Assembly (NCBI GenBank): GCA_035512775.1
Contig: DATKDI010000049.1
Coordinates: 17,137 to 81,136 of the forward strand
Source: Actinomycetota bacterium
Lineage (GTDB): Bacteria; Actinomycetota; UBA4738; HRBIN12
Length of the DNA: 64,000 nucleotides
Direction: 5' to 3'
Of this stretch, positions 1 to 64,000 are shown piece after piece. Made by a program: the position numbers and the translations under genes. Within the stretch, counting starts at the first letter, position 1; each line of letters opens with the position of its first letter. The notes under the pieces are model-generated. The model worked only from the letters and a program-made list of their open reading frames with translations, searched no databases and had not been told where the DNA came from.

Positions 1-815
1 GCGAGCTCGCCCGGGGAGGCGATGTACACGGGCGGGTCGCGCTCCAGCCGGGCGGGACATCGGCGAATGCGGCGGTGTGGGCCGCCGAGTCGGGCGCGGA
101 GACACGCGTGCACGGCCGCGTGGGCGCCGACGTCGTCGGGAGGCTCCTTCGCACCGAGCTCGAGGTTCGCGGCGTCGATGCCGCACTTGTCGACGACGCC
201 GACGCCCCATCCGGCACGATGCTCGTCGTGTTCGAAGCGGGTGAGCGCTCGATGGTGGCCGATCGGGGAGCGAACGCTCGGCTGGCGCCCTCGGACCTGC
301 CGCCCGAGCTCGAGGCGGGTGCCGTGCTCGTCTCGGGCTACCTGCTCCTCCAGAGCGGCGCCCGCGAGGCGGGACTCGAGGCGATCCGTCGGTCACGAGC
401 GCAGTGGATCGGGGTGGAGGCGGCGTCGTGGCCTCTGGTCGAAGCCGTCGGACGGGAAGGCTTCGATGAGCTCGCCAGAGGTGCGACGGTGATCCTCGCG
501 AACGAGCACGAGGCGGAGGCGCTGACATCCATGGGGCCGGTCCCCGCCGCGCGCGCGCTCGGCGAGCGCTACCGGGCGGCCTGCGTCAAGCGAGGGGCCG
601 CCGGCGCCGTGATGGTCGTGGACGGACGGATCTTCGAAGCGACGTCGGAGGTGGTCGAGGAGCGCGATCCCACCGGGGCGGGAGACGCCTTCGACGGTGT
701 CCTGCTCGGCTCGCTGGCTCGTGGGATCGAGCCAGAGGAAGCGCTCGACCTCGCGTGCCGAGCCGGAGCGCGCGTCGCGGCCAGCGCATCGGTGTGGCCG
801 GCGGTGGCGCGGTGA
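1..815 (+). CDS. psuK: PfkB/ribokinase-family sugar kinase, 5'-truncated at window edge; likely pseudouridine kinase
   Basis: The ORF 75..815 reading frame stays open to position 1, with upstream in-frame ...GGDVHGRVALQPGGTSANAAVWAA. It has ribokinase-like motifs, including the C-terminal DPTGAGDAF. Its stop overlaps (GTGA) the start of a pseudouridine-5'-phosphate glycosidase gene, the classic psuK-psuG pair. Confidence 0.7.
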   Translation, partial: ELARGGDVHGRVALQPGGTSANAAVWAAESGAETRVHGRVGADVVGRLLRTELEVRGVDAALVDDADAPSGTMLVVFEAGERSMVADRGANARLAPSDLPPELEAGAVLVSGYLLLQSGAREAGLEAIRRSRAQWIGVEAASWPLVEAVGREGFDELARGATVILANEHEAEALTSMGPVPAARALGERYRAACVKRGAAGAVMVVDGRIFEATSEVVEERDPTGAGDAFDGVLLGSLARGIEPEEALDLACRAGARVAASASVWPAVAR

Positions 816-1738
816 GCGCGCTCCTCCGTGTCGGCGATGAGGTTGTGTCCGCGCTCGCGGATCAACGCGCGGTGGTCGGCCTGGAGACGAGCGTGATCGG
901 TCAAGGTCTGCCCTTTCCCCGCAACGTCGAGTGCATCGAACGGATGGTGGACGCGATCCGCAGCGCGGGAGCGGTCCCCGCGTGGGTCGGCGTGCTCGCG
1001 GGAGAGGTGGTGGTGGGGCTCACCGACGAGGAGCTCCGCCCGTACACCGAGCCGGGGCGAGCGGACAAGGTGGCGCGGCGCGACCTCCCGGCGGCGTGCG
1101 CGCGCGGCGCCCTCGGCGCGACCACCGTTTCCGCGTCGATCTGGGCCGCCGCGCGCGCGGGGATCGTGGTGAGCGCGACCGGTGGCATCGGAGGTGTGCA
1201 TCCGGGTGAACACCTCGACGTGAGCGCCGACCTCGTCGAGCTCTCGCGCACGCCCGGGTTGTTGGTGTGCAGCGGCCCCAAGTCGATCATCGACCCGAGG
1301 GCCACGTCGGAGCGTCTCGAGGAGCTCGGCGTGACCATGGTCGGCTACGGGGTGAGCCGGCTGCCCTTCTTCTTGACACGGGAGGCACCGATCGACCTGG
1401 AGCATCGCGTGGACACTCCCGACGAGGCCGCCGCGATCCTCGCCGCGGCGATCGATCTGGACACGCGCTCGACCATCCTGTTGTGCAACCCGATCTCCCC
1501 CGCGGTGGCGATGGATCCCGCCGAGGTCGCGAACGTGACACGCCGCGCGGAGGAGCGAGCCGCGACCGAGGGCATCCGGGGGAGGGCGCGCACGCCCTAC
1601 CTGCTCGCCGCCATCGCCGAGCTGACGGAGGGACGCTCGATGGAGGCGAACCTCGCGCTATTGGCTGCGAACGCTGGGCTCGCCGGCGACGTGGCGTCCG
1701 TCGCCACCGGTATCGGCTGGTCCGGTCGTCGTTGGTGA
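812..1738 (+). CDS. psuG: pseudouridine-5'-phosphate glycosidase (IndA/PsuG family)
   Basis: The translation VSALLRVGDEVVSALADQRAVVGLETSVIGQGLPFPRN...GGIGGVHPGEHLDVSADL...LLVCSGPKSI matches the PsuG family. A GTG at 812 overlaps the psuK stop. An alternative ATG at 755 would overlap psuK by 60 nt. Confidence 0.8.
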   Translation: MSALLRVGDEVVSALADQRAVVGLETSVIGQGLPFPRNVECIERMVDAIRSAGAVPAWVGVLAGEVVVGLTDEELRPYTEPGRADKVARRDLPAACARGALGATTVSASIWAAARAGIVVSATGGIGGVHPGEHLDVSADLVELSRTPGLLVCSGPKSIIDPRATSERLEELGVTMVGYGVSRLPFFLTREAPIDLEHRVDTPDEAAAILAAAIDLDTRSTILLCNPISPAVAMDPAEVANVTRRAEERAATEGIRGRARTPYLLAAIAELTEGRSMEANLALLAANAGLAGDVASVATGIGWSGRRW

Positions 1739-3631
1739 GGGAGGTTCGAGATCGTCCTCGTGATCTGGCCCGTCGGCTGGCCCGTCGGCTGGTCCGTCGT
1801 CGGGGGCTCTCCTCAATGAGCCGACCGCGAAAGCGAGCCACCCCAGGGTTCCGATCGCGAGCGCCGCGATCACCCCACCGCCACGGCCCAGCGGGAATCC
1901 CAACCGGCCCGCGATGAGGCCGCCGATCGACAGCACCGCGATCCCGATCGCCGGTGAGAGACACACGGCCGCGAACGCGGGGAGCCCGGTCATGAGGAGG
2001 GTCCACCCGAGGCCGACGAGCAGCACCGTCGCCACCGAGACGGCGGTCAAGCGGATCAACTCGCCGCCATCAGCGGGTTCGATGGGTGCCACTGACAAGC
2101 GGCTCGGAGGTTCCGGGCCCGCGAGCACCGTCACCCCGGGTCCGAGGCTCGTCCCCTGCAGGGGCGCTTGATCGCTGTACCCGGCGAGAGAGACGGCCAC
2201 CGTGCCCGAGGGATGCCGGGAGGCGAGCCTCCGCCGGAACTCGCGGGTGTCCCCGAAGAAATCTACCCGCCAGGTCTTCACGGACAGGAAGCGTTTGACC
2301 GGCAGGGTGACCTGCAGGGCCTGGAGGGGACGCCACACGCCAGGCCGCACCGGAACGACGACCGGTGTCTCCGGAGGGATCGTCTCGAGGTAGGCCGCGA
2401 GGGTCGAGGCCTGCTCGATCTGCGCCCGGGTGAATCCGGCTTGCTGGTCCGACCACGTATCGGCTCCGGCTCTCGAGAGCCACGCGGCGGACGCGAGCAC
2501 AAGGACGGCGCTGGTCACGGCACCCGCGATCCCCCAGGGGGCTCCTCCCAGACGTGACGACCTCGCGACGGTCCACAGGCGGGTCGCCGCTGCCCCGAGC
2601 ACGATGAGCGAAGGGACACCCAGCGCGAACGGAACGATATGCGGGATCGTCATGTCCAGGACCTTCCACGCGAGCAGCCCGGCGGGAGCGGCGAGCGCCC
2701 ACATCGCCAGCGGCACCGCGGTGCGCCTCGTCGCCGGCGTCCCGAAGAGCAGCATGATCGCCGCCCCGGCGGCCGCGAGCGGGATCGTGATCGCCAACTT
2801 CATCTCGGGAAGGCGCGCCGCGATCTTGGCGGTCGCGTCTTGTTTCGCCGTCGGGACCTTGTGAGGGAGGTCGGGGGATGCGAACAGTGCCAGGGCGCCC
2901 AGCAGCACGCCGAACCCAACGATGACGAGGAGACGTGCGGGGTGCTGCGTCCGGGCACCCTCCGGTCGGCGGCGGATCCGCTCGAACACGAAGACGCCGG
3001 CGGCATACGCCAACAGCAACGCGGCGAGGCCGATCGCGAAGAGCCAATGGGCGATCGCCGCCGCACCGATCAACAGGACGAGCGCCGCCGCTCCCTTCCG
3101 GCCCGTGCCCACACGTACAGCGAGTGCGATCGCGGCGACGGCGAACACGTCGAGGAGGAGGTTCGAGGCGTACCCGATCGCGGTGAGCGCGACGAAAGGT
3201 GAGGCCGCCAGTCCCACGCCCACCGCGACGGCTACCCATCGCCGTTCACCCGCGACCCCCGCGGCAAGAGCCGCACCTGCGGAACCGATCGCGATCGCGA
3301 ACAATGCGGGCCAGATCCGTGCGAGATCGAGGAGAGTGCCGCCCCCGATATCGCGGAGCACGCTGGTGACGATCGGTTGGGCAGGCCGTTCTCCGAACGG
3401 AGCCAGCTCGTTCAAGCCGACGTCGTGGACGAGTCGGGACCGGAAGATGTACACGGAGGTGTCGATGCCGTGGGGGAATCGATCCGGTTCCGCGAGGAAC
3501 GGTTGGAGGTAGATCGCGCCGATCACCACGGCCAGCGACAGGGCGAGGAACGTCGCCCAGCCGATCCTCGCGATCTTCTCGGCTCGTGCCGGGGGCGTCC
3601 GCGCCGCGTGTCGCCCGTACGGCTGGGACAT
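1658..3631 (-). CDS. large polytopic integral membrane protein (~657 aa), putative GT-C-type glycosyltransferase, with a C-terminal PADGPADGPADG low-complexity tail
   Basis: The true start MSQPYGRHAARTPP (ATG at 3629-3631) overlaps the upstream GT2 stop by ATGA. The six-frame ORF extends artefactually to 4711. There are more than 10 hydrophobic helices with interspersed loops. It is operonic with the GT2 and SQD1 homologs. Confidence 0.55.
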   Translation of the reverse strand: MSQPYGRHAARTPPARAEKIARIGWATFLALSLAVVIGAIYLQPFLAEPDRFPHGIDTSVYIFRSRLVHDVGLNELAPFGERPAQPIVTSVLRDIGGGTLLDLARIWPALFAIAIGSAGAALAAGVAGERRWVAVAVGVGLAASPFVALTAIGYASNLLLDVFAVAAIALAVRVGTGRKGAAALVLLIGAAAIAHWLFAIGLAALLLAYAAGVFVFERIRRRPEGARTQHPARLLVIVGFGVLLGALALFASPDLPHKVPTAKQDATAKIAARLPEMKLAITIPLAAAGAAIMLLFGTPATRRTAVPLAMWALAAPAGLLAWKVLDMTIPHIVPFALGVPSLIVLGAAATRLWTVARSSRLGGAPWGIAGAVTSAVLVLASAAWLSRAGADTWSDQQAGFTRAQIEQASTLAAYLETIPPETPVVVPVRPGVWRPLQALQVTLPVKRFLSVKTWRVDFFGDTREFRRRLASRHPSGTVAVSLAGYSDQAPLQGTSLGPGVTVLAGPEPPSRLSVAPIEPADGGELIRLTAVSVATVLLVGLGWTLLMTGLPAFAAVCLSPAIGIAVLSIGGLIAGRLGFPLGRGGGVIAALAIGTLGWLAFAVGSLRRAPDDGPADGPADGPDHEDDLEPPSPTTTGPADTGGDGRHVAGEPSVRSQ

Positions 3632-4674
3632 CACCGCAACCAGGTCTGGATGATCACTTTGAGGAAGTTCCAGCCGTAGCGGAACGACTTGGGCTTCTTC
3701 GACTCCCCACCCGCGCGCGCGAGGAACGTGACCGGTACCTCGACGACGCGGGCCTTGTTGCGGAGCGCCTCGATCAGGATCTCGGTGGACCAGAACTGAT
3801 CCTGTTTCAGCACGACGCGCTCCAGGAGGTCGGCGCGCGCGGCGCGGTACCCGGAGGCGGGGTCGGTGATCCGCTGCCCCGTGAGGACCGTGATGATGCG
3901 GGAGAAGACGTGGACACCGAGATGCCGGACCAGGCTCTCCCGCTCGAAGGTGCCGAGCAACCGCGAGCCGTTCACGTAGTCCGCCTCTCCGGCCAGGATC
4001 GGCGCGATCACGATCGGGATCTCCTCGGGGAGGTGTTGCCCGTCGGAGTCGAGGGTGACGACCACCTGGGCGCCCAGTCGCAGCGCGATCTCGTATCCCA
4101 CCCGCAGCGCCAGCCCGCCGCCGCGCCGGATCGGCAGCTCCGCGACGTACGCGCCCGCCTCGCGTGCCACGGCGGCCGTGCGGTCGGTCGATCCGTCGCT
4201 CACGACGACCGGCACCACGTGGTGGCCCTCGACCATCGCGGGGATCTGCTTGATCACGGCCGCCACGTTCTCCGCTTCGTTGAACGCGGGAGAGATCGTG
4301 ACGAGCCGGGGACCGTCGGGGAGGCGGCTCGCGCGTTCCCAGTCGAAGCGTTCCTGTCCGAGCGCCTCCACGAGCAGTCGGATGCTCCGCTCCGTAGTGT
4401 CCGCCGTGGTCTGGGCCCGCAGGTAGAGGAAGAACAGGACCCCCACCGCCACGAGGAGGGCGAAGATCACGCCGTCGGTGCCTCGCTCGAAGTCGAACGT
4501 GCGCAGGAGTGGGTCGAACAGCGGCGGGTAGACGGCCAGCGCGGTCACGGACGCGCACAGGACGAACAGGATGATCAGGTTCAGCCTGCTGATCTGCCGC
4601 CGGTCGTATCCCCGCACGGCGAGCACCAAGAGGCCGACCGCCGCGAGCCCGGCCAGGATCCTGATCGCAGGCAT
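3631..4674 (-). CDS. family-2 glycosyltransferase with N-terminal 2-3 TM membrane anchor (Dpm1/GtrB/ArnC-like polyprenol-phosphate glycosyltransferase)
   Basis: A GT2 catalytic core follows about 90 aa of TM helices (VTISPAFNEAENV...VVVSDGSTDRT...TLDSDGQH with D..DxD-type acidic motifs...ESKKPKSFRYGWNFLKV). Its start lies 3 nt after the sqdB stop, and its stop overlaps the downstream membrane-protein start. Confidence 0.7.
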   Translation of the reverse strand: MPAIRILAGLAAVGLLVLAVRGYDRRQISRLNLIILFVLCASVTALAVYPPLFDPLLRTFDFERGTDGVIFALLVAVGVLFFLYLRAQTTADTTERSIRLLVEALGQERFDWERASRLPDGPRLVTISPAFNEAENVAAVIKQIPAMVEGHHVVPVVVSDGSTDRTAAVAREAGAYVAELPIRRGGGLALRVGYEIALRLGAQVVVTLDSDGQHLPEEIPIVIAPILAGEADYVNGSRLLGTFERESLVRHLGVHVFSRIITVLTGQRITDPASGYRAARADLLERVVLKQDQFWSTEILIEALRNKARVVEVPVTFLARAGGESKKPKSFRYGWNFLKVIIQTWLR

Positions 4675-4677
4675 GCG

Positions 4678-5853
4678 CTAGCTCGAGGGCGCCTCGACCG
4701 CCGGCCGCCACCGATCCCGCGGCAGGATGTGGTCCGCGATCGCGCGATGCTTGAATCGCTCGAGCTCGGCGAACATCGACTCGATCAGTGTCTCCGAGAG
4801 CAGGTGCGGCTTGAGGCCGAGATCAAGGAGCTTCGTGTGCGCCGCGTTGTAGTAGTGCTCCTCCAACTCGAAGCGCGGGTTGTCGATCGCTTCGACCCTG
4901 ACATCGATGCCCACTTCCGCCCCGGCCCTCTGGACGTGCTGCGCGAGCTCCAGGACCGAGAACTGCTCCGTGAACTGGTTGAACACCCGCATCTCCCCGG
5001 GGTCCGCAGGATTCGTCACCGCGAGCTCGACGCAACGCATCGTGTCCACGATGTTCAGGTAGCCGCGGGTCTGCCCACCCTTCCCGTAGACGGTCAGTGG
5101 ATGCCCGATCACGGCCTGCAGGCAGAAGCGGTTCAGGGCCGTGCCGAAGACGTCGTCGTAGTCGAACCGCGTCATCAGGCGATCGTCGAGCCGCGTCTGA
5201 TCCGTGTGGATGCCGTACACGACGCCTTGGTTCAGATCGGTGGCTCGCATCCCCCAGACGCGGCAGGCGAAGTGGATGTTGTGCGAGTCATGGACCTTGG
5301 ACAGGTGGTACATCGAGCCCGGGAGCTTCGGGAATGGGAGGTAGTCCTCGCGACCCTTGTGGCGGATCTCGATGAATCCCTCCTCGATGTCGATGTTGGG
5401 CGTGCCGTACTCGCCCATCGTGCCGAGCTTCACCAGGTGCGCGTCCGGGGTGATGTCGCGGATCGCATAGATCACGTTCAAGGTGTTCACGACGTTGTTC
5501 TGCTGGGTGAAGACCGCGTGGTCCCGGTCCCGCATCGAGTACGGGGCGGATGGCATCTCGCCGTAGTGCACGACCGCCTCCGGGCGGAAGGTACGGAAGA
5601 TATCGGTGGTCAACTCCCAATCCACGAGGTCGCCCTCGGTGACCCCGATCTCCTTGCCGGCGACGTCCTTCCAGGCGGCCGCGCGCTCCAGAAGCGAGGG
5701 CAGGATCGGCACGAGCGTGTCGCTGCCGACCTCCTCGTGCGCGCGGCGCCGCAGGTAGTTGTCGACGACATGGACTTCGTGGCCACGATCGGAGAAGCGC
5801 ATCGCGGTCGGCCACCCGAGGTACCCGTCGCCGCCCAGGATCAAGATGCGCAT
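4678..5853 (-). CDS. sqdB: UDP-sulfoquinovose synthase (SQD1/SqdB/Agl3 family SDR)
   Basis: MRILILGGDGYLGW Rossmann motif; ...EMPSAPYSM...LVKLGTMGEYGTPNIDIEEG...YHLSKVHDSHNI (SDR YxxxK)...RATDLNQGVVYG...VFGTALNRFC...GHPLTVYGKGGQTRGYL...RVFNQFTEQFSV...EEHYYNA.HTKL. Near-identical blocks to plant SQD1 as recalled from memory. RBS AAAGGAAC sits upstream of the ATG at 5853. The ORF-track start at 6132 is an upstream artefact. Confidence 0.8.
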   Translation of the reverse strand: MRILILGGDGYLGWPTAMRFSDRGHEVHVVDNYLRRRAHEEVGSDTLVPILPSLLERAAAWKDVAGKEIGVTEGDLVDWELTTDIFRTFRPEAVVHYGEMPSAPYSMRDRDHAVFTQQNNVVNTLNVIYAIRDITPDAHLVKLGTMGEYGTPNIDIEEGFIEIRHKGREDYLPFPKLPGSMYHLSKVHDSHNIHFACRVWGMRATDLNQGVVYGIHTDQTRLDDRLMTRFDYDDVFGTALNRFCLQAVIGHPLTVYGKGGQTRGYLNIVDTMRCVELAVTNPADPGEMRVFNQFTEQFSVLELAQHVQRAGAEVGIDVRVEAIDNPRFELEEHYYNAAHTKLLDLGLKPHLLSETLIESMFAELERFKHRAIADHILPRDRWRPAVEAPSS

Positions 5854-6023
5854 AACGTGAGTTCCTTTCGGAGGATCCGTCGGAGGGTCTGGGGTTCGAG
5901 CGATTCTACCCGGAGCGCTTGCGTGCGAAGCGCAACTGCTCGGATCGAACGACGGCTCGTTGCGCCCTCTACCTGGGTGAACGCTGAGGAGGTCCCGGCT
6001 CCGGCCTGAGCTATCGTCGCCGC

Positions 6024-6398
6024 ATGAGCTGGTGGGGAACCCGCCCTGAGGGTCGCGCGGTCCTCCTGGGCGTGCTCTGGACGGTCGTGGCCGCGGCCGC
6101 GGTGTTCGCGCTCTACGTCTCGGCATTCCCACCTGACGGTGTTCGCAACGTCGGCGCCGACGCGAACGGGTACGTCGTGCAGATCAGAGCCGCTCGTGCG
6201 GGCGTTCTCGATCTTCAGGGGACACGTCCGGGTGTGGGCGTCGCCGGCTCGGTCTTCGCGGGCGGCGGCATCACACCGCCGGGCATCGCTCCGATCCTTC
6301 TATCCGTCGCGATCGCCGTGTGCCTGGGACTCGCCGCGGGGGTGGCCGTTCGCAACGCCTACGGACTCCCGTCTGGAGTTCGGGTGTCGTGGCGGTGA
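6024..6398 (+). CDS. hypothetical small membrane protein (2 predicted TM helices)
   Basis: A 124-aa ORF divergent from the sqdB operon with hydrophobic segments LLGVLWTVVAAAAVFALYV and IAPILLSVAIAVCLGLAAGVAV. No recognisable family. Confidence 0.35.
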   Translation: MSWWGTRPEGRAVLLGVLWTVVAAAAVFALYVSAFPPDGVRNVGADANGYVVQIRAARAGVLDLQGTRPGVGVAGSVFAGGGITPPGIAPILLSVAIAVCLGLAAGVAVRNAYGLPSGVRVSWR

Positions 6399-7230
6399 TC
6401 GTGGCGACCTGGGGCGGAACATCCCGACTCGCATCAGGATATCTGGCCAACATTCTCAGCCTCGCCCTGTTCGTCCTGTTCCTCACCATCGCGGTGGCCC
6501 GCGGCAAGCGGCCACCGTCGCCCGTGCTCGTCGCCGTCGCGATCAAGTTCCTCAAGGCCCGACAGAACACCGTGCGCGCACTCGCGCCCGAGTCGACCTT
6601 CCTCCGGATCGTGACGTACCTCGGCGACGAACGAGCGCTCCTCGCCGGACGGCCGACCCGCCGGAGCGGGGTCGACGCGGCCACCTTCAACGCCGCATCG
6701 GCGAGGACGTGGCCGGACGTTCGGGTGGTGCTCGACGACGACCCGATCGTGCTTGCCGTCCGCCAGTGGGTGCGAGCGCCGACCTGGAGACGGGTGGCCG
6801 ATCGGGTGGTTCCGGATGCCCCCGATGTCGCCGTGATCCGTGGGCCGGTGCCACAGGGTGACGTGCCCTTGCCACAGAAGCTCGCCGTGTCCCGATCCCA
6901 GGCGGCGATGCGGATCTCCGCGGCCTGCTGCTCCTCGGCCTCCTCGGCGGCGGCTGGAGCGCGGCGACATGGCCACGCCGTGGTTCCGTCATCGAGGTGG
7001 CCGGCCTCGCGCCGGCGTTCGGGCTGTGTCTCGTGGTGCTCGTCGGGACCGCGATCGCGCTCCTCGGTGGCGACGCCGGAGGGTCCGCCGGACTGGGGGC
7101 GATGGCACTGGCGGGTTCGACCGGATGGATCCTCGCCTGGCGCCGGACGCGCTCGCCCCGGTCCGAGATGCTGCCCTACGAGAGCTCGGCGAGCGCGTCA
7201 AGCACGCGATCGACCTCGTCCGGCGTGTGA
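6386..7230 (+). pseudogene. membrane-protein coding region split over two frames (frame 2 to ~6860-6900, then frame 1 ending 7230); frameshifted gene or two small genes
   Basis: Frame 2 encodes VVAVIVATWGGTSRLASGYLANILSLALFVLFLTIAVARGKRPP...VIRGPVPQGDVPLPQKLAVSRSQ and then degenerates into low-complexity sequence. Frame 1 is open from 6862, reads ...ADLRGLLLLGLLGGGWSAATWPRR..VAGLAPAFGLCLVVLVGTAIALLGG... and stops at 7230. Confidence 0.25.
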
Positions 7231-8411
7231 TAGTGGCAGAAGCCGATCCGGACGGCGCCCCCCGACTCCAGCAGGTCGAGTCGGATCATGATCTCTCGCG
7301 CGTAGTAATCGCCATCCCACACGAAGATGCCGCGTTCGGCGAGGCGCTTCGCCGTTTCCGCCGGATGCTGGTGACCGACGCGGATCGCGAACGTGGGTGT
7401 TCGTTCATCCACACGAGCTCGATCGGTGATGCCCCAGAGCCGGACGTCGGGGAGCGAGGCGATCCCGTCGAGGAATCGATCGGCGAGCGCGTGCTCGTGG
7501 TCGGCGATCGCTTCGTAGGAGGCCGCCAGACGTGCCCGGCGAGCCGTGCCCGCGGCGCCGGCGACGCCCGCGAGGTACTCGACGGCCGCCACCAGTCCCG
7601 CCAAGCCCTCGTGGTTCTGCGTGCCCGTCTCCCAGCGCTCCGGCGCTTCGTCGGGAGCCGGGACGAGCTTGTACGGCGTCCACGTCTCGAGCAGAACACG
7701 GCGCGCGGCGAGGATGCCGAGATGTGGTCCGAAGAACTTGTAGGGAGAACAAACGAGGAGGTCGGCGCCGAGTCCGTGCAGATCGAGGAGACGATGCTGC
7801 GCCAGATGCACGGCATCGACCGCGACGACGGCGCCGACCTCCTTGGCGCGCGCCACGAGGCCGGACGCCGGTGGGATCGTGCCCACCGCGTTGGACGCGA
7901 GCGTGAACGCGACGAGCTTCGTCCGCGGGGACAGGGCCGCTTGGAACGAGTCGACGTCGATCGTGACGTCATCATCACGCACGTCCACCCAGCGCACGGT
8001 CGCGCCGGCGTCGGCGGCCGCCAGCACCCACGGGCGCACGTTGGCGTCGTGATCCAACTTCGTCACGATGACCTCGTCGCCGGATCCAAGCATCTTGGAG
8101 AACGACCTGGACAGGTGGAAGAGGAGGGTCGTCGCGTTCGGACCGAAGACGATCTCGCCCGGGTCCGCGCCCGTGAGGTCGGCGGCCGCTCGGCGCGCCT
8201 CCGAGATGACGACGTCCGTCTCCTGGCTCGTCGCGAACGAACCGTGCGTGTTGCTCATCCCTCGCCGGTAGTGGCCCGCCACCGCCTCGATCACGACGTC
8301 GGGCACCTGTGAGCCGCCGGGCGCATCCACGAGCACGAGGGGCCGGCCGTCCTCGCCGATGCGAGCGAGCGCGGGGAACCTGGCACGGACGCTCCGGAGG
8401 TCGATCACGGG
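7176..8411 (-). CDS. cysteine desulfurase-like class-V aminotransferase (NifS/SufS/Csd family)
   Basis: Fold-type I PLP enzyme signatures: FPAL...VLVDAPGGSQVP..., TLASNAVGTIPP..., VDAVHLAQH..DLHGLGADLLVCSPYKFFGPHLG. The true start is probably a GTG near VPVIDLRSVRARFPAL. The upstream part of ORF 7176..8483 is an in-frame run-on. Confidence 0.6.
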   Translation of the reverse strand, partial: PVIDLRSVRARFPALARIGEDGRPLVLVDAPGGSQVPDVVIEAVAGHYRRGMSNTHGSFATSQETDVVISEARRAAADLTGADPGEIVFGPNATTLLFHLSRSFSKMLGSGDEVIVTKLDHDANVRPWVLAAADAGATVRWVDVRDDDVTIDVDSFQAALSPRTKLVAFTLASNAVGTIPPASGLVARAKEVGAVVAVDAVHLAQHRLLDLHGLGADLLVCSPYKFFGPHLGILAARRVLLETWTPYKLVPAPDEAPERWETGTQNHEGLAGLVAAVEYLAGVAGAAGTARRARLAASYEAIADHEHALADRFLDGIASLPDVRLWGITDRARVDERTPTFAIRVGHQHPAETAKRLAERGIFVWDGDYYAREIMIRLDLLESGGAVRIGFCHYHTPDEVDRVLDALAELS

Positions 8412-8461
8412 CACAGGCTCCCGCACGCGCCGTCCGGCGGCAACCGAGGGCGTCGGGTCGC

Positions 8462-9076
8462 TCACCCCGGATCCGCGTCCCACCCGTCTCCCAACTCGGG
8501 CACGGGCCAGCCGGGATCGGGCTGCCAGTCCTCCCAGTCCCGGTCAAGCGGAGGCCCGCCCGCGAGCACGCGGTCGACAGCCCGCTCGCCCCAGACGTAG
8601 AAGTCGGCCGCTTCCGCCTCGGAGAACAACCCGTCGCGAACCGCCTCCGCCAGCTCCTCCTCGTCCTTCCACCGCCATGAGGAGCGATCGAGCTGGATCA
8701 CCACGTCGAGCGCGTGGTCGACCGTGTCGAAGCCGATCGGGGTGCGTTCGATCGGATCCTCGAGGTTGACGTACCAGACGCGCCGCCGGTCCTCCGCGGT
8801 CCACAGCAGGACCGAGTAGGGCATGTCGGGCCACGCGAACGACAGGATCGGTTGGTCACCGCGAGGGCGAACCTCCAGACGCCAGGGCCGGTCGGGCAAC
8901 CTGAGCGAGGACCCGTCCTCGCCGACCGGGACACCGCACCGGGCGCCGCGGGGCAAGAAGAGCGTGGTCTGGTCTGGATCGTCCTGAACGACGATCATCG
9001 GCCGCGCCTCGAACACCCGTCCGCGCCACAGTTCGCGCAGGGTGATCGCGTCGCCGGGCTGGAACCTCCGGTCCAC
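8462..9076 (-). CDS. DUF402 domain protein
   Basis: The DUF402 core reads FQPGDAITLRELWRGRVFEARPMIVVQDD...LSFAWPDMPYSVLLWTAEDRRRVWYVNLEDP..DTVDHALDV. The start is uncertain (GTG ~9076 or ATG 8998). The ORF-track N-terminal 110 aa is an artefactual extension. Confidence 0.55.
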   Translation of the reverse strand: MDRRFQPGDAITLRELWRGRVFEARPMIVVQDDPDQTTLFLPRGARCGVPVGEDGSSLRLPDRPWRLEVRPRGDQPILSFAWPDMPYSVLLWTAEDRRRVWYVNLEDPIERTPIGFDTVDHALDVVIQLDRSSWRWKDEEELAEAVRDGLFSEAEAADFYVWGERAVDRVLAGGPPLDRDWEDWQPDPGWPVPELGDGWDADPG

Positions 9077-9184
9077 GGGGCAAGCGTACGGTTCACCCGA
9101 TCGCCCTTGACGCGGTTCGACGGTCGGGCATATGGTTGCCCACTCGAACACACGTTCGACCAACCCACGGCCAGTGGAGCACCC

Positions 9185-9430
9185 ATGACGAAACGGTTCG
9201 ACGAGGAGGTGCGGGTCGAGCGGGACGGAGGGATGCCCTCGGGGTTCGAATGGCGAGGGCGCCGCTATCGGGTCGTCGACGTGATCGGACGGTGGCGGAT
9301 CGAGGGCAGGTGGTGGGAGGACGGCCGCGATCGCGAGTACTGGCGGGTCGAAGCCCGTGGCGGTGCCGTCTGGGACCTGTACCACGACCGTCAGCGCGAT
9401 CGCTGGCACGTGGAGCGGCTCTGGGACTAG
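9185..9430 (+). CDS. small W/R-rich hypothetical protein (81 aa)
   Basis: MTKRFDEEVRVERDGGMPSGFEWRGRRYRVVDVIGRWRIEGRWWEDGRDREYWRVEARGGAVWDLYHDRQRDRWHVERLWD. GGAG lies 10 nt upstream of the ATG. It sits in the C-terminal part of frame ORF 8714..9430, convergent with rocD. Confidence 0.45.
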   Translation: MTKRFDEEVRVERDGGMPSGFEWRGRRYRVVDVIGRWRIEGRWWEDGRDREYWRVEARGGAVWDLYHDRQRDRWHVERLWD

Positions 9431-9440
9431 AGGGGTTCGA

Positions 9441-10667
9441 TCAGGCGCGTTCGGCCAGCGCGCTCACGATCCGCTCCAGGGCCCATTCCAGATCGCCGCG
9501 GGACACCATCAGCGGCGGTGCCAGCCGGACGGTCGTCTCCTGGGTGTCCTTCGCGAGCACCCCGAGCTCGAGCAGGCGCTCACACACCGCGCGCGCGGGC
9601 GCGGCCCCGGGGGTGAGCTCGATGCCGAACCACAGGCCGCGCCCGCGCACCTCGCTCACCGACGTGGGCGCCTCATCGCGCAGCTGCTGGAGGAACCACG
9701 CCCCGAGGTCCTTCGAGCGCCGCTGGTACTCGCCGGTCCGAAGGAGCGCGAGGACCTCCAAGCCGACCGCGCACGCGATGGGATTGCCTCCGAACGTGCT
9801 CCCGTGCTCACCCGGCTTGAAGACCCCCAGCACCTCGGCCCGCGACACGACCGCCGACACCGGTAGGATCCCGCCGCCGAGCGCCTTCCCCAGGATGTAC
9901 ACGTCCGGCTTCACGCCTTCGTGGTCGCACGCGAACGTCGCACCGGTTCGTCCGAGCCCCGTCTGGATCTCGTCGGCGAGCAGGAGAACGTTGCGTTCGG
10001 TGCAGAGCCGCCGCGCTTCGCGCAGGTATCCCTCGGGTGGGATCCGGACGCCTGCCTCGCCTTGGATCGGCTCGACGAGGAACGCGACGACGTCGGGATC
10101 CTCGAGTGCCGCCGCCAACGCTTCGCCGTCGCCGAAGGGAACCGACACGAACCCCGGCGTGAAGGGGCCGAATCCCTTCGTCGCCGACGGATCGGAGGAG
10201 AAGCCCACGATCGTGATCGTCCTGCCGTGGAAGTTCCCGTCGCACACGACGACCTTCGCCCGTCCCTCCGGCACGCCCTTCACGTCGTAACCCCACCGGC
10301 GTGCGGTCTTGAGGGCGGTCTCGACCGCCTCCGCGCCCGAGTTCATCGGCAGCACCATGTCCATGGCGCAGAGCTCAGCGAGCTGCTCGCAGAACGGACC
10401 GAACCGATCGTGGTGGAACGCGCGGGACGTGAGCGTGACGAGGTCGAGCTGCGCCTTGGCCGCGCGGATCAGATCGGGATGGCGATGGCCGAAGTTCAAT
10501 GCGGAGTACGCGGACAGCATGTCGAGGTATCGCTTGCCATCGACGTCGGTGACCCATGCGCCCTCGGCCTCGGACACGACGACGGGAAGCGGATGGTAGT
10601 TGTGCGGCGTGTGCTGCTCGGCCAGCGCGATCAGCTCGGCCGTCAGGAGCCCGCCCTCGGTCTTCAT
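9441..10667 (-). CDS. rocD: ornithine--oxo-acid aminotransferase (class-III aminotransferase)
   Basis: Start at MKTEGGLLTAELIALAEQHTPHNYHPLPVVVSEAEGAWVTDVDGKRYLDMLSAYSALNFGHRHP. Also DEIQTGLGRTG and the PLP-lysine context ILGKALGGG. ATG at 10667 (alt 10676). Confidence 0.8.
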   Translation of the reverse strand: MKTEGGLLTAELIALAEQHTPHNYHPLPVVVSEAEGAWVTDVDGKRYLDMLSAYSALNFGHRHPDLIRAAKAQLDLVTLTSRAFHHDRFGPFCEQLAELCAMDMVLPMNSGAEAVETALKTARRWGYDVKGVPEGRAKVVVCDGNFHGRTITIVGFSSDPSATKGFGPFTPGFVSVPFGDGEALAAALEDPDVVAFLVEPIQGEAGVRIPPEGYLREARRLCTERNVLLLADEIQTGLGRTGATFACDHEGVKPDVYILGKALGGGILPVSAVVSRAEVLGVFKPGEHGSTFGGNPIACAVGLEVLALLRTGEYQRRSKDLGAWFLQQLRDEAPTSVSEVRGRGLWFGIELTPGAAPARAVCERLLELGVLAKDTQETTVRLAPPLMVSRGDLEWALERIVSALAERA

Positions 10668-10719
10668 GGGCCGCATCCTACGCATCGAACGCCGACCGTC
10701 GAGCCACGTCGGATGCTTT

Positions 10720-10731
10720 CTCGGTCCCGGC
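10720..10731. promoter_or_regulatory. 12-bp perfect palindrome GTCCTCGAGGAC in rocD 5' leader (candidate operator)
   Basis: Read directly from the sequence. It lies ~55 nt upstream of the rocD start, within a 350-nt segment (10668-11022) that has no convincing ORF. Confidence 0.3.
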
Positions 10732-11022
10732 GTCCTCGAGGACGAGGCATGCATGAGGAGTTCCGATGAACCCGTGGGGATCGAGACGCCGGACGAGAAG
10801 GCTCCGCCGTCGTCCGAAATCCGGCCCAGGCGGCGGGTGGCATCGTCGCCCGAGGTTGTGAACGAGCCCTGACGCTACGGGGTCGCCGAGCAAGTCTGGG
10901 ACTTGCGCAACCGTTCGTCAGCCTGGAGCACGGCGAGCTTGGTTCGCTCCGCAGGAAGTCGCCGGCCGAGCCCATGGGTCGTGCCAACGTCGGGGAGCAG
11001 GGGCGATCGCTTTCGCCTCCGG

Positions 11023-11808
11023 TCAGGACAGTTCGAGCACGCCCTCCATCTCGGCGATGAAAGTACGAGTCTCCGCAGTCGTCGCGGAACCATCTGGCTG
11101 ATCTGCGGCCCATTGCTGGTCACGCCAAGCGAGTGCCCGGTCGATCAGGTCGGCCCAGCGTGGGAACTCCTGCTGGATCCTCACCGCGGCTTCCCGTTTC
11201 GAAAGCCGGTCACCGGCCCTCAGTGCAGCTAGCCCTCGGCACATCGTCAGGATCGCGTACGCCTGCGAACCGGGCGACGCATCTTCGTCGAAACGGTTCC
11301 GGAAACCGACCAAGTACTTCCTCACCTCCGCGAGGTACTCCGCCTCCGGGATCGGTGGGATGAGCGAGCCGAGACGAGGCCCTTCCAGACCGACACCGTC
11401 CTGTCTCGCCGGGTACCAGTCGAGGAGGAAATCCCGGCCGGCCTCGATCAGGCGGAGAGGCTCGCCAGGGCTGATCCTGACGATCGTGGTCGCGTGGGTT
11501 CGGCAATCTGCGAGTCCTCGTGCCAACACGTAGTCGACTTCGATCCGGTCCCTCCATGCGGGCTGGGCTCGGGCGAAACTTTCATGCATCTTGCCGAGCT
11601 GGCGGACCAGCGTCTCATCCGGCCGATCGCGAAGGACGGCGATCAGATCGATGTCACTGACGTCCGGCTCGAAATCATCCGTCGCGAGAGAACCGTAGAC
11701 GTACAGACCCATGAGCGAAGACCCGGTTGCATCGACGATCGCGTCCCGCACGAGGCCCACGATCGGATAGGCGTTCAGGTCGGGCTTCCCCCGGTGGGGA
11801 TCCTCCAT
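11023..11808 (-). CDS. nucleotidyltransferase-domain protein of aminoglycoside adenylyltransferase (ANT(3'')/ANT(9)-like, DUF4111) family
   Basis: N-terminal NTase motif GLYVYGSLATDDFEPDVSDIDLIAVL followed by a helical DUF4111-like C-terminal half. Confidence 0.6.
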   Translation of the reverse strand: MEDPHRGKPDLNAYPIVGLVRDAIVDATGSSLMGLYVYGSLATDDFEPDVSDIDLIAVLRDRPDETLVRQLGKMHESFARAQPAWRDRIEVDYVLARGLADCRTHATTIVRISPGEPLRLIEAGRDFLLDWYPARQDGVGLEGPRLGSLIPPIPEAEYLAEVRKYLVGFRNRFDEDASPGSQAYAILTMCRGLAALRAGDRLSKREAAVRIQQEFPRWADLIDRALAWRDQQWAADQPDGSATTAETRTFIAEMEGVLELS

Positions 11809-11877
11809 GAGGCGACCGTATCCTGACCGGACAACCCTCGCGGCATCTCTCGGCTGAGGAGGCGGGGGGACGCTGCG

Positions 11878-12120
11878 TCAGCCGGTGTAGCCCTCGACCG
11901 TCCGGGGATCGCGGACGCTCGTGTCGTCGGGGTCCTGGCCCGCCGCCCGCCTCGCCCGGCGCTGATGGAGCAGGTCCCAGCACTGGTCGAGGGTGACGCC
12001 GAGCTCACGGAGCCGTTCCCGCTCGGCGTCGGTGGCCTCTCCGCGGCCTTCGCGCTCCCAGAGCTCGTGCTCCTGGTGCGCGATCTCGTTGATCCGGCCG
12101 ATCACCTGCTGGTCATCCAT
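11878..12120 (-). CDS. DUF2630 family small protein (80 aa)
   Basis: MDDQQVIGRINEIAHQEHELWEREGRGEATDAERERLRELGVTLDQCWDLLHQRRARRAAG... The start ATG is at 12120. The upstream part of ORF 11878..12360 is an artefact. It is divergent from dnaE2 and shares the LexA-box region. Confidence 0.55.
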   Translation of the reverse strand: MDDQQVIGRINEIAHQEHELWEREGRGEATDAERERLRELGVTLDQCWDLLHQRRARRAAGQDPDDTSVRDPRTVEGYTG

Positions 12121-12212
12121 CGAAGAGCTCCTCTCAACGCCTCCTGACGAGTGTCGCAGACGGTGGAACATCCACATGAGCCCTAGACAGCCTCGATAGG
12201 AGCCACCTAGTA

Positions 12213-12228
12213 TCGAACATGTGTTCGA
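12213..12228. promoter_or_regulatory. LexA (SOS) box, actinobacterial/mycobacterial type TCGAAC-N4-GTTCGA
   Basis: Exact TCGAACATGTGTTCGA, overlapping the dnaE2 GTG start (12221) and lying in the divergent intergenic region with the DUF2630 gene. Confidence 0.7.
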
Positions 12229-15200
12229 TATTGCGAGTCGCTCTGGAGGGTTCGCCCATCTCGACGTCCGGTCCGCGTTCTCGTTGAAGGAGGGGGCGTT
12301 CGTCCCCGAGCATCTCGCGGCGCTGGCGAGCGAGATGGGGATGCCGGCCGTGGCCCTCACCGACCGGGACGGGCTCTACGGCGCCGCCCGGTTCGTCGCC
12401 GCTTGCGAGCGGGGAGGGATCCGTCCGATCCTCGGCGCCTCGCTCACGGTCCGGGAAGGTGGACACGACGCCCCCCTCGTCCTGCTCGCGCAGGACGGGC
12501 GGGGCTACGCCAACCTCTGCCGCCTGGTCACCGACGCGCACATGTTGGGGGAGCGCGGGGATCCCTCGATCACCGCGACCCAGATCTGCGCCCACGCCAC
12601 CGGTCTCGTCGCGCTCGCCGGCCCGCGTTCGCACGCGGGCCGGCTCGCCACCCGTGGCCTCACCGATACCGCCGCCGAGGTCATCCATCCGTTCCGTGAA
12701 GCGTTCGGCCGCGAACGGCTCTTCGTCGCGGCCGAGCACCGGATGGAACGGGGCTCGAACACGGAGATCCGTTCGATGCTCCGCCTCGCCGAGCGGGTCG
12801 ACGTCCGCGCCGTCGCCACCAACCCCGTTCGGTACCTCGTGCCCGAGGACGCGTTCCTGGCCGACGCGCTCGAGTGCATGCGCCTGATCGTGCCGATCGC
12901 GGCGAACCACGTCTCGCGTACCAACGCCGAAGGATGGCTGAAGCCCGCCGAGGCGATGCGCCTGCTGTTCGCCGAACGGCCCGACCTCTGCGACACGACC
13001 TTGGAGATCGCCGACTCATGCCGGTTCGACCTCGGGCTGAAGCAGGTCCATTTCCCGGACTTCCCGACGCCGGCCGGACGCAGCGCCGACGCGATCTTGG
13101 CGGAGCGTTGCTGGGCCGGCGTCTACGACCGAGGGATGACCGAGGACGAACGCCTCCGCGATCGGATCCACCTCGAGCTCTCGATGATCCGCCGGATGGG
13201 CTACGCGGCGTTCTTCCTCACGGTCGCCGACATCACGGCCGACATCCGGGCGATGGGGATCCACGTCGCGTGTCGTGGCTCCGCCGCCGGCTCGCTCGTG
13301 TGCTATCTGCTCGGGATCTCCGACGTCGACGCGCTCCGTCACGACCTCTCGTTCGAACGCTTCCTGAACCCGATGCGCGACGAGCTCCCGGACATCGACG
13401 TCGACGTCGAGTCCGCCCGGCGTGAGGACGTCTACGACATGGTGCTCTCACGTCACGGCGACGAGCGGACCGGCTGCGTCGCGATGATCGACACGTACCG
13501 GGCACGCGCCGCCGTGCGCGAGGTGGGCAAGGCGCTCGGCCTGCCGGAGGTCGAGGTCGGGATGGTGGCGAAGTCGTTCCCGCACATCTCGGCGAGGAAC
13601 CTCCGGGAGTCGCTCACGCGCCTCCCGGAGCTCGACGGGATCAACCTCCCGATGGCACAGCTGGAGCTCCTGTTCCGCGTGGCCGAGCGACTGGACGGCT
13701 TCCCTCGCCACATCGCCCTGCATCCGTGCGGGATCGTCCTGTCTTCCCACGACCTCGTCGACAGGGTGCCGTTGGAGCGCTCCGCCAACGGGCATCGGAT
13801 GATCCAGGCCGACAAGGACGACGTCGAGCTGCTCGGCTACCTGAAGCTCGACGTGCTCGGCGTGCGGATGCTCTCGTCGATGCGTCATGCGATGGACGAG
13901 ATCGCGCGCACGACGGGGGAGAAGGTCGACCTCGAGCGGATCCCGCTCGACGACGAGCTCACCTTCGAGATGATCCGTGACTCCGACACCCTCGGATGCT
14001 TCCAGATCGAGTCGCCGGGCCAGCGCGAGCTGTTGCAGAAGCTCCAGCCGAACCGGTGGGAGGACCTGATCGTCGACATCTCGCTGTTCCGGCCCGGTCC
14101 GGTGAAGTCCGACATGATCACCCCGTACCTCCGGCGGCGCGCCGCTTTGGAGCGACCGGCCTACATCCATCCCGACGTGCGACCCGCGCTGCGGGAGACG
14201 TTCGGGGTGATCGTGTACCACGAGCAGGTGATGCGGACGCTCGCCGCGGTCGCCGGCTGGGACCTCACCTACGCCGATCACGTCCGCCGTCATCTCGATC
14301 ACGAGGAGCTCGTGCCCGGGTTCCGCGAGGAGTTCCTCCGGCGCGCGGCGGAACGGAACGTGGATGCCATGGCTGCCGAGAAGACCTGGGACGCCGTCGC
14401 GCAGTTCGCCTCGTTCGGCTTCTGCAAGGCGCACGCGGCGGCGTTCGCGGTGCCGACGTATCGGAGCGCCTGGTTGAAAGCGCACTACCCGGCGCACTTC
14501 ATGGCCGGGATCCTCACGCACGACCCCGGGATGTATCCCCGGCGGGCGCTCCTTGACGACGCCCGCCGTCATGGCATCCCGATCCTGCCGCTGGACGCGA
14601 ACATGAGCGAGCCGGAATACACCGCCGAGGAGGTGGGGGGGTCTGGGGGGCTCAAGAAGCGAGCGCCCGCGAGCGTAGCCCCCCAGGAAAGCGGTGCATA
14701 CGGGATCAGACTCGGGCTCCAGGACGTACACGGGATCTCGGACGCGGAGGTCCGTTCGATCCTCATGGCGCGCGCGGAGAGGCCCTTCGCGAGCGTGGAG
14801 GACTTCCTCGCCAGGACCTCGGTGGCCAAGCCGGTGGTGGAGGCGCTCGCGCACGCCGGCGCGTTCGACGCGCTTCCGGAGCGAACCAATCGTCGCGGCC
14901 ATCTCTATACGGCGATGACGACCCAGCCCGAACGCGAAGGAGATCAGCTGCGGCTATCATCCGTGTCCAGCGTGACCGACCATCGCTCGGCTCGATTCGC
15001 CTTCCGGGACTACACCGACGCCGAGGTCGTACGGGCGGAGCTCGAGGTGCTCGGACTGGACGCCACCCGCCACCTCATGAGCTTCTACCGGCCGCTCTTC
15101 CGGGACCTCGGAGTCACACTGGCCGAGGACGTCTGGCGGTGTCGGGCCGACGAGTGGGTGATGGTGGCCGGGGTGAAGGTCTCCTCACAGACCCCGGCGA

Positions 15201-15511
15201 TCCGAAGCGGTCAGCGGATCATCTTCCTCACGCTCGACGACGGCACCGGTCCGCTCGAGATCACGGTCTTCGAGTCGGTGCAACCGAAGGTCGCCAAGAC
15301 CGTGTTCCATGCGTTCGCGATGGCGGTGTGGGGACAGGTGCGCAGGACAGGGCTGAAAGGGGTGAGCGTCGTGGCGGAAGACATCTGGGACCTGACGGCG
15401 TTGCACCGGGCACGCGCCGACGGCTCGCTCCGCGAGACGATGGCCGGACCCGCGCAGCCGCGGAGCCCGGATCGGCGACTCTGGCACGCGAGTCCCGACT
15501 CTGCAGGGTGA
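12221..15511 (+). CDS. dnaE2: error-prone DNA polymerase DnaE2 (ImuC; PHP + Pol III alpha core)
   Basis: 1096 aa. PHP domain FAHLDVRSAFSLKEG...ALTDRDGLYGA. Pol III alpha fingers/palm motifs ...LPDIDVDVES..., LGYLKLDVLGVRMLS, FCKAHAAAFAV. Shorter than the dnaE1 in the same window and preceded by a LexA box. Confidence 0.85.
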   Translation: MFDIASRSGGFAHLDVRSAFSLKEGAFVPEHLAALASEMGMPAVALTDRDGLYGAARFVAACERGGIRPILGASLTVREGGHDAPLVLLAQDGRGYANLCRLVTDAHMLGERGDPSITATQICAHATGLVALAGPRSHAGRLATRGLTDTAAEVIHPFREAFGRERLFVAAEHRMERGSNTEIRSMLRLAERVDVRAVATNPVRYLVPEDAFLADALECMRLIVPIAANHVSRTNAEGWLKPAEAMRLLFAERPDLCDTTLEIADSCRFDLGLKQVHFPDFPTPAGRSADAILAERCWAGVYDRGMTEDERLRDRIHLELSMIRRMGYAAFFLTVADITADIRAMGIHVACRGSAAGSLVCYLLGISDVDALRHDLSFERFLNPMRDELPDIDVDVESARREDVYDMVLSRHGDERTGCVAMIDTYRARAAVREVGKALGLPEVEVGMVAKSFPHISARNLRESLTRLPELDGINLPMAQLELLFRVAERLDGFPRHIALHPCGIVLSSHDLVDRVPLERSANGHRMIQADKDDVELLGYLKLDVLGVRMLSSMRHAMDEIARTTGEKVDLERIPLDDELTFEMIRDSDTLGCFQIESPGQRELLQKLQPNRWEDLIVDISLFRPGPVKSDMITPYLRRRAALERPAYIHPDVRPALRETFGVIVYHEQVMRTLAAVAGWDLTYADHVRRHLDHEELVPGFREEFLRRAAERNVDAMAAEKTWDAVAQFASFGFCKAHAAAFAVPTYRSAWLKAHYPAHFMAGILTHDPGMYPRRALLDDARRHGIPILPLDANMSEPEYTAEEVGGSGGLKKRAPASVAPQESGAYGIRLGLQDVHGISDAEVRSILMARAERPFASVEDFLARTSVAKPVVEALAHAGAFDALPERTNRRGHLYTAMTTQPEREGDQLRLSSVSSVTDHRSARFAFRDYTDAEVVRAELEVLGLDATRHLMSFYRPLFRDLGVTLAEDVWRCRADEWVMVAGVKVSSQTPAIRSGQRIIFLTLDDGTGPLEITVFESVQPKVAKTVFHAFAMAVWGQVRRTGLKGVSVVAEDIWDLTALHRARADGSLRETMAGPAQPRSPDRRLWHASPDSAG

Positions 15512-15547
15512 TGGGCTCCGCGGGATGATGGGCTCCGCGGGATGATG
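15509..15547. repeat. tandem direct repeat 2.3 x 17 nt (TGATGGGCTCCGCGGGA) starting at the dnaE2 stop codon
   Basis: tgatgggctccgcggga tgatgggctccgcggga tgatg read directly. Because 17 is not a multiple of 3, the three TGAs fall in all three frames. Confidence 0.85.
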
Positions 15548-15583
15548 TCCTCGTGAGCCGACCGTGAGGATCCACGAGCATCC

Positions 15584-16762
15584 ATGACCCGTAGGCCGTC
15601 CGAGCCGATCCTCCACGTCGACCTCGACGCGTTCTATGCATCGGTCGCGATCCTGAAAGATCCGTCCTTGAAGGGGAAGCCGGTGATCGTCGGGGGGACC
15701 GGTGCGCGCGGGGTCGTCACCAGCGCTTCGTACGAGGCCAGGCGGTACGGGGTCCACAGCGCGATGCCGTCGGTCCGCGCGCGCCGGTTGTGCCCGGACG
15801 GGATCTTCCTCCCGCCGGACTTCGACGCCTATCGCGTCCACTCGAACCGTTTCCGGGAGGTCCTGCTCGCGCACACCCCGCTCGTGGAGCCGATCTCCAT
15901 GGACGAGGCGTTCCTCGACGTCGGCGGCGCCGTCATCCTGTTCGGCTCGCCGGAGACCATCGCGAAGAGGATCCGCCGTGAGGTCGCCGGGGAGGTCGGG
16001 ATCACCTGCTCGGTCGGCGTCGCCCCGACCAAGTTCGTGGCGAAGCTCGCCTCGGACGGCTGCAAGCCCGACGGGCTGCTCCACGTGCATGCGGGGGAGG
16101 TCGCGAACTTCCTCGAGCCTCTGGCCGTGGGGCGACTCTGGGGTGTGGGGGAGAAGACCGCAGAGGTGTTGGGGCGCTTGGCGATCCGGACGGTGGGCGA
16201 CCTGGGCAGGACGCCCGTGACGATCCTCGAGCGGCTCCTCGGAGAGGCGGCGGCGAGGCATCTCACCGAGCTGGCGAGCGGGATCGACGATCGGCCGGTA
16301 ATCGCGTACGAACGGCCCAAGTCCATCGGCCACGAGGAGACGTTCGATCGGGATCTGGACGACGAGGACGAGATCCTGCGCGAGCTGCTCGCGCTGTCCG
16401 GTCGGGTGGCGGCTCGTCTGCGGGAGGACGGGTACCGATCGAGGACGGTCACGCTGAAGGTCCGGCTCGCGAACTTCACGACGCTGACCCGTTCGCGGAC
16501 GCAGGCCGCTCCCACCGATCTGGGCGCCGATCTCCATCGGATCGTTTCGGAGCTGTACCGAGGTCTGCCGGGAGCCACGCGCCGGGTTCGGCTCCTGGGT
16601 GTCCAGGCGGGCGGGCTGGTCTCGGCCGGTGCCCAGCAATTGGCGCTTCTGCACACCGAACGCTGGGACGAGGTGGAGCGCACCGTCGACCGCATCGAGC
16701 GCCGTTTCGGTCCCGGTGCGGCGGGTCCCGCGAGCCTGCTCCGCCGGACTCCTCGACGGTAG
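15584..16762 (+). CDS. dinB: DNA polymerase IV (Y-family, DinB)
   Basis: ILHVDLDAFYASVAI...PVIVGG...RGVVTSASYEARRYGV...LPPDFDAYR...SMDEAFLDV...LWGVGEKT. Confidence 0.85.
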   Translation: MTRRPSEPILHVDLDAFYASVAILKDPSLKGKPVIVGGTGARGVVTSASYEARRYGVHSAMPSVRARRLCPDGIFLPPDFDAYRVHSNRFREVLLAHTPLVEPISMDEAFLDVGGAVILFGSPETIAKRIRREVAGEVGITCSVGVAPTKFVAKLASDGCKPDGLLHVHAGEVANFLEPLAVGRLWGVGEKTAEVLGRLAIRTVGDLGRTPVTILERLLGEAAARHLTELASGIDDRPVIAYERPKSIGHEETFDRDLDDEDEILRELLALSGRVAARLREDGYRSRTVTLKVRLANFTTLTRSRTQAAPTDLGADLHRIVSELYRGLPGATRRVRLLGVQAGGLVSAGAQQLALLHTERWDEVERTVDRIERRFGPGAAGPASLLRRTPRR

Positions 16763-16831
16763 GTTCCGCTCAGACGGAACCCCTCTCTATAATCGAGGGA
16801 GGAACGGGTCGTTCCGCGGTCGGAGGTCGCG

Positions 16832-17191
16832 ATGCCCCTCAACGAGAACGAGCAGAAGATCCTCGAGGAGATCGAGCGGCGCCTCTCCGAGGAGGACCCG
16901 AGGCTCGTCGAGCACGTCAACCGCACCGACCTCCACACGCACGCTTGGCGTCGGATGAAGATGGCGATCGCCGGATTCGTCTTCGGTCTCCTGCTGCTCC
17001 TGTTGGTTGGCATGTCCGTCTGGATCGCTGCCGGTGGTTTCGTCGTGATGACGCTGTCGGCGTTGCTCGCGTATCGCTACGCCGGCCGTCTCGGGGACGA
17101 CCGCATGGCTCCGGGCACCTTCGGAAGGATCGCCGCTCGCGTCGCCGGACGTCTCCGTCCGCCGGCTCCGGGTCGTCCCTCCGACGAGTGA
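16832..17191 (+). CDS. DUF3040 family membrane protein
   Basis: MPLNENEQKILEEIERRLSEEDPRL followed by two TM helices. Typical DUF3040 architecture. Confidence 0.6.
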   Translation: MPLNENEQKILEEIERRLSEEDPRLVEHVNRTDLHTHAWRRMKMAIAGFVFGLLLLLLVGMSVWIAAGGFVVMTLSALLAYRYAGRLGDDRMAPGTFGRIAARVAGRLRPPAPGRPSDE

Positions 17192-17352
17192 TCGACGTTC
17201 GCACCGTCGCTCGCGTGTTCCGCCGACGCGAACGTCGTGTCGATCACACCGTCTGACCACTGCGCTTGCCACGACTTCACCGATGGGTGTACAACGTGCT
17301 CCTTCCCCTGGGTGCGAGTTGTCGCCGGAGGGCGGGTCTCCCAGGAGAGCCC

Positions 17353-17913
17353 GTGACGACCGCGCCGGATGGTTCGAGCCGTGAGGTGTGGATCGAAAGG
17401 GCGCGCGTCCGGATGGAGGGTTTCACCGCGCATCAAGCGTGCAAGTTCACAGGGTGCTCGGCACGTCAGCTCCGCTACTGGGATGAGATCGGGCTCGTCG
17501 AGCCGTCGGTCCAGGGCACCGGCGGGCGTCCGGGCGTGCCGCGGCTGTATTCGTTCCGAGATCTGGTCGCCCTCCGCGTCGTGAAGTCGCTGCTGGACGG
17601 CGGCATGTCGCTTCAGCGGGTTCGCCGATCGTGGGAGTTCCTCACGAAGAAGGCCGGACTCACGAAGCATCTCTCCGAGGTGAAGCTCGTGACCGACGGG
17701 CAGTCCATCTTCAAGATCTGTCGCCGTGACGGCGAGGTGATGGACGCCCTTCGCGACGGGCAGATGGCGTTCTTCGTTGCGATCGACGACATCGCGACGG
17801 GGGTCGAGACCCGGGTTCGCCAGTTCGAGGAGGACCGGGAGAGGTTCGTCCGCGCGCTGCGGGCCGCGGCCGCCCATACGGCAACGTCGCAGACCCACGC
17901 CGCGTCCCGCTGA
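17353..17913 (+). CDS. MerR-family transcriptional regulator
   Basis: HTH FTAHQACKFTGCSARQLRYWDEIGLVEP...YSFRDLVALRVVKSLLDGGMSLQRV. GTG at 17353 with GGAGAG RBS. ORF-track start 17266 is probably too far upstream. Confidence 0.6.
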   Translation: MTTAPDGSSREVWIERARVRMEGFTAHQACKFTGCSARQLRYWDEIGLVEPSVQGTGGRPGVPRLYSFRDLVALRVVKSLLDGGMSLQRVRRSWEFLTKKAGLTKHLSEVKLVTDGQSIFKICRRDGEVMDALRDGQMAFFVAIDDIATGVETRVRQFEEDRERFVRALRAAAAHTATSQTHAASR

Positions 17914-17916
17914 GGC

Positions 17917-20157
17917 TCAGGGGCGTCGATACAGCCCGACCAGCCATCTGGCCGGCCCGACGGCTCGCCTGATCTCCCGGATCGCGGTCTCCGCGGCGTC
18001 GCCGGCGTCCCTCGCTTGCTCACCGTCGGGATCGTGCGGAGAATAGGCGGCCGCCGTCACCAGCCCCGTCAGCCGGTCGAGATCGCCGTTCGAGAGATAG
18101 CCGGTCTCCACCACCTTGCGCCGGTACTCCTCCAACGTCTCTCCCGGGCCGCGGCCGAGCCCCAGCCCCGCCGCACGCTCGGTGAACTGCTCATACGTCA
18201 CGAGGATCAATCGCCGGGGCTCGGCCGCGGCCCCGCGGCGTCGCACCGCGCGCCGGAGGGCACGAGCCGGCGGGACGACGACAAGGATGACCGCTCCCAC
18301 GACCGCGGCGATCAGCAGCGCGGTGCGCGCCCCGATCGGCGGATCGTTCCCGATCGGGGCGGCGCCGGGGAAGTCGGTGGGGGGCGGAAGTGGGGCGCTC
18401 CCCAGCCTGGGGTCGCCCTCGAGGCGCTCTCGCTGGCTCCCGCCGGGCCCCCCGGCCGGCGATGCCGTCTCGCCGCCCGTCTCTCCGCCCGTCTCCGTGC
18501 CCGTGTCGACGGGGGGGTTGTAGCCCACGACGGTCGGGTTCACACGCCTCGGGGTCGGCTCGAACGGCATCCACCCCCAGCTCGGGAAGTAAACCTCCAC
18601 CCAGGCGTGGGCACGGTCCGTCATCACCGAGTACTGACCGGTCGTGCGCGTGAGGTTCCCGGTCGCGAAGCCGACGACCACCCGGGACTGGATGCCGATC
18701 GAGCGCAGCATCACCGCCATCGAGCTCGCGAATTGCTGGCAGAACCCGGCCCTCGACTTCGTCAGGAACTCGAGGATCGAACGGGTTCCCCAACGGAGCT
18801 GCGTGTCCAGCGTGTACCTGAACTCCGACGTGTCCTGGAAGCGCTCCTGGATCGCGAACGCCTTGTCGAAGTTGGAGTCAGCCTCGGCCGTCCATCGGAG
18901 CGCGATCTCTCGGATCTCCTCCGGATAGTCCGGGAGGGCGAGATACCTGCCGTTCTCGAGCGGGGCCGAGAAGCTCTCCGCCCTGAGATCCTCGGCGGTG
19001 GGCTGGGCGAGCGATGCTTCGACGGTGTAGCTGTCGCCCTCCTCCAACGGGGCGTCCACGAGCGTCGTCCCCGTCGCCGCCACGTACCGAACGGTCCGGC
19101 CGGGCACCTCGATCGACGTCATGGGATGAGGCGTGGGCACCCAGTGCTGTGCCAGACCGGCCGTCATGTCGATGGTCACCCGATCCGTCGGGCTGTCGGG
19201 TCGATCGGGCGCCGGCACCGGATCGCCCGCCTCGAGGATCGCTCCCTGCTCGGCGCCCGGCCTCCAGATCACACCGTCGAAATCCGGGCTCGCGATCAGC
19301 CGGATATACGTCGGTCGCGAGGCGGTGACGCGAAGCACCTCGACCGGTGTCTGCTGCTGCAGGTAGTTCTGCACGGAGACGAGTGGATCGATCGCGACGC
19401 GATCCGCCGCGGGCGTGCCGAAGTCGACGATGGCCTTGGACCCGAAGCCCGGGACGAAGATCGGGGCGAGGACGGCCGCACCCAACGCGGTGAGCGCGAG
19501 GCGCCGTGCCCCTCGGCTCGCGGAGCGAGCGACCCCGCGCCGGGCCGAGGACCAGATCGGCCCCCATCCCTGCACCCGCGCCAGGCCGTCGGCGAACACC
19601 ACCAGCAGCGCGGCCGCCAGGAACGCCACCCCGTAGAGCGGTTTCACGAACTCCTCCAACACGGTGTCGGCGAACGCCACCAGGGCCACCGGCGGGATGA
19701 GCCCGAGGAGCGGACTTCCGGCGCGGAAGGCGAGCGCATGGGCCGAGAACACCGCGGCCCAGAGCGAGACCACCGCGGCGAGCAGGAGCGGCGCGATCGG
19801 CTCCGCCGGTGCCGCCTGGATCCTCGCCTGCTCGCCGATCACGGCGGCGGCATCGAGCGCCGCACGGAGCGTGTCGGCGGTCGGGATGGCGTACCACGTG
19901 GTCTCCGGGAAGACGATCAGGCCGATCGCGACGGCGAGCCCGGCCGCGCTCGCGAGGGTTGAAAGCAACAGGCTGCGCCGTTCGAACGCGACCGCCAGGC
20001 CGGCGGCCGCGACCGCGGCCCCCACATGCTGCAGGCTGCTGGCCGCCCCGAGGAAGACCCGTCCGAAGGCGAGGGCCGTCGTCGCCGCCAGCAGGAGCGC
20101 GGCGAGGAGCCCGATCAAACGGTGCGTGCGAGCGGACGTTCCAGCGGCGTGTGCCAT
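17917..20157 (-). CDS. transglutaminase-like domain membrane protein (TgpA-like; DUF3488 N-terminal TM region + transglutaminase core + C-terminal TM/DUF4129-like)
   Basis: Transglutaminase Cys-containing core RAGFCQQFASSMAVMLRSIGIQSRVVVGF...DRAHAWVEVYF..GWMPFEPTP. Multiple N-terminal TM helices. The start is uncertain (20157 or 20202) and overlaps the DUF58 gene. Confidence 0.7.
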   Translation of the reverse strand: MAHAAGTSARTHRLIGLLAALLLAATTALAFGRVFLGAASSLQHVGAAVAAAGLAVAFERRSLLLSTLASAAGLAVAIGLIVFPETTWYAIPTADTLRAALDAAAVIGEQARIQAAPAEPIAPLLLAAVVSLWAAVFSAHALAFRAGSPLLGLIPPVALVAFADTVLEEFVKPLYGVAFLAAALLVVFADGLARVQGWGPIWSSARRGVARSASRGARRLALTALGAAVLAPIFVPGFGSKAIVDFGTPAADRVAIDPLVSVQNYLQQQTPVEVLRVTASRPTYIRLIASPDFDGVIWRPGAEQGAILEAGDPVPAPDRPDSPTDRVTIDMTAGLAQHWVPTPHPMTSIEVPGRTVRYVAATGTTLVDAPLEEGDSYTVEASLAQPTAEDLRAESFSAPLENGRYLALPDYPEEIREIALRWTAEADSNFDKAFAIQERFQDTSEFRYTLDTQLRWGTRSILEFLTKSRAGFCQQFASSMAVMLRSIGIQSRVVVGFATGNLTRTTGQYSVMTDRAHAWVEVYFPSWGWMPFEPTPRRVNPTVVGYNPPVDTGTETGGETGGETASPAGGPGGSQRERLEGDPRLGSAPLPPPTDFPGAAPIGNDPPIGARTALLIAAVVGAVILVVVPPARALRRAVRRRGAAAEPRRLILVTYEQFTERAAGLGLGRGPGETLEEYRRKVVETGYLSNGDLDRLTGLVTAAAYSPHDPDGEQARDAGDAAETAIREIRRAVGPARWLVGLYRRP

Positions 20158-21344
20158 CGCTCCTGCAATCTCATCGAAGGGGGAAGGACGATGACGTCCC
20201 ACCCCGCGCGGGCGAGGGACAGACGGGCCTGGCTGGCCCGCCCTTCGAGCTGGGCCTGACGTTCCGGGGGCAGCCGGAGGGGGTCGGTGGGGTAGATCAG
20301 GACGGCGAGCTTCTGCCCGAAGCCGGCGCCGGCACGGATGAGCGGGCCGACCTCGGCGGGAACCGGGGGCGCGGACACCAACACCAGCGACGTGTCGGGA
20401 GAGGAACCGGCCCGCAGGTGCGCGAGCGCCGGTCCCATCGACCGAACCTCCGCGTGGGAGATCCCTGTCAGCGCGTCCATGAATCGATCCTCGGACAGGG
20501 CGGCCGCCGGGAGCTCCGTCGTCGCCAGTCGGAGCACGAAGCCACGACGCGCCAGCAAGACGCCGATCGAGGCCGCCGCGGAGACGCCGCGTTCGAACGC
20601 GGGCGTGTGGGTCCGACCGAGCGCGGCCGACCGCGTGTCGAGGAACAGCAGCCCGCTCGCACGACGCGTCGACTCGTCCTGGCGGATCATCAGCTCGCCG
20701 GTCCGCGCGACGGAGGGCCAGTGGATCCGGCGGAGGTCGTCGCCCTCCTGGTACGCACGCATCGTGTAGTACTCCTGCCCCGTTCGGAACAGCTGCCGAG
20801 CCCGCGAGGCTCCGAAGGACGGACCGGATGCGGGATCCGGCGCCGCGCCGAGGTCCTCGATCTCGGGGGCCACGAGGAGCTCATCTCGTTCGGGGAACTC
20901 CAGGCGCAGCCGCGTCAGCGCGAACGGGTCCGACACGTCGACGACGAGGGGTCCGAGGAGGTACCGCCCGCGCGACTGGGGCACCAGCGTGTAGGTCGCT
21001 CGCTCGTGAAATCCGGGGCGGATCCCACCGATCACGAGCCTCGCCGCCCGTCCCAGTGGCGTGGGGAGGCGGTCTTCGAGGAGGAGGAACGAGGTCGCGA
21101 TCGGCGACCGGTTCTCCACGTCGAGCGTCACCATGACCCGTGAACCCGGCTTGACGCGAACGTCGGACAGGCGCCGCCGCACCAGGATCCGACGCGCTCC
21201 CCGCTTGGCGGCCAAGGCCGCCAGCAAGGGGAGCGCGGCGATGCCGATCGCGATCACCTCGAGGCCGGGTGAGCCGAGGAGACGCGAGGCTAGCCACATC
21301 GCGAGGCCGGTCACGAAGACGGTGACGCCACGCCCCGCGAGCAT
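20115..21344 (-). CDS. DUF58 domain protein (vWA-like, MoxR partner)
   Basis: DUF58 hallmark EYYTMRAYQEGDDLRRIHWPSVARTGELMIRQDESTR...LFLDTRSA. N-terminal TM helices. Confidence 0.7.
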   Translation of the reverse strand: MLAGRGVTVFVTGLAMWLASRLLGSPGLEVIAIGIAALPLLAALAAKRGARRILVRRRLSDVRVKPGSRVMVTLDVENRSPIATSFLLLEDRLPTPLGRAARLVIGGIRPGFHERATYTLVPQSRGRYLLGPLVVDVSDPFALTRLRLEFPERDELLVAPEIEDLGAAPDPASGPSFGASRARQLFRTGQEYYTMRAYQEGDDLRRIHWPSVARTGELMIRQDESTRRASGLLFLDTRSAALGRTHTPAFERGVSAAASIGVLLARRGFVLRLATTELPAAALSEDRFMDALTGISHAEVRSMGPALAHLRAGSSPDTSLVLVSAPPVPAEVGPLIRAGAGFGQKLAVLIYPTDPLRLPPERQAQLEGRASQARLSLARAGWDVIVLPPSMRLQERWHTPLERPLARTV

Positions 21345-21364
21345 CAGGTGCCCGAGAGCATCAT

Positions 21365-21426
21365 GGGCTCACAAGCTTCGGGGCTCACAAGCTTCGGGCC
21401 CACAAGCTTCGGGCCCACAAGCATCG
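21365..21426. repeat. tandem direct repeat, ~4 copies of 15-16 nt GGGCTCACAAGCTTCG (degenerating), in the moxR-DUF58 intergenic spacer
   Basis: gggctcacaagcttcg gggctcacaagcttcg ggcccacaagcttcg ggcccacaagcatcg ggggctcagaggcatcagggg read directly, between the moxR stop (21441) and the DUF58 start (21344). Confidence 0.85.
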
Positions 21427-21440
21427 GGGGCTCAGAGGCA

Positions 21441-22415
21441 TCAGGGGTTCTCCGCCACGGGAACGTGGACCTCGTCGACGATCTCCCTCACCAGAACGTC
21501 GGCCGAGCGCCCGCTCATGATCGCGTCCGCGGTCACGATGATGCGGTGAGACAGGGCGGAGGGTGCGAGCGCCTTCACATCGTCCGGGATCACGTAGTCC
21601 CGTTCCTCCGCGGCCGCGAGCGCGCGCGCCGCTCGCAGGATCATGATCGACGCCCGCGGGCTCGCCCCGAGATAGACGTCGGAGTGGCGTCGGGTCGCCT
21701 CGACGAGCTCGACGATGTACTTCCGGATCGCAGGAGCCGCGTGGATCTGCCGAGCCTCTTCGATCATGTCGCGCACGCCGCGTGCGTCGCTCACGGGCCG
21801 GATGTCGTCCAGAGGAGCGCCGGACGCGTGGCTCGCGAGGATCTCCGCCTCGACCTCAGAAGACGGGTAGCCGATCGCGAGACGCAGCATGAACCGGTCC
21901 AGCTGCGCCTCGGGCAGAGGATACGTCCCCTCGTGCTCGATCGGGTTCTGCGTGGCGATGACGATGAACGGGGTGCCGAGTGTGTGGGTTTCGGTGTCGA
22001 CCGTGACCTGTCGTTCCTCCATGCACTCCAGCAGGGCGGACTGGGTCTTCGGCGAGGCTCGGTTGATCTCGTCGCCGAGCACGATGTTGGCGAAGATGGC
22101 GCCCGGCTTGAACTCGAAGTCACCGGTCTCCTGGCTGAACACGTTGACGCCGGTCACATCCGTCGGCAGGAGGTCGGGGGTGAACTGGATCCGTCGGAAC
22201 GAGCAGTCGATCGAACGGGCGATGGACTTCGCGAGCATGGTCTTGCCGACACCCGGGACGTCCTCGATCAGGAGGTGCCCCTCCGCGATGAGCGCGACGA
22301 GCGCCAGCCGGATCTCCCGGTGCTTGCCCCGGACCACGCGTTCGACGTTCTCCTCGATCTCGCGGAACCGAGCCGCGAACGCCTGTGGATCCGGGAGCTT
22401 CTCTCGTACCTCCAT
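21441..22415 (-). CDS. moxR: MoxR-family AAA+ ATPase
   Basis: Walker A GVGKT (LLIEDVPGVGKTMLAKS). Walker B/sensor VLGDEINRASPKTQSALLECMEERQVT. Start MEVREKLPD (ATG at 22415). The upstream 38 codons of ORF 21441..22529 are a run-on. Confidence 0.85.
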   Translation of the reverse strand: MEVREKLPDPQAFAARFREIEENVERVVRGKHREIRLALVALIAEGHLLIEDVPGVGKTMLAKSIARSIDCSFRRIQFTPDLLPTDVTGVNVFSQETGDFEFKPGAIFANIVLGDEINRASPKTQSALLECMEERQVTVDTETHTLGTPFIVIATQNPIEHEGTYPLPEAQLDRFMLRLAIGYPSSEVEAEILASHASGAPLDDIRPVSDARGVRDMIEEARQIHAAPAIRKYIVELVEATRRHSDVYLGASPRASIMILRAARALAAAEERDYVIPDDVKALAPSALSHRIIVTADAIMSGRSADVLVREIVDEVHVPVAENP

Positions 22416-22719
22416 CAGATCGACCCCCGAGTTCGGGACTGAGAGCAGGTGTCCAATAGTACGTCTGTGAGGGAGGGCAGGTTGCCCCGAGGAACGAGAC
22501 GGACCTGGGCGGAGGCAAGTTCCCGACAAGAGCCGCGTCGAGGGGAGAGGAACGGCGGGCCGGCCCGCGAACGGACGCCCCGAGCGGCCCCTATTCGCAG
22601 GATGCAGGCATCGCGCGCGGGCCGGCCCGCCTCGATCCGGAAGATTACACCCTTGTGATTCGCACGTCCGTATCTCCGCGATACCCTCGCAGCTCCTGCG
22701 AGGTCGCTACACTGCGCGC

Positions 22720-23205
22720 ATGGGCCGCGCCCTCGTGCTGAACGCGTCGGAGTCGCCGCTCGCGGTGGTGGCAGCCAGGCGAGCGGTGGTCATGGTGCTC
22801 AAGGAGAAGGCCGACGTCGTGATCAGCAACGGGTTGGTCTTCCACTCGGCCCACCTGACGATCGAGGCGCCATCCGTCGTCCGCCTGCGCCGTTACGTGC
22901 ACGTGCCGTACCGGCCGCATGCCCCCCTCACGCGACGGGCGGTCTTCGCCCGAGACCTCAGCACGTGCCAGTACTGCGGCGCCGCCGCGGAGAACCTCGA
23001 TCACGTGATCCCTCGTTCCCGGGGCGGGCTCCATTCATGGGAGAACGTCGTGGCCTCGTGCAGGAAGTGCAACGCGCGGAAGGAAGATCGGACGCCGCAC
23101 GAAGCGGGCTTCTCCTTGCTCCGCCAGCCTTACGCTCCGCGGGACGGGTTCCATCTGACGCTCGGCCGGATCGAACCCGGTTGGGAGCTCTACCTGGCTT
23201 CCTAG
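22720..23205 (+). CDS. HNH endonuclease (stand-alone, ~160 aa)
   Basis: CQYCGAAAENLDHVIPRSRGGLHSWENVVASCRKCNARK is an HNH motif with a zinc-finger Cys pair. Confidence 0.75.
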   Translation: MGRALVLNASESPLAVVAARRAVVMVLKEKADVVISNGLVFHSAHLTIEAPSVVRLRRYVHVPYRPHAPLTRRAVFARDLSTCQYCGAAAENLDHVIPRSRGGLHSWENVVASCRKCNARKEDRTPHEAGFSLLRQPYAPRDGFHLTLGRIEPGWELYLAS

Positions 23206-23240
23206 CCGCCCGCCCACGGACGGCCATCGGGCGGCGCCTT

Positions 23241-23268
23241 CTCCCGGGGGGTTCTCCCCCTTTTCGAC
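23241..23268 (+). terminator. putative intrinsic terminator after the HNH gene
   Basis: A ccgGGGGGttctCCCCCtttt G/C stem followed by a T-tract, read directly. Confidence 0.45.
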
Positions 23269-23296
23269 CACACGGCTCTATTTCCTCCATCGATGT

Positions 23297-23345
23297 ATTG
23301 ACGTAGTGGAGTGTTAGTGGCATAAACGTGGGGCTCAGTGGAGGA
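23297..23345 (+). promoter_or_regulatory. dcw cluster promoter region with MraZ-box-like direct repeats
   Basis: TTGACG-17 nt-CATAAA candidate -35/-10. Four direct repeats of AGTGG/GTGGG spaced ~9-12 nt apart (tAGTGGagtgttAGTGGcataaacGTGGGgctcAGTGGagg) immediately upstream of the mraZ RBS. They resemble the GTGGG-type direct repeats bound by MraZ. Confidence 0.4.
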
Positions 23346-23359
23346 GAGGGGAGGAAGGC

Positions 23360-23806
23360 GTGGCCGAGCTCCTCGGCACGCATAGCTACTCACTCGACCC
23401 GAAAGGCAGGGTGTCGTTGCCCGCGAAGTTCCGCGAGGCATTCGACGAAGGCCTCTGGCTCACCATGGGCCAGGACCGGTGCCTGTATTGCTTCCCCAGG
23501 GTCGAATGGGAGCGGCGGAGCAGCGAGGTCGACGCCTTCGCCCTCTCCGACAAGGACGGTCGGGCCTTCTCCCGGCTGTTCTTCTCTTCGGCGGATGAGG
23601 TGAGGCTCGACGGGCAGGGACGCGTGACGATCCCGCAGCGGCTCCGGGAAGCGGTCGGCATCAAGAAGGAGGTCGTGGTCCTCGGCGTGCGCGAGCGCAT
23701 GGAGATCTGGGACCGCGGGGAGTTCGAGCGGTACCGCGATGCCCACGCGGTCGCGTACGAGAACGGAGACCTGGAGCCCCGGGCGCCCGCAGGTCGCGGC
23801 ACGTAG
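23360..23806 (+). CDS. mraZ: transcriptional regulator MraZ
   Basis: Two DUF/MraZ half-domains. LDPKGRVSLPAKFRE and LDGQGRVTIPQRLRE (DxxxR motifs). Strong RBS GGAGGAGAGGGGAGGAAGG before the GTG at 23360. Confidence 0.85.
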   Translation: MAELLGTHSYSLDPKGRVSLPAKFREAFDEGLWLTMGQDRCLYCFPRVEWERRSSEVDAFALSDKDGRAFSRLFFSSADEVRLDGQGRVTIPQRLREAVGIKKEVVVLGVRERMEIWDRGEFERYRDAHAVAYENGDLEPRAPAGRGT

Positions 23807-23875
23807 TCGGGAGCCCGTATCTGGGCACGAGCGCCCGGGCGAGTCGGACCCCACGGACGAACCCTAGGAGGGAAC

Positions 23876-23989
23876 ATGCAGACGAAGCTCTCGACGGAGG
23901 TGCGACAGAGCCTCTCGCTCCTCGCGATGACGGCGTTGACGCTGCTCGCGTCGATCGGTCTCGGGGTGCTGGCGGGACAGATCGGGTGA
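23876..23989 (+). CDS. small membrane micro-protein (37 aa) between mraZ and rsmH
   Basis: Not in the ORF track (below 60 aa). MQTKLSTEVRQSLSLLAMTALTLLASIGLGVLAGQIG has one TM helix. A strong SD AGGAGGGAAC lies 0-2 nt before the ATG at 23876. Its stop TGA overlaps the rsmH GTG. Confidence 0.4.
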   Translation: MQTKLSTEVRQSLSLLAMTALTLLASIGLGVLAGQIG

Positions 23990-23990
23990 C

Positions 23991-24878
23991 GTGGCGAACG
24001 ACGATGCACGGCACGAGCCGGTCATGGTGGCCGAGGTCGTCGACTTCCTGGTCGCCGGGCGGTCGGGGACCGGGGGAAGGGTCGCCGATATGACGGTGGG
24101 CGCCGGCGGCCATGCCGAGGCGCTCCTCGAGGCCGGCGTGGGCAGGGTGATCGGGTTCGATCGCGATGCGGACGCCGTGCGGACCGCCCATCAGCGCTTG
24201 GCCGGCTACGGCGACCGCTTCACCGCGGTGCATCGACGCTTCTCCCAGGTCGGAGAGGCCGAAACCACGGGGCCGCTGCAAGGGGTCCTCTTCGACCTGG
24301 GAGTGTCGTCGATGCAGTTGGACGAGCCCGCTCGTGGATTCGGGTATCGCGTCGACGGGCCACTCGACATGCGGATGGGTCCGAGCGACGTGACCGCGGC
24401 GGACCTCGTGAACGATCTTCCGGAGCACGAGTTGGCCGATCTGCTTTTCGAGTTCGGGCAGGAGCACCGGTCGCGCCGCATCGCGCGAGCGATCGTCCGG
24501 GCCCGGGACCGAGCTCGCATCGAGACCACCGACCAGCTGGCCGGAGTGGTCGCGGGCGCTGTGGGACGACGTCCGGGGGGCCCCCACCCCGCGCGTCGTG
24601 CGTTCCAAGCGCTCCGTATCGCGGTCAACCGGGAGCTCGAGGAGCTCGCCGCCTCCCTGCCTCGGGCGGTCGGGCTCCTCGGCCCCGGTGGCCGCGTGGT
24701 GGTCCTCTCGTACCACTCGTTGGAGGACGGCATCGTGAAGCGGGCGTTCCGTGACGATGACCGACTCCGTGTGCTGACCAAGAAGCCGCTGACTCCTTCC
24801 GCGGAGGAAATGGCCCGCAACCCACGGGCACGCAGCGCCAAGCTGCGTGCGGCCGAGCGCGTCGAGGAGGCGGCATGA
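23991..24878 (+). CDS. rsmH: 16S rRNA (cytosine1402-N4)-methyltransferase RsmH (MraW)
   Basis: HEPVMVAEVVDFL...GTGGRVADMTVGAGGHA...VIGFDRDADAV...FDLGVSSMQLD...ALRIAVNRELEEL...SYHSLEDGIVKR. Confidence 0.85.
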   Translation: MANDDARHEPVMVAEVVDFLVAGRSGTGGRVADMTVGAGGHAEALLEAGVGRVIGFDRDADAVRTAHQRLAGYGDRFTAVHRRFSQVGEAETTGPLQGVLFDLGVSSMQLDEPARGFGYRVDGPLDMRMGPSDVTAADLVNDLPEHELADLLFEFGQEHRSRRIARAIVRARDRARIETTDQLAGVVAGAVGRRPGGPHPARRAFQALRIAVNRELEELAASLPRAVGLLGPGGRVVVLSYHSLEDGIVKRAFRDDDRLRVLTKKPLTPSAEEMARNPRARSAKLRAAERVEEAA

Positions 24879-25327
24879 GCCTCCCCGCGCGTGAGGCGGA
24901 GGGGTGGACGCCGCCCACCCCGCAGCCCGTCCGACGTCGTGCGGTCACCCCCGCACGCGCGCCCGCGGCGCGCCCGCCGACCCTCAAGCCTCCCCATCCC
25001 CATCGGCGGGCGCGCCGCGAGCATCACTCCGCGTTCTGGATCCTCACCGCGGTGGTCGTCTCCGCCATGGTGGTGGGGCTCGTGTCTTTGAACGCCATGA
25101 GGATCGACGCGGCGTACCGGACCCGGTCGGTGTCCGAGCGCGTCCGGCTGCTGACCGACGAGCGTCGAACCCTCGTCAACGATGTCGCGCGACTCTCCTC
25201 GCCTTCTCGGATCGGCACGTGGGCGCGCCGGGAGGGCCTCGTGCATCCGGCATCGGGCGACGTGGTGATCCTGCAGGTGCCCGGGACCGCCGCCTCGTCT
25301 TCCTCGAAGGACGAGGTCGGGGAGTGA
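24875..25327 (+). CDS. ftsL: cell division protein FtsL-like (septum formation initiator family)
   Basis: Position between rsmH and ftsI. A single TM helix FWILTAVVVSAMVVGLVSL followed by a coiled-coil-prone segment. ATGA overlap with rsmH and GTGA overlap with ftsI. Confidence 0.65.
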   Translation: MSLPAREAEGWTPPTPQPVRRRAVTPARAPAARPPTLKPPHPHRRARREHHSAFWILTAVVVSAMVVGLVSLNAMRIDAAYRTRSVSERVRLLTDERRTLVNDVARLSSPSRIGTWARREGLVHPASGDVVILQVPGTAASSSSKDEVGE

Positions 25328-27030
25328 AGCGTCCGCCCGCGGGCCGCCTCGTGGCCCTGCTGGGTGCCATGGTGCTGGCGCTGGTGGGTGTCGTCGCTCG
25401 CTTGGTGCTCCTGCAGGTGGGCGATCATCGAGCGCTCGCGGCCCAGGGGCTTCGTCAGCGTGTCCATCCCACGGTTCTTCCGGCGGAGCGCGGCGCGATC
25501 GTCGATCGGACCGGCGTGCCGCTCGCGATCACCCTGGAGGCGCGCGACATCTACGCGGATCCTCGCTACGTGACCGACCCGGTCGGTGAGGCCGCGAAGG
25601 TCGCGCGGATCCTGGACCTGCGGGCCCGAGACGTCGAGCGCCGGCTGCGGACGCCCGACGCCACGTTCGTCTACCTCGATCGACAGGTGGACGTGCGGGT
25701 CGCGGATCGACTCGAAGCCCTCGGACTGCCGGGGATCGGGTTCCTCGAGGTGCCGAAGCGCTACTACCCGGCCGGCGAGCTCGCGCCCCAGGTCCTCGGG
25801 TTCGTCGGCGTCGATGCGACCGGGCTGGCAGGCCTCGAGTTCGCGTACGAGGACATCCTCGCGGGCACACCTGGGACGCGCACCGTCGAGTTGTCGGCCG
25901 ACGGACTGCCGATCGCGAGCGGGATCGAGATCTTGGAGCCGGCGATCGCCGGCAGGACGCTCGTTACCACGCTCGATCGGGAGGTGCAGTACTTGGCACA
26001 GGAGGCGCTCCGCAGGGCCGTGAGGCAGAACCACGCCAAGGGTGGAACGATCGTCGTGATGGACGCCCGCACCGGGGACATCTCCGCGATGGCCAGCTAC
26101 CCGTGGTTCGATCCGAACGACTTCGAGCGCGCCGACCGCGAAGCGGTACGGAACCGAGCGGTGACCGACATGTTCGAGCCAGGATCCGTGAACAAGGTCG
26201 TGACGGCGGCCGCTGCGCTCGAGAGCGGGTCCGTGGGCGTGCGCGAGATCTTCCAGGTGCCGTGGTGGATGCGGGTGGGGGGATACACCGTGAACGACTC
26301 GCACCCTCATCAGGTCCAGCCGATGACGCTGGGCGACATCGTGGCCCATTCCAGCAACATCGGATCCGCGATGGTGGCCGAGCGTGTCGGCAGCGCCGAG
26401 CTCGCCTCGGTCCTCGCGCGCTTCGGCTACGGGAGTCCGACGGGCGTCGGGTTCCCAGGGGAGGCGGGCGGTGTCGTGCCCGACCTCCTGAACTGGACGG
26501 ACATCACCCGCGCCACCGTGGCGTACGGCCAAGGCATCTCGATGACCCCGCTACAGATGGCCGCCGTGTACGCGACGGTGGCGAACGGTGGGGTGTGGGT
26601 GCAACCTCGCCTCGTTCGTGGGACCTCGGAGCCCGACGGGCAACTGGACGTCGCACCCCGCTCCGAGCCGCACCGCGTCCTGTCCGAGGACACCGCGAGG
26701 ATGCTCACGCGGATGCTCGCGTCGGTCGTGGAGACGGGGACCGGGGGCGCGGCGCAGATCCCCGGGTACCAGGTGGCCGGGAAGACGGGCACGGCCCGGA
26801 AGCTGGTCGACGGCCGGTACATCCGACGGTACATGGCCTCATTCGTGGGGTTCCTGCCGGCCTCGGATCCCCGTGTGGTCATCGTGGTATCGATCGACGA
26901 GCCTCGCACCGTCTACGGCGGGGTCGCGGCGGCCCCGGTGTTCTCCGAGATCGCGCGCCACGTGATCCAGCGGCTCGCGATCCCGGCCGCACCCCCCGTG
27001 CGTCTCCCCCCGTTCGCCTCCGATCTCTGA
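25324..27030 (+). CDS. ftsI: peptidoglycan D,D-transpeptidase FtsI (class B PBP)
   Basis: PBP dimerisation domain plus transpeptidase motifs FEPGSVNK (SxxK), HSSN (SxN), KTGT. GTG at 25324. The earlier ORF-track start 24904 is an in-frame run-on through ftsL. Confidence 0.85.
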   Translation: MKRPPAGRLVALLGAMVLALVGVVARLVLLQVGDHRALAAQGLRQRVHPTVLPAERGAIVDRTGVPLAITLEARDIYADPRYVTDPVGEAAKVARILDLRARDVERRLRTPDATFVYLDRQVDVRVADRLEALGLPGIGFLEVPKRYYPAGELAPQVLGFVGVDATGLAGLEFAYEDILAGTPGTRTVELSADGLPIASGIEILEPAIAGRTLVTTLDREVQYLAQEALRRAVRQNHAKGGTIVVMDARTGDISAMASYPWFDPNDFERADREAVRNRAVTDMFEPGSVNKVVTAAAALESGSVGVREIFQVPWWMRVGGYTVNDSHPHQVQPMTLGDIVAHSSNIGSAMVAERVGSAELASVLARFGYGSPTGVGFPGEAGGVVPDLLNWTDITRATVAYGQGISMTPLQMAAVYATVANGGVWVQPRLVRGTSEPDGQLDVAPRSEPHRVLSEDTARMLTRMLASVVETGTGGAAQIPGYQVAGKTGTARKLVDGRYIRRYMASFVGFLPASDPRVVIVVSIDEPRTVYGGVAAAPVFSEIARHVIQRLAIPAAPPVRLPPFASDL

Positions 27031-27072
27031 GGCTGCCGGTCCCGCGACCGAGCCCCGGTACGCTGGACGGCG

Positions 27073-28533
27073 GTGAGACGTCTTCCCCACGTGCCGCTGT
27101 CCGCGGTCGCGGCCGCCGTGCCCGGCGCCGAGATCCGCGGTGACGCAAGCATCCAGGTCGGCGAGGCCACGTTCGACTCTCGTCAGGTCGTTTCGGGTGC
27201 CCTCTTCTTCTGCGTACCGGGCGCCCGGGCCGACGGACACGACTTCGCCGGCGACGCGGCTCGTTCGGGGGCAGCAGCGCTGGTGGTGGAGCGGTGGCTC
27301 GACCTCGACCTTGCGCAGGTCGTGGTCCCGTCCGCTCGGGGGACGATGGGGCCGATGTCGGCGGTGGTGTTCGGCGAGCCGGCGCACTCGCTCACGATCG
27401 TGGGGGTGACCGGCACCAACGGCAAGACGACGGTGGTCCACCTGCTCGACGCGGTGCTCCGGGCCGCCGGGCAGCGCACCGGGGCGATCGGCACGGTCGG
27501 CGCGCACGTGGCGGGAGACCCGATCCCGGTCGCGCGGACGACTCCCGAAGCGCCCGACCTCCAGCGCCTGCTCGCCCGGATGCGGGATGACGGCGTCACG
27601 ACCGTGGCCATGGAGGTGTCGTCGCATGCGCTCGATCAGGGTCGGGTCGGCGGGGTGGTCTTCGACGCGGCCGTGTTCACCAACCTCTCGCAGGATCACC
27701 TCGACCATCACGGCTCGATGGAGTCTTATTTCGAGGCGAAGGCGTCCTTGTTCGCGCCCGGGCGAACCGAGCACGCGCTGGTGAACCTCGACGATCCGTG
27801 GGGAAGGCGACTCCTCGACGTCGCGGTGCCGATCACCACGTACGGGCTCGATCCGGGAGCCGACGTCCGCGCGGAGGACGTTCGGGCGACGGTGGACGGC
27901 CTGACGTTCCGGGTGGGCGACCGCGAGGTCACGAGTTTGCTCCGGGGCGCGTTCAACGTGTCGAACTGCCTCGCCGCGATCGCGTCCTCCGGGGTGATCG
28001 GCGTGGACACGGAGGACGCGATCCGGGGCGTGGCGAGCGCCGGGCAGGTGGCGGGACGGATGGAGCCCGTGGGCCCTGGGCAGGATTTCCTGGTGGTGGT
28101 GGATTACGCGCACACGCCGGATAGCATCCGAACAGTGCTTGCCGCGGCACGCCCGTTGGCGACGGGCCGGGTGATCGTCGTCTTCGGTTGCGGTGGTGAC
28201 CGTGACCGCGCGAAGCGGTTCCCGATGGGAGCTGCGGCAACGGAGGGAGCTGATCTCACGGTCATCACCACCGACAATCCACGCTCCGAGGACCCCACCG
28301 ACATCATCGCCGATGTCGAGCGGGGGGCCGCAGCAAGCGGCGGACGCTACGTCGTCGAACCCGATCGTCGTTCGGCGATCCGGCTCGCCCTGGGCGACGC
28401 GCGTCCCGGAGACGTCGTCGTCGTCGCCGGGAAGGGCCACGAGTCGGAGCAGGAGCTGGCCGGCCGATCCGTCCCGTTCGACGACCGCGTCGTCGTCCGT
28501 GAGGAGCTCGAGGCCTTGGGGGGGTCCGAGTGA
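27073..28533 (+). CDS. murE: UDP-N-acetylmuramoyl-L-alanyl-D-glutamate--2,6-diaminopimelate ligase
   Basis: Mur ligase P-loop GVTGTNGKTT. DNPR motif (meso-DAP specificity) ITTDNPRSEDP. dcw position. Confidence 0.85.
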   Translation: MRRLPHVPLSAVAAAVPGAEIRGDASIQVGEATFDSRQVVSGALFFCVPGARADGHDFAGDAARSGAAALVVERWLDLDLAQVVVPSARGTMGPMSAVVFGEPAHSLTIVGVTGTNGKTTVVHLLDAVLRAAGQRTGAIGTVGAHVAGDPIPVARTTPEAPDLQRLLARMRDDGVTTVAMEVSSHALDQGRVGGVVFDAAVFTNLSQDHLDHHGSMESYFEAKASLFAPGRTEHALVNLDDPWGRRLLDVAVPITTYGLDPGADVRAEDVRATVDGLTFRVGDREVTSLLRGAFNVSNCLAAIASSGVIGVDTEDAIRGVASAGQVAGRMEPVGPGQDFLVVVDYAHTPDSIRTVLAAARPLATGRVIVVFGCGGDRDRAKRFPMGAAATEGADLTVITTDNPRSEDPTDIIADVERGAAASGGRYVVEPDRRSAIRLALGDARPGDVVVVAGKGHESEQELAGRSVPFDDRVVVREELEALGGSE

Positions 28534-29912
28534 GGCCACGGCGGCTGGCTGAGGTGGCGATCGCCGTGGAGGGGTCGGTCGAGGGCGACGACGTCGAGGT
28601 GCGGTCGGTGACGACGGACTCGCGCGACGTGGTTGCCGGCGCACTGTTCGTCGCACTGTCGGGGGAGCACACGGACGGTCATCGTTTCGTGGACCAGGCG
28701 TTCGCCGGTGGCGCGGTGGCGGCGATGATCGATGGGTCGGGGAGCGTGGCGAACGACGCCGACGACCCGGACAGACCCGTGGTGCGGGTGGGTTCGACGG
28801 CCGAGGCGTTGCTGCGCTTGGCCGCCGACGAGCGCAACTCGATGACGGCGACCGTCGTCGGCGTCACGGGCGCGAACGGCAAGACCTCCACGAAGGATCT
28901 CGCGGTCGCGGTCGCGCAGACCCGGTTCCGAGTGCACGCCAGCCCGGGCTCGTTCAACAACGAGATCGGGCTGCCGATGACCCTGCTCGGCGCACCTCCC
29001 GACGCCGAGGTGCTCGTCGTGGAGATGGGCGCGCGACGTCTCGGCGACGTGAAGCTCCTGTCGGGGGTCGCCCGACCCGACATCGTCGTGGTGACGAACG
29101 TGGGCGTCGCCCACATGGAGGTCTTCGGATCGTGGGGGTCGATCGTCGAGGCGTCCGCCGAGCCGATCGATGCGCTCGGTCCCGACGGGCTGGCGATCTT
29201 GAACGCGGACGATCCCGTCGTCATCGCGTACGGGGATCGGTGCCCGGGCCGGGTGGTGACCTTCGGCACCCGCCCCGACGCCGACGTGCGAGCCCACGAC
29301 GTCGCGCTGGGTCCCGACGGGCGGGCGTCGTTCCGGCTCGTCTCCGATGGCGCGGAGACCGAGGTGACGTTGGCGGTGCCGGGCGAGCACATGGTCTCGA
29401 ACGCACTTGCGGCCGTGGCCGTCGGCCTCGAGTTGGGCATCCCCCTCTTGGAAGTCGGCCCTGCGCTCGCGCAGGCGGGCGTGTCCCGCTGGCGGATGGA
29501 GACGTTCTCGACGGCGGACGAGATCCGGGTCCTGAACGATGCGTACAACGCGAACCCAGAGTCCACCGCCGCGGCGATCCGGACCGCGCGGTGGATGGCA
29601 GGCGAGGGTCGCCTCATCGCGGTGCTCGGCGAGATGGCGGAGCTCGGCGCCATCTCGGAAGAAGAGCACGACCGGGTGGGGGAACTGGCGGCCCGGATCC
29701 GGGTCGACCGACTGCTCACGGTGGGGGAGACCGCGCGCACGATCGCGCGCGCGGCCATCCGGGAAGGCATGGAGCCGAACGACGTCGCGAGCTACGACAA
29801 CCCCTCCGCGGCGCTCGACGACGTTCGGCGCTCCGCGGTTCCCGGTGACCTGGTCCTCTTCAAGGGGTCACGGGTGGCCGGGCTGGAGACCCTGGCGGAG
29901 GCCCTGCGGTGA
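28530..29912 (+). CDS. murF: UDP-N-acetylmuramoyl-tripeptide--D-alanyl-D-alanine ligase
   Basis: GVTGANGKTSTKD P-loop, Mur ligase middle and C-terminal domains. GTGA overlap with murE. Confidence 0.85.
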   Translation: MRPRRLAEVAIAVEGSVEGDDVEVRSVTTDSRDVVAGALFVALSGEHTDGHRFVDQAFAGGAVAAMIDGSGSVANDADDPDRPVVRVGSTAEALLRLAADERNSMTATVVGVTGANGKTSTKDLAVAVAQTRFRVHASPGSFNNEIGLPMTLLGAPPDAEVLVVEMGARRLGDVKLLSGVARPDIVVVTNVGVAHMEVFGSWGSIVEASAEPIDALGPDGLAILNADDPVVIAYGDRCPGRVVTFGTRPDADVRAHDVALGPDGRASFRLVSDGAETEVTLAVPGEHMVSNALAAVAVGLELGIPLLEVGPALAQAGVSRWRMETFSTADEIRVLNDAYNANPESTAAAIRTARWMAGEGRLIAVLGEMAELGAISEEEHDRVGELAARIRVDRLLTVGETARTIARAAIREGMEPNDVASYDNPSAALDDVRRSAVPGDLVLFKGSRVAGLETLAEALR

Positions 29913-30991
29913 TCCCGATCCTCGTGGCGGGCGCGGTCGGTCTGGCGGTGACGCTCCTCGGGACCCCGGTCGCAATCCGGGTCTTCCGTGTCTGGGGGTG
30001 GGGTCAGCGGATCCGCGAGGACGGTCCACATACCCACTTCGAGAAGGTCGGCACGCCCACGATGGGCGGGATCGTGATGCTCGTGGCGCTCGTCGTCGCG
30101 TACCTCGCGACACGGCCCACGATCGCCGCAGGGATCACGTTCAGCCCCGCAGGACTCGCGCTGATCCTCGCCGCGGTGGGGTTCGGGCTCGTGGGCTTCG
30201 TCGACGACTTCCTGAAGGTCCGACGGAAGCGATCCCTCGGTCTGTCGAAGACGCAGAAGTTCTTGGGAACCGCCCTCGTGTCGATGCTCTTCGCGCTCGT
30301 CGTTGTCGCGTTCTCCGGAGATACCGGCACGTCGACGAGCCTCTCGTTCGTCCGGCCGACGGCGCTGGATCTCGGGGTGTTCTTCTACGTGTGGGTGTTC
30401 GTGGTGCTGACGTCCTCCTCGCACGCGGTGAACCTGACCGACGGACTCGACGGGCTCGCGGCCGGTTCCTCGATCCTCGTCCTCGCGGGGTACGTGTTCA
30501 TCGCCTTCTGGCAGTTCCGCCACACCTGCGCCGATGGCCTCACCGCCGCGGCGTTGAAGGCGTGTTACGAGGGCGTCGACCTCCTCGCGATGCAGGACAC
30601 CGCGATCATCGCGGCGGCGATGATGGGCGCCGCGATGGGCTTCCTGTGGTGGAACGCCGCCCCCGCGCGCATCTTCATGGGTGACACGGGCGCGCTGGCG
30701 CTGGGGGGTCTGTTCGGCGCCATGGCGATCACGACGAACACGCAGATGCTGCTGATCATCCTCGGCGGCCTCTACGTCATCGAGACGATGTCGGTGATCA
30801 TCCAGGTGATCTCGTTCCGGGGGTTCGGGCGACGGATCTTCCGGATGTCGCCGATCCATCATCACTTCGAGCTCGCCGGTTGGCCCGAGTTCACTGTGAT
30901 CGTGCGGTTCTGGATCATCGCCGGGCTCTGTGTCGCGGTCGGGCTCGGCGTGTTCTACGCGGACTTCATCGCCCGAGGAGGACTCGATTGA
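29909..30991 (+). CDS. mraY: phospho-N-acetylmuramoyl-pentapeptide transferase
   Basis: Ten-TM protein with NLTDGLDGLA and MGDTG motifs. GTGA overlap with murF. Confidence 0.9.
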   Translation: MIPILVAGAVGLAVTLLGTPVAIRVFRVWGWGQRIREDGPHTHFEKVGTPTMGGIVMLVALVVAYLATRPTIAAGITFSPAGLALILAAVGFGLVGFVDDFLKVRRKRSLGLSKTQKFLGTALVSMLFALVVVAFSGDTGTSTSLSFVRPTALDLGVFFYVWVFVVLTSSSHAVNLTDGLDGLAAGSSILVLAGYVFIAFWQFRHTCADGLTAAALKACYEGVDLLAMQDTAIIAAAMMGAAMGFLWWNAAPARIFMGDTGALALGGLFGAMAITTNTQMLLIILGGLYVIETMSVIIQVISFRGFGRRIFRMSPIHHHFELAGWPEFTVIVRFWIIAGLCVAVGLGVFYADFIARGGLD

Positions 30992-32337
30992 GCGGGCGGT
31001 TCGCGGCGGAGCGGGCGGTCGTCGTGGGCGCGGGGGTCGCCGGCGCCGGCTCAGCGCGCGCCCTGTCGGCTGAGGGCGCTCGCGTCCTCGTGACGGAGTC
31101 CCGTCCGGAGATCGATGTGCCGGTCGCCGCCGAGCTGCGCGGGATCGGCGTCGAGGTCCGCACCGGTGGACACGACCGCAGCCATCTGGATGGCGCCACG
31201 CTGGTCGTGGTAGGCCCTGGTGTCTCACCGGACACCGACGTCGTCCGCTGGGCCCACGAGCTCGGACTCCCCGTCTGGGGTGAGATGGAGCTCGGCGCCC
31301 GGCTGGTCCGCGCGCCGTATCTGGCGGTCACCGGCACGAACGGCAAGACGACCGTCACGGCGATGATCGAAGCGTGTCTGCGAGCGGGCGGGCACGACGC
31401 CCTGGCGTGCGGCAACATCGGCCTACCCTTCCCCGAGGCGGCCCGTCAGGAGCGCGACGTGCTCGTCGTGGAGGTGTCGAGCTTCCAACTCGCCGTCCAG
31501 ACATCGTTCCATCCCACGATCTCGGTCCTGCTGAATGTCGCGCCCGATCACCTCGACTGGCACGGTTCCCTCGAGGCCTACGCGGAGGCGAAGGGAAGGA
31601 TCCATGCCCTGCAGACCGGGCCTGACGTCCACATCGGCAACCGCGACGATCCGGCGGCGGTGGAGATCTCCTCGAAGGCGACGTGCGAGCTTCGGTGGTT
31701 CCGCCAGGGCCCTCCGGACGAGGGCGAGGTCGGGTACGTGGGGGAGGAGATCGTCGCCCGGGTCGACGGCACCCACCGGCTCGGCGTGATCGACGGCGAG
31801 CGCGCCGGATACCGGGAGGATGCGGCCGCCGCGGCGGCCGCCGCGCTCGCCTACGGCGTGGACCCGGCCGCCGTGGCGGCCGCGCTGGCCGGGTTCCGTC
31901 CCGCACGCCACCGCGGTGAGGTCGTCGCGATCGTCGACGGCGTGCGCTTCGTCGACAACTCCAAGGCCACCAACGTGCACGCGGCGGCGGCGGCGATCGA
32001 CGGCGCCGGCGACGCCGTTTTGATCGCGGGCGGCCGCGCCAAGGGCGTGGATCTGTCGCCTCTGAGGGCGCACGCGGGCCGTCTCCGAGCGGTGGTCGCG
32101 ATCGGCGAATCGGCTCCCGACGTCGTGGACGTGTTCGAGGGATCGGTCCCGACACATCTCGCCGGATCCATCGAGGAGGCCGTCCGGGAGGCGTTCGCCG
32201 CGGCTTCACCCGGAGAAGCGGTGCTGCTGGCTCCGGCGTGCGCGAGCTGGGATCAGTTCACGAGCTACGCGGAGCGCGGGGATCGGTTCGCGGCCGCGGC
32301 ACGGTCGTTGCGGGCGGAGGCCGGCGCCCATGGCTGA
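30988..32337 (+). CDS. murD: UDP-N-acetylmuramoylalanine--D-glutamate ligase
   Basis: N-terminal Rossmann VVVGAGVAGAGSARAL, P-loop VTGTNGKTT. TTG at 30988 overlapping the mraY stop. ORF-track start 30880 is upstream in frame. Confidence 0.8.
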   Translation: MSGRFAAERAVVVGAGVAGAGSARALSAEGARVLVTESRPEIDVPVAAELRGIGVEVRTGGHDRSHLDGATLVVVGPGVSPDTDVVRWAHELGLPVWGEMELGARLVRAPYLAVTGTNGKTTVTAMIEACLRAGGHDALACGNIGLPFPEAARQERDVLVVEVSSFQLAVQTSFHPTISVLLNVAPDHLDWHGSLEAYAEAKGRIHALQTGPDVHIGNRDDPAAVEISSKATCELRWFRQGPPDEGEVGYVGEEIVARVDGTHRLGVIDGERAGYREDAAAAAAAALAYGVDPAAVAAALAGFRPARHRGEVVAIVDGVRFVDNSKATNVHAAAAAIDGAGDAVLIAGGRAKGVDLSPLRAHAGRLRAVVAIGESAPDVVDVFEGSVPTHLAGSIEEAVREAFAAASPGEAVLLAPACASWDQFTSYAERGDRFAAAARSLRAEAGAHG

Positions 32338-33598
32338 TCGCACGGTCACTCGTCGCCGTCCCAAGGCGGTCGTCGCCGGCGGATCCCACCTGCGTCTCGT
32401 CCGCACCGAGGATCTCATGCGCGCGGCGCCCACGCCCGCGGCCGTCACGCGCCGGAACCTCTCGCTCCTCCTCGTGTCGACCGCGCTCCTCACGGTGATC
32501 GGCCTCGTGATGATCCTCTCGGCCGGCTCGATCTCCGCGGTCGAGGGCTACGGCACCAGCTTCTGGTACTTCAACCGGCAGACGCTGTACGCGGTCGTGG
32601 GCGTCGTCGGGCTCGTGGTGACGGCACGCGTGCCGTACGCCTTCTGGCGGCGAGCCGCGATCCCGATGCTCCTGGCGGTGCTCCCGGTGATGCTGCTGAC
32701 GCTCCACCCCGCCTTCGGGTCTTCCCTGTACGGCGCCGCCCGCTGGATCGATCTCGGCCCCATCACCCTCCAGCCGGCGGAGTTCGCGAAGTTCCTCACG
32801 GTCAGCGCGGCCGCCGCGATCTTGTCCCGGCCGTGGAAGCATCTCGACCGTCCTCGGGACGCCTTCCTGCCACTCGGCCCTCTCGTGGCCGTGGTCGCCG
32901 GCATCGTGATGCTGCAGAAGGACCTCGGCACGACCCTCATCATCTGCGGAAGCGTCTTCCTGTTGCTCTTCGCCGCCGGTCTCCGCCTGCGCCACCTCGC
33001 GTGGACCGGACTCGCGGGCGCGGCGGTGATGTCGTTCTTCATCTTCGGGACGGCCTATCGGCGCACCCGATTCCTGGAGGCGTGGCTCAACTGGGAGCTG
33101 GATCCCAGCGGTGCGGGATGGCAACTGCGTCAGGGCCTGATCGCGCTCGGGTCCGGCGGCTGGCTCGGGATCGGCCTCGGCAACAGCCGTCAGAAGTGGG
33201 ACTACCTGCCCAACGCCCACAGCGACTTCGTCTTCGCCGTCCTCGGGGAGGAGCTCGGCCTGATCGGCGCGCTGGCGGTCCTGACGCTATTCGGCATGCT
33301 GCTCTTCGCCGGTATCCGCATCGCGGTGAACGCACCGGACACGTTCGGCCGGCTGCTCGCCGCGGGGATCACCGGCTGGATCGGGCTGCAGACCCTCGTG
33401 AACCTCGGGGCCGTCACCGGACTCCTGCCGATCACGGGCGTCCCGCTTCCGTTCCTGTCGTTCGGGGGGACCGCCCTCGTGGTCACGCTCGCCGGGGTGG
33501 GTGTCATGGCGAGCGTCGCCCTCGAGGGCGTGCGATCCGCGGAGAGGAGGCACATCCGCGATCGGCGCCGCCAGGGCGGCGAGGGGAGTCGGCGGTGA
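32330..33598 (+). CDS. ftsW: peptidoglycan glycosyltransferase FtsW (SEDS family)
   Basis: SEDS motifs: ...RWIDLGPITLQPAEFAKF..., HSDFVFAVLGEELG, ...PITGVPLPFLSFGGTA. ATGA overlap with murD. Confidence 0.85.
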   Translation: MADRTVTRRRPKAVVAGGSHLRLVRTEDLMRAAPTPAAVTRRNLSLLLVSTALLTVIGLVMILSAGSISAVEGYGTSFWYFNRQTLYAVVGVVGLVVTARVPYAFWRRAAIPMLLAVLPVMLLTLHPAFGSSLYGAARWIDLGPITLQPAEFAKFLTVSAAAAILSRPWKHLDRPRDAFLPLGPLVAVVAGIVMLQKDLGTTLIICGSVFLLLFAAGLRLRHLAWTGLAGAAVMSFFIFGTAYRRTRFLEAWLNWELDPSGAGWQLRQGLIALGSGGWLGIGLGNSRQKWDYLPNAHSDFVFAVLGEELGLIGALAVLTLFGMLLFAGIRIAVNAPDTFGRLLAAGITGWIGLQTLVNLGAVTGLLPITGVPLPFLSFGGTALVVTLAGVGVMASVALEGVRSAERRHIRDRRRQGGEGSRR

Positions 33599-34698
33599 GG
33601 ATCGTGATCGCCGGCGGCGGCACGGCCGGGCACATCTTCCCCTCGATCGCGGTGGCCGACCGTCTCCGTGAGGGCGGAGCGACGGTCGGATTCATCGGCT
33701 CCCCGGCAGGACAGGAGGCCTCGATCGTGCCGGCCGCCGGCTACCGCTTCCATCCCGTGGCCGCGGCGCCGTTCCGCCGCGAGCTCTCCCTCCGGTCGGC
33801 AGCGGCACCGTTCGTGGCGATGCGCTCCGTGGTCACCTCGCGGCCGATCGTGCGTGAGGTGGACGCGGTGCTGGGGATGGGCGGACACGCGAGCATCGCG
33901 CCGGTCCTCGCAGCGCGCTCGCTCAGGGTCCCCGTGGTCCTGCACGAGCAGAACGCGATCCCGGGACTCGCCAACCGTCTCCTCGCGAGACTCGCGACGG
34001 CGATGGCGCTCACGTTCGAAGACTCGCGCGGTCGGCTCCCTCGGTCCCTCCGCACGGAGGTGACGGGGCTCCCCCTCCGCCGGGAGATCCGTGAGGTGGC
34101 TGTGCGACGGGACGAGCTCGTCGAGGAGGCGCGACGCGAGTGGGGTCTCGAGCCCGGGCGGACGACGCTCCTCGTGACGGGCGGGAGTCAAGGTGCGCTG
34201 CACGTGAACCGGACGATCGCGGACGCCATCCCGCTCCTGGCCGGGCGATCCGACCTCCAACTCGTGGTGCTCACCGGCCCGGCGCACGAGCCGGTGGTCG
34301 CCTCGGCCGCGAGCCAGGAGATGGAGCTGATCCTGCGGACCGTGGCGTTCCTCGAACGGATGGAGCTCGCGCTCGCCGTGGCGGATCTCGCGGTCGCCCG
34401 GGCGGGAGCGAACACGATCCACGAGCTCGCGGCCTGCGGGATCCCCTCGATCCTGGTGCCCTACCCGCACGCGACCGACGATCATCAGGCGGCGAACGCG
34501 AGGGAGCTGGAGCGCGCCGGAGCGGCCGAGGTGTACCCGGATCGCGCGCTGACGCCGGAGGGACTGGCGCGCCGGATCCTGTCGCTCACCGGGGACGCGG
34601 AACGGCGGACCGTGATGGCCAAGGCGGGGGAGGCGTGGGCCAAGCCCGATGCCGACGAACGCGTGGCGGAGCTCGTGCGGGAGGTAGCGAGGCGATGA
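33595..34698 (+). CDS. murG: UDP-N-acetylglucosamine--N-acetylmuramyl-(pentapeptide) pyrophosphoryl-undecaprenol GlcNAc transferase
   Basis: VRIVIAGGGTAGHIFPSIAVADRL ...GGHASIAP...HEQNAIPGLANR...LVTGGSQGA...ELAACGIPSILVPYPHATDDHQAANA. GTGA overlap with ftsW. Confidence 0.85.
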   Translation: MRIVIAGGGTAGHIFPSIAVADRLREGGATVGFIGSPAGQEASIVPAAGYRFHPVAAAPFRRELSLRSAAAPFVAMRSVVTSRPIVREVDAVLGMGGHASIAPVLAARSLRVPVVLHEQNAIPGLANRLLARLATAMALTFEDSRGRLPRSLRTEVTGLPLRREIREVAVRRDELVEEARREWGLEPGRTTLLVTGGSQGALHVNRTIADAIPLLAGRSDLQLVVLTGPAHEPVVASAASQEMELILRTVAFLERMELALAVADLAVARAGANTIHELAACGIPSILVPYPHATDDHQAANARELERAGAAEVYPDRALTPEGLARRILSLTGDAERRTVMAKAGEAWAKPDADERVAELVREVARR

Positions 34699-36134
34699 AC
34701 AGGACGCCGCTCTATCGGCCGCGGCCGGGCACGATCCCGACGCTCGGCGTACCCTCCCTGCACGCCGTGCGAACCGTGCACCTGATCGGCGCCGGAGGTG
34801 CCGGCATGCGGAACCTCGCTCGGCTCTTCCTGGCCCGCGGCATCGCGGTCACGGGCTCGGACCTCAAGGACTCCGAGGGGCTGCGAGATCTCGAAGCCGG
34901 GGGCGCCCGCATGCGCGTGGGTCACGACGCCGATGCGCTGGGCGACCCCGACGCCGTGGTGATCTCGAGCGCGATCGCCGAGGAGAACCCGGAGCTCGCC
35001 GCCGCTCGTGCCCGGGGCCTCGCCGTGTGGGCGCGTCAGCAAGCGATCGCCGCCTTCGCGGCGGACCACCGTTCCATCGCCGTGGCGGGCACGACCGGGA
35101 AGACCACGACCACGTCGATGATCGCGACCATCCTCGAACAGGTCGGACTCGACCCGACGTACCTGATCGGCGGCGACCTGAACGAGAGCGGCAGCGGCGC
35201 GCGGGCCGGGGAGAGCGACCTCTTCCTCTTCGAAGCCGACGAGAGTGACGGCTCCTTCCTCCTTTCCGATCCTTCGATCGGCGTGATGACCAACGTCGAG
35301 GTGGACCACGTGGACTTCTATCCGGGCGGGGCGGACGAGCTGCGGCTGGCCTTCGCGGAGTTCTGCGCGCGCTCGGGCCGGGTCGTCGCCTGTATCGACG
35401 ACGAAGGGGCTCGCGAGGCCCTGCGCATCGCGGGGGTCGAGCCGATCGGCTACGGGGTCGCCGCGGATGCGCACGTTCGGCTCACGATCGAGACGCCGGG
35501 CCCGGGTGGCGCCCACGGCACGATCGACGTCGACGGTGCCGTCGTGCCGCTGACGCTGCGCGTCGATGGTGCTCACAACCTGCTGGACGCAGCTGCCGCG
35601 ATCGCGGTGGGACGCGTCGTCGGTGTCCTCGCCGAGGAGGCCGCGCACGCCCTGTCCACCTTCGGCGGGATACGCCGTCGCTTCGAACACCGGGGGAGCG
35701 TCCGAGGGGCGGAGTTCTACGACGACTACGCGCACGTCCCGACGGAGCTCGCCGTCACCCTCGAGGTGGCGCGGGCGCGAGCGCCGCTTCGGCTGGTCGC
35801 CGTGTTCCAGCCGCACCGGTACTCCCGGACCCAGGCCCTCTGGCGCGAGCTGGGGGCGAGCCTCGCGGAGGCCGACCTGATCGTCGTGACCGACGTCTAC
35901 GGCGCGAACCAACGACCGATCCCGGGGGTCACGGGCGAGCTCGTGGTCAACGGCGTGCGTCGCGCGGCCCCCGAGCGCACGGTGGTCTACGCGCCCCACG
36001 GCGAGGATGCGGTCTCCTTCCTCGCTCGAGAGGTGGGCGAGGGCGATCTCGTCATCACGCTCGGGTGTGGCGACGTGTGGATGCTCGGGGATGCGGCGCT
36101 CTCGCGCATCCGGGAGGCCGACGGTGGCTCCTGA
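34695..36134 (+). CDS. murC: UDP-N-acetylmuramate--L-alanine ligase
   Basis: VHLIGAGGAGM...AVAGTTGKTTTTSM. ATGA overlap with murG. The earlier ORF-track start 34140 is an in-frame run-on. Confidence 0.85.
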   Translation: MNRTPLYRPRPGTIPTLGVPSLHAVRTVHLIGAGGAGMRNLARLFLARGIAVTGSDLKDSEGLRDLEAGGARMRVGHDADALGDPDAVVISSAIAEENPELAAARARGLAVWARQQAIAAFAADHRSIAVAGTTGKTTTTSMIATILEQVGLDPTYLIGGDLNESGSGARAGESDLFLFEADESDGSFLLSDPSIGVMTNVEVDHVDFYPGGADELRLAFAEFCARSGRVVACIDDEGAREALRIAGVEPIGYGVAADAHVRLTIETPGPGGAHGTIDVDGAVVPLTLRVDGAHNLLDAAAAIAVGRVVGVLAEEAAHALSTFGGIRRRFEHRGSVRGAEFYDDYAHVPTELAVTLEVARARAPLRLVAVFQPHRYSRTQALWRELGASLAEADLIVVTDVYGANQRPIPGVTGELVVNGVRRAAPERTVVYAPHGEDAVSFLAREVGEGDLVITLGCGDVWMLGDAALSRIREADGGS

Positions 36135-37056
36135 TCTCGCGGATGCGGAGCGCCTCCTCCGCGAACGGCTGGGCTCGCGGCTGCGCGTGGGGTTCCCGCT
36201 CGCGCCGTTGACGAGCTTCCGGATCGGCGGACCTGCCGCGCTGTTCGTCGAGCCGGAAGACGACGCTGCACTCGAAGCGGTCGGACTCGCGGTGGAGCAG
36301 ACGGGTGTGCCGGTGGTGGTGATCGGCAAGGGATCCAACGTGTTGGTGTCGGACGAAGGGTTCGCCGGCATCGTGGTGCGCCTGGGTCGCGGGTATCGGT
36401 GGGCGGGCCGCGACGGGGACCTGCTCACCGCGGGGGGTGCGATGCCGCTCCCGGCGCTCGCCGGGATCGCGATGCGACATCGCCTCGCCGGACTCGAGTT
36501 CGGGGTCGCGATCCCGGCCAGCCTAGGTGGAGCGGTGAAGATGAACGCCGGTGCGCACGGGCGATCGATGTCCGAAGTGATCGAGCGGGTGGACGTCTAC
36601 TCGCTCGCTCGCCGCGCCCGAGGTTCCCTCTCGGTCGACGAGGCCGGATTCGGCTATCGCCGGTCGGATCTGCCTCCCGGTGACGTCGTGGTCGCCGCTG
36701 TGGCACGGCTCGAGTCCGGCGATGAGCCAGAGATCCGGGCTCGGATGGAGGAGGCGCGCGACTGGCGGCGGCGCACGCAGCCGCTCGCCGAGCCGAACTG
36801 CGGATCGGTCTTCAAGAACCCCGACGGCGACCATGCCGCGAGGCTGATCGAGGCGGCCGGCGCGAAGGGACTTCGGCTCGGAGGGGCCCAGGTCTCCGAG
36901 AAGCACTCGAACTTCATCGTCGCGGGTCCGGGCGCCTCGTCCTCCGACGTGTGGGCGCTGATCGAACAAGTGCGAGCGCTCGTGGAGTCTCACGGCGGGA
37001 TCCGACTGGAGACCGAGGTCGAGTTGATGGGAGCCATCGGCGATGCGCAGCGCTGA
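36124..37056 (+). CDS. murB: UDP-N-acetylenolpyruvoylglucosamine reductase
   Basis: FAD-binding PCMH domain LTSFRIGGPAALFVEP...VIGKGSNVLVSDEGF and a C-terminal MurB domain ...CGSVFKNP.... Confidence 0.8.
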   Translation: MAPDLADAERLLRERLGSRLRVGFPLAPLTSFRIGGPAALFVEPEDDAALEAVGLAVEQTGVPVVVIGKGSNVLVSDEGFAGIVVRLGRGYRWAGRDGDLLTAGGAMPLPALAGIAMRHRLAGLEFGVAIPASLGGAVKMNAGAHGRSMSEVIERVDVYSLARRARGSLSVDEAGFGYRRSDLPPGDVVVAAVARLESGDEPEIRARMEEARDWRRRTQPLAEPNCGSVFKNPDGDHAARLIEAAGAKGLRLGGAQVSEKHSNFIVAGPGASSSDVWALIEQVRALVESHGGIRLETEVELMGAIGDAQR

Positions 37057-37789
37057 CAAGGAGCGGCGGGTCATCCGGCGCTGGACGGTGGCTGCCTTCG
37101 CGACGATCCTGGTGGCCACGCTGGCGGTCGCGGCGACGTACACCCCGTTGTTCGCGGCGAGCGACATCGAGATCCAGGGATCAGGCGGGATCTCGAGTGC
37201 CGATCTTCTCGCCCTGGCTCGCGTGGACGAGGACTCGAACGTGTTCCATCTCGACACCCGCGCGGTCGAGCGGCGCCTGGAACGCGACCCGCGGATCCTC
37301 GAGGCGCGAGTCATCAGGTCGCTCCCGGACGCGCTCAGGATCGAGATCGTCGCTCGGACCCCCGTCGGCGTGGTGGGCACCGGAGGCGTGGGGACACCGA
37401 TGGACCTCGTCGGCGCCGACGGCGTCCTGATCGGACCCGCGGGGAACACCGTCGACCTCCCGGCGCTGCTCGCTCCGGACGGCGGTCCCGTCGGAGCGGG
37501 GAGCCTCGCGACCGCGGCGGCCGCGGCGGGCGCCCTCGAGCCGGCGTTGCGCCGCGCCGTGGACGCCGTGGTCGTGGCGCCGGACGGCGGAGTGGAGGTC
37601 CGGCTCGCGGCCGGGTTCTCCGCTTCCCTCGGAGATGCGTCCGAGCTCACCGCGAAGGCCGCGTCGCTTGCCGCTCTGCTGGCGTGGGTGCAGGAGCGGG
37701 ATGTCCGTGTGGTGTCGGCCGATCTGAGCGTGCCGGGGAGCCCCACCGCGAAGCTCGAACAGGGCTCCACCGCGGTGCCGATCCCCTGA
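37043..37789 (+). CDS. ftsQ: cell division protein FtsQ/DivIB (POTRA)
   Basis: An N-terminal TM helix, then a POTRA-like IEIQGSGGISSADLLALARVDEDSNVFHLDTRAVERRLERDPRILEARV. It lies immediately before ftsZ, with no ftsA. Confidence 0.75.
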   Translation: MRSADKERRVIRRWTVAAFATILVATLAVAATYTPLFAASDIEIQGSGGISSADLLALARVDEDSNVFHLDTRAVERRLERDPRILEARVIRSLPDALRIEIVARTPVGVVGTGGVGTPMDLVGADGVLIGPAGNTVDLPALLAPDGGPVGAGSLATAAAAAGALEPALRRAVDAVVVAPDGGVEVRLAAGFSASLGDASELTAKAASLAALLAWVQERDVRVVSADLSVPGSPTAKLEQGSTAVPIP

Positions 37790-37867
37790 TCCGCCACGCG
37801 ATGCGCCGCGCGTTCTGATTGTCACGAGTAAGCGCAAGCGAGCGCCCGGGAGGCGTGCCACAACTTC

Positions 37868-37896
37868 TTGACGGACCTGCGATTACGAAGTAGGGT
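37868..37896 (+). promoter_or_regulatory. candidate ftsZ promoter (TTGACG -17 nt- TAGGGT)
   Basis: A sigma-A-like -35/-10 pair read directly, in the relatively AT-rich 265-nt ftsQ-ftsZ spacer. Confidence 0.4.
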
Positions 37897-38054
37897 CGCT
37901 ACCTCCACATGAGCTAGATATGGTAATAACGTTCAAGTGGAGCCTTACAGTTCGACCCGTAGTTGAGCAGGGAACAGCAGTGAGTTCGCATCAACGGTCG
38001 ACCACAGGTTGCAGTCGGAGGCGGGACCTCCAGGTACGCGGGCCGGGGCCCGGG

Positions 38055-39223
38055 AGGGAAAGCGGATGATGATGGACGCTCCTCAGAACTACCTCGCCGT
38101 GATCAAGGTCGTGGGCATCGGCGGGGGCGGCGTGAACGCGGTGAACCGGATGATCGAGGCAGGCCTCCGGGGTGTCGAGTTCACCGCCGTCAACACGGAC
38201 GCACAGACCTTGCTGATGTCCGACGCCGAGGTGAAGCTCGACATCGGCCGGGAAACGACGCGCGGTCTGGGCGCCGGCTCGGATCCGGACGTCGGCCGGC
38301 ACGCAGCGGAGGAGCATGCCGACGAGATCGAGGAGATCCTCAAGGGCGCCGACATGGTGTTCATCACCGCCGGCGAGGGCGGGGGCACGGGAACCGGCGG
38401 TGCCCCGATCGTGGCGGAGGTCGCGAGGAACCTCGGGGCGCTCACGATCGGCGTCGTGACACGCCCCTTCGGCTTCGAAGGCCGGAAGCGCGCGACCCAG
38501 GCGGACCTCGGGATCACGGAGCTCAAGAAGGCCGTCGACACGCTGATCGTGGTGCCGAACGACCGGCTCCTGCAGGTGGCCGACGTGAGCATGCCGATGC
38601 TCGACGCGTTCCGGATGGCGGACCAGGTCCTCTATCAAGGTGTCGACGGCATCACCTCGCTCATCACCACCCCCGGATTGATCAACCTCGACTTCGCCGA
38701 CGTGAAGTCGATCATGGCAGGCGCCGGGTCCGCACTGATGGGGATCGGCCTCGGGTCCGGACAGGACCGCGCCACGGAGGCCGCCAAGGCAGCGATCAGC
38801 TCCCCGTTGCTGGAGTCCTCGATCGACGGCGCGAAGGGCGTCTTGCTCTCGATCGCCGGTCCGACCGACTTGACCCTGCACGAGGTCAACGCGGCGGCGG
38901 ATGCCATCACGCGCGTCGCCCACCCGGACGCCAACATCATCTTCGGCGCGGTCGTCGACGATGCCTTGGGCGAGGAGGTGCGCGTCACCGTCGTCGCCGC
39001 GGGCTTCGACAAGGTGACGGCCGTCTCCGACAGTCGCTTCGAGAGCCGGCTCTCCCGGCTGCTGGAGGAACCCACCGACGAAGGAGCCGCGAGCGAAGAG
39101 CCGCTTCCGTCGATCCTGGCCGAGGACGACGAAGACCGGGTCTTCACGAGCGGTGAGGGATCCGCCCCGCTGACCTTCGACGCCGAGGAGGACCTGGACA
39201 TCCCGGACTTCCTCAAGAGCTGA
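38055..39223 (+). CDS. ftsZ: cell division GTPase FtsZ
   Basis: Tubulin signature GGGTGTG ([21 protein letters not shown]), NTDAQ, T7 loop. RBS GGGAGGG before the ATG at 38055. Confidence 0.95.
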
Positions 39224-39396
39224 CGCCCGCCCCGCGCGGCCCTCGAACCGGGGCGGGGAGATCCACGAGAGGAGGCGCCCTTCCCCCGACTTCTCTCGAA
39301 GAGGATCTCCCCGCCCCCCTTCGATCTCTCGGCGTGTGTCCGGGCCCGCCAAGGGATGACGATGGCCGAGTCACGCCACGATCACGAGAGGACACG

Positions 39397-40110
39397 GTGA
39401 CCGCGGATCGCGGGGAGGTACGTCGCAACGTCGAAGAGGTGCGGTCGCGCATCGCCTCCGCCGCCACCCGCTCGGGCAGGACCCCCGAGGACGTCTCGCT
39501 GATCGCGGTCACGAAGACGGTCGAGATCGAGCAGGTCCGGTGGGCGGTCGAGGCAGGGGTCCGGGATCTCGGCGAGAATTACGTACAGGAGTTGCGCGAC
39601 AAGCGGGATGCGATCGACGCCGGCACGTGGCACTTCATCGGCACGCTTCAGTCGAGCACGGCCCACCGCGTCGCCGACCATGCCGATGTCGTCCAGACCG
39701 TGGCAGGAGAGCGGGCGGCGCGACGGCTCGCAGGCCGCGCCGCCCGCTCCGGCCGCACCCTCGACTCGTTGATCGAGGTCGATCTCACGGAAGACCGGAC
39801 GGGCGTGCCCGCGGCCGAGCTCCCCACATTCGCCGACCTGGTCGCCTCACTCGAAGGCCTTCACCTGATCGGTCTGATGACCGTGCCCGCGATCGGGGAG
39901 ACGGCCGAGGACGCACGCGCCTCCTTCGCCCGGCTGCGTCGGCTCCGCGACGAGATCCGAGAAGAGCACCCCGACGTGCTGGCATTGTCGATGGGGATGT
40001 CGTTGGATTACGAGGTCGCGGTGGAAGAAGGCGCTACCATGGTCCGGATCGGGACGGCTCTGTTCGGCCCCCGAGCAGCCAGGTCGAGAGATGGGGAGGA
40101 ACCAACATGA
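39397..40110 (+). CDS. yggS: YggS-family pyridoxal-phosphate homeostasis protein (alanine-racemase-N-like fold)
   Basis: VTKTVEIEQVRWAVEAGVRDLGENYVQEL...HFIGTLQSSTA...SMGMSLDY. GTG at 39397 with a GAGAGGA RBS. ORF-track start 39334 is less likely. Confidence 0.75.
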   Translation: MTADRGEVRRNVEEVRSRIASAATRSGRTPEDVSLIAVTKTVEIEQVRWAVEAGVRDLGENYVQELRDKRDAIDAGTWHFIGTLQSSTAHRVADHADVVQTVAGERAARRLAGRAARSGRTLDSLIEVDLTEDRTGVPAAELPTFADLVASLEGLHLIGLMTVPAIGETAEDARASFARLRRLRDEIREEHPDVLALSMGMSLDYEVAVEEGATMVRIGTALFGPRAARSRDGEEPT

Positions 40111-40574
40111 GCGGCGTGTGGAAGAAGACGCTGAACTATCTCGGTCTGGTCGAGGACGACGAGGAGTTCGTCGAGGAGCTCCCCGACGTCGAGCCTGCGC
40201 CCGTGCGACGGATGCGGCCTCAACCGGTCCGTGAGGTGTCGTCGGAGGCGGAAGGCGTGGTGCGCACGATCGCTTCGCCGCGCCAGGTGGGTGCGTCGGC
40301 GGCGATCCACAAGTCGGAGCCCAAGCGATTCAACGAGGCCCGCGAAGTCGCCGACCGCTTCAAAGAGGGCACGGCCGTCATCATGAACCTGCAGGGCACC
40401 GAGGACTCCACCGCTCGCCGGCTCGTCGACTTCGCCTCCGGTCTCGTCTACGGACTGGACGGCAAGATCGAGCTCGTGGCGAACCGCGTGTACCTGCTCA
40501 CACCGGCAGACGTCGAGGTGTCGGCCGAGGAGCGGGAACGCATCGCCGGCGGCGGCTTCTACAACCAGTTCTGA
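40107..40574 (+). CDS. sepF: cell division protein SepF
   Basis: MSGVWKKTLNYLGLVEDDEEF N-terminal membrane-binding helix and a C-terminal SepF core. ATGA overlap with yggS. Confidence 0.8.
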   Translation: MSGVWKKTLNYLGLVEDDEEFVEELPDVEPAPVRRMRPQPVREVSSEAEGVVRTIASPRQVGASAAIHKSEPKRFNEAREVADRFKEGTAVIMNLQGTEDSTARRLVDFASGLVYGLDGKIELVANRVYLLTPADVEVSAEERERIAGGGFYNQF

Positions 40575-40624
40575 CGACGCTCCGGTCCGAGCGTGGTCCT
40601 TCGCACTGCTAGCCTTGCGCGTCG

Positions 40625-40909
40625 ATGACGGCAGCCAACGGCAACGACTTCGTGAGCGAGCTCATCTGCCTCGTGCTCTTCGTCTTCATGATCCTCTTGT
40701 TCATCAGGGTGATCCTCGGCTGGCTCCAGTTCGCGGGCTGGCGGCCGCCGCACTCGGGACCGCTCCGAGCGGGTTTCGATGTCCTGATCGACGTGACGGA
40801 ACCGCCACTCCGGCTGCTGCGGAGGATCGTGCCGCCGGCGGGTGTGCTCGACCTCTCGGTGCTGGTTGCGTTCGTGGTCCTCGTCGTGTTGCGTACAGTG
40901 TTCTGTTGA
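40625..40909 (+). CDS. yggT: YggT-family membrane protein
   Basis: 94 aa with 2 TM helices. It follows sepF as in Actinobacteria and Firmicutes. Confidence 0.7.
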   Translation: MTAANGNDFVSELICLVLFVFMILLFIRVILGWLQFAGWRPPHSGPLRAGFDVLIDVTEPPLRLLRRIVPPAGVLDLSVLVAFVVLVVLRTVFC

Positions 40910-41003
40910 GCGGGATGACCGGGACCGATCGGACCAGAGCGGATGAAGAAGGCGAGATGAGGAAGCCAATGACGGTGAAGAAGCCAATAATGAAGAAGCC
41001 AAG

Positions 41004-41798
41004 ATGAAGAAGAAGGACACGACCGGCGGCGCATCGGACTGGACCTCGGCTCCGGCAGGGCGGCGGATCACGCCCCTCGAGGTCCAACAGAAGGAGTTCC
41101 AGGTCGCCCGGTTCGGTGCGGGCTACCGGATGCGGGAGGTCGACGAGTTCCTCGATCAGGTCACCGACGCGATGACCGCGCTCGTGGCGGAGAACGAGCG
41201 GTTGGCCCGGGGATCGAGCGATCGCGGGCCGGCCTCGACCCGACCATCGGTCCCCGCGACGACCGGCGACGCCGACCGCGCCGCGGTGGAGGCGTTCCTG
41301 CGGCGCGAGAAAGGATTCCTGCAGGATCTGGGCGGGCTGGTCCAGGAGCACGCCGAGGAATTGCGGTCCATGGTGCGAGCGGTTCGCCAGGACGCGTCGG
41401 CCGTCGCCGAGATAGCTGTGCAGGAACCGGCAGCGAAGGAGCCGCCCGCGGCCGCGAGGGCTTCTGACGCCGGGTCCGCGCCGGAAGAAGCGCCGCCGCT
41501 CGAGGCCGCGGCCGCTCCGGACGCGCGGGAAGAGCCGGACGCGCCACAAGCTGAGATCACCGAAGGCTCCGACGTGAGCGGGACCACGGCGCAGGCCACG
41601 CCGGATGCCCCAGAAGACGAGAGAGAAGACGAGGGGGAGGGCGACGATCGCACGACGATCGCGGGATCGGCGCCCATCATCACCGGCGCCGTCGCCGACG
41701 AGCCGATCCTGCTCGATGAGCCGGAACCCGCACGGTCGGGACGTCCGGACGATGAAGAGGACGGTTCGCTCCGGGAGCTGTTCTGGGGCGAGGAATGA
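41004..41798 (+). CDS. divIVA: DivIVA-domain protein
   Basis: N-terminal DivIVA lipid-binding domain ITPLEVQQKEFQVARFGAGYRMREVDEFLDQV, with a coiled-coil and acidic tail. Confidence 0.8.
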   Translation: MKKKDTTGGASDWTSAPAGRRITPLEVQQKEFQVARFGAGYRMREVDEFLDQVTDAMTALVAENERLARGSSDRGPASTRPSVPATTGDADRAAVEAFLRREKGFLQDLGGLVQEHAEELRSMVRAVRQDASAVAEIAVQEPAAKEPPAAARASDAGSAPEEAPPLEAAAAPDAREEPDAPQAEITEGSDVSGTTAQATPDAPEDEREDEGEGDDRTTIAGSAPIITGAVADEPILLDEPEPARSGRPDDEEDGSLRELFWGEE

Positions 41799-41804
41799 GC
41801 CGGG

Positions 41805-44800
41805 TCAACCCTCCTTCCTGAGGCTCACGACCACCGGCGTCGCCTCGAGCGTTCCTTCCAGCCGGAATCCGTCCACGCCGCTCGTCGCCACGCCGGCGGC
41901 CAACGTCTCGGCGGCGATCTCTTCCCCGTGCGTGGCCAGCACCTCTGCGGGTTCGCCGGACGTCTCCACCCCGAGCACGATCCGGTCCGTCACCTGGAGG
42001 CCGGCCTCCTTCCGGGCGTCCTGGATCATCCGGACGAGCTCGCGGGCGAGCCCTTCGCGTCGGAGCTCCGGCGTGATCTCGAGCTCGAGAGCGACCGTGA
42101 CGCCGCCCTCCGAGGCGACGCCCAACCCCGACCGGACGTCGTGGGTGAGCTGGACGTCGTCAGGTCCGATCGGGACGGGGGCCCCTTCGCCCGCGGCAAC
42201 CTCGATCTGCCCACCGTCGGCGAGTCGTCCCGCGAGCGTGCCGTCGTCCGCGGCCAGTGCGGCCGCGACGGCCTGGACACGCGGGCCGAGGCGAGGGCCG
42301 AGAACCTTGAAGTCCGGTCGAGCCCGCCATCGGCCGAAGACGTCTGCCGACCCCGCGACCTCGACGCGCTTGACGTTCAACTCCTCGGCGACCGTATCCC
42401 GCAATCGATCGAACGAGCCGGGCGTGTCGGCGAGATGCACCACCGCGGCAGGGAGCGGTTGCCGCGTTCGGGTCTTCGTCTCCGTGCGGATCCGCCGCCC
42501 CAGCTCCACGACCTGACGCGCGAGCGCCATCGCGTCGTCCAGACCCGGATCGACCGCCGCCTCGTCCACGCGCGGATAGTCCGCCAGATGCACCGAGTCG
42601 GGGCGGCCGCCACGTCCGGCGGCGAGGTTCGACCAGATCTCCTCGGAGACGAACGGGGTGAGCGGCGCGAGGAGCGTCGCCGCGGTGACCAGGCATTCGT
42701 GCAGCGTGTGGAACGCGGCGACGCTGTCGGCGCCGCCACTCCCGCCTGGGTTCCAGAACCGCCGGCGCGAGCGTCGCACGTACCAATTGGATAGGTCCTC
42801 GATGAACGCCTGGATCCGCCGACCGGCTCCCGTCACGTCGTAGCCGTCCATCCCGTCCCGGACTTCGCGAACGGTGCCGGCGAGTCGCGACAGGATCCAT
42901 CGGTCCAGCAGCGGTCGGGAGGACAGAGAAGGAGCGGGCTCGGCGTCGGGGTCGAACGCGTCCGCGTTCGCGTAGAGCACGAAGAACGAGTAGACGTGCC
43001 ACAGGGTGAGCAGGAACTGTCGCACCGCCTCCTCGAGGACGGTGTCGCCGAGTCGTCTCGACGACCAGGGGGACCCGCTCGTCAGGAGCACCCAGCGGAG
43101 CGCGTCCGCTCCATAGCGCTCCATCACTGTCATCGGATCCACGGCGTTGCCGAGCGACTTCGACATCTTCCGGCCCTGTTCGTCGACGATGAAACCGAAG
43201 CAGACGACGGTGCGGTAGGCGGTCGTGTCGAAGTGCAGGACCCCTTCCGCCATCAGTGTGTAGAACCAGCCGCGGGTCTGGTCGATCGCCTCGGAGATGA
43301 AGTCGGCGGGGAACCGCCGCCCGAACGGCTCCTCGCCCCGACCCAGCTCCGGGTGGTAGCCCCACTGCGCGAACGGCATCGCGCCGGAGTCGTACCAGGC
43401 GTCGATCACCTCGGGGACCCGTCGTGACTCCTCGCCGCACTCCGGGCACGGGAACGTGATCTCATCGATGGTGGGTCGGTGCGGATCGAGGTCCGTGAGA
43501 TCGCGTCCCGCCAGCGTGCCGAGCTCGACGAGCGATCCGATCGCGGTCACGTGCTCGGCCGGACACCGCCAGATCGGCAGCGGGGTACCCCAGTACCGCT
43601 CGCGAGAGAGCGCCCAGTCGACGTTGTTCTCGAGCCAGTTGCCGAAGCGCCCGTGCTTGATGTGATCGGGATGCCAGTCGACCTGGTCGTTGACGTCCAG
43701 GAGGCGCTCCTTGACGGCCGTCGTGCGGACGTACCAGGAGGTGCGCGCGTAGTGGAGGAGTGGGGTCTTGCACCGCCAGCAGAACGGATACGTGTGCAGG
43801 ATCGTCTCGGAACGGAGCAAGCGCCCGCGGGCGAAGAGGTCCTCGACGATCACGGGATCGGCGTCCTTCACGAACAGATCGCGGATGAACTCGGGGGCGA
43901 GATCAGTGAACCGGCCGTCGTCCCCGACCGGCTTGAAGACCGCCCAGCCCTGGGCGCGTCCGACCTCGAGGTCCTCGGGGCCGAACGCGGGGGCCAGGTG
44001 CACGATCCCGGTGCCGTCCTCCATCTGGACGAACGCGCCCGCGACGACGGTGTGCGCGCCCTCGACGTTCGCATAGGGCGGCTCGTACGTCGCTCCGAGG
44101 AGATCCTCCCCGCTGAGGGTCTTCCGGATCGTCCAACCGTCGCCGAGGGCCGCCGCGGCGAGCGGTTCGGCGACGATCAGTCGATCGTCGTCCTTCTCGG
44201 CCACGACGTAGGTGGCCGAGGCACCCACCGCGACGCCCGTGTTGGAGGGGAGCGTCCACGGCGTCGTGGTCCATACGAGCAGCGACGCGCCGACCAGGTC
44301 TGGGGCCGGCGGATCGACGATCGGGAACCTGACGTAGACGCTGGGGTCCTCGACCGATTCGTAGCCGAGGGCGACCTCGGCGTCGGAGAGCGCCGTCCCG
44401 CACCGGGGGCAATACGCGGTCACCTTGTCCGCCTCGATCAGCAGGCCGCGTTCGTGCAGACGCTTCAGCGACCACCAGACGGACTCGACATACGCGGGAT
44501 CCATCGTCCAGTAGGCGTCATCCATGTCGATCCAGAAGCCGATCCGGCGCGTCAACTCCTCCCAGTCGCGGACGTATCGTCGGACGGACACCCGGCACCG
44601 CTCGTTGAACTCGGCGACCCCGAACGCCTCGATGTCGCGCTTGCCGGAGGTTCCGATCTCTTTCTCCACCTCGATCTCGACAGGGAGCCCGTGGCAGTCC
44701 CAGCCGGCCTTGCGGTGCACGAGGTGGCCGGTCATCGTGCGGTAGCGGGGATAGACGTCCTTGAAGGTGCGGGTGACCGCGTGGCCGATGTGCGGCTTGG

Positions 44801-44975
44801 CGTTCGCCGTGGGAGGGCCGTCATAGAAGACCCACTCGGGGGCGTGCTCGCGCTGCTCGAGGGATCGATGGAAGACGTTCGCCTCCTCCCAGAACGCGAG
44901 GATCGAGCGCTCGAGCTCGGGGAAGCGCACCTTGGGGTCGACCGGCCGGAACCCTGGGCTCTCGTCGTTCGCCAT
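41805..44975 (-). CDS. ileS: isoleucine--tRNA ligase
   Basis: HIGH (PTANAKPHIGHA) and KMSKS (RKMSKSLGN) class-I motifs, with a CP1 editing domain. The start MANDESPG (ATG at 44975) has a GGGAGG RBS. It is convergent with divIVA, with a 6-nt stop-to-stop gap. Confidence 0.9.
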   Translation of the reverse strand: MANDESPGFRPVDPKVRFPELERSILAFWEEANVFHRSLEQREHAPEWVFYDGPPTANAKPHIGHAVTRTFKDVYPRYRTMTGHLVHRKAGWDCHGLPVEIEVEKEIGTSGKRDIEAFGVAEFNERCRVSVRRYVRDWEELTRRIGFWIDMDDAYWTMDPAYVESVWWSLKRLHERGLLIEADKVTAYCPRCGTALSDAEVALGYESVEDPSVYVRFPIVDPPAPDLVGASLLVWTTTPWTLPSNTGVAVGASATYVVAEKDDDRLIVAEPLAAAALGDGWTIRKTLSGEDLLGATYEPPYANVEGAHTVVAGAFVQMEDGTGIVHLAPAFGPEDLEVGRAQGWAVFKPVGDDGRFTDLAPEFIRDLFVKDADPVIVEDLFARGRLLRSETILHTYPFCWRCKTPLLHYARTSWYVRTTAVKERLLDVNDQVDWHPDHIKHGRFGNWLENNVDWALSRERYWGTPLPIWRCPAEHVTAIGSLVELGTLAGRDLTDLDPHRPTIDEITFPCPECGEESRRVPEVIDAWYDSGAMPFAQWGYHPELGRGEEPFGRRFPADFISEAIDQTRGWFYTLMAEGVLHFDTTAYRTVVCFGFIVDEQGRKMSKSLGNAVDPMTVMERYGADALRWVLLTSGSPWSSRRLGDTVLEEAVRQFLLTLWHVYSFFVLYANADAFDPDAEPAPSLSSRPLLDRWILSRLAGTVREVRDGMDGYDVTGAGRRIQAFIEDLSNWYVRRSRRRFWNPGGSGGADSVAAFHTLHECLVTAATLLAPLTPFVSEEIWSNLAAGRGGRPDSVHLADYPRVDEAAVDPGLDDAMALARQVVELGRRIRTETKTRTRQPLPAAVVHLADTPGSFDRLRDTVAEELNVKRVEVAGSADVFGRWRARPDFKVLGPRLGPRVQAVAAALAADDGTLAGRLADGGQIEVAAGEGAPVPIGPDDVQLTHDVRSGLGVASEGGVTVALELEITPELRREGLARELVRMIQDARKEAGLQVTDRIVLGVETSGEPAEVLATHGEEIAAETLAAGVATSGVDGFRLEGTLEATPVVVSLRKEG

Positions 44976-45275
44976 CCGCTCGCCTCCCGACACGCGAAAC
45001 GCCTCGTCCTCGTCTCGCGAGGACGAGGCGCGAGCCCCGCGGTACCACCTCGCTTGCCGGATGCCTTGCGGCGGTCCGGCCGCTCGCGGCCGCGATCACG
45101 GCCTGCCGCTGTGACGGGCGGACCCGCCTGCGTCTACTGGGAGCCGGGGTCCGGCTCGGTTCGGGCAGGGGCTCGGGGAGGATGTCCGCGGGGCGCTCGG
45201 CGCCGGGCTTCCACCGTCCCCGGCTCGCTCTCGCTCTGCGGTCCTCGCAACGTGTTCCCGTCGTCGCCTTCGCGT
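44976..45275 (-). promoter_or_regulatory. T-box riboswitch leader of ileS
   Basis: On the minus strand, a T-box consensus GAGGUGGUACCGCG (forward 45038-45053) sits immediately 5' of a perfect 13-bp terminator stem (45000-45030, CGCCUCGUCCUCG...CGAGGACGAGGCG). After it comes UUUCGCG, then an RBS and the ileS ATG. A candidate Ile specifier AUC lies upstream (forward gat ~45181). Confidence 0.55.
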
Positions 45276-45546
45276 GCATGCTACACACGTGGGCAGCCTG
45301 AGCGTGCGCGTCATCCCCAGGTCGACGAGGACCCGCGTGGAGCGGTCCGGAGAGGGGATCGTCGTGAGGGTCCGGGCGGCGCCCGAGGGGGGCCGCGCGA
45401 CCGATGAGGCGAGGAAGGCACTAGCGACGGCGTTGGGTCTCCCAGCATCCGCCGTAACGCTCCGCAGGGGGCGACGCTCGCGGGAGAAGGTCTTCGAGCT
45501 GGCCGAGATGACGGAAACGGAAGCGCTGCAACGTCTTCTGCCCTGA
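45274..45546 (+). CDS. DUF167 (YggU) family protein
   Basis: VRVIPRSTRTRVE...IVVRVRAAPEGGRATDEARKALATALGLPASAVTLRRGRRSREKVFEL. The start is possibly a GTG at 45286. Confidence 0.6.
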   Translation: MHATHVGSLSVRVIPRSTRTRVERSGEGIVVRVRAAPEGGRATDEARKALATALGLPASAVTLRRGRRSREKVFELAEMTETEALQRLLP

Positions 45547-45551
45547 TCGGC

Positions 45552-45992
45552 GTGCGGCCGGCGATGGGCGTGGCCGATGCGCCGACGTGCTACCCTTCGC
45601 CTCTTATGGCGCAGGCCAAGCTCACCGCGAAGGAGCTCGACGACCTCCGGGCCCGGCTCCAGGAAGAGCGCACCCACCTCGAGGCGCAGCTCGTCTCGAT
45701 CGTCGAGGGTTCCTTCGCGGCAACACAGTCGGATCTGTCGGGGGACGTGGGGCTCGACGACGAATCGGCGGACGCCGGCACCGCCACGTTCGAGCGGGAG
45801 AAGGACCTGTCGATCGAGAACAACGTTCGAGACCTCCTGCGGAAGATCGAGGGCGCGTTGAAGCGCATGGATGCGGGGACCTATGGCCTCTGCGAGCGTT
45901 GCGGCAAGCCGATCGAGAAGGCACGGATCAAGGCCTTGCCGTACGCGGAGCTCTGCATCAAGGACGCGCAGGCGGCGCAGTCGCGTCGCTGA
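45552..45992 (+). CDS. DksA/TraR-family C4-type zinc-finger protein
   Basis: A C-terminal CxxC...CxxC finger, YGLCERCGKPIEKARIKALPYAELCIKD, preceded by a coiled-coil. The start is possibly the internal MAQAK (45606). Confidence 0.65.
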   Translation: MRPAMGVADAPTCYPSPLMAQAKLTAKELDDLRARLQEERTHLEAQLVSIVEGSFAATQSDLSGDVGLDDESADAGTATFEREKDLSIENNVRDLLRKIEGALKRMDAGTYGLCERCGKPIEKARIKALPYAELCIKDAQAAQSRR

Positions 45993-45995
45993 CCC

Positions 45996-46529
45996 GTGGA
46001 CGCGCGGCGGAGCCGGGCGGCCCGAACGCTCTTCGTCGTGGCTGTCGTCTCCTACGGCCTGGACCGGCTCACGAAGATCTGGGCCGAGGCGGCCCTCCCC
46101 GGCTCTCCGATCGACGTCGTGCCGGGCGTGCTCACGTTGCGATTCACGACCAACTCCGGCGGTGCATTCAGCATCGGCCAGAGCGCCCCGTGGTTCTTCG
46201 TCGGGGTGTCGGCGGTCGTGGTTGCGATCATCCTCGCCACCTCGCTCCGGCACACCAGCCGGATCGTCGGCGCGGGTCTGGGACTGGTGCTCGGTGGAGC
46301 GCTCGGCAACCTCACGGATCGCGCCTTCCGGGATGAGGGCTTCCGAGGACGCGTCGTCGACTTCATCGACTTCCACGTGTGGCCGATCTTCAATCTGGCC
46401 GATTCCGCGATCGTGATCGGCGCGATCGTGCTCGCGTGGGCGGGGACGCGGGAACGGCCGCGAGAGCGGCCGGGGGAGGGGCCAGGGGAGGAGAACGAGC
46501 AGCCAGAGCCGACGGCGGCGCCACGATGA
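45996..46529 (+). CDS. lspA: lipoprotein signal peptidase II
   Basis: RFTTNSGGAFS, FDFHVWPIFNLADSAI catalytic Asp motifs and 4 TM helices. Confidence 0.85.
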   Translation: MDARRSRAARTLFVVAVVSYGLDRLTKIWAEAALPGSPIDVVPGVLTLRFTTNSGGAFSIGQSAPWFFVGVSAVVVAIILATSLRHTSRIVGAGLGLVLGGALGNLTDRAFRDEGFRGRVVDFIDFHVWPIFNLADSAIVIGAIVLAWAGTRERPRERPGEGPGEENEQPEPTAAPR

Positions 46530-47410
46530 AGCGGACGCTCGTGGCCGAGGCGGGGCGGCTCGATGCCGTCATCGCGCGGATGACCGGCGAGGCGCGAGCG
46601 GACGTCCAGCGCGCGATCACCTCGGGGAAGGTACAGGTCGACGGCGAGCCGCGGCCGAAATCGTTCCGCTTGCGCGGTGGCGAGCGGGTGACGCTCGAGA
46701 TCGAGCGGGACGAGCCCGTCGCCGCGGAGGGGCCTCCGGTGCCGATCCGCTACGAGGACGACCACCTCCTCGTGATCGTGAAGCCCGCCGGCCTCGTGAC
46801 GCATCCCACCGCCGGCCGGCGCGGAGGGACGCTCGTGAACCGACTGCTCGGGATGGGCGTCCGCCTGGCGCCGGCCGGCGGCCCGCTCCGTCCCGGCATC
46901 GTGCACCGGCTGGACGTGGGCACCTCCGGGCTGCTGGTCGTGGCCAAGACCGATGAGGCCTACGCGGCACTGAGAAGCATGTTCGGCGTCCATGCTTTGG
47001 AGCGAGGGTATCTCGCGCTCGTGCGGGGTGCGGTGGCCAACGACTCCTTCGCCGTCGACGCGCCGCTCGGCCGGCGCGCGGCCAAGATCGTCGTGGACGC
47101 GACCGAGGGCAGGGAGGCGGAGACGGGGTTCGAGGTCCGCGAGCGGTTGGACGGCGCGACGCTCTTGGAGGCGGTCCCGCGAACCGGACGTACGCACCAG
47201 ATCCGGGTGCACCTGGCGGCGATCGGGCATCCGATCCTGGGGGATCGCGCGTACGGCGGGGGCGGGAACGATGCTCGCCGGGCGGGGCTCGACCGCCCGT
47301 TCCTGCACGCCTGGCGCCTGTCGTTCACCCACCCGATCGGCGGTGCCCGGGTCGAGGTGGTGGAGGAACTTCCCGAGGAGCTCGTCGAGGCGCTCGCTCG
47401 GTTCCGATGA
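46526..47410 (+). CDS. rluD: RluA/RluD-family pseudouridine synthase with N-terminal S4 domain
   Basis: HRLDVGTSGLLVVAKT catalytic Asp motif. ATGA overlap with lspA. ORF-track start 46379 is an in-frame run-on. Confidence 0.8.
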   Translation: MKRTLVAEAGRLDAVIARMTGEARADVQRAITSGKVQVDGEPRPKSFRLRGGERVTLEIERDEPVAAEGPPVPIRYEDDHLLVIVKPAGLVTHPTAGRRGGTLVNRLLGMGVRLAPAGGPLRPGIVHRLDVGTSGLLVVAKTDEAYAALRSMFGVHALERGYLALVRGAVANDSFAVDAPLGRRAAKIVVDATEGREAETGFEVRERLDGATLLEAVPRTGRTHQIRVHLAAIGHPILGDRAYGGGGNDARRAGLDRPFLHAWRLSFTHPIGGARVEVVEELPEELVEALARFR

Positions 47411-47420
47411 GGGCGTTCGC

Positions 47421-47450
47421 TTGACGGCGCCGGAGCGGCAACGTAGCGTG
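47421..47450 (+). promoter_or_regulatory. candidate dnaE1 promoter (TTGACG -17- TAGCGT)
   Basis: Read directly in the 92-nt rluD-dnaE spacer. A 9-bp inverted repeat GTTTCCACA...TGTGGAAAC (47468-47510) spans the RBS and start. Confidence 0.3.
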
Positions 47451-47502
47451 GGGCTCCTACGAATCACAGTCATGTAAGTTTCCACAACCGGCCGGGACGG
47501 GT

Positions 47503-50500
47503 GTGGAAAACCCCTCTCCGGAGGTCGCCACGGCAGCGCGAGAAGGTTTCGTCCATCTGCACGTTCACTCCGAGTATTCGCTGCTGGACGGGGCTGCCCG
47601 CATCGAGGCTCCCGCGGCCAACCGAGCCGCCCCGACGATCTTCTCGGAAGCGCAGCGTATGGAGATGCCGGCCATCGCCGTCACCGATCACGGGGTGATG
47701 TTCGGCGCCCTCCCGTTCTACGAGGCGGCGCATGCCCACGGCATCAAGCCGATCCTGGGGGTCGAAGCCTACGTCGCGCCGGGTTCGCGATTCGACCGCG
47801 AACCCGGGGAGAACGAGGAGAAGTACCACCACCTGACGCTGCTCGCCCGCAACGAGACGGGCTACCGGAACCTGCTGAAGCTCGTGTCGGCGGCGCACCT
47901 CGAGGGCTTCTACCACCGCCCGCGCATGGACAAGCAGCTCCTGGCGGAGCACGCCGAGGGGCTGACCTGCCTGTCCGGTTGCCTGTCGTCGGAGCTGTCG
48001 AAGTTCCTGCTCACGGAACAGGAGGCTCGAGCGCGGGCGGTGGCCGCCGAGTACCGGGACATCTTCGGCGCCGGCAACTACTGGATCGAGCTCCAGGACC
48101 ACGGCCTCTCGGAGCAGCGCCGGGTGACGCCGCGGCAGGTGTCCCTCGCGCAGGAGCTCGGCATCGGTCTGGTCGCGACCAACGACCTGCACTACACGTC
48201 GGCCGACGACGCCAAGCCGCACGACGTGTTGCTCTGCATCCAGCAGCAGAAGTTGCAGACGGACCCGAAACGGCTCCGCTTCGACTCCGAGGAGTTCTAC
48301 CTGAAGTCGGCGGAGCAGATGCGGGCACTCTTCGCGGAGCTCCCCGAAGCGTGCGACCACACGCTCGAGATCGCGGAGTCGGTGGAGCTCGAGCTCATCT
48401 ACGGCGACGCCGCTCCGCTCGAGGAGCGCTACCACCTGCCTCGATTCGAGGCGCCGAACGGGCAGTCGCTCGAGGCCTATCTGCGGGAGCTCACGCTCAC
48501 CGGGGCGGCCCAGCGGTACGGGGATCCGTTGCCGTCGGAGATCGGAGATCGGCTCGACTTCGAGATGAGCGTGATCCTGCAGATGGGGCTCGCCGGGTAC
48601 TTCCTGATCGTCTGGGATCTGATCCGATTCGCCCGAGAGCAGGGCATCCGCGTCGGACCCGGGCGGGGTTCGGCAGCGGGCTCGGTCGTGTCCTATTGCC
48701 TGCGCATCACCGACGTGGATCCGCTCCGGTACGGGTTGATCTTCGAGCGCTTCCTGAACCCGGAGCGGATCCAGATGCCGGACATCGACATGGACTTCGA
48801 CGAGCGTCGCCGCGACGAGGTGATCAGGTACGCCAGCACCAAGTACGGCGCCGACCACGTCGCCCAGATCGTCACGTTCCAGACGATCAAAGGCAAGCAG
48901 GGGATCCGCGACGCCGCGCGCGTCCTCGGCTTCCCGCCGTCGGTGGGGGACCGTCTCTGCAAGATGTACCCGTCGCCGGTCATGGGTCGCGATCACCCGA
49001 TCGAGGAGGCCCTGCGGCTGTCCCCGGAGCTCGCGACCGCCTACGAGGGCGAACCCGAGGCGAAGGAGATCGTCGACACGGCGCGAGCGCTCGAGGGGCT
49101 GCGCCGCGAGGACTCGGTGCACGCCGCCGGCGTCGTGATCGGCGACGCGCCGCTGGTGCGGTATCTCCCGCTGAAGCTGTCGAAGGATTCCCGCGACGAT
49201 TCCAAGCGCATCGTCACGCAGTTCGACATGCACGGGGTGGAGAAGCTGGGTCTGCTCAAGATGGACTTCCTCGGACTGCGCAACCTGTCCGTGATCGAGG
49301 ACACGCTCCGGCACCTCCGCGTCGACGGGGTGGAGATGGATATCGACCACGTCGCGCTGGACGATCCGGAGACCTACGCGATGCTCCGCCGAGGGGAGAC
49401 GACCGGCGTGTTCCAGATGGAGTCGGGCGGCATGCGCAGCCTGATCAAGCTCCTGGAGCCCGACCGGTTCGAGGACCTGATGGCGCTCGTCGCCCTCTAC
49501 CGCCCCGGGCCTCTCAACAACGGCCTGCACACCGAGTACGCCGAGCGGAAGCACGGGCGCAAGCCCGTGACCTACCCGCATCCCGACCTCGAGCCGATCC
49601 TGCGGGGGACGTACGGCGTGATGGTCTACCAGGAGCAGGTGATGCAGATCGCCGTGGCGATGGCCGGATTCTCGATGGGCGAAGCCGACACACTCCGCAA
49701 GGCGATGGGCAAGAAGAAGATCGAGTACCTGATGCCGTTCAAGGAGCGCTTCGTGAAGGGAGCCGTCGATCGCGGCTATCCGGAGCGAGGGGCCGCGGAC
49801 ATGTTCGAGATGTTCGTCCCGTTCGCCGACTACGGGTTCAACGCCTCCCATGCGTGCGCCTACGGTCTGGTCGCGTACCAGACCGCGTACCTGATGGCGC
49901 ATCACCCCGTCTCGTACATGGCGGCGATCCTCACCTCGGTCAAGGACGACAAGGACCGCAAGCCGTATTACCTGTACGCGTGCCGCGCGATGGACATCGA
50001 GGTGCTGCCGCCCGACGTCAACGATTCCGCGCTCGACTTCGCCCCGGCGGCGGGTGGTGGCAGGGCGATCCGGTACGGATTGTCCGCGGTGCGCAACGTC
50101 GGCGACGGGGCCGTGCAGCAGATCATCGAGGCGCGTGCGGAGAAGGGCCGCTTCGAGTCCTACTCCGACTTCTGTCGGAAGGTCGACCCGTCGGTCCTCG
50201 CGAAGCGGATGCTGGAGTCGTTGGTCCTGGCCGGTGCGTTCGACTCACTGGGGTACCGGCGGCGGGCGCTGCTGATCTCACAGGACAAGGTGTCCGGTCC
50301 GATCGCCGCCGAGCGCAAGGCGGAGGCGGCAGGGCAGTTCTCCCTGTTCGGCGGGGACTCGGAGGTCGGACAGATCGACGAGTCGGTCCTGCAGGGCGAG
50401 GAGTTCGACAAACCGGAGCTCCTCCGCTACGAGAAGGAGATGCTCGGGCAGTTCGTCTCGGACCACCCGCTCCTCGAGGTGGCGGATGCCCTGCGAGCGC

Positions 50501-51054
50501 AGAGCTCGCACGAGATCGGCGATCTCGACGGCGCCGACGACGGCGAGCTCGTGACCGCGGCCGGGATCATCGGTGGGGTCGCCAGGAAGTACACGAAGCG
50601 CGGGGAGCCGTACGCCCAGTTCCGCCTCGAGGGACTGGCGGCTGGCGTCGAGGTGGTGGCGTTCCCCTCGGTGTACGAGGCCGATCCCGACCTCATCTCG
50701 GCGGACCGGATCGTGGTGGTCGTCGGTCGCATCGACCGGCGGGGGCGGGAGCTCCAGATCCGGGCGAACGAGGTGCGCGAGCCCATCCTCGTCGGTGTGG
50801 AGACACAGTCGGATCCCGGGTCCGTGGTGATCGACCTCACGGCGGCGGCATGCACCGATGCGGTGTTGGCCAAGATGGCCGAGCTGTTGCGTTCCCGGCC
50901 GGGGCCTGCACCCGTGAAGGTGCGATTCCACTCCTCTGCCGGCGTGCGACCACTCGACATGGGCGAGTTCCGCGTGGACTCCTCGGCCGCGCTGATGGGG
51001 GAGCTCACAGGACTGCTCGGCACGGGCTCCGCCCGCGTGGAACGCTTCGCCTGA
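47503..51054 (+). CDS. dnaE: DNA polymerase III alpha subunit (replicative DnaE1)
   Basis: 1183 aa. PHP FVHLHVHSEYSLLDGA, palm PDIDMDF, fingers LGLLKMDFLGLRNLSVI, and an OB domain. The neighbourhood lspA-rluD-dnaE1 is conserved, as in Mycobacterium and Streptomyces. Confidence 0.9.
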   Translation: MENPSPEVATAAREGFVHLHVHSEYSLLDGAARIEAPAANRAAPTIFSEAQRMEMPAIAVTDHGVMFGALPFYEAAHAHGIKPILGVEAYVAPGSRFDREPGENEEKYHHLTLLARNETGYRNLLKLVSAAHLEGFYHRPRMDKQLLAEHAEGLTCLSGCLSSELSKFLLTEQEARARAVAAEYRDIFGAGNYWIELQDHGLSEQRRVTPRQVSLAQELGIGLVATNDLHYTSADDAKPHDVLLCIQQQKLQTDPKRLRFDSEEFYLKSAEQMRALFAELPEACDHTLEIAESVELELIYGDAAPLEERYHLPRFEAPNGQSLEAYLRELTLTGAAQRYGDPLPSEIGDRLDFEMSVILQMGLAGYFLIVWDLIRFAREQGIRVGPGRGSAAGSVVSYCLRITDVDPLRYGLIFERFLNPERIQMPDIDMDFDERRRDEVIRYASTKYGADHVAQIVTFQTIKGKQGIRDAARVLGFPPSVGDRLCKMYPSPVMGRDHPIEEALRLSPELATAYEGEPEAKEIVDTARALEGLRREDSVHAAGVVIGDAPLVRYLPLKLSKDSRDDSKRIVTQFDMHGVEKLGLLKMDFLGLRNLSVIEDTLRHLRVDGVEMDIDHVALDDPETYAMLRRGETTGVFQMESGGMRSLIKLLEPDRFEDLMALVALYRPGPLNNGLHTEYAERKHGRKPVTYPHPDLEPILRGTYGVMVYQEQVMQIAVAMAGFSMGEADTLRKAMGKKKIEYLMPFKERFVKGAVDRGYPERGAADMFEMFVPFADYGFNASHACAYGLVAYQTAYLMAHHPVSYMAAILTSVKDDKDRKPYYLYACRAMDIEVLPPDVNDSALDFAPAAGGGRAIRYGLSAVRNVGDGAVQQIIEARAEKGRFESYSDFCRKVDPSVLAKRMLESLVLAGAFDSLGYRRRALLISQDKVSGPIAAERKAEAAGQFSLFGGDSEVGQIDESVLQGEEFDKPELLRYEKEMLGQFVSDHPLLEVADALRAQSSHEIGDLDGADDGELVTAAGIIGGVARKYTKRGEPYAQFRLEGLAAGVEVVAFPSVYEADPDLISADRIVVVVGRIDRRGRELQIRANEVREPILVGVETQSDPGSVVIDLTAAACTDAVLAKMAELLRSRPGPAPVKVRFHSSAGVRPLDMGEFRVDSSAALMGELTGLLGTGSARVERFA

Positions 51055-51090
51055 GGTTCACTCCGGTCGCCATGGCTCTCGACCTCTATC

Positions 51091-51807
51091 GTGCTCGGCG
51101 TGTTCGAGGTCATCCCCGCGATCGACGTGAGCGACGGCGCCCTCGCCGCTCTCACACCGGCGGGACCGCGGCCCGCGAAGGCGTTCAGAGGGGATCCGGT
51201 CGCCGCCGCGGAAGCGGCGGTGACGGCGGGCGCCCGGTGGCTCCACGTCGTGGACATGGACCTCGCCTTCCGAGGTGAAGCCCGGAACCTCGGGATCATG
51301 GCCGAGATCGCCTCGCTCCCCGTCGCCGTCCAGGCGGCGGGTGGCGTACGCGACGCCGAGGAGGTTCGAGCCCTCTTCGACGCGGGGGCCACGCGGGTCG
51401 TCCTCGGATCGGCAGCCCTCGCGGACGAGCACGGGGCGACGGCGCTCCTATCGGCGGAGGGACCTCGCCTCGCGATCGGGATCGAGGTGGACCAGGGGCG
51501 CATCCGCTCCCGCGGCCGCGACCCGGTCGACCTGCCGTTGCTCGAGACCCTCGGGTGGGTCGTCGCCGCCGGTGGCGCCGTGCTGCTCGTGACCTCGGTC
51601 GACCGCGTGGGAACGCGCGGGGGTCCGGACCTCGAGCTGGTGAAGCGGGTGGGGCGCGCCGGCCGCGCCGTGCTGGCGGCCGGGGGGATCGCGTCCATCG
51701 CGGACCTGCTCGACCTCCGGGCGGCCGGCGTGGCGGGCGCGGTCGTCGGGAGCGCGGCGCTCGACGGCTCGCTGGATCTGGCGGCGGCGATCGCCGAGGT
51801 GACCTGA
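51091..51807 (+). CDS. HisA/HisF-family (beta/alpha)8-barrel isomerase, PriA/TrpF-like, encoded as first gene of the trpCBA operon
   Basis: VIPAIDVSDGALAAL...GARWLHVVDMDLAF...AVQAAGGVRD...VVLGSAAL...IGIEV...LLVTSVDRVGTRGGPDLELVKRV...VLAAGGIAS. A GTG start sits 37 nt after the dnaE stop, and trpC follows 37 nt after its own stop. Confidence 0.65.
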   Translation: MLGVFEVIPAIDVSDGALAALTPAGPRPAKAFRGDPVAAAEAAVTAGARWLHVVDMDLAFRGEARNLGIMAEIASLPVAVQAAGGVRDAEEVRALFDAGATRVVLGSAALADEHGATALLSAEGPRLAIGIEVDQGRIRSRGRDPVDLPLLETLGWVVAAGGAVLLVTSVDRVGTRGGPDLELVKRVGRAGRAVLAAGGIASIADLLDLRAAGVAGAVVGSAALDGSLDLAAAIAEVT

Positions 51808-51843
51808 GGCCGGGATCGACCGGCGGTCTAGACTCGCCGCCCC

Positions 51844-52629
51844 ATGGGGTTCCTCAGCGATCTCGTCGAGCGGCTCGAGCGGGACCTGCACGAGCACCCG
51901 CTCGACGATCTGGCGTTGATGGCGCGCGCATCCGCGATGCCGCCGGTGCGAGATCTCGAAGCGGCCCTTCGGCTCGCGGAGCCGCCCGCGTTGATCGCCG
52001 AGGTGAAGCGCGCCTCGCCGTCGGCCGGGATGATCGCGGAGCAGGTGAACCCGAGCGTGCTCGCCAGGGGGTACGAGGCGGGCGGCGCCGCGGCCGTCTC
52101 GGTCCTCACGGAGCCCCGGCACTTCCAAGGGTCTCTCGCGGACCTGCAGGCGGCTCGCTCGTCGGTGTCGATCCCGGTGCTACGGAAGGACTTCCTGATC
52201 CACCCGTCCCAGGTGATCGAGGCGAGGGCCTCGGGCGCCGATGCCGTCCTGTTGATCGTGGCGGCCCTGACGGACACACAGCTCCGGGCGCTCCTGGAAA
52301 CCGCCCGCGACCTCGGTCTCGGCGCGCTCGTGGAGACGCATTCGGATGAGGACCTGCGGCGTGCGCTCGAGACCGACGCCGGCATCATCGGGGTCAACGC
52401 GCGGGACCTCGAGACCCTCGAGGTCGACGTCGACGCGGCGCTGGCCCGGATCGGAGGAGTGCCGGAGGACCGGATCTCGGTGCTGGAGAGCGGGATCTCG
52501 ACCCGGGCGAACGTCGACGCCGCGCTCGAGGCGGGGGCGTCTGCCATCCTGGTGGGCGAGGCGCTGATGCGCGCGGACGACCCTGCCCGCGCCGTGAGGA
52601 AGCTCCTCTGGAGGGAACTCCGCACATGA
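51844..52629 (+). CDS. trpC: indole-3-glycerol phosphate synthase
   Basis: [13 protein letters not shown]...[11 protein letters not shown]...[14 protein letters not shown]...ALVETH...[12 protein letters not shown]. Confidence 0.9.
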
Positions 52630-53819
52630 CGATCGCCGCCACCGTCCCCGACGCTCCCGGCCGGTTCGGTACCTACGGGGGTCGCTACGTCCCGGAGGTC
52701 CTGATCCCCGCGCTGGACGAGCTGGCGGACGCTTGGTCCCGGCTGCGGGAGGATCCCGGCTTCCGGACCGAGCTCGCGTCGCTCTCGAGGGACTTCGTCG
52801 GGCGCCCGACGCCGCTCACCTTCGCCGCCCGGCTCTCCACCGGGCTCGGCTACCGCGTCTGGCTCAAGCGGGAGGACCTGGCACACACCGGCGCCCACAA
52901 GATCAACAACGCGCTGGGCCAAGCGCTCCTCGCGAAGCGCCTCGGCAAGGAGCGGATCATCGCCGAGACCGGCGCGGGGATGCACGGCGTGGCGACCGCG
53001 ACGGCGTGCGCTCTCCTGGGTCTGCCCTGCGTCGTCTACATGGGGGAAGAGGACACGCGACGGCAGGCGCCCAACGTCTCCCGGATGAAGCTGCTCGGCG
53101 CCGAGGTGGTCCCGGTCACGGCGGGCTCGAAGACCTTGAAGGAAGCCGTGAACGAGGCGCTCCGCGACTGGGCCGCGTCGGTCCGGACGACCCACTACAT
53201 CATCGGGTCGGTCGTGGGGCCGCACCCGTTCCCCGTCCTCGTGCGAGACCTCCAGCGGGTGATCGGTGACGAAGCACGACCCCGGTTCCGGGACGAGAAC
53301 GACGGAGCCGAGCCCGACGTCGTCGCTGCATGCGTCGGTGGTGGCAGCAACGCGATCGGGATGTTCACGGCGTTCGTGGGCGCAGCGGGCGTCCGGCTGA
53401 TCGGCGTCGAGGCCGGTGGCCGAGGGACGACCCTCGGTGAGCATTGCGCCTCGCTCACCCAAGGCGAGCCGGGCATCCTCCATGGTGCGCTCACCTATCT
53501 GCTGCAAGACGATGACGGGCAGGTCGCCGACACCCACTCGATCTCCGCTGGCCTCGACTATCCGGGGGTCGGACCGGAGCACGCCTATCTCCGCGACGCC
53601 GGTCTGGCCGAGTACGTGAGCGCCTCGGACGACGACGCCCTCGCGGGCTTCCAAGCGCTCGCGCAGACCGAGGGGATCATCCCCGCACTCGAACCCGCCC
53701 ATGTGATCGGCTGGCTCCTCCGGAAACCTCTTCCCGAGGGGACGTCGGTCCTCGTTTGCCTCTCGGGACGCGGCGACAAGGACCTCGAGACGGTGCGGGC
53801 GAAGCTCGGGATCACGTAG
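52626..53819 (+). CDS. trpB: tryptophan synthase beta subunit
   Basis: [13 protein letters not shown]...[20 protein letters not shown] (PLP-Lys)...[12 protein letters not shown] overlap with trpC. Confidence 0.9.
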
Positions 53820-54590
53820 GTGGGGCGGCTCGAGGAGGCGCTGCGCGCCCGCCGCGACGCCGGCGGGCGCGCGTTCGTGCCGTACGTGACGGGAGGGTAT
53901 CCGGGTGTGGACACCGGTCTGCTCCGACGGCTCGAAGCCGCCGGCGCAGACGCCATCGAGGTCGGCATCCCGTTCTCCGACCCGGTGATGGACGGTGGCG
54001 TGATCCAGGAGGCCTCCGCCGAGGCGCTTCGCTTGGGCACCCGGCCATTCGACGTCCTCGCGATGATCCGGGAGGCAGCGATCCACGTCCCGGTCGCCGT
54101 CATGACGTACGTGAACCCGGTCTACCGGCACGGCATCGGCTCGTTCCTGGACGAGGTCGTGGCGTCGGGCGTCGCCGGCCTGATCGTCCCCGACCTACCC
54201 GTGGACGAGTCGGGCGACCTCGAGGAGGCAGCGGTGGCCCGCGGACTGGACGCGGTGCTTCTTGCCGCGCCCGGGAGCACGACTGGACGCCTGGCCGAGA
54301 TCGGCCGCCGTTCACGCGGGTTCGTGTACTGCGTCGCCACCTACGGCGTGACCGGCACCCGCGACCACCTGGACACGGCGGCGAGAGCCCTCGTGGACGC
54401 CCTCCGGCCCCACACGGACCTTCCCCTCCTGTTGGGGGTGGGGATCGGCGCGCCCGAGCAGGCAGCGGAAGCATGTACCTTCGCAGACGGGGTGGTGGTC
54501 GGAAGCGCCTTGATGGCGCGCGTCCTCGGAGGGGACCTCGACGGTGCCGTCGGCCTCGCGAGGGACTTCCGGACCTCGATCTCCGCCTGA
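53820..54590 (+). CDS. trpA: tryptophan synthase alpha subunit
   Basis: FVPYVTGGYPG...IEVGIPFSDPVMDG...GFVYCVATYGVTG. GTG immediately after the trpB stop. Confidence 0.85.
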   Translation: MGRLEEALRARRDAGGRAFVPYVTGGYPGVDTGLLRRLEAAGADAIEVGIPFSDPVMDGGVIQEASAEALRLGTRPFDVLAMIREAAIHVPVAVMTYVNPVYRHGIGSFLDEVVASGVAGLIVPDLPVDESGDLEEAAVARGLDAVLLAAPGSTTGRLAEIGRRSRGFVYCVATYGVTGTRDHLDTAARALVDALRPHTDLPLLLGVGIGAPEQAAEACTFADGVVVGSALMARVLGGDLDGAVGLARDFRTSISA

Positions 54591-54730
54591 CGCATCGCGT
54601 CCAGCGCCATCTCTCGCCCCCGCCCGTCACGTATGACCAGGGGAAATGCCCTCGAGTGGATTGGCCAATCGGGGGGGGATGTGATAGTCACACACCATCT
54701 CGGGGGACCGGGATAGAGAAGGGGGGCTCC

Positions 54731-56047
54731 ATGAAGCACCGTTCATGGTTCAAAGCGTTCGCCCTGGTTGCCGTGCTATCCATCGTGGCGTCGGCGTGTG
54801 CCGGCGACGACGATCCGGGCGACGGCGCCAACGGCGGCGACGTGGATTGTGCCACCGTCGAGTTCGGGTGCGTCGAGGTAGGCGCGGACGAGCCGATCAA
54901 CCTCGGGGCCGCCCAGGTGATCAGCGGCGCGGATGCGTCGCTCGGTCAGGACCAGGTGAACGCGATCGAGCTCGCGCTCGACTACCTGGACGGCAGCTTC
55001 GATCAGACCGACGGCACGCTGCTGGATCACCCGGTGAACCTCACCGTGGAGGACGAGCTGTGCTCCGCGGAAGGCGGGCAGACGGCCGGCACGGCGCTCG
55101 CGGCCGACGCGTCCATCGTGGCCGTCATCGGCACGAGCTGCTCGAGCTCGGCGCTCGGCGTGGCGGACACGATCCTCGGCGACAAGGGCATCACGCTCTT
55201 CTCCGGCTCGAACACCAGCCCGGCGCTGACGGATCCCGAGCTGCACAACCCGTTCTACGCGCGGACGGCCCACAACGACCGCATCCAGGGCGCGATCGGG
55301 GCCGAGTTCGCTCTCGGCGACGATCTCGGAGCCACGACGGCGGCCACGATCGCCGACGAGAGCCCTTACACCCAGGGACTGGTCGGTGCCTTCGAGGCGA
55401 ACTTCGAAGCCGGCGGCGGCACACTGACTGGATCGGAGCAGGTCAACTCCGAGGACACCGACTTCAAGCCGGTCCTCACGTCGTTGGCCGAACAGGATCC
55501 GGACGTCCTGTACTTCCCGATCTTCGTGGCAGCCTGCACGCTGATCATGAGGCAGGCGGCCGACATCATGCCCGACACCACCCTGATCGTGGCTGACGGA
55601 TGCCTGTCGAGCGACACCCTGAAGAACGCGGGGGCGGCCTCGGATGGTGTCTTTGCGTCCGCACCGGACCTGTCGGCGTTCCAGACGAACGAGTTCTACT
55701 CGGGCGAGTTCATCCCCGCGTATCAGGAGGCGTTCGCGACCGAACCGCTCGCGGTGTTCCACGCGCACTCCTACGACGCCACGAACGTCGTGTTCGCCGC
55801 GATCGAGGAGGTCGCGATCGACAACGGCGACGGATCCCTTTCGATCCCTCGCCAGGCACTCCGTGACGCGATCTTCGCCACGGAAGGCTACGAGGGCGTG
55901 ACGGGCACGATCACGTGCCTCGACACGGGTGACTGTGCGACCGACGTCACGATCGGACTGTTCCTCGCTCCGGGCTGGCCGGTCGCGGGAGGCACGGACG
56001 ATCCCGCGGTGTACACCGACACCAAGTCACTGGACGAAGTGCTGTAG
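54731..56047 (+). CDS. branched-chain amino acid ABC transporter substrate-binding lipoprotein (LivJ/K-like, type-I PBP)
   Basis: Signal peptide with a lipobox-like LSIVASAC. Leu/Ile/Val-binding-protein-family periplasmic domain. It lies upstream of the livHMGF-type genes. ORF-track start 53756 is an in-frame run-on. Confidence 0.7.
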   Translation: MKHRSWFKAFALVAVLSIVASACAGDDDPGDGANGGDVDCATVEFGCVEVGADEPINLGAAQVISGADASLGQDQVNAIELALDYLDGSFDQTDGTLLDHPVNLTVEDELCSAEGGQTAGTALAADASIVAVIGTSCSSSALGVADTILGDKGITLFSGSNTSPALTDPELHNPFYARTAHNDRIQGAIGAEFALGDDLGATTAATIADESPYTQGLVGAFEANFEAGGGTLTGSEQVNSEDTDFKPVLTSLAEQDPDVLYFPIFVAACTLIMRQAADIMPDTTLIVADGCLSSDTLKNAGAASDGVFASAPDLSAFQTNEFYSGEFIPAYQEAFATEPLAVFHAHSYDATNVVFAAIEEVAIDNGDGSLSIPRQALRDAIFATEGYEGVTGTITCLDTGDCATDVTIGLFLAPGWPVAGGTDDPAVYTDTKSLDEVL

Positions 56048-56067
56048 GGAACGGGAAGAACGGCGGA

Positions 56068-56107
56068 GGGGCCGCGGGCGGAGCCGAGAGGCTCAGCCCG
56101 CGGCCCC
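56068..56107 (+). terminator. strong GC hairpin (12-bp stem) between the SBP gene and permease genes; candidate attenuator or partial terminator
   Basis: GGGGCCGCGGGC-16 nt-GCCCGCGGCCCC read directly, followed by TTCCCTA (a poor T-tract). Confidence 0.4.
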
Positions 56108-56239
56108 TTCCCTAGTCGGGAGGGAACCCTGGCGGGCACCGAGGCGCCGCACGTCGCGGTCGCTCAGCTCGGCCGCTTCGAGCGGCTGCCGTGGCGGCGC
56201 ATCATCCTCATCATCCTGGGGATCGTCGTCGTCGGCGTC

Positions 56240-57232
56240 GTGGTGACCGGCACGTGGCGCACGCTCGCGCTTGACAGAACCGAGGGCGGCTACTCGGTCG
56301 GCGCGTGGCGCGACTTCATCGTCCAGGGTGCCGCGCAGGGCGCGATCTTCGCGATGATCGCGCTCGGCTACAGTCTCGTGTACGGGATCCTCCGGATGAT
56401 CAACTTCGCCCACGGCGAGGTGTTCATGGCCGGGGCATTCGGATCGTTCTTCTTCGCCGACGCGTACGCGAAGAGCGGCCTGTTGAACCGGAACCCGGTC
56501 ATCGCCCTCGCGATCGTCACGGCGGTCGCGATCGGCGTCTCGGTGGGCACGGGCGTCCTGCTCGAGCGGCTCGCGTACCGGCCACTCCGGAACGCGCCGA
56601 GGCTCGTGCCTCTCATCACGGCGATCGGGGCCTCGCTGTTCTTGCAGAACGCGTTCCGAGGATTCTTCGGCCCCCAGCCCTACGGGTATCCGAAGCCCGA
56701 GGTGCTTGCGGGGAGCATCACGGTCCTGGGGGTCCCGGTCCAGAAGGTCCAGTTGCTGGTGCTCGTCGTGGCGGTGATCTGCATGGCCGTGCTCCAGTGG
56801 TTCGTCTCCACGACCACGACGGGACGCTCCATGCGTGCGGTCGCCCAGGACCGGGAGATCGCCAGCCTGATGGGCATCAACGTCGACCGAGTGATCGTCA
56901 TCACGTTCGCGATCGGCGGGGTGCTCGCCGGCATCGCCGCAGTGTTGTTCTCCCTGACCTTCGAGCAGGTGCAGTTCACGATGGGGTTCCGCCCGGGGAT
57001 CGCGGCGTTCACCGCCGCGGTGCTGGGCGGGATCGGGAGCATCGGCGGTGCGGCGCTGGGAGGGTTCGTAATCGGGCTGCTGCAGGCGGTCGGGCCACCG
57101 CTGCTCCTCACCGGGTTCGGCATCCCCAGCGTCTTCTCGTTGCGGGACGCGTTCGTCTTCCTCGTCCTCGTGCTCGTCCTCGTCTTCCGGCCCGGAGGGC
57201 TGCTCGGCACCGGGGAGGCGGAGAAGGTGTGA
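56240..57232 (+). CDS. livH: branched-chain amino acid ABC transporter permease (LivH-like)
   Basis: A polytopic permease with LivH-type blocks ...YGILRMINFAHGEVFMAGAFGSFF..., GINVDRVI. The start is uncertain (several in-frame GTGs after 56240). Confidence 0.75.
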   Translation: MVTGTWRTLALDRTEGGYSVGAWRDFIVQGAAQGAIFAMIALGYSLVYGILRMINFAHGEVFMAGAFGSFFFADAYAKSGLLNRNPVIALAIVTAVAIGVSVGTGVLLERLAYRPLRNAPRLVPLITAIGASLFLQNAFRGFFGPQPYGYPKPEVLAGSITVLGVPVQKVQLLVLVVAVICMAVLQWFVSTTTTGRSMRAVAQDREIASLMGINVDRVIVITFAIGGVLAGIAAVLFSLTFEQVQFTMGFRPGIAAFTAAVLGGIGSIGGAALGGFVIGLLQAVGPPLLLTGFGIPSVFSLRDAFVFLVLVLVLVFRPGGLLGTGEAEKV

Positions 57233-59007
57233 TGGCGCGAAGGTGGATCCGCATCGGCGTGCCCGCGGGCATCGTCACGATCTTCCTCGCGCTCGTCGGC
57301 CTGATCGGCGGCTTCACCGACGTGTACCTGATCGGCGATCAGATCTCGTTCGCCGCGCTGATGATGATCCTCCCCCCGTTCGTCGCGGGTCTCGTCGCGG
57401 CCGCGCCGCGGGTCGAGGGAGGCGAGCGGCTCGAGAAGCGGATCCTCGAGGCGGCGGTCGCCGCCGCCATCGCCGGCGCGGCGGCCGGAGCCACGTTCGC
57501 TCTCGCCGTCGTGCTCGCGGACTGGATCGGCGATGAGCGGATCCGGGCGGTCTTCCTCAACGTGACTCCGCAGCTGATGGAGTTCGCTACCTTCGGCCTG
57601 GCCACGATGGTCGGCGCGCTGGCCGTCATCGCGGTGTCGGCCCTGGCGGGCCTGCTGGGCGGGGTCCTGCGAGTGGCTCCTGCCTCGATCCGTCGACCGG
57701 TCACAGTGGCGGTCATCGCCACCTTGCTGTTCGGCTTCCTCCAGCGCGTCATCCCGATCGCACTGGATCAGCTGAGCCTCGAGCGGGACTGGCTCTACAG
57801 CTCGCAGTTCCACGGGCTCACCTGGATCGGCGCGATCGTCGTCGCGGCGGTCGCCGCCGGGATCAGCTTCCTGAGCACCCGATTCGGCACAAGGCTCCGC
57901 GGAAGCGTCGCGAGGATCGGTGGATCCGGCGGGCCGGCGATCAGCCCGGTCCGACTCCTGGCCGGCGCGATCGCCCTCGGGCTGCTGCTCGTCGCCCCGG
58001 TGCTCCTTGGATCGGTGATCTCCGAGGTCCTGGGGACGGTGATGGTGTTCGCCCTGCTCGGCATCGGGCTCAACATCGTGGTGGGCTACGCGGGCCTGCT
58101 GGACCTCGGCTATGTCTTCTTCTTCGCACTCGGCGCGTACTCGCTCGCGCTGCTCACGGGCGCGACGCTCAACGCGTTCGGGATCCCACCGGAGCCCGCG
58201 ATCTCCGGGAGCCTCAACTTCTACGTCGCCATCCCGATCGTGATGGTGATCGCGGCCGCGTCGGGGCTGTTGGTCGGTGCCCCCGTGCTCCGCCTGCGGG
58301 GGGACTACCTCGCGCTCGTGACGCTCGGGCTCGGCGAGATGGTGACCGTGCTCGTCGGAAGCCCGTGGCTCGTGCCGCTGGTCGGCGGGCCGAGCGGGAT
58401 GCGCGGCATCACGGATGCGGCGATCGGCGGCTTCGGCTTCCGCGATCCACAACGCTTCTATTACCTCGCGCTCGCATTCGTCGGCCTGGCCGCCTTCACG
58501 TCGTGGCGGCTCGCCGCCTCGCGGATCGGTCGAGCCTGGACCGCGATGCGGGAGGACGAGCAGACCGCCGACGCGATGGGGATCAGCACGACGCGCTTCA
58601 AGCTGCTCGCCTTCGCGATCGGTGGCGCGATCGGCTCGCTCGGCGGAGCCCTCTTCGCGGTGAAGATCGGATCCCTGACCCCGGCGAGCTTCCAGGTCAT
58701 CGTCTCGATCCAGGTGCTCGGACTGGTCATCCTCGGCGGCATGGGGAGCATCCCCGGGGTGATCGTGGGGGCGCTCGTGCTGGTGGGACTGCCGGGACTG
58801 CTGCGTGAGTTCGAGGAGTACCGCTTCCTCGCCTACGGGGCGGCCGTCGTCGCGATCATGGTGCTGCGCCCGCAGGGACTGATACCCAACGTTCGCCGGA
58901 GCCGGGAGCTGCAGGACGAGGAGCAGGCCCAGGACGAATGGGCGAAAGCCGTCGAAGAGGGCGAGACCCCGCCCGATATCGCCAGCGCGACGGGAGCGAC
59001 CACGTGA
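57232..59007 (+). CDS. livM: branched-chain amino acid ABC transporter permease (LivM-like) with ~250-aa N-terminal membrane extension
   Basis: C-terminal LivM core ...GLLDLGYVFFFALGAYSLALL...YLALVTLGLGEMV...KLLAFAIGGAIGSLGGALFA. ATG at 57232 overlaps the livH stop (TGATG). ORF-track start 56305 is a run-on. Confidence 0.75.
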   Translation: MARRWIRIGVPAGIVTIFLALVGLIGGFTDVYLIGDQISFAALMMILPPFVAGLVAAAPRVEGGERLEKRILEAAVAAAIAGAAAGATFALAVVLADWIGDERIRAVFLNVTPQLMEFATFGLATMVGALAVIAVSALAGLLGGVLRVAPASIRRPVTVAVIATLLFGFLQRVIPIALDQLSLERDWLYSSQFHGLTWIGAIVVAAVAAGISFLSTRFGTRLRGSVARIGGSGGPAISPVRLLAGAIALGLLLVAPVLLGSVISEVLGTVMVFALLGIGLNIVVGYAGLLDLGYVFFFALGAYSLALLTGATLNAFGIPPEPAISGSLNFYVAIPIVMVIAAASGLLVGAPVLRLRGDYLALVTLGLGEMVTVLVGSPWLVPLVGGPSGMRGITDAAIGGFGFRDPQRFYYLALAFVGLAAFTSWRLAASRIGRAWTAMREDEQTADAMGISTTRFKLLAFAIGGAIGSLGGALFAVKIGSLTPASFQVIVSIQVLGLVILGGMGSIPGVIVGALVLVGLPGLLREFEEYRFLAYGAAVVAIMVLRPQGLIPNVRRSRELQDEEQAQDEWAKAVEEGETPPDIASATGATT

Positions 59008-59807
59008 GCGAGCCGGCCTGGAGCACCGATGCGGTCTTGGAGGTGCGCGGCCTCGAGAAGCACTTCGGAGGGCTCTATGCCCTCTCCGGCCTGGACATGG
59101 AGGTCCGACCGGGCGAGATCGTCTCGGTGATCGGTCCCAACGGCGCCGGGAAGAGCACCCTGTTCAACGTCATCACCGGGATCTACGAGCCGGACGCGGG
59201 CGACATCCGATACGGGAGCGTGAGCATCGTGGGCCTTCGGCCGCATCAGGTGGTGAAGCTCGGGATCGCGCGCACGTTCCAGAACGTCCGCCTGTTCGCG
59301 AACATGACGATCCTCGAGAACGCCATGGTGGGACAGCATTGCCGGAGCAAAGGTGGGGTGTTCGGATCGATCATCCGCACGCCCGGGATCCGCGCCGAGG
59401 AGGAGCGGATCAGGGAGCGAGCGAAAGAGGCGTTGGGCTTCTTCGGCAAGCGGTTGTCCGGCTACCGGCTGGAACAGCCCGCCTTCTCGCTCTCCTACGC
59501 GAACCGTCGCCGGCTCGAGATGGCCCGCGCCCTCGCGACCGACCCGAAGCTGCTCCTGCTCGACGAGCCGACGGCAGGCATGAACCCGCGGGAGACCTTG
59601 GAGCTCCGCGATCACATCGTCCGGATGCGCGACGAGCTCGGGCTGACGGTGATCGTGATCGAGCACGACATGCGGGTCGTCAAGGGCGTGTCCGACCGCG
59701 TGATCGCGTGCGACTATGGACAGAAGATCGCCGAAGGAACGTACGACGAGGTCGCCCACGACGAGCGCGTTGTCGAGGCGTACCTCGGGACGAAGGCGAC
59801 GACGTGA
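59004..59807 (+). CDS. livG: branched-chain amino acid ABC transporter ATP-binding protein (LivG-like)
   Basis: Walker A GPNGAGKST, signature LSYANRRRLEMARAL, Walker B LLLLDEPTAG. GTGA overlap with livM. Confidence 0.85.
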   Translation: MSEPAWSTDAVLEVRGLEKHFGGLYALSGLDMEVRPGEIVSVIGPNGAGKSTLFNVITGIYEPDAGDIRYGSVSIVGLRPHQVVKLGIARTFQNVRLFANMTILENAMVGQHCRSKGGVFGSIIRTPGIRAEEERIRERAKEALGFFGKRLSGYRLEQPAFSLSYANRRRLEMARALATDPKLLLLDEPTAGMNPRETLELRDHIVRMRDELGLTVIVIEHDMRVVKGVSDRVIACDYGQKIAEGTYDEVAHDERVVEAYLGTKATT

Positions 59808-60535
59808 CCGGAGACGGCCGCGCGCCCATCCTCGAGCTTCGGAACGTCAGCACGCACTACGGCCTCGTGGCGGTGCTTCGCGACGTCGACATGGAGATCT
59901 ACGCGGGTGAGATGGTCTGTCTCCTCGGCGGCAATGCGAGCGGGAAGACGACCACGCTGAAGACGATCCTCGGCTACGTCACGCCCTCGGAGGGCGAGGT
60001 GGTACTGGACGGTCAGGTCGTCTCCGGGCTCTCCACGACCGAGGTCGTGAAACGCGGCGTCTCGATGGTCCCGGAGAACCGTCGCCTCTTCGGGGACATG
60101 ACCGTCGACGAGAACCTCCAGCTCGGCGCGTACCTGCGGAAGGATCGGAACGTGGTCGAGCAGACGAGAGAGACCGTCTTCGAGACCTTCCCTCGGATCC
60201 GCGAGCGGCTCAAACAGAAGGCGGGCACCCTCTCGGGGGGAGAGCAGCAGATGGTCGCGATGGGTCGCGCGTTGATGGCCGACCCCAAGATCCTGCTGAT
60301 GGACGAGCCCTCGATGGGTCTGGCCCCGATCCTGGTGGAACAGGTCTTCGAGATCATCCGGAAGATCCGGGAGCTGGGGAAGACGATCTTCGTGGTCGAG
60401 CAGAACGCCAACATGGCGCTGTCGATCGCCGACCGGGGCTACGTGATCCAGACCGGCCAGGTCGTGCTCGCGGACACGGCGGCGAACCTCCTGGAGAACC
60501 CCTTGATGCGCGAGGCCTATCTGGGTGAGCTCTGA
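59804..60535 (+). CDS. livF: branched-chain amino acid ABC transporter ATP-binding protein (LivF-like)
   Basis: Walker A GGNASGKTT, signature LSGGEQQMVAMGRAL, Walker B ILLMDEPSMGLAP. GTGA overlap with livG. Confidence 0.85.
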   Translation: MTGDGRAPILELRNVSTHYGLVAVLRDVDMEIYAGEMVCLLGGNASGKTTTLKTILGYVTPSEGEVVLDGQVVSGLSTTEVVKRGVSMVPENRRLFGDMTVDENLQLGAYLRKDRNVVEQTRETVFETFPRIRERLKQKAGTLSGGEQQMVAMGRALMADPKILLMDEPSMGLAPILVEQVFEIIRKIRELGKTIFVVEQNANMALSIADRGYVIQTGQVVLADTAANLLENPLMREAYLGEL

Positions 60536-61454
60536 GCTCCGCGTGATCGACGCGGAGGAGCTCCGCGCCCGGCTGCCCATGGAGGCGGCGGTGGATGCGC
60601 TCGAGGAAGCGTTCCGGACACTCGACCCGGGGAGCGGGCCGCTCCGAACGCATGTCGAGACACCCGCCGGCACGCTCCTGCTGATGCCGGCGTTCGGCGA
60701 GGCGGGCGTCGGCGTGAAGCTCGTCTCACTCACCCCGGCCAACCCGGACCGGGGACTCCCGTTCATCCATGCGAGCTACGTGCTCTTCCACGCCGCCACG
60801 CAGGCTCCGGAGGCGGTGCTCGACGGCTCGGCGCTGACGGCTCTCCGGACGGCCGCCGTCTCCGGGCTCGCGACCCGGTTCCTCAGCCGAGAGGACGCGC
60901 ATCGCCTCGTCATCTTCGGGGCGGGCGTCCAGGCAAGGTCGCACCTCGAGGCGATGTGCGCCGTGCGCGACGTGACGGACCTCGTCGTCGTCTCCCGGTC
61001 GCCCGGAGCGGCCGAGGCCCTCGTGGAAGAGGGGCTCGGCCGCGGGTTGACGGCGCGGCGGGGTGAACCGGAAGCGGTCGGCGAGGCAGACCTCGTGTGC
61101 ACGTGCACGACCGCGGAGACACCGTTGTTCGAGGGGTCGTTGCTGCCGGCGGGGGTGCACGTGAACGCGGTGGGTTCCTACCAGCCCGAGACCCGCGAGC
61201 TGGATACCGAAGCCCTTCGCGGCGCGAGGGTGGTCGTCGAGACGCGAGAGGTCGCGCTCGCCGAGGCCGGCGACCTGCTCATCCCGATCGAGGAAGGGGT
61301 CATCCAGGCCGGTCACATCGTCGCCGACCTGTCCGAGATGGTTCGGGGTGCCGCGGTGCGACGCTCGCCGGGGGACGTGACGCTCTTCAAGAGCGTGGGG
61401 CTGGCGTTCGAGGATCTGGTCGTTGCGCGGGCGGTCGTGGACGCGGGGCGATGA
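60525..61454 (+). CDS. ornithine cyclodeaminase/mu-crystallin family protein
   Basis: A Rossmann VIFGAGVQARSHLEAM region and the overall OCD-family length. It overlaps the livF end by 11 nt. Confidence 0.6.
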   Translation: MSSELRVIDAEELRARLPMEAAVDALEEAFRTLDPGSGPLRTHVETPAGTLLLMPAFGEAGVGVKLVSLTPANPDRGLPFIHASYVLFHAATQAPEAVLDGSALTALRTAAVSGLATRFLSREDAHRLVIFGAGVQARSHLEAMCAVRDVTDLVVVSRSPGAAEALVEEGLGRGLTARRGEPEAVGEADLVCTCTTAETPLFEGSLLPAGVHVNAVGSYQPETRELDTEALRGARVVVETREVALAEAGDLLIPIEEGVIQAGHIVADLSEMVRGAAVRRSPGDVTLFKSVGLAFEDLVVARAVVDAGR

Positions 61455-61488
61455 CCGCCACCGGTCGAGCCGAACGCCCGGACCTCCG

Positions 61489-61574
61489 GGTGCCGGGAGA
61501 GGGGCTCGAACCCTCACGAGCCGAAGCTCACGGGTTTTTGAGACCCGCGCGTCTACCAGTTCCGCCATCCCGGC
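61489..61574 (-). tRNA. tRNA-Leu (anticodon CAA), type-II long variable arm; CCA not encoded
   Basis: The reverse complement folds by eye into a cloverleaf with anticodon loop CUCAAAA (CAA), a long variable arm and a GTTCGAGCC T-loop. Read as GCCGGGATGGCGGAACTGGTAGACGCGCGGGTCTCAAAAACCCGTGAGCTTCGGCTCGTGAGGGTTCGAGCCCCTCTCCCGGCACC. Confidence 0.85.
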
Positions 61575-61621
61575 CGAGCGGCTCTAGGGTAACGGCCCGG
61601 GGACCGCGAGCCGGCTGCGCC

Positions 61622-62719
61622 GTGCTGCTGCTCGTCATGGCCACCGCGTGCACGAACGACGTCTCGCCGCGGGAGGCGACCATCCACACGATCGCCTATC
61701 TCCTGGACGGCGCGGCTCCCGACGCGGAGCTCGTGACGTCACCGGCGCTCGCAGGTCTGGAGCTCGCGGTGCGCGGATCGGCGAACGTCCAGGTCGAGCT
61801 ACTGGACGTCGGCGTGGACCGCGATGAGGTGATGGCCTCCCTCCGGGAGCTGGGCGAGGACCGAGGCGTGATCGCGGCGGTCGTCGCCCCCTGGACCGCC
61901 CCGCCCGCGGGTGCGATCGAGCTGCTCGCGGCGGCAGGCGTGCCCGTCATCACGTTCTCCTGGGCCTGGGGGCCTCCGGAGGAGGGGATATGGCGTTCCT
62001 TCGTTCCCGAGCGGGCTCGGGAGGCGATCATCCTGCTGACGGGGGCTGCGGGGCTCGCGTCCGGAGACGCACTCTGCCTCGCGGGTGACGACCACGTCAC
62101 CAGCCGTGCACTGCTGGCCACGGCAGAAGAGCTCGGCGAGGCCGTCGGCGATCCGGAGGTCGTGATGGCCGGGATCGCCGCGACCGAGCGAGCGGGGGCC
62201 ACCGGCGCGGTCGCCGCCCGCATCCGCGGGGCTCGTTGCCCCGCTCTCGCCTGGGTCGGGGGTGCGACGGATGCGGCGCCCGTCCTGTCCTCGATCCCCG
62301 ATCCACCGTCGGTCGTCGCGACGTCGAGGATGAAGACCGACGAGGGGCTGGAGGTCGCGTCGTCGGGTGTCGACCTCCACACGACCTGCGCCTGCGTGGA
62401 CGTGTCCCTGTCGACCGAGCCGACGTCCCAGCGCTTCGTCCACGACCTCCAGGCGGAGAGCGGCGCACCGCCGGGACCGTTCTCGGTCGAGGCGTACGAC
62501 GCGGGACGGCTGTTGATCGGCCTGCTCCAAGGCGGCGAAGGAACGAGGGGAGCGCTCGCGGAGGCGCTGGGCGATCTCGGTCGGTTCGGGGGACTCGGAG
62601 GCACGTACGCCTTCGGCCCCGATGGATCGCGGGTCACGGCCCCGTCGGCGGTCGGGGTCTGGCGAGCCTCCGGTTCTCGGTGGCTCCCCGAGACGGCGCC
62701 GGACGGCGCTCCGGAGTGA
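61622..62719 (+). CDS. putative lipoprotein, periplasmic binding-protein-like
   Basis: Signal peptide VLLLVMATAC (lipobox-like). Alternating beta-alpha pattern. No confident family. ORF-track start 61097 runs antisense through the tRNA and is rejected. Confidence 0.4.
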   Translation: MLLLVMATACTNDVSPREATIHTIAYLLDGAAPDAELVTSPALAGLELAVRGSANVQVELLDVGVDRDEVMASLRELGEDRGVIAAVVAPWTAPPAGAIELLAAAGVPVITFSWAWGPPEEGIWRSFVPERAREAIILLTGAAGLASGDALCLAGDDHVTSRALLATAEELGEAVGDPEVVMAGIAATERAGATGAVAARIRGARCPALAWVGGATDAAPVLSSIPDPPSVVATSRMKTDEGLEVASSGVDLHTTCACVDVSLSTEPTSQRFVHDLQAESGAPPGPFSVEAYDAGRLLIGLLQGGEGTRGALAEALGDLGRFGGLGGTYAFGPDGSRVTAPSAVGVWRASGSRWLPETAPDGAPE

Positions 62720-62747
62720 TTGCATTGCCCTCTGGAGCAGTCCTGCC

Positions 62748-62753
62748 TATAGT
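62748..62753 (+). promoter_or_regulatory. candidate -10 element TATAGT upstream of the amino-acid SBP gene
   Basis: Read directly. A TTGCAT lies 22 nt upstream (non-ideal spacing). RBS GAGGGGGAAAC sits before the ATG at 62815. Confidence 0.25.
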
Positions 62754-62814
62754 CGCGGCCGAGGGTGGTGCGCTCGATCAGGCTCCGCTCGTCCATTCGA
62801 CCTGAGGGGGAAAC

Positions 62815-63729
62815 ATGAAGCTCGACTTCCGACGGATGACGCTGCTGATGGGGGTCCTTGTCCTCGTGGCGGCCGGCTGTGGAGAGGACACCCCGCCGGC
62901 GGACGACGGTGGCACGCCGGTCGGCGAGGAAACCATCTGCTCCACGTACGACGCCAACGCGGGCGACCTGCTCGCGGAGATCTGCACCAACGGGGAGATC
63001 CGGGTCTCGACGGATCCCGCCTATCCGCCGCAGTCGGAGCTGAACCCGGAGACGGGTGAGTACGAGGGCTTCGACATCGACGTCGCGACCGAGATCGCCG
63101 ATCGCCTCGGCGTGGACATCGCGTGGGAGACGCCGGCCTGGGAGATCCTCACCGCCGGAAGCTGGAACAACCGCTGGGACATGAGCGTCGGATCGATGAC
63201 GCCCGTCAACGAGCGGCAGGAGGTCCTCAACTTCACCGAGCCGTACTCCTTCGTCCCGGCGGTCATCGTCGTCCACGAGGACTCCACCGCCTCGGACGTG
63301 ACGACCGACCTCGACGGGAAGAAGGTCGGTGTCTGCGCGGACTGCACCTACCAGTTCTACTTGGAGAAGAGCCTCGAGATCTCCGGGTTCGAGTTCGAGT
63401 TCGTGATCGACGACACGGTCGTCCAGGGCTACGACACCGACACCACCGCCCTCCAGGATCTCGCGCTCGGAGACGGCACCCGGCTCGATGCCGTGATGAC
63501 CTCGTCGCCGGTCGCAGTGGCGTTCGCCGCGGAGAACCCGGTGAAGATCGTGGGGGATCCGGTGTTCGGGGAGCCCCTCGCGATCGCCTTCGACAAGTCC
63601 TCGGAGCTGGACGGCGCGACGCTGCTGGATGCCGTCGACCAGATTGTCGCCGACCTGCACTCGGAAGGGACGCTCAGCGAACTCTCGCTGCAGTGGTACG
63701 ACGGCGTCGACGTCACGAAGGTCACGTAG
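62815..63729 (+). CDS. polar amino acid ABC transporter substrate-binding lipoprotein (SBP_bac_3-like)
   Basis: Lipoprotein signal LVLVAAGC. GFDIDVATEIADRLGV and ...LLDAVDQIVADL... are typical of family-3 solute-binding proteins. Confidence 0.7.
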   Translation: MKLDFRRMTLLMGVLVLVAAGCGEDTPPADDGGTPVGEETICSTYDANAGDLLAEICTNGEIRVSTDPAYPPQSELNPETGEYEGFDIDVATEIADRLGVDIAWETPAWEILTAGSWNNRWDMSVGSMTPVNERQEVLNFTEPYSFVPAVIVVHEDSTASDVTTDLDGKKVGVCADCTYQFYLEKSLEISGFEFEFVIDDTVVQGYDTDTTALQDLALGDGTRLDAVMTSSPVAVAFAAENPVKIVGDPVFGEPLAIAFDKSSELDGATLLDAVDQIVADLHSEGTLSELSLQWYDGVDVTKVT

Positions 63730-63748
63730 CGCCGAGCGCGTAGCCACC

Positions 63749-64000
63749 GTGACCACGGACGACATGGGGACCGGGGCGACCCGGTCCCCGCTCGTTCCCT
63801 CCCAGCGCAAGAGGGATCGTCTCGCCCTCGCCAGCGCGGGCGTCTCCTTCAGGGTGAAGGTGACGCTCGTCTGGTTCGCCATCCTCGGGGTGCTGGGCTT
63901 CCTCTTCTGGTCTTCCTCGTTCGACAACGGATGGATCGGGGAGCACATCGGTTTCATCGCCCGAGGCCTGACCTTCACGCTGATCATGGCGGCCGGAGGC
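63749..64000 (+). CDS. amino acid ABC transporter permease, 3'-truncated at window end
   Basis: ...VKVTLVWFAILGVLGFLFW...GLTFTLIMAAG is typical of the N-terminus of His/Glu/Gln/Arg-type permeases. It directly follows the SBP gene. Confidence 0.5.
   Translation, partial: MTTDDMGTGATRSPLVPSQRKRDRLALASAGVSFRVKVTLVWFAILGVLGFLFWSSSFDNGWIGEHIGFIARGLTFTLIMAAGG

Follow-up and report, generated by a model that had tools for sequence, protein, structure and literature searches.

A HisA-like barrel protein encoded immediately upstream of trpCBA in uncultured Actinomycetota: a candidate dedicated PRA isomerase

PriA, HisA and TrpF constitute a textbook system for enzymes that gain, share and lose substrates. 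The window considered here, the whole 64-kb stretch of Actinomycetota DNA that was analysed, contains a lone HisA-like gene at the head of trpC, trpB and trpA, which raises the question of whether the encoded barrel protein serves the histidine pathway, the tryptophan pathway, or both. Based on sequence comparisons, we infer with a probability of roughly 0.65 that it is a dedicated PRA isomerase (TrpF function) derived from the PriA/HisA lineage in a large uncultured Actinomycetota clade. The locus comprises the following genes (positions in the window):

41805-44993, minus strand: ileS (Pfam)
45552-45992: dksA-type zinc finger gene (Pfam)
45996-46529: lspA (Pfam)
46379-47410: rluD-type pseudouridine synthase gene (Pfam), true start probably later
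47503-51054, plus strand: dnaE1, DNA polymerase III alpha subunit, 1183 aa (ORF; PDB phmmer)
51091-51807, plus strand: HisA-like barrel ("Group A"), 238 aa, GTG start (ORF; PF00977)
51844-52629, plus strand: trpC, indole-3-glycerol-phosphate synthase, 261 aa (PF00218, 265 bits; NF001377)
52626-53819, plus strand: trpB, tryptophan synthase beta subunit, 397 aa (TIGR00263), overlapping trpC
53820-54590, plus strand: trpA, tryptophan synthase alpha subunit, 256 aa, GTG start (TIGR00262)

In the ORF list of the window, dnaE1, the barrel gene, trpC, trpB and trpA are arranged head to tail, with 36 nt between the dnaE1 stop codon (TGA) and the start of the barrel gene, and a further 36 nt between the barrel gene and trpC; a preliminary description of this DNA had all five ORFs in place, with both gaps off by one at 37 nt. 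The 4-nt overlap of trpC and trpB (ATGA) suggests translational coupling, and the GTG start of trpA lies immediately 3' of the trpB stop. No terminator-like sites were found between the operon genes. GC3 is ~0.90 in all four genes from the barrel gene to trpA, as expected of real genes in a genome of 70% GC. The three trp products exceed the cut-offs of their respective models: TrpC with 268 bits against NF001377 (cut-off 260), TrpB with 566 bits against TIGR00263 (cut-off 392), and TrpA with 223 bits against TIGR00262 (cut-off 102). In a phmmer search of the PDB, the DnaE encoded in the window matches M. tuberculosis DnaE1 (7pu7) with 984 bits and T. aquaticus with 945 bits, which suggests a deep-branching lineage.

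When the 64-kb window was searched by tblastn with E. coli HisG, HisD, HisC, HisB, HisH, HisA, HisF, HisI, TrpE, TrpD and the TrpF domain, only the HisA-like gene and trpC, trpB and trpA were matched; trpE, trpD and trpF are absent from the 64 kb. Within the window, the earlier statement that there are no other his genes is thus borne out, as is the proposal that the region is a compacted version of a dnaE1...trp neighbourhood: the conserved actinobacterial ileS-dksA-lspA-rluD-dnaE1...trpCBA block is present (its upstream part, ileS to rluD, spanning 41805-47410), the his genes and trpE are missing, and the HisA homolog alone is left.

The relatives of the barrel protein form a distinct subfamily (Group A) of 285 pooled sequences, all from metagenomes or MAGs. 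The subfamily is large, with ~45 clusters at the 50% identity level and metagenome sequences in the hundreds. The hosts are high-GC bacteria, many of them from soil metagenomes. Genomic context was assessed in 24 genome loci (50-88% identity) and ~55 metagenome loci (at least 42% identity), and the order dnaE-X-trpC-trpB-trpA, where X is the barrel gene, was found in all 76 context-checked loci; dnaE is directly 5' of the barrel gene in nearly all related loci. Distant members (P0484, P0473, P0451, P0432 and P0453) have the same order, and ileS-dksA-lspA-rluD also precedes dnaE in distant family-bearing contigs. Because the arrangement recurs across the 24 genome and ~55 metagenome loci, it is not a chance adjacency, and the physical joining of this gene to the trp genes, first noted from the window alone, is true of every relative examined. 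No his genes or PF00697 trpF were found within 10 kb of the related loci, the sole exception for trpF being an unrelated operon in one locus (L139). A second hisA was detected neither in the 64-kb window nor in any of the ~20-kb related loci, and sample matching linked no canonical hisA to Group A genomes. In the ordinary Actinomycetota loci sampled here (L026 and L144), the trp genes are preceded by his genes.

The barrel protein belongs to the His_biosynth family (PF00977) over its full length, with 148.4 bits (cut-off 23.6, E 2.9e-43) and residues 6-228 aligned to profile positions 1-227 of 228. However, it falls well below the cut-offs of both relevant equivalog models, scoring 143.4 bits against HisA TIGR00007 (cut-off 228.95) and 113.1 bits against PriA TIGR01919 (cut-off 306.45), and a profile search found no match to the canonical TrpF family (PF00697, PRAI). 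The AF2 model (pLDDT 92.9, pTM 0.90) has eight strand/helix units and is predicted to fold as a (beta/alpha)8 barrel; its best Foldseek matches are PriA structures (TM 0.86-0.90), and PriA, HisA and HisF make up the top matches at TM 0.8-0.9. PriA from M. tuberculosis (2Y85) and S. coelicolor (1VZW) provides the best matches in both sequence (33-37% identity) and structure. The PriA gene likewise lies in the ancestral dnaE1...trp neighbourhood, although the window gene is not part of a his operon. By these sequence measures, the protein conforms neither to the standard HisA type nor to that of PriA.

We compared active-site residues (in M. tuberculosis PriA numbering) between Group A (n=285, pooled) and a canonical HisA/PriA set (n=221) defined by the presence of Trp145. 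The codons concerned are as follows:

51124-51126, plus strand: Asp12 (PriA Asp11), proposed general base; Asp in 281/285 Group A
51484-51486, plus strand: Glu132 (PriA Asp130), subfamily hallmark; Glu in 279/285 Group A versus Asp in 221/221 canonical
51505-51519, plus strand: loop-5 motif R139-S-R141-G-R143 (PriA R141-G-R143-G-W145), from the census
51607-51609, plus strand: Val173 (PriA Asp175; HisA Asp169/176; HisF Asp176), catalytic acid site, in the motif LLVTSVDRVGT

At the Asp175 position, 271/285 Group A sequences have Val and none has Asp, whereas Asp is present in 220/221 canonical sequences. Trp145, the residue that defines the canonical set (221/221), is found in 0/285 Group A members, the window protein having Arg143 in its place. 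Arg19 is present in 118/285 versus 217/221 (Ala in the window protein), and Arg85 in 166/285 versus 219/221, its equivalent Arg87 being present in the window protein and its subclade. The window protein also has Ser at the Thr105 position and lacks Asp171. By contrast, Asp11 is as well conserved in Group A as in the canonical set (281/285 versus 219/221), and Arg143, the PRA-binding residue (window Arg141), is present in 283/285 Group A members versus 107/221 canonical sequences. His50 is kept in Group A, and the C-terminal phosphate site is intact (AAGGIAS, VVGSA); the window's own subclade also retains the GG motif of the N-terminal phosphate site. Position 81 has the PriA-typical Ser in 140/285 members, whereas HisA usually has Gly. 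The window protein therefore has in common with PriA Asp11, His50, Arg141, Arg143 and the C-terminal phosphate site, but of the set Asp11/Arg19/Asp130/Arg143/Trp145/Asp175 it keeps only Asp11 and Arg143, and of the HisA catalytic Asp pair in beta-1 and loop 6 (Asp7/Asp176 in S. enterica, Asp11/Asp175 in PriA) only the first.

Trp145, Arg85, Thr105 and Arg19 are ProFAR determinants whose loss is characteristic of SubTrpF and SubTrpF2, enzymes shown by experiment to be TrpF-only; in characterised enzymes, the HisA reaction is abolished when Trp145, Asp175 or Arg19 is mutated or lost (PMC13055916; PMC5404923). Arg85 and Thr105 grip the distal phosphate. The roles of loop-5 residues have been described, including stacking of Trp145 on ProFAR (PMC13055916; PMC4732765; PMC9088769), and Arg143 is tied to PRA use (PMC4732765; PMC9088769). 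Asp175 is regarded as the catalytic acid of both PriA reactions (PMC9088769), and its loss could therefore mean a different chemistry.

Comparable substitutions of acidic residues are found in laboratory-evolved, TrpF-active HisA and HisF (Reisinger et al.): T. maritima HisA with D127V (PDB 2CFF), T. maritima HisA with H75Y, F111S, D127V and D169V (PDB 2W79), and T. maritima HisF with D130V and D176V, solved with the TrpF-product analog rCdRP (PDB 4EWN). The loop-6 acid site has Val in 2W79 (EIEKVGT, with KVGT), in 4EWN (LLTSIDRVGT, with DRVGT) and in the window protein (DRVGT), the same residue at the same position, and replacing Asp by Val at this site increases the TrpF activity of the engineered HisA and HisF enzymes. 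The acidic position in beta-5 is altered in both the laboratory variants and the window protein; however, Asp is replaced by Val in the former and by Glu, with retention of the negative charge, in the natural family, which has also remodelled loops 1 and 5. Because residues of the histidine reaction are lost and the laboratory-type Asp-to-Val change is present, the barrel protein most likely supplies the missing TrpF step.

We posit that the barrel protein would convert PRA to CdRP, feeding the adjacent TrpC. Asp12 would act as the base that abstracts the C2' proton, Arg139 and Arg141 of loop 5 would hold the anthranilate carboxylate, and the intact C-terminal site would bind the single phosphate. 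The ring-oxygen proton may come from the substrate's own carboxylate, in the substrate-assisted manner reported for engineered HisA/HisF, or Glu132 may donate it. Under this scheme, the genome would have to hold a separate hisA at another site for histidine synthesis.

Alternatively, the barrel protein could catalyse a different reaction (another Amadori-type or phosphosugar conversion) or be a non-catalytic scaffold or TrpC partner, with another gene product isomerising PRA. The loss of the acid Asp175 and the change at Asp130 mean that the PriA mechanism cannot operate as described, no equivalog model is matched, and dN/dS is about double that of trpC (0.26-0.32 for the barrel gene versus 0.12-0.23 for trpC and trpA). 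We nevertheless consider this unlikely, given that Group A shows almost no variation in Asp11, His50, Arg143, the two Gly-rich phosphate loops or the barrel, that the Val is the exact change favouring TrpF activity in the engineered enzymes, and that TrpF is the step without a gene in these trp clusters.

The preliminary description had left open whether the gene encodes a bifunctional PriA or a sub-functionalised, TrpF-only derivative. The former would be the sole HisA homolog of the cell, with an unusual active site and Glu132 as general acid. Consistent with this are descent from the location that priA occupies in other Actinomycetota, with dnaE1 on one side and the trp genes on the other; Ser81 in about half of the members; Arg143, together with Arg87 and the GG motif in the window's subclade; the lack of a second hisA in the window or any 20-kb locus; and the label "bifunctional ... 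PriA" given by PGAP to some members (P0469 and P0484). Yet Trp145 and Asp175 are absent from 285/285 and Arg19 from 167/285 sequences, and ProFAR has no carboxylate to stand in for the missing acid. Furthermore, Arg85 is lost in 119/285 (42%), implying no constraint on the second phosphate site, and the scores are far from those of PriA (113 versus 306 bits) and HisA (143 versus 229). Of the PriA-specific residues, whose inspection the preliminary description had put forward, PRA-binding Arg143 is kept and Trp145, Arg19 and Asp175 are gone; the bifunctional option is disfavoured as quite improbable. The TrpF-only derivative fits better, although the protein is more remodelled than was supposed and probably lies outside SubTrpF and SubTrpF2.

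A decaying, redundant relic of a former his operon copy is very improbable: selection is somewhat more relaxed than on the neighbouring genes, and residues 19, 85 and 145 vary, but nearly all loci have an uninterrupted, full-length frame, 14 columns do not change among members as distant as 41% identity, and the gene has held a single genomic position across a clade in which DnaE proteins have diverged to ~67-72% identity. With dN/dS at ~0.3, the barrel gene is under purifying selection. A HisA-only enzyme with incidental trp adjacency and a trpF elsewhere, although matching the ProFAR isomerase calls of sequence-based pipelines (JGI names), is scarcely credible, as it faces the same residue evidence as a bifunctional PriA and leaves unexplained why Arg143, a residue that HisA can do without (107/221 canonical), is so strictly conserved.

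To our knowledge, known natural TrpF-only PriA descendants keep the standard catalytic pair and have no linkage to trp genes. SubTrpF2 of Ornithinimicrobiaceae (Rosas-Becerra et al. 2026) has the PriA/HisA fold, rescues only trpF mutants, is substituted at Arg19, Arg85, Thr105 (to Ser) and Trp145, and coexists with a separate his-operon hisA; it keeps Asp175 and Asp130, its gene adjoins no trp gene, and only two cultured genera have it (PMC13055916). The window protein is likewise changed at 19, 105 and 145, but has Val for Asp175 and Glu for Asp130, is fixed 5' of trpCBA, and belongs to an uncultured clade. SubTrpF of Actinomyces (Juarez-Vazquez et al. 2017) is a single-copy, TrpF-only PriA descendant that arose when host-associated bacteria with reduced genomes lost the his pathway; Trp139 (= Trp145) is variously mutated and Arg83 (= Arg85) often missing, with both catalytic Asp residues kept (PMC5404923). 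Group A shares this pattern at Trp145/Arg85, but differs by loss of the acid Asp. The catalytic Asp residues are conserved as Asp9/Asp169 and Asp11/Asp175 in the SubTrpF/SubTrpF2 alignments (PMC13055916; PMC5404923), and Group A, which is without the Asp175 that both keep, probably belongs to neither group. Group A, in turn, is a large subfamily embedded in the trp operon and carries a laboratory-selected substitution.

A second set of sequences, Group B (e.g., P0451, P0432 and P0453), has the context dnaE-X-(Trp_oprn_chp)-trpC-trpB-trpA. Group B resembles Group A in its genomic slot, the absence of Trp145, the loss of Arg85 in most members and an invariant Arg143; unlike Group A, it keeps Asp130 (51/52) and Asp175 (52/52), with Gly at position 81 and, in most members, Ala at 105. 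Three Group B representatives group with Group A at 74% bootstrap in an NJ tree, and a few Group A members combine Asp130 with Val175 (P0125 and L126). Judging from these residue combinations, both kinds of sequence are apparent intermediates. We raise, tentatively and with somewhat less than even confidence, the possibility that Group A is a natural HisA-fold PRA isomerase lacking the general-acid Asp (using substrate-assisted catalysis or the beta-5 Glu), with its stepwise path kept in extant genomes, and is a wild counterpart of directed-evolution solutions. The path would lead from a PriA-like enzyme in a his operon, via a trp-linked form that has lost Trp145 and Arg85 (Group B), to the Asp175Val/Asp130Glu form (Group A). 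If so, a bifunctional step would have been re-split into two dedicated enzymes, with a canonical trpF never regained. If the protein is active as a PRA isomerase, nature uses the engineered route, a native enzyme would be available for testing substrate-assisted catalysis, and the apparent intermediates (Group B and the Asp130/Val175 members) would be preserved for reconstruction of the path.

Members of the family are currently named ProFAR isomerase (JGI), bifunctional PriA or "HisA/HisF-related TIM barrel protein"; under such annotations, reconstructions of histidine and tryptophan synthesis in abundant uncultured Actinomycetota are probably miscalled.

The HisA-like gene stands in a head-to-tail run of five plus-strand genes at 47.5-54.6 kb:

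47503-51054, plus strand: dnaE1, an ORF of 1183 aa
51091-51807, plus strand: the HisA-like gene, an ORF of 238 aa with a Pfam His_biosynth match
51844-52629, plus strand: trpC, an ORF of 261 aa that passes the curated NCBIfam cut-off
52626-53819, plus strand: trpB, an ORF of 397 aa that passes the curated NCBIfam cut-off
53820-54590, plus strand: trpA, an ORF of 256 aa that passes the curated NCBIfam cut-off

The ORFs and family matches bear out the preliminary description in placing a HisA-family gene between dnaE1 and trpC-trpB-trpA with short gaps on both sides, although each gap is 36 nt rather than the 37 nt then counted (an off-by-one difference). An ATGA overlap joins trpC to trpB, and trpA starts directly after the trpB stop codon; no promoter-like or terminator-like sites were seen between the five genes. 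An Rfam scan for a regulatory RNA or attenuator upstream of the HisA-like gene gave no match, and the 36-nt gap is too small for one. Searching the 64 kb by tblastn with the full set of E. coli His proteins, plus TrpE, TrpD and TrpF-domain queries, returned nothing beyond the HisA-like gene and trpC, trpB and trpA, in agreement with the earlier statement that no other his genes are present in this stretch. GC content is ~70% across the whole window, and no rRNA was found in it. The sole Rfam match in the window is a single tRNA (61491-61574, minus strand), adjoining a gene of the ornithine cyclodeaminase / mu-crystallin family (60525-61454).

Upstream of the HisA-like gene are a dcw cluster with ftsZ, ileS (minus strand), a dksA-type gene, lspA, rluD and dnaE1, and a branched-chain amino-acid ABC transporter follows the trp genes. 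Streptomyces and Mycobacterium have a his block in the interval from dnaE1 to their trp genes. The ordinary Actinomycetota loci met in our scans likewise have his genes upstream of trp genes: a Lawsonella locus (L026) has hisD-C-B-H-priA-hisF-hisI and then trpC, and another (L144) has hisC-B-H-A-F-I, trpE and then trpC-B-A. The proposal that the segment is a compacted dnaE1-his-trp region fits the usual actinobacterial neighbourhood minus its his genes. At 12221-16762 the window also encodes two further polymerases: a second DnaE-type protein (1096 aa, 32% identical to dnaE1; PHP, DNA_pol3_alpha, finger and HHH_6 domains) and, directly behind it, a Y-family enzyme with IMS and IMS_C domains. 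Together they resemble a mutagenesis cassette of the DnaE2 / ImuB-or-DinB type.

The Pfam His_biosynth match of the HisA-like protein is full length (148 bits), and the protein scores far below both equivalog cut-offs (HisA, 143 vs 229 bits; PriA, 113 vs 306 bits). More than 120 relatives share 68-92% identity with it, all from metagenomes or MAGs, one of them named 'HisA/HisF-related TIM barrel protein [Actinomycetota bacterium]' by PGAP; the exact protein is recorded elsewhere only on a 3.3-kb Logan contig. In a scan of genome contigs, taking one locus per Actinomycetota MAG, all 24 loci (50-88% identity) carry dnaE, the HisA-like gene and trpC, plus trpB and trpA where the contig reaches, and a metagenome scan with the family alignment added ~55 further loci, with the same gene order in all at at least 42% identity. 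The matches of an exhaustive HMMER search covering 1.84 billion representatives divide cleanly by residue pattern (positions numbered as in M. tuberculosis PriA and checked against 2Y85). The subfamily of the window protein, here Group A, comprises ~45 clusters at 50% identity and has Asp11, Ser/Ala81, Glu130, Arg141-x-Arg143, Thr170 and Val175 but no Trp145, whereas canonical HisA/PriA have Gly or Ser81, Asp130, Trp145 and Asp175. Distant members that retain Arg19 (including P0473 and P0484, the latter from GCA_005885395.1 and named 'bifunctional ... PriA' by PGAP) have the same dnaE-X-trp context. Group A forms a large subfamily of its own, from uncultured bacteria and linked to trpCBA, and our literature search found no description of it.

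Some loci deviate in detail. Two MAGs (L009 and L010; 2200-10000) have ~8 kb between dnaE and the HisA-like gene vs the usual 36-100 nt, and in eight loci (L006, L012, L015, L021, L086, L090-L092) the gap is ~700 bp; searching with the E. coli queries turned up no his genes in these enlarged gaps. In L007 (CAVZUH010000004.1, 10001-10712) the HisA-like frame is broken into two overlapping tblastn pieces, with an ORF of only 207 aa, and dnaE, trpB, trpC or trpA is likewise split in L004, L005, L007, L010, L012, L015 and L018. All of these are MFD assemblies, and the broken frames are probably assembly indels, not pseudogenes.

Residues of Group A were compared with those of Group B (related trp-linked homologues) and of canonical sequences.

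Sequences with the named residue in Group A (n=285), Group B (n=52) and canonical HisA/PriA (n=221). Positions 145 and 175 served to define the groups, which makes both of these rows true by construction for canonical and Group B sequences.
Asp11: Group A 281; Group B 50; canonical 219
Arg19: Group A 118; Group B 46; canonical 217
His50: Group A 285; Group B 52; canonical 221
Arg85: Group A 166; Group B 4; canonical 219
Asp130: Group A 6 (Glu 279); Group B 51; canonical 221
Arg143: Group A 283; Group B 52; canonical 107
Trp145: Group A 0; Group B 0; canonical 221
Thr170: Group A 275; Group B 48; canonical 219
Asp175: Group A 0 (Val 271); Group B 52; canonical 220

ProFAR is bound by Arg19, Arg85, Thr105, Trp145 and Thr170, the catalytic pair is Asp11 and Asp175, and Asp130 helps form loop 5 (PMC13055916; PMC9088769). 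Arg143 is associated with PRA use, and its change to Asn goes with loss of TrpF activity in SubHisA (PMC4732765). In SubTrpF of Actinomyces, Trp139 is variable and Arg83 often missing (PMC5404923), and SubTrpF2 of Ornithinimicrobiaceae has R19Q, R85A, T105S, W145S and T170A (PMC13055916). The losses in Group A are of the same kind as those of these two natural TrpF-only groups, and we therefore read it as carrying a TrpF-only signature with two extra, near-fixed changes at acidic positions; both catalytic Asp residues are kept in SubTrpF and SubTrpF2, whereas Group A is without Asp175. The window protein itself has Asp12, Ala20, His52, Ala83, Arg87, Ser107, Glu132, Arg139, Arg141, Arg143, Thr168, Ser169 and Val173 (its own numbering). 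Inspection of PriA-specific loop residues, as advised in the preliminary description, shows that in loop 5 the equivalents of Arg141 and Arg143 are kept, while Trp145 is replaced by Arg143 of the window protein.

One Group A subclade (P0466, P0473, P0475, P0478, P0481, P0483, P0493, P0496, P0498, P0500, P0507 and P0521) has Glu at 171 and, next to Val175, Asp176 where Gly is otherwise conserved, which puts an acidic residue one position later in loop 6; P0473 lies in the usual dnaE-X-trpCBA context.

Foldseek searches with the AF2 model (pLDDT 92.9) retrieved PriA structures first (TM 0.86-0.90), and also 2W79 and 4EWN. According to the PDB sequences, 4EWN is T. maritima HisF D130V + D176V ('LLTSIDRVGT'), whose structure was determined with the TrpF-product analogue rCdRP; in 2W79, T. 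maritima HisA carries H75Y, F111S, D127V and D169V ('EIEKVGT'); and 2CFF is the same HisA with D127V only. The window protein reads 'LLVTSVDRVGT' at this site, so that Group A and the engineered proteins (2W79, 4EWN) have Val at the identical loop-6 position; the second acidic position, on strand beta-5, is altered as well, to Glu in Group A and to Val in the engineered proteins. In substrate-assisted catalysis of the TrpF reaction, the acid is provided by PRA itself, through its anthranilate carboxylate. TrpF activity on these HisA and HisF scaffolds was reportedly attributed to substrate-assisted catalysis by Reisinger and colleagues in 2012 (as worded in their title). The chief argument against a TrpF role, the absence of the acid Asp, would therefore fall away, and turnover of ProFAR, which is without the anthranilate carboxylate, would be expected to be lost.

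A TrpF-type function is the best-supported reading of the HisA-like protein from these comparisons, with a probability of roughly 0.65. The preliminary description had allowed for either a bifunctional or a TrpF-only enzyme; its TrpF component stands, but a bifunctional HisA/TrpF enzyme is improbable given the residue losses and equivalog scores. By analogy, the predicted action is most like that of SubTrpF, SubTrpF2 and the engineered HisA/HisF variants. Membership of HisA or PriA, as these are defined, was rejected for the window protein, and by its catalytic residues it falls outside SubTrpF and SubTrpF2.

Compared pairwise with four relatives, the HisA-like gene has a Nei-Gojobori dN/dS of 0.26-0.32, trpC of 0.12-0.21 and trpA of 0.14-0.23; purifying selection acts on the HisA-like gene, about twofold more relaxed than on its neighbours. 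An alignment extending down to 41% identity has fourteen invariant columns.

The canonical HisA closest to the trp-linked groups (P0522, GCA_041643075.1; P0512, GCA_040961535.1) are encoded in hisC-B-H-A-F-I-G operons on actinobacterial contigs of ~70% GC. This is compatible with the clade having a separate his operon but does not prove it. Their samples are not shared with the family-bearing samples ERZ25039551, ERZ25039533, ERZ28573615, GCA_005885395.1, ERZ27297438 or GCA_037024515.1, a result uninformative either way. The window DnaE scores 984 bits against M. tuberculosis DnaE1 and 945 against T. aquaticus, and for this reason the lineage looks deep-branching.

Group B, retrieved with a profile of three sequences clustering with Group A, is characterized by Gly81, Asp130, Arg143 and Asp175, mostly Ala105, and the loss of Trp145 and, in most members, of Arg85. 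In the three cases examined, the Group B gene lies between dnaE and Trp_oprn_chp-trpC-trpB-trpA, behind the same lspA-rluD block. In an NJ tree (200 bootstraps), Group A joined three Group B representatives at 74%, and support for an affinity with the PriA clade, rather than with A. ferrooxidans HisA or the Gemmatimonadota homologues, reached 47%. Because this bootstrap is only 47%, we do not claim descent from PriA as shown; PriA and an older HisA are both candidate origins. A few Group A members (P0125, L126) combine Asp130 with Val175. A reasonable order of changes, as suggested by these apparent intermediates, would be separation of the HisA-like gene from the his genes, then loss of Trp145 and Arg85, then Asp175 to Val, and lastly Asp130 to Glu. 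In a low-GC (42%) metagenome contig (L134; JACCDG011443776.1, 10001-15094), dnaE and a HisA-like gene precede trpE-trpC-trpB-trpA, and the protein has Ser81, Asn85, Ser145 and Asp175, a pattern like that of SubTrpF at a comparable location, apparently in a different lineage.

Lone HisA homologues in Gemmatimonadota (L023, L025 and L028; match 10001-10700) are 35-40% identical to the window protein and share its 'WLHVVDMDRAF' motif; they are without Trp145 and Arg85, keep Asp130 and Asp175, and may be another non-HisA offshoot. In L023 and L025, tblastn with the E. coli queries detected neither his nor trp genes within 10 kb. Downstream of one Group B gene (L158; ERZ25039551 contig_7519, 12264-14246), a single 660-aa gene call combines PALP (TrpB) and Trp_syntA. 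This is either a genuine fusion of trpB with trpA or the product of a frameshift in the long reads; the dnaE of this contig is fragmented as well. The representative library also contains many proteins of 460-516 aa with two tandem His_biosynth domains (P0133, P0142, P0149, P0158, P0164, P0169, P0172-P0174, P0189, P0196, P0202, P0215 and P0250), the first with the HisA pattern (Trp145, Asp175) and the second with the HisF pattern, which appear to be HisA-HisF fusions.
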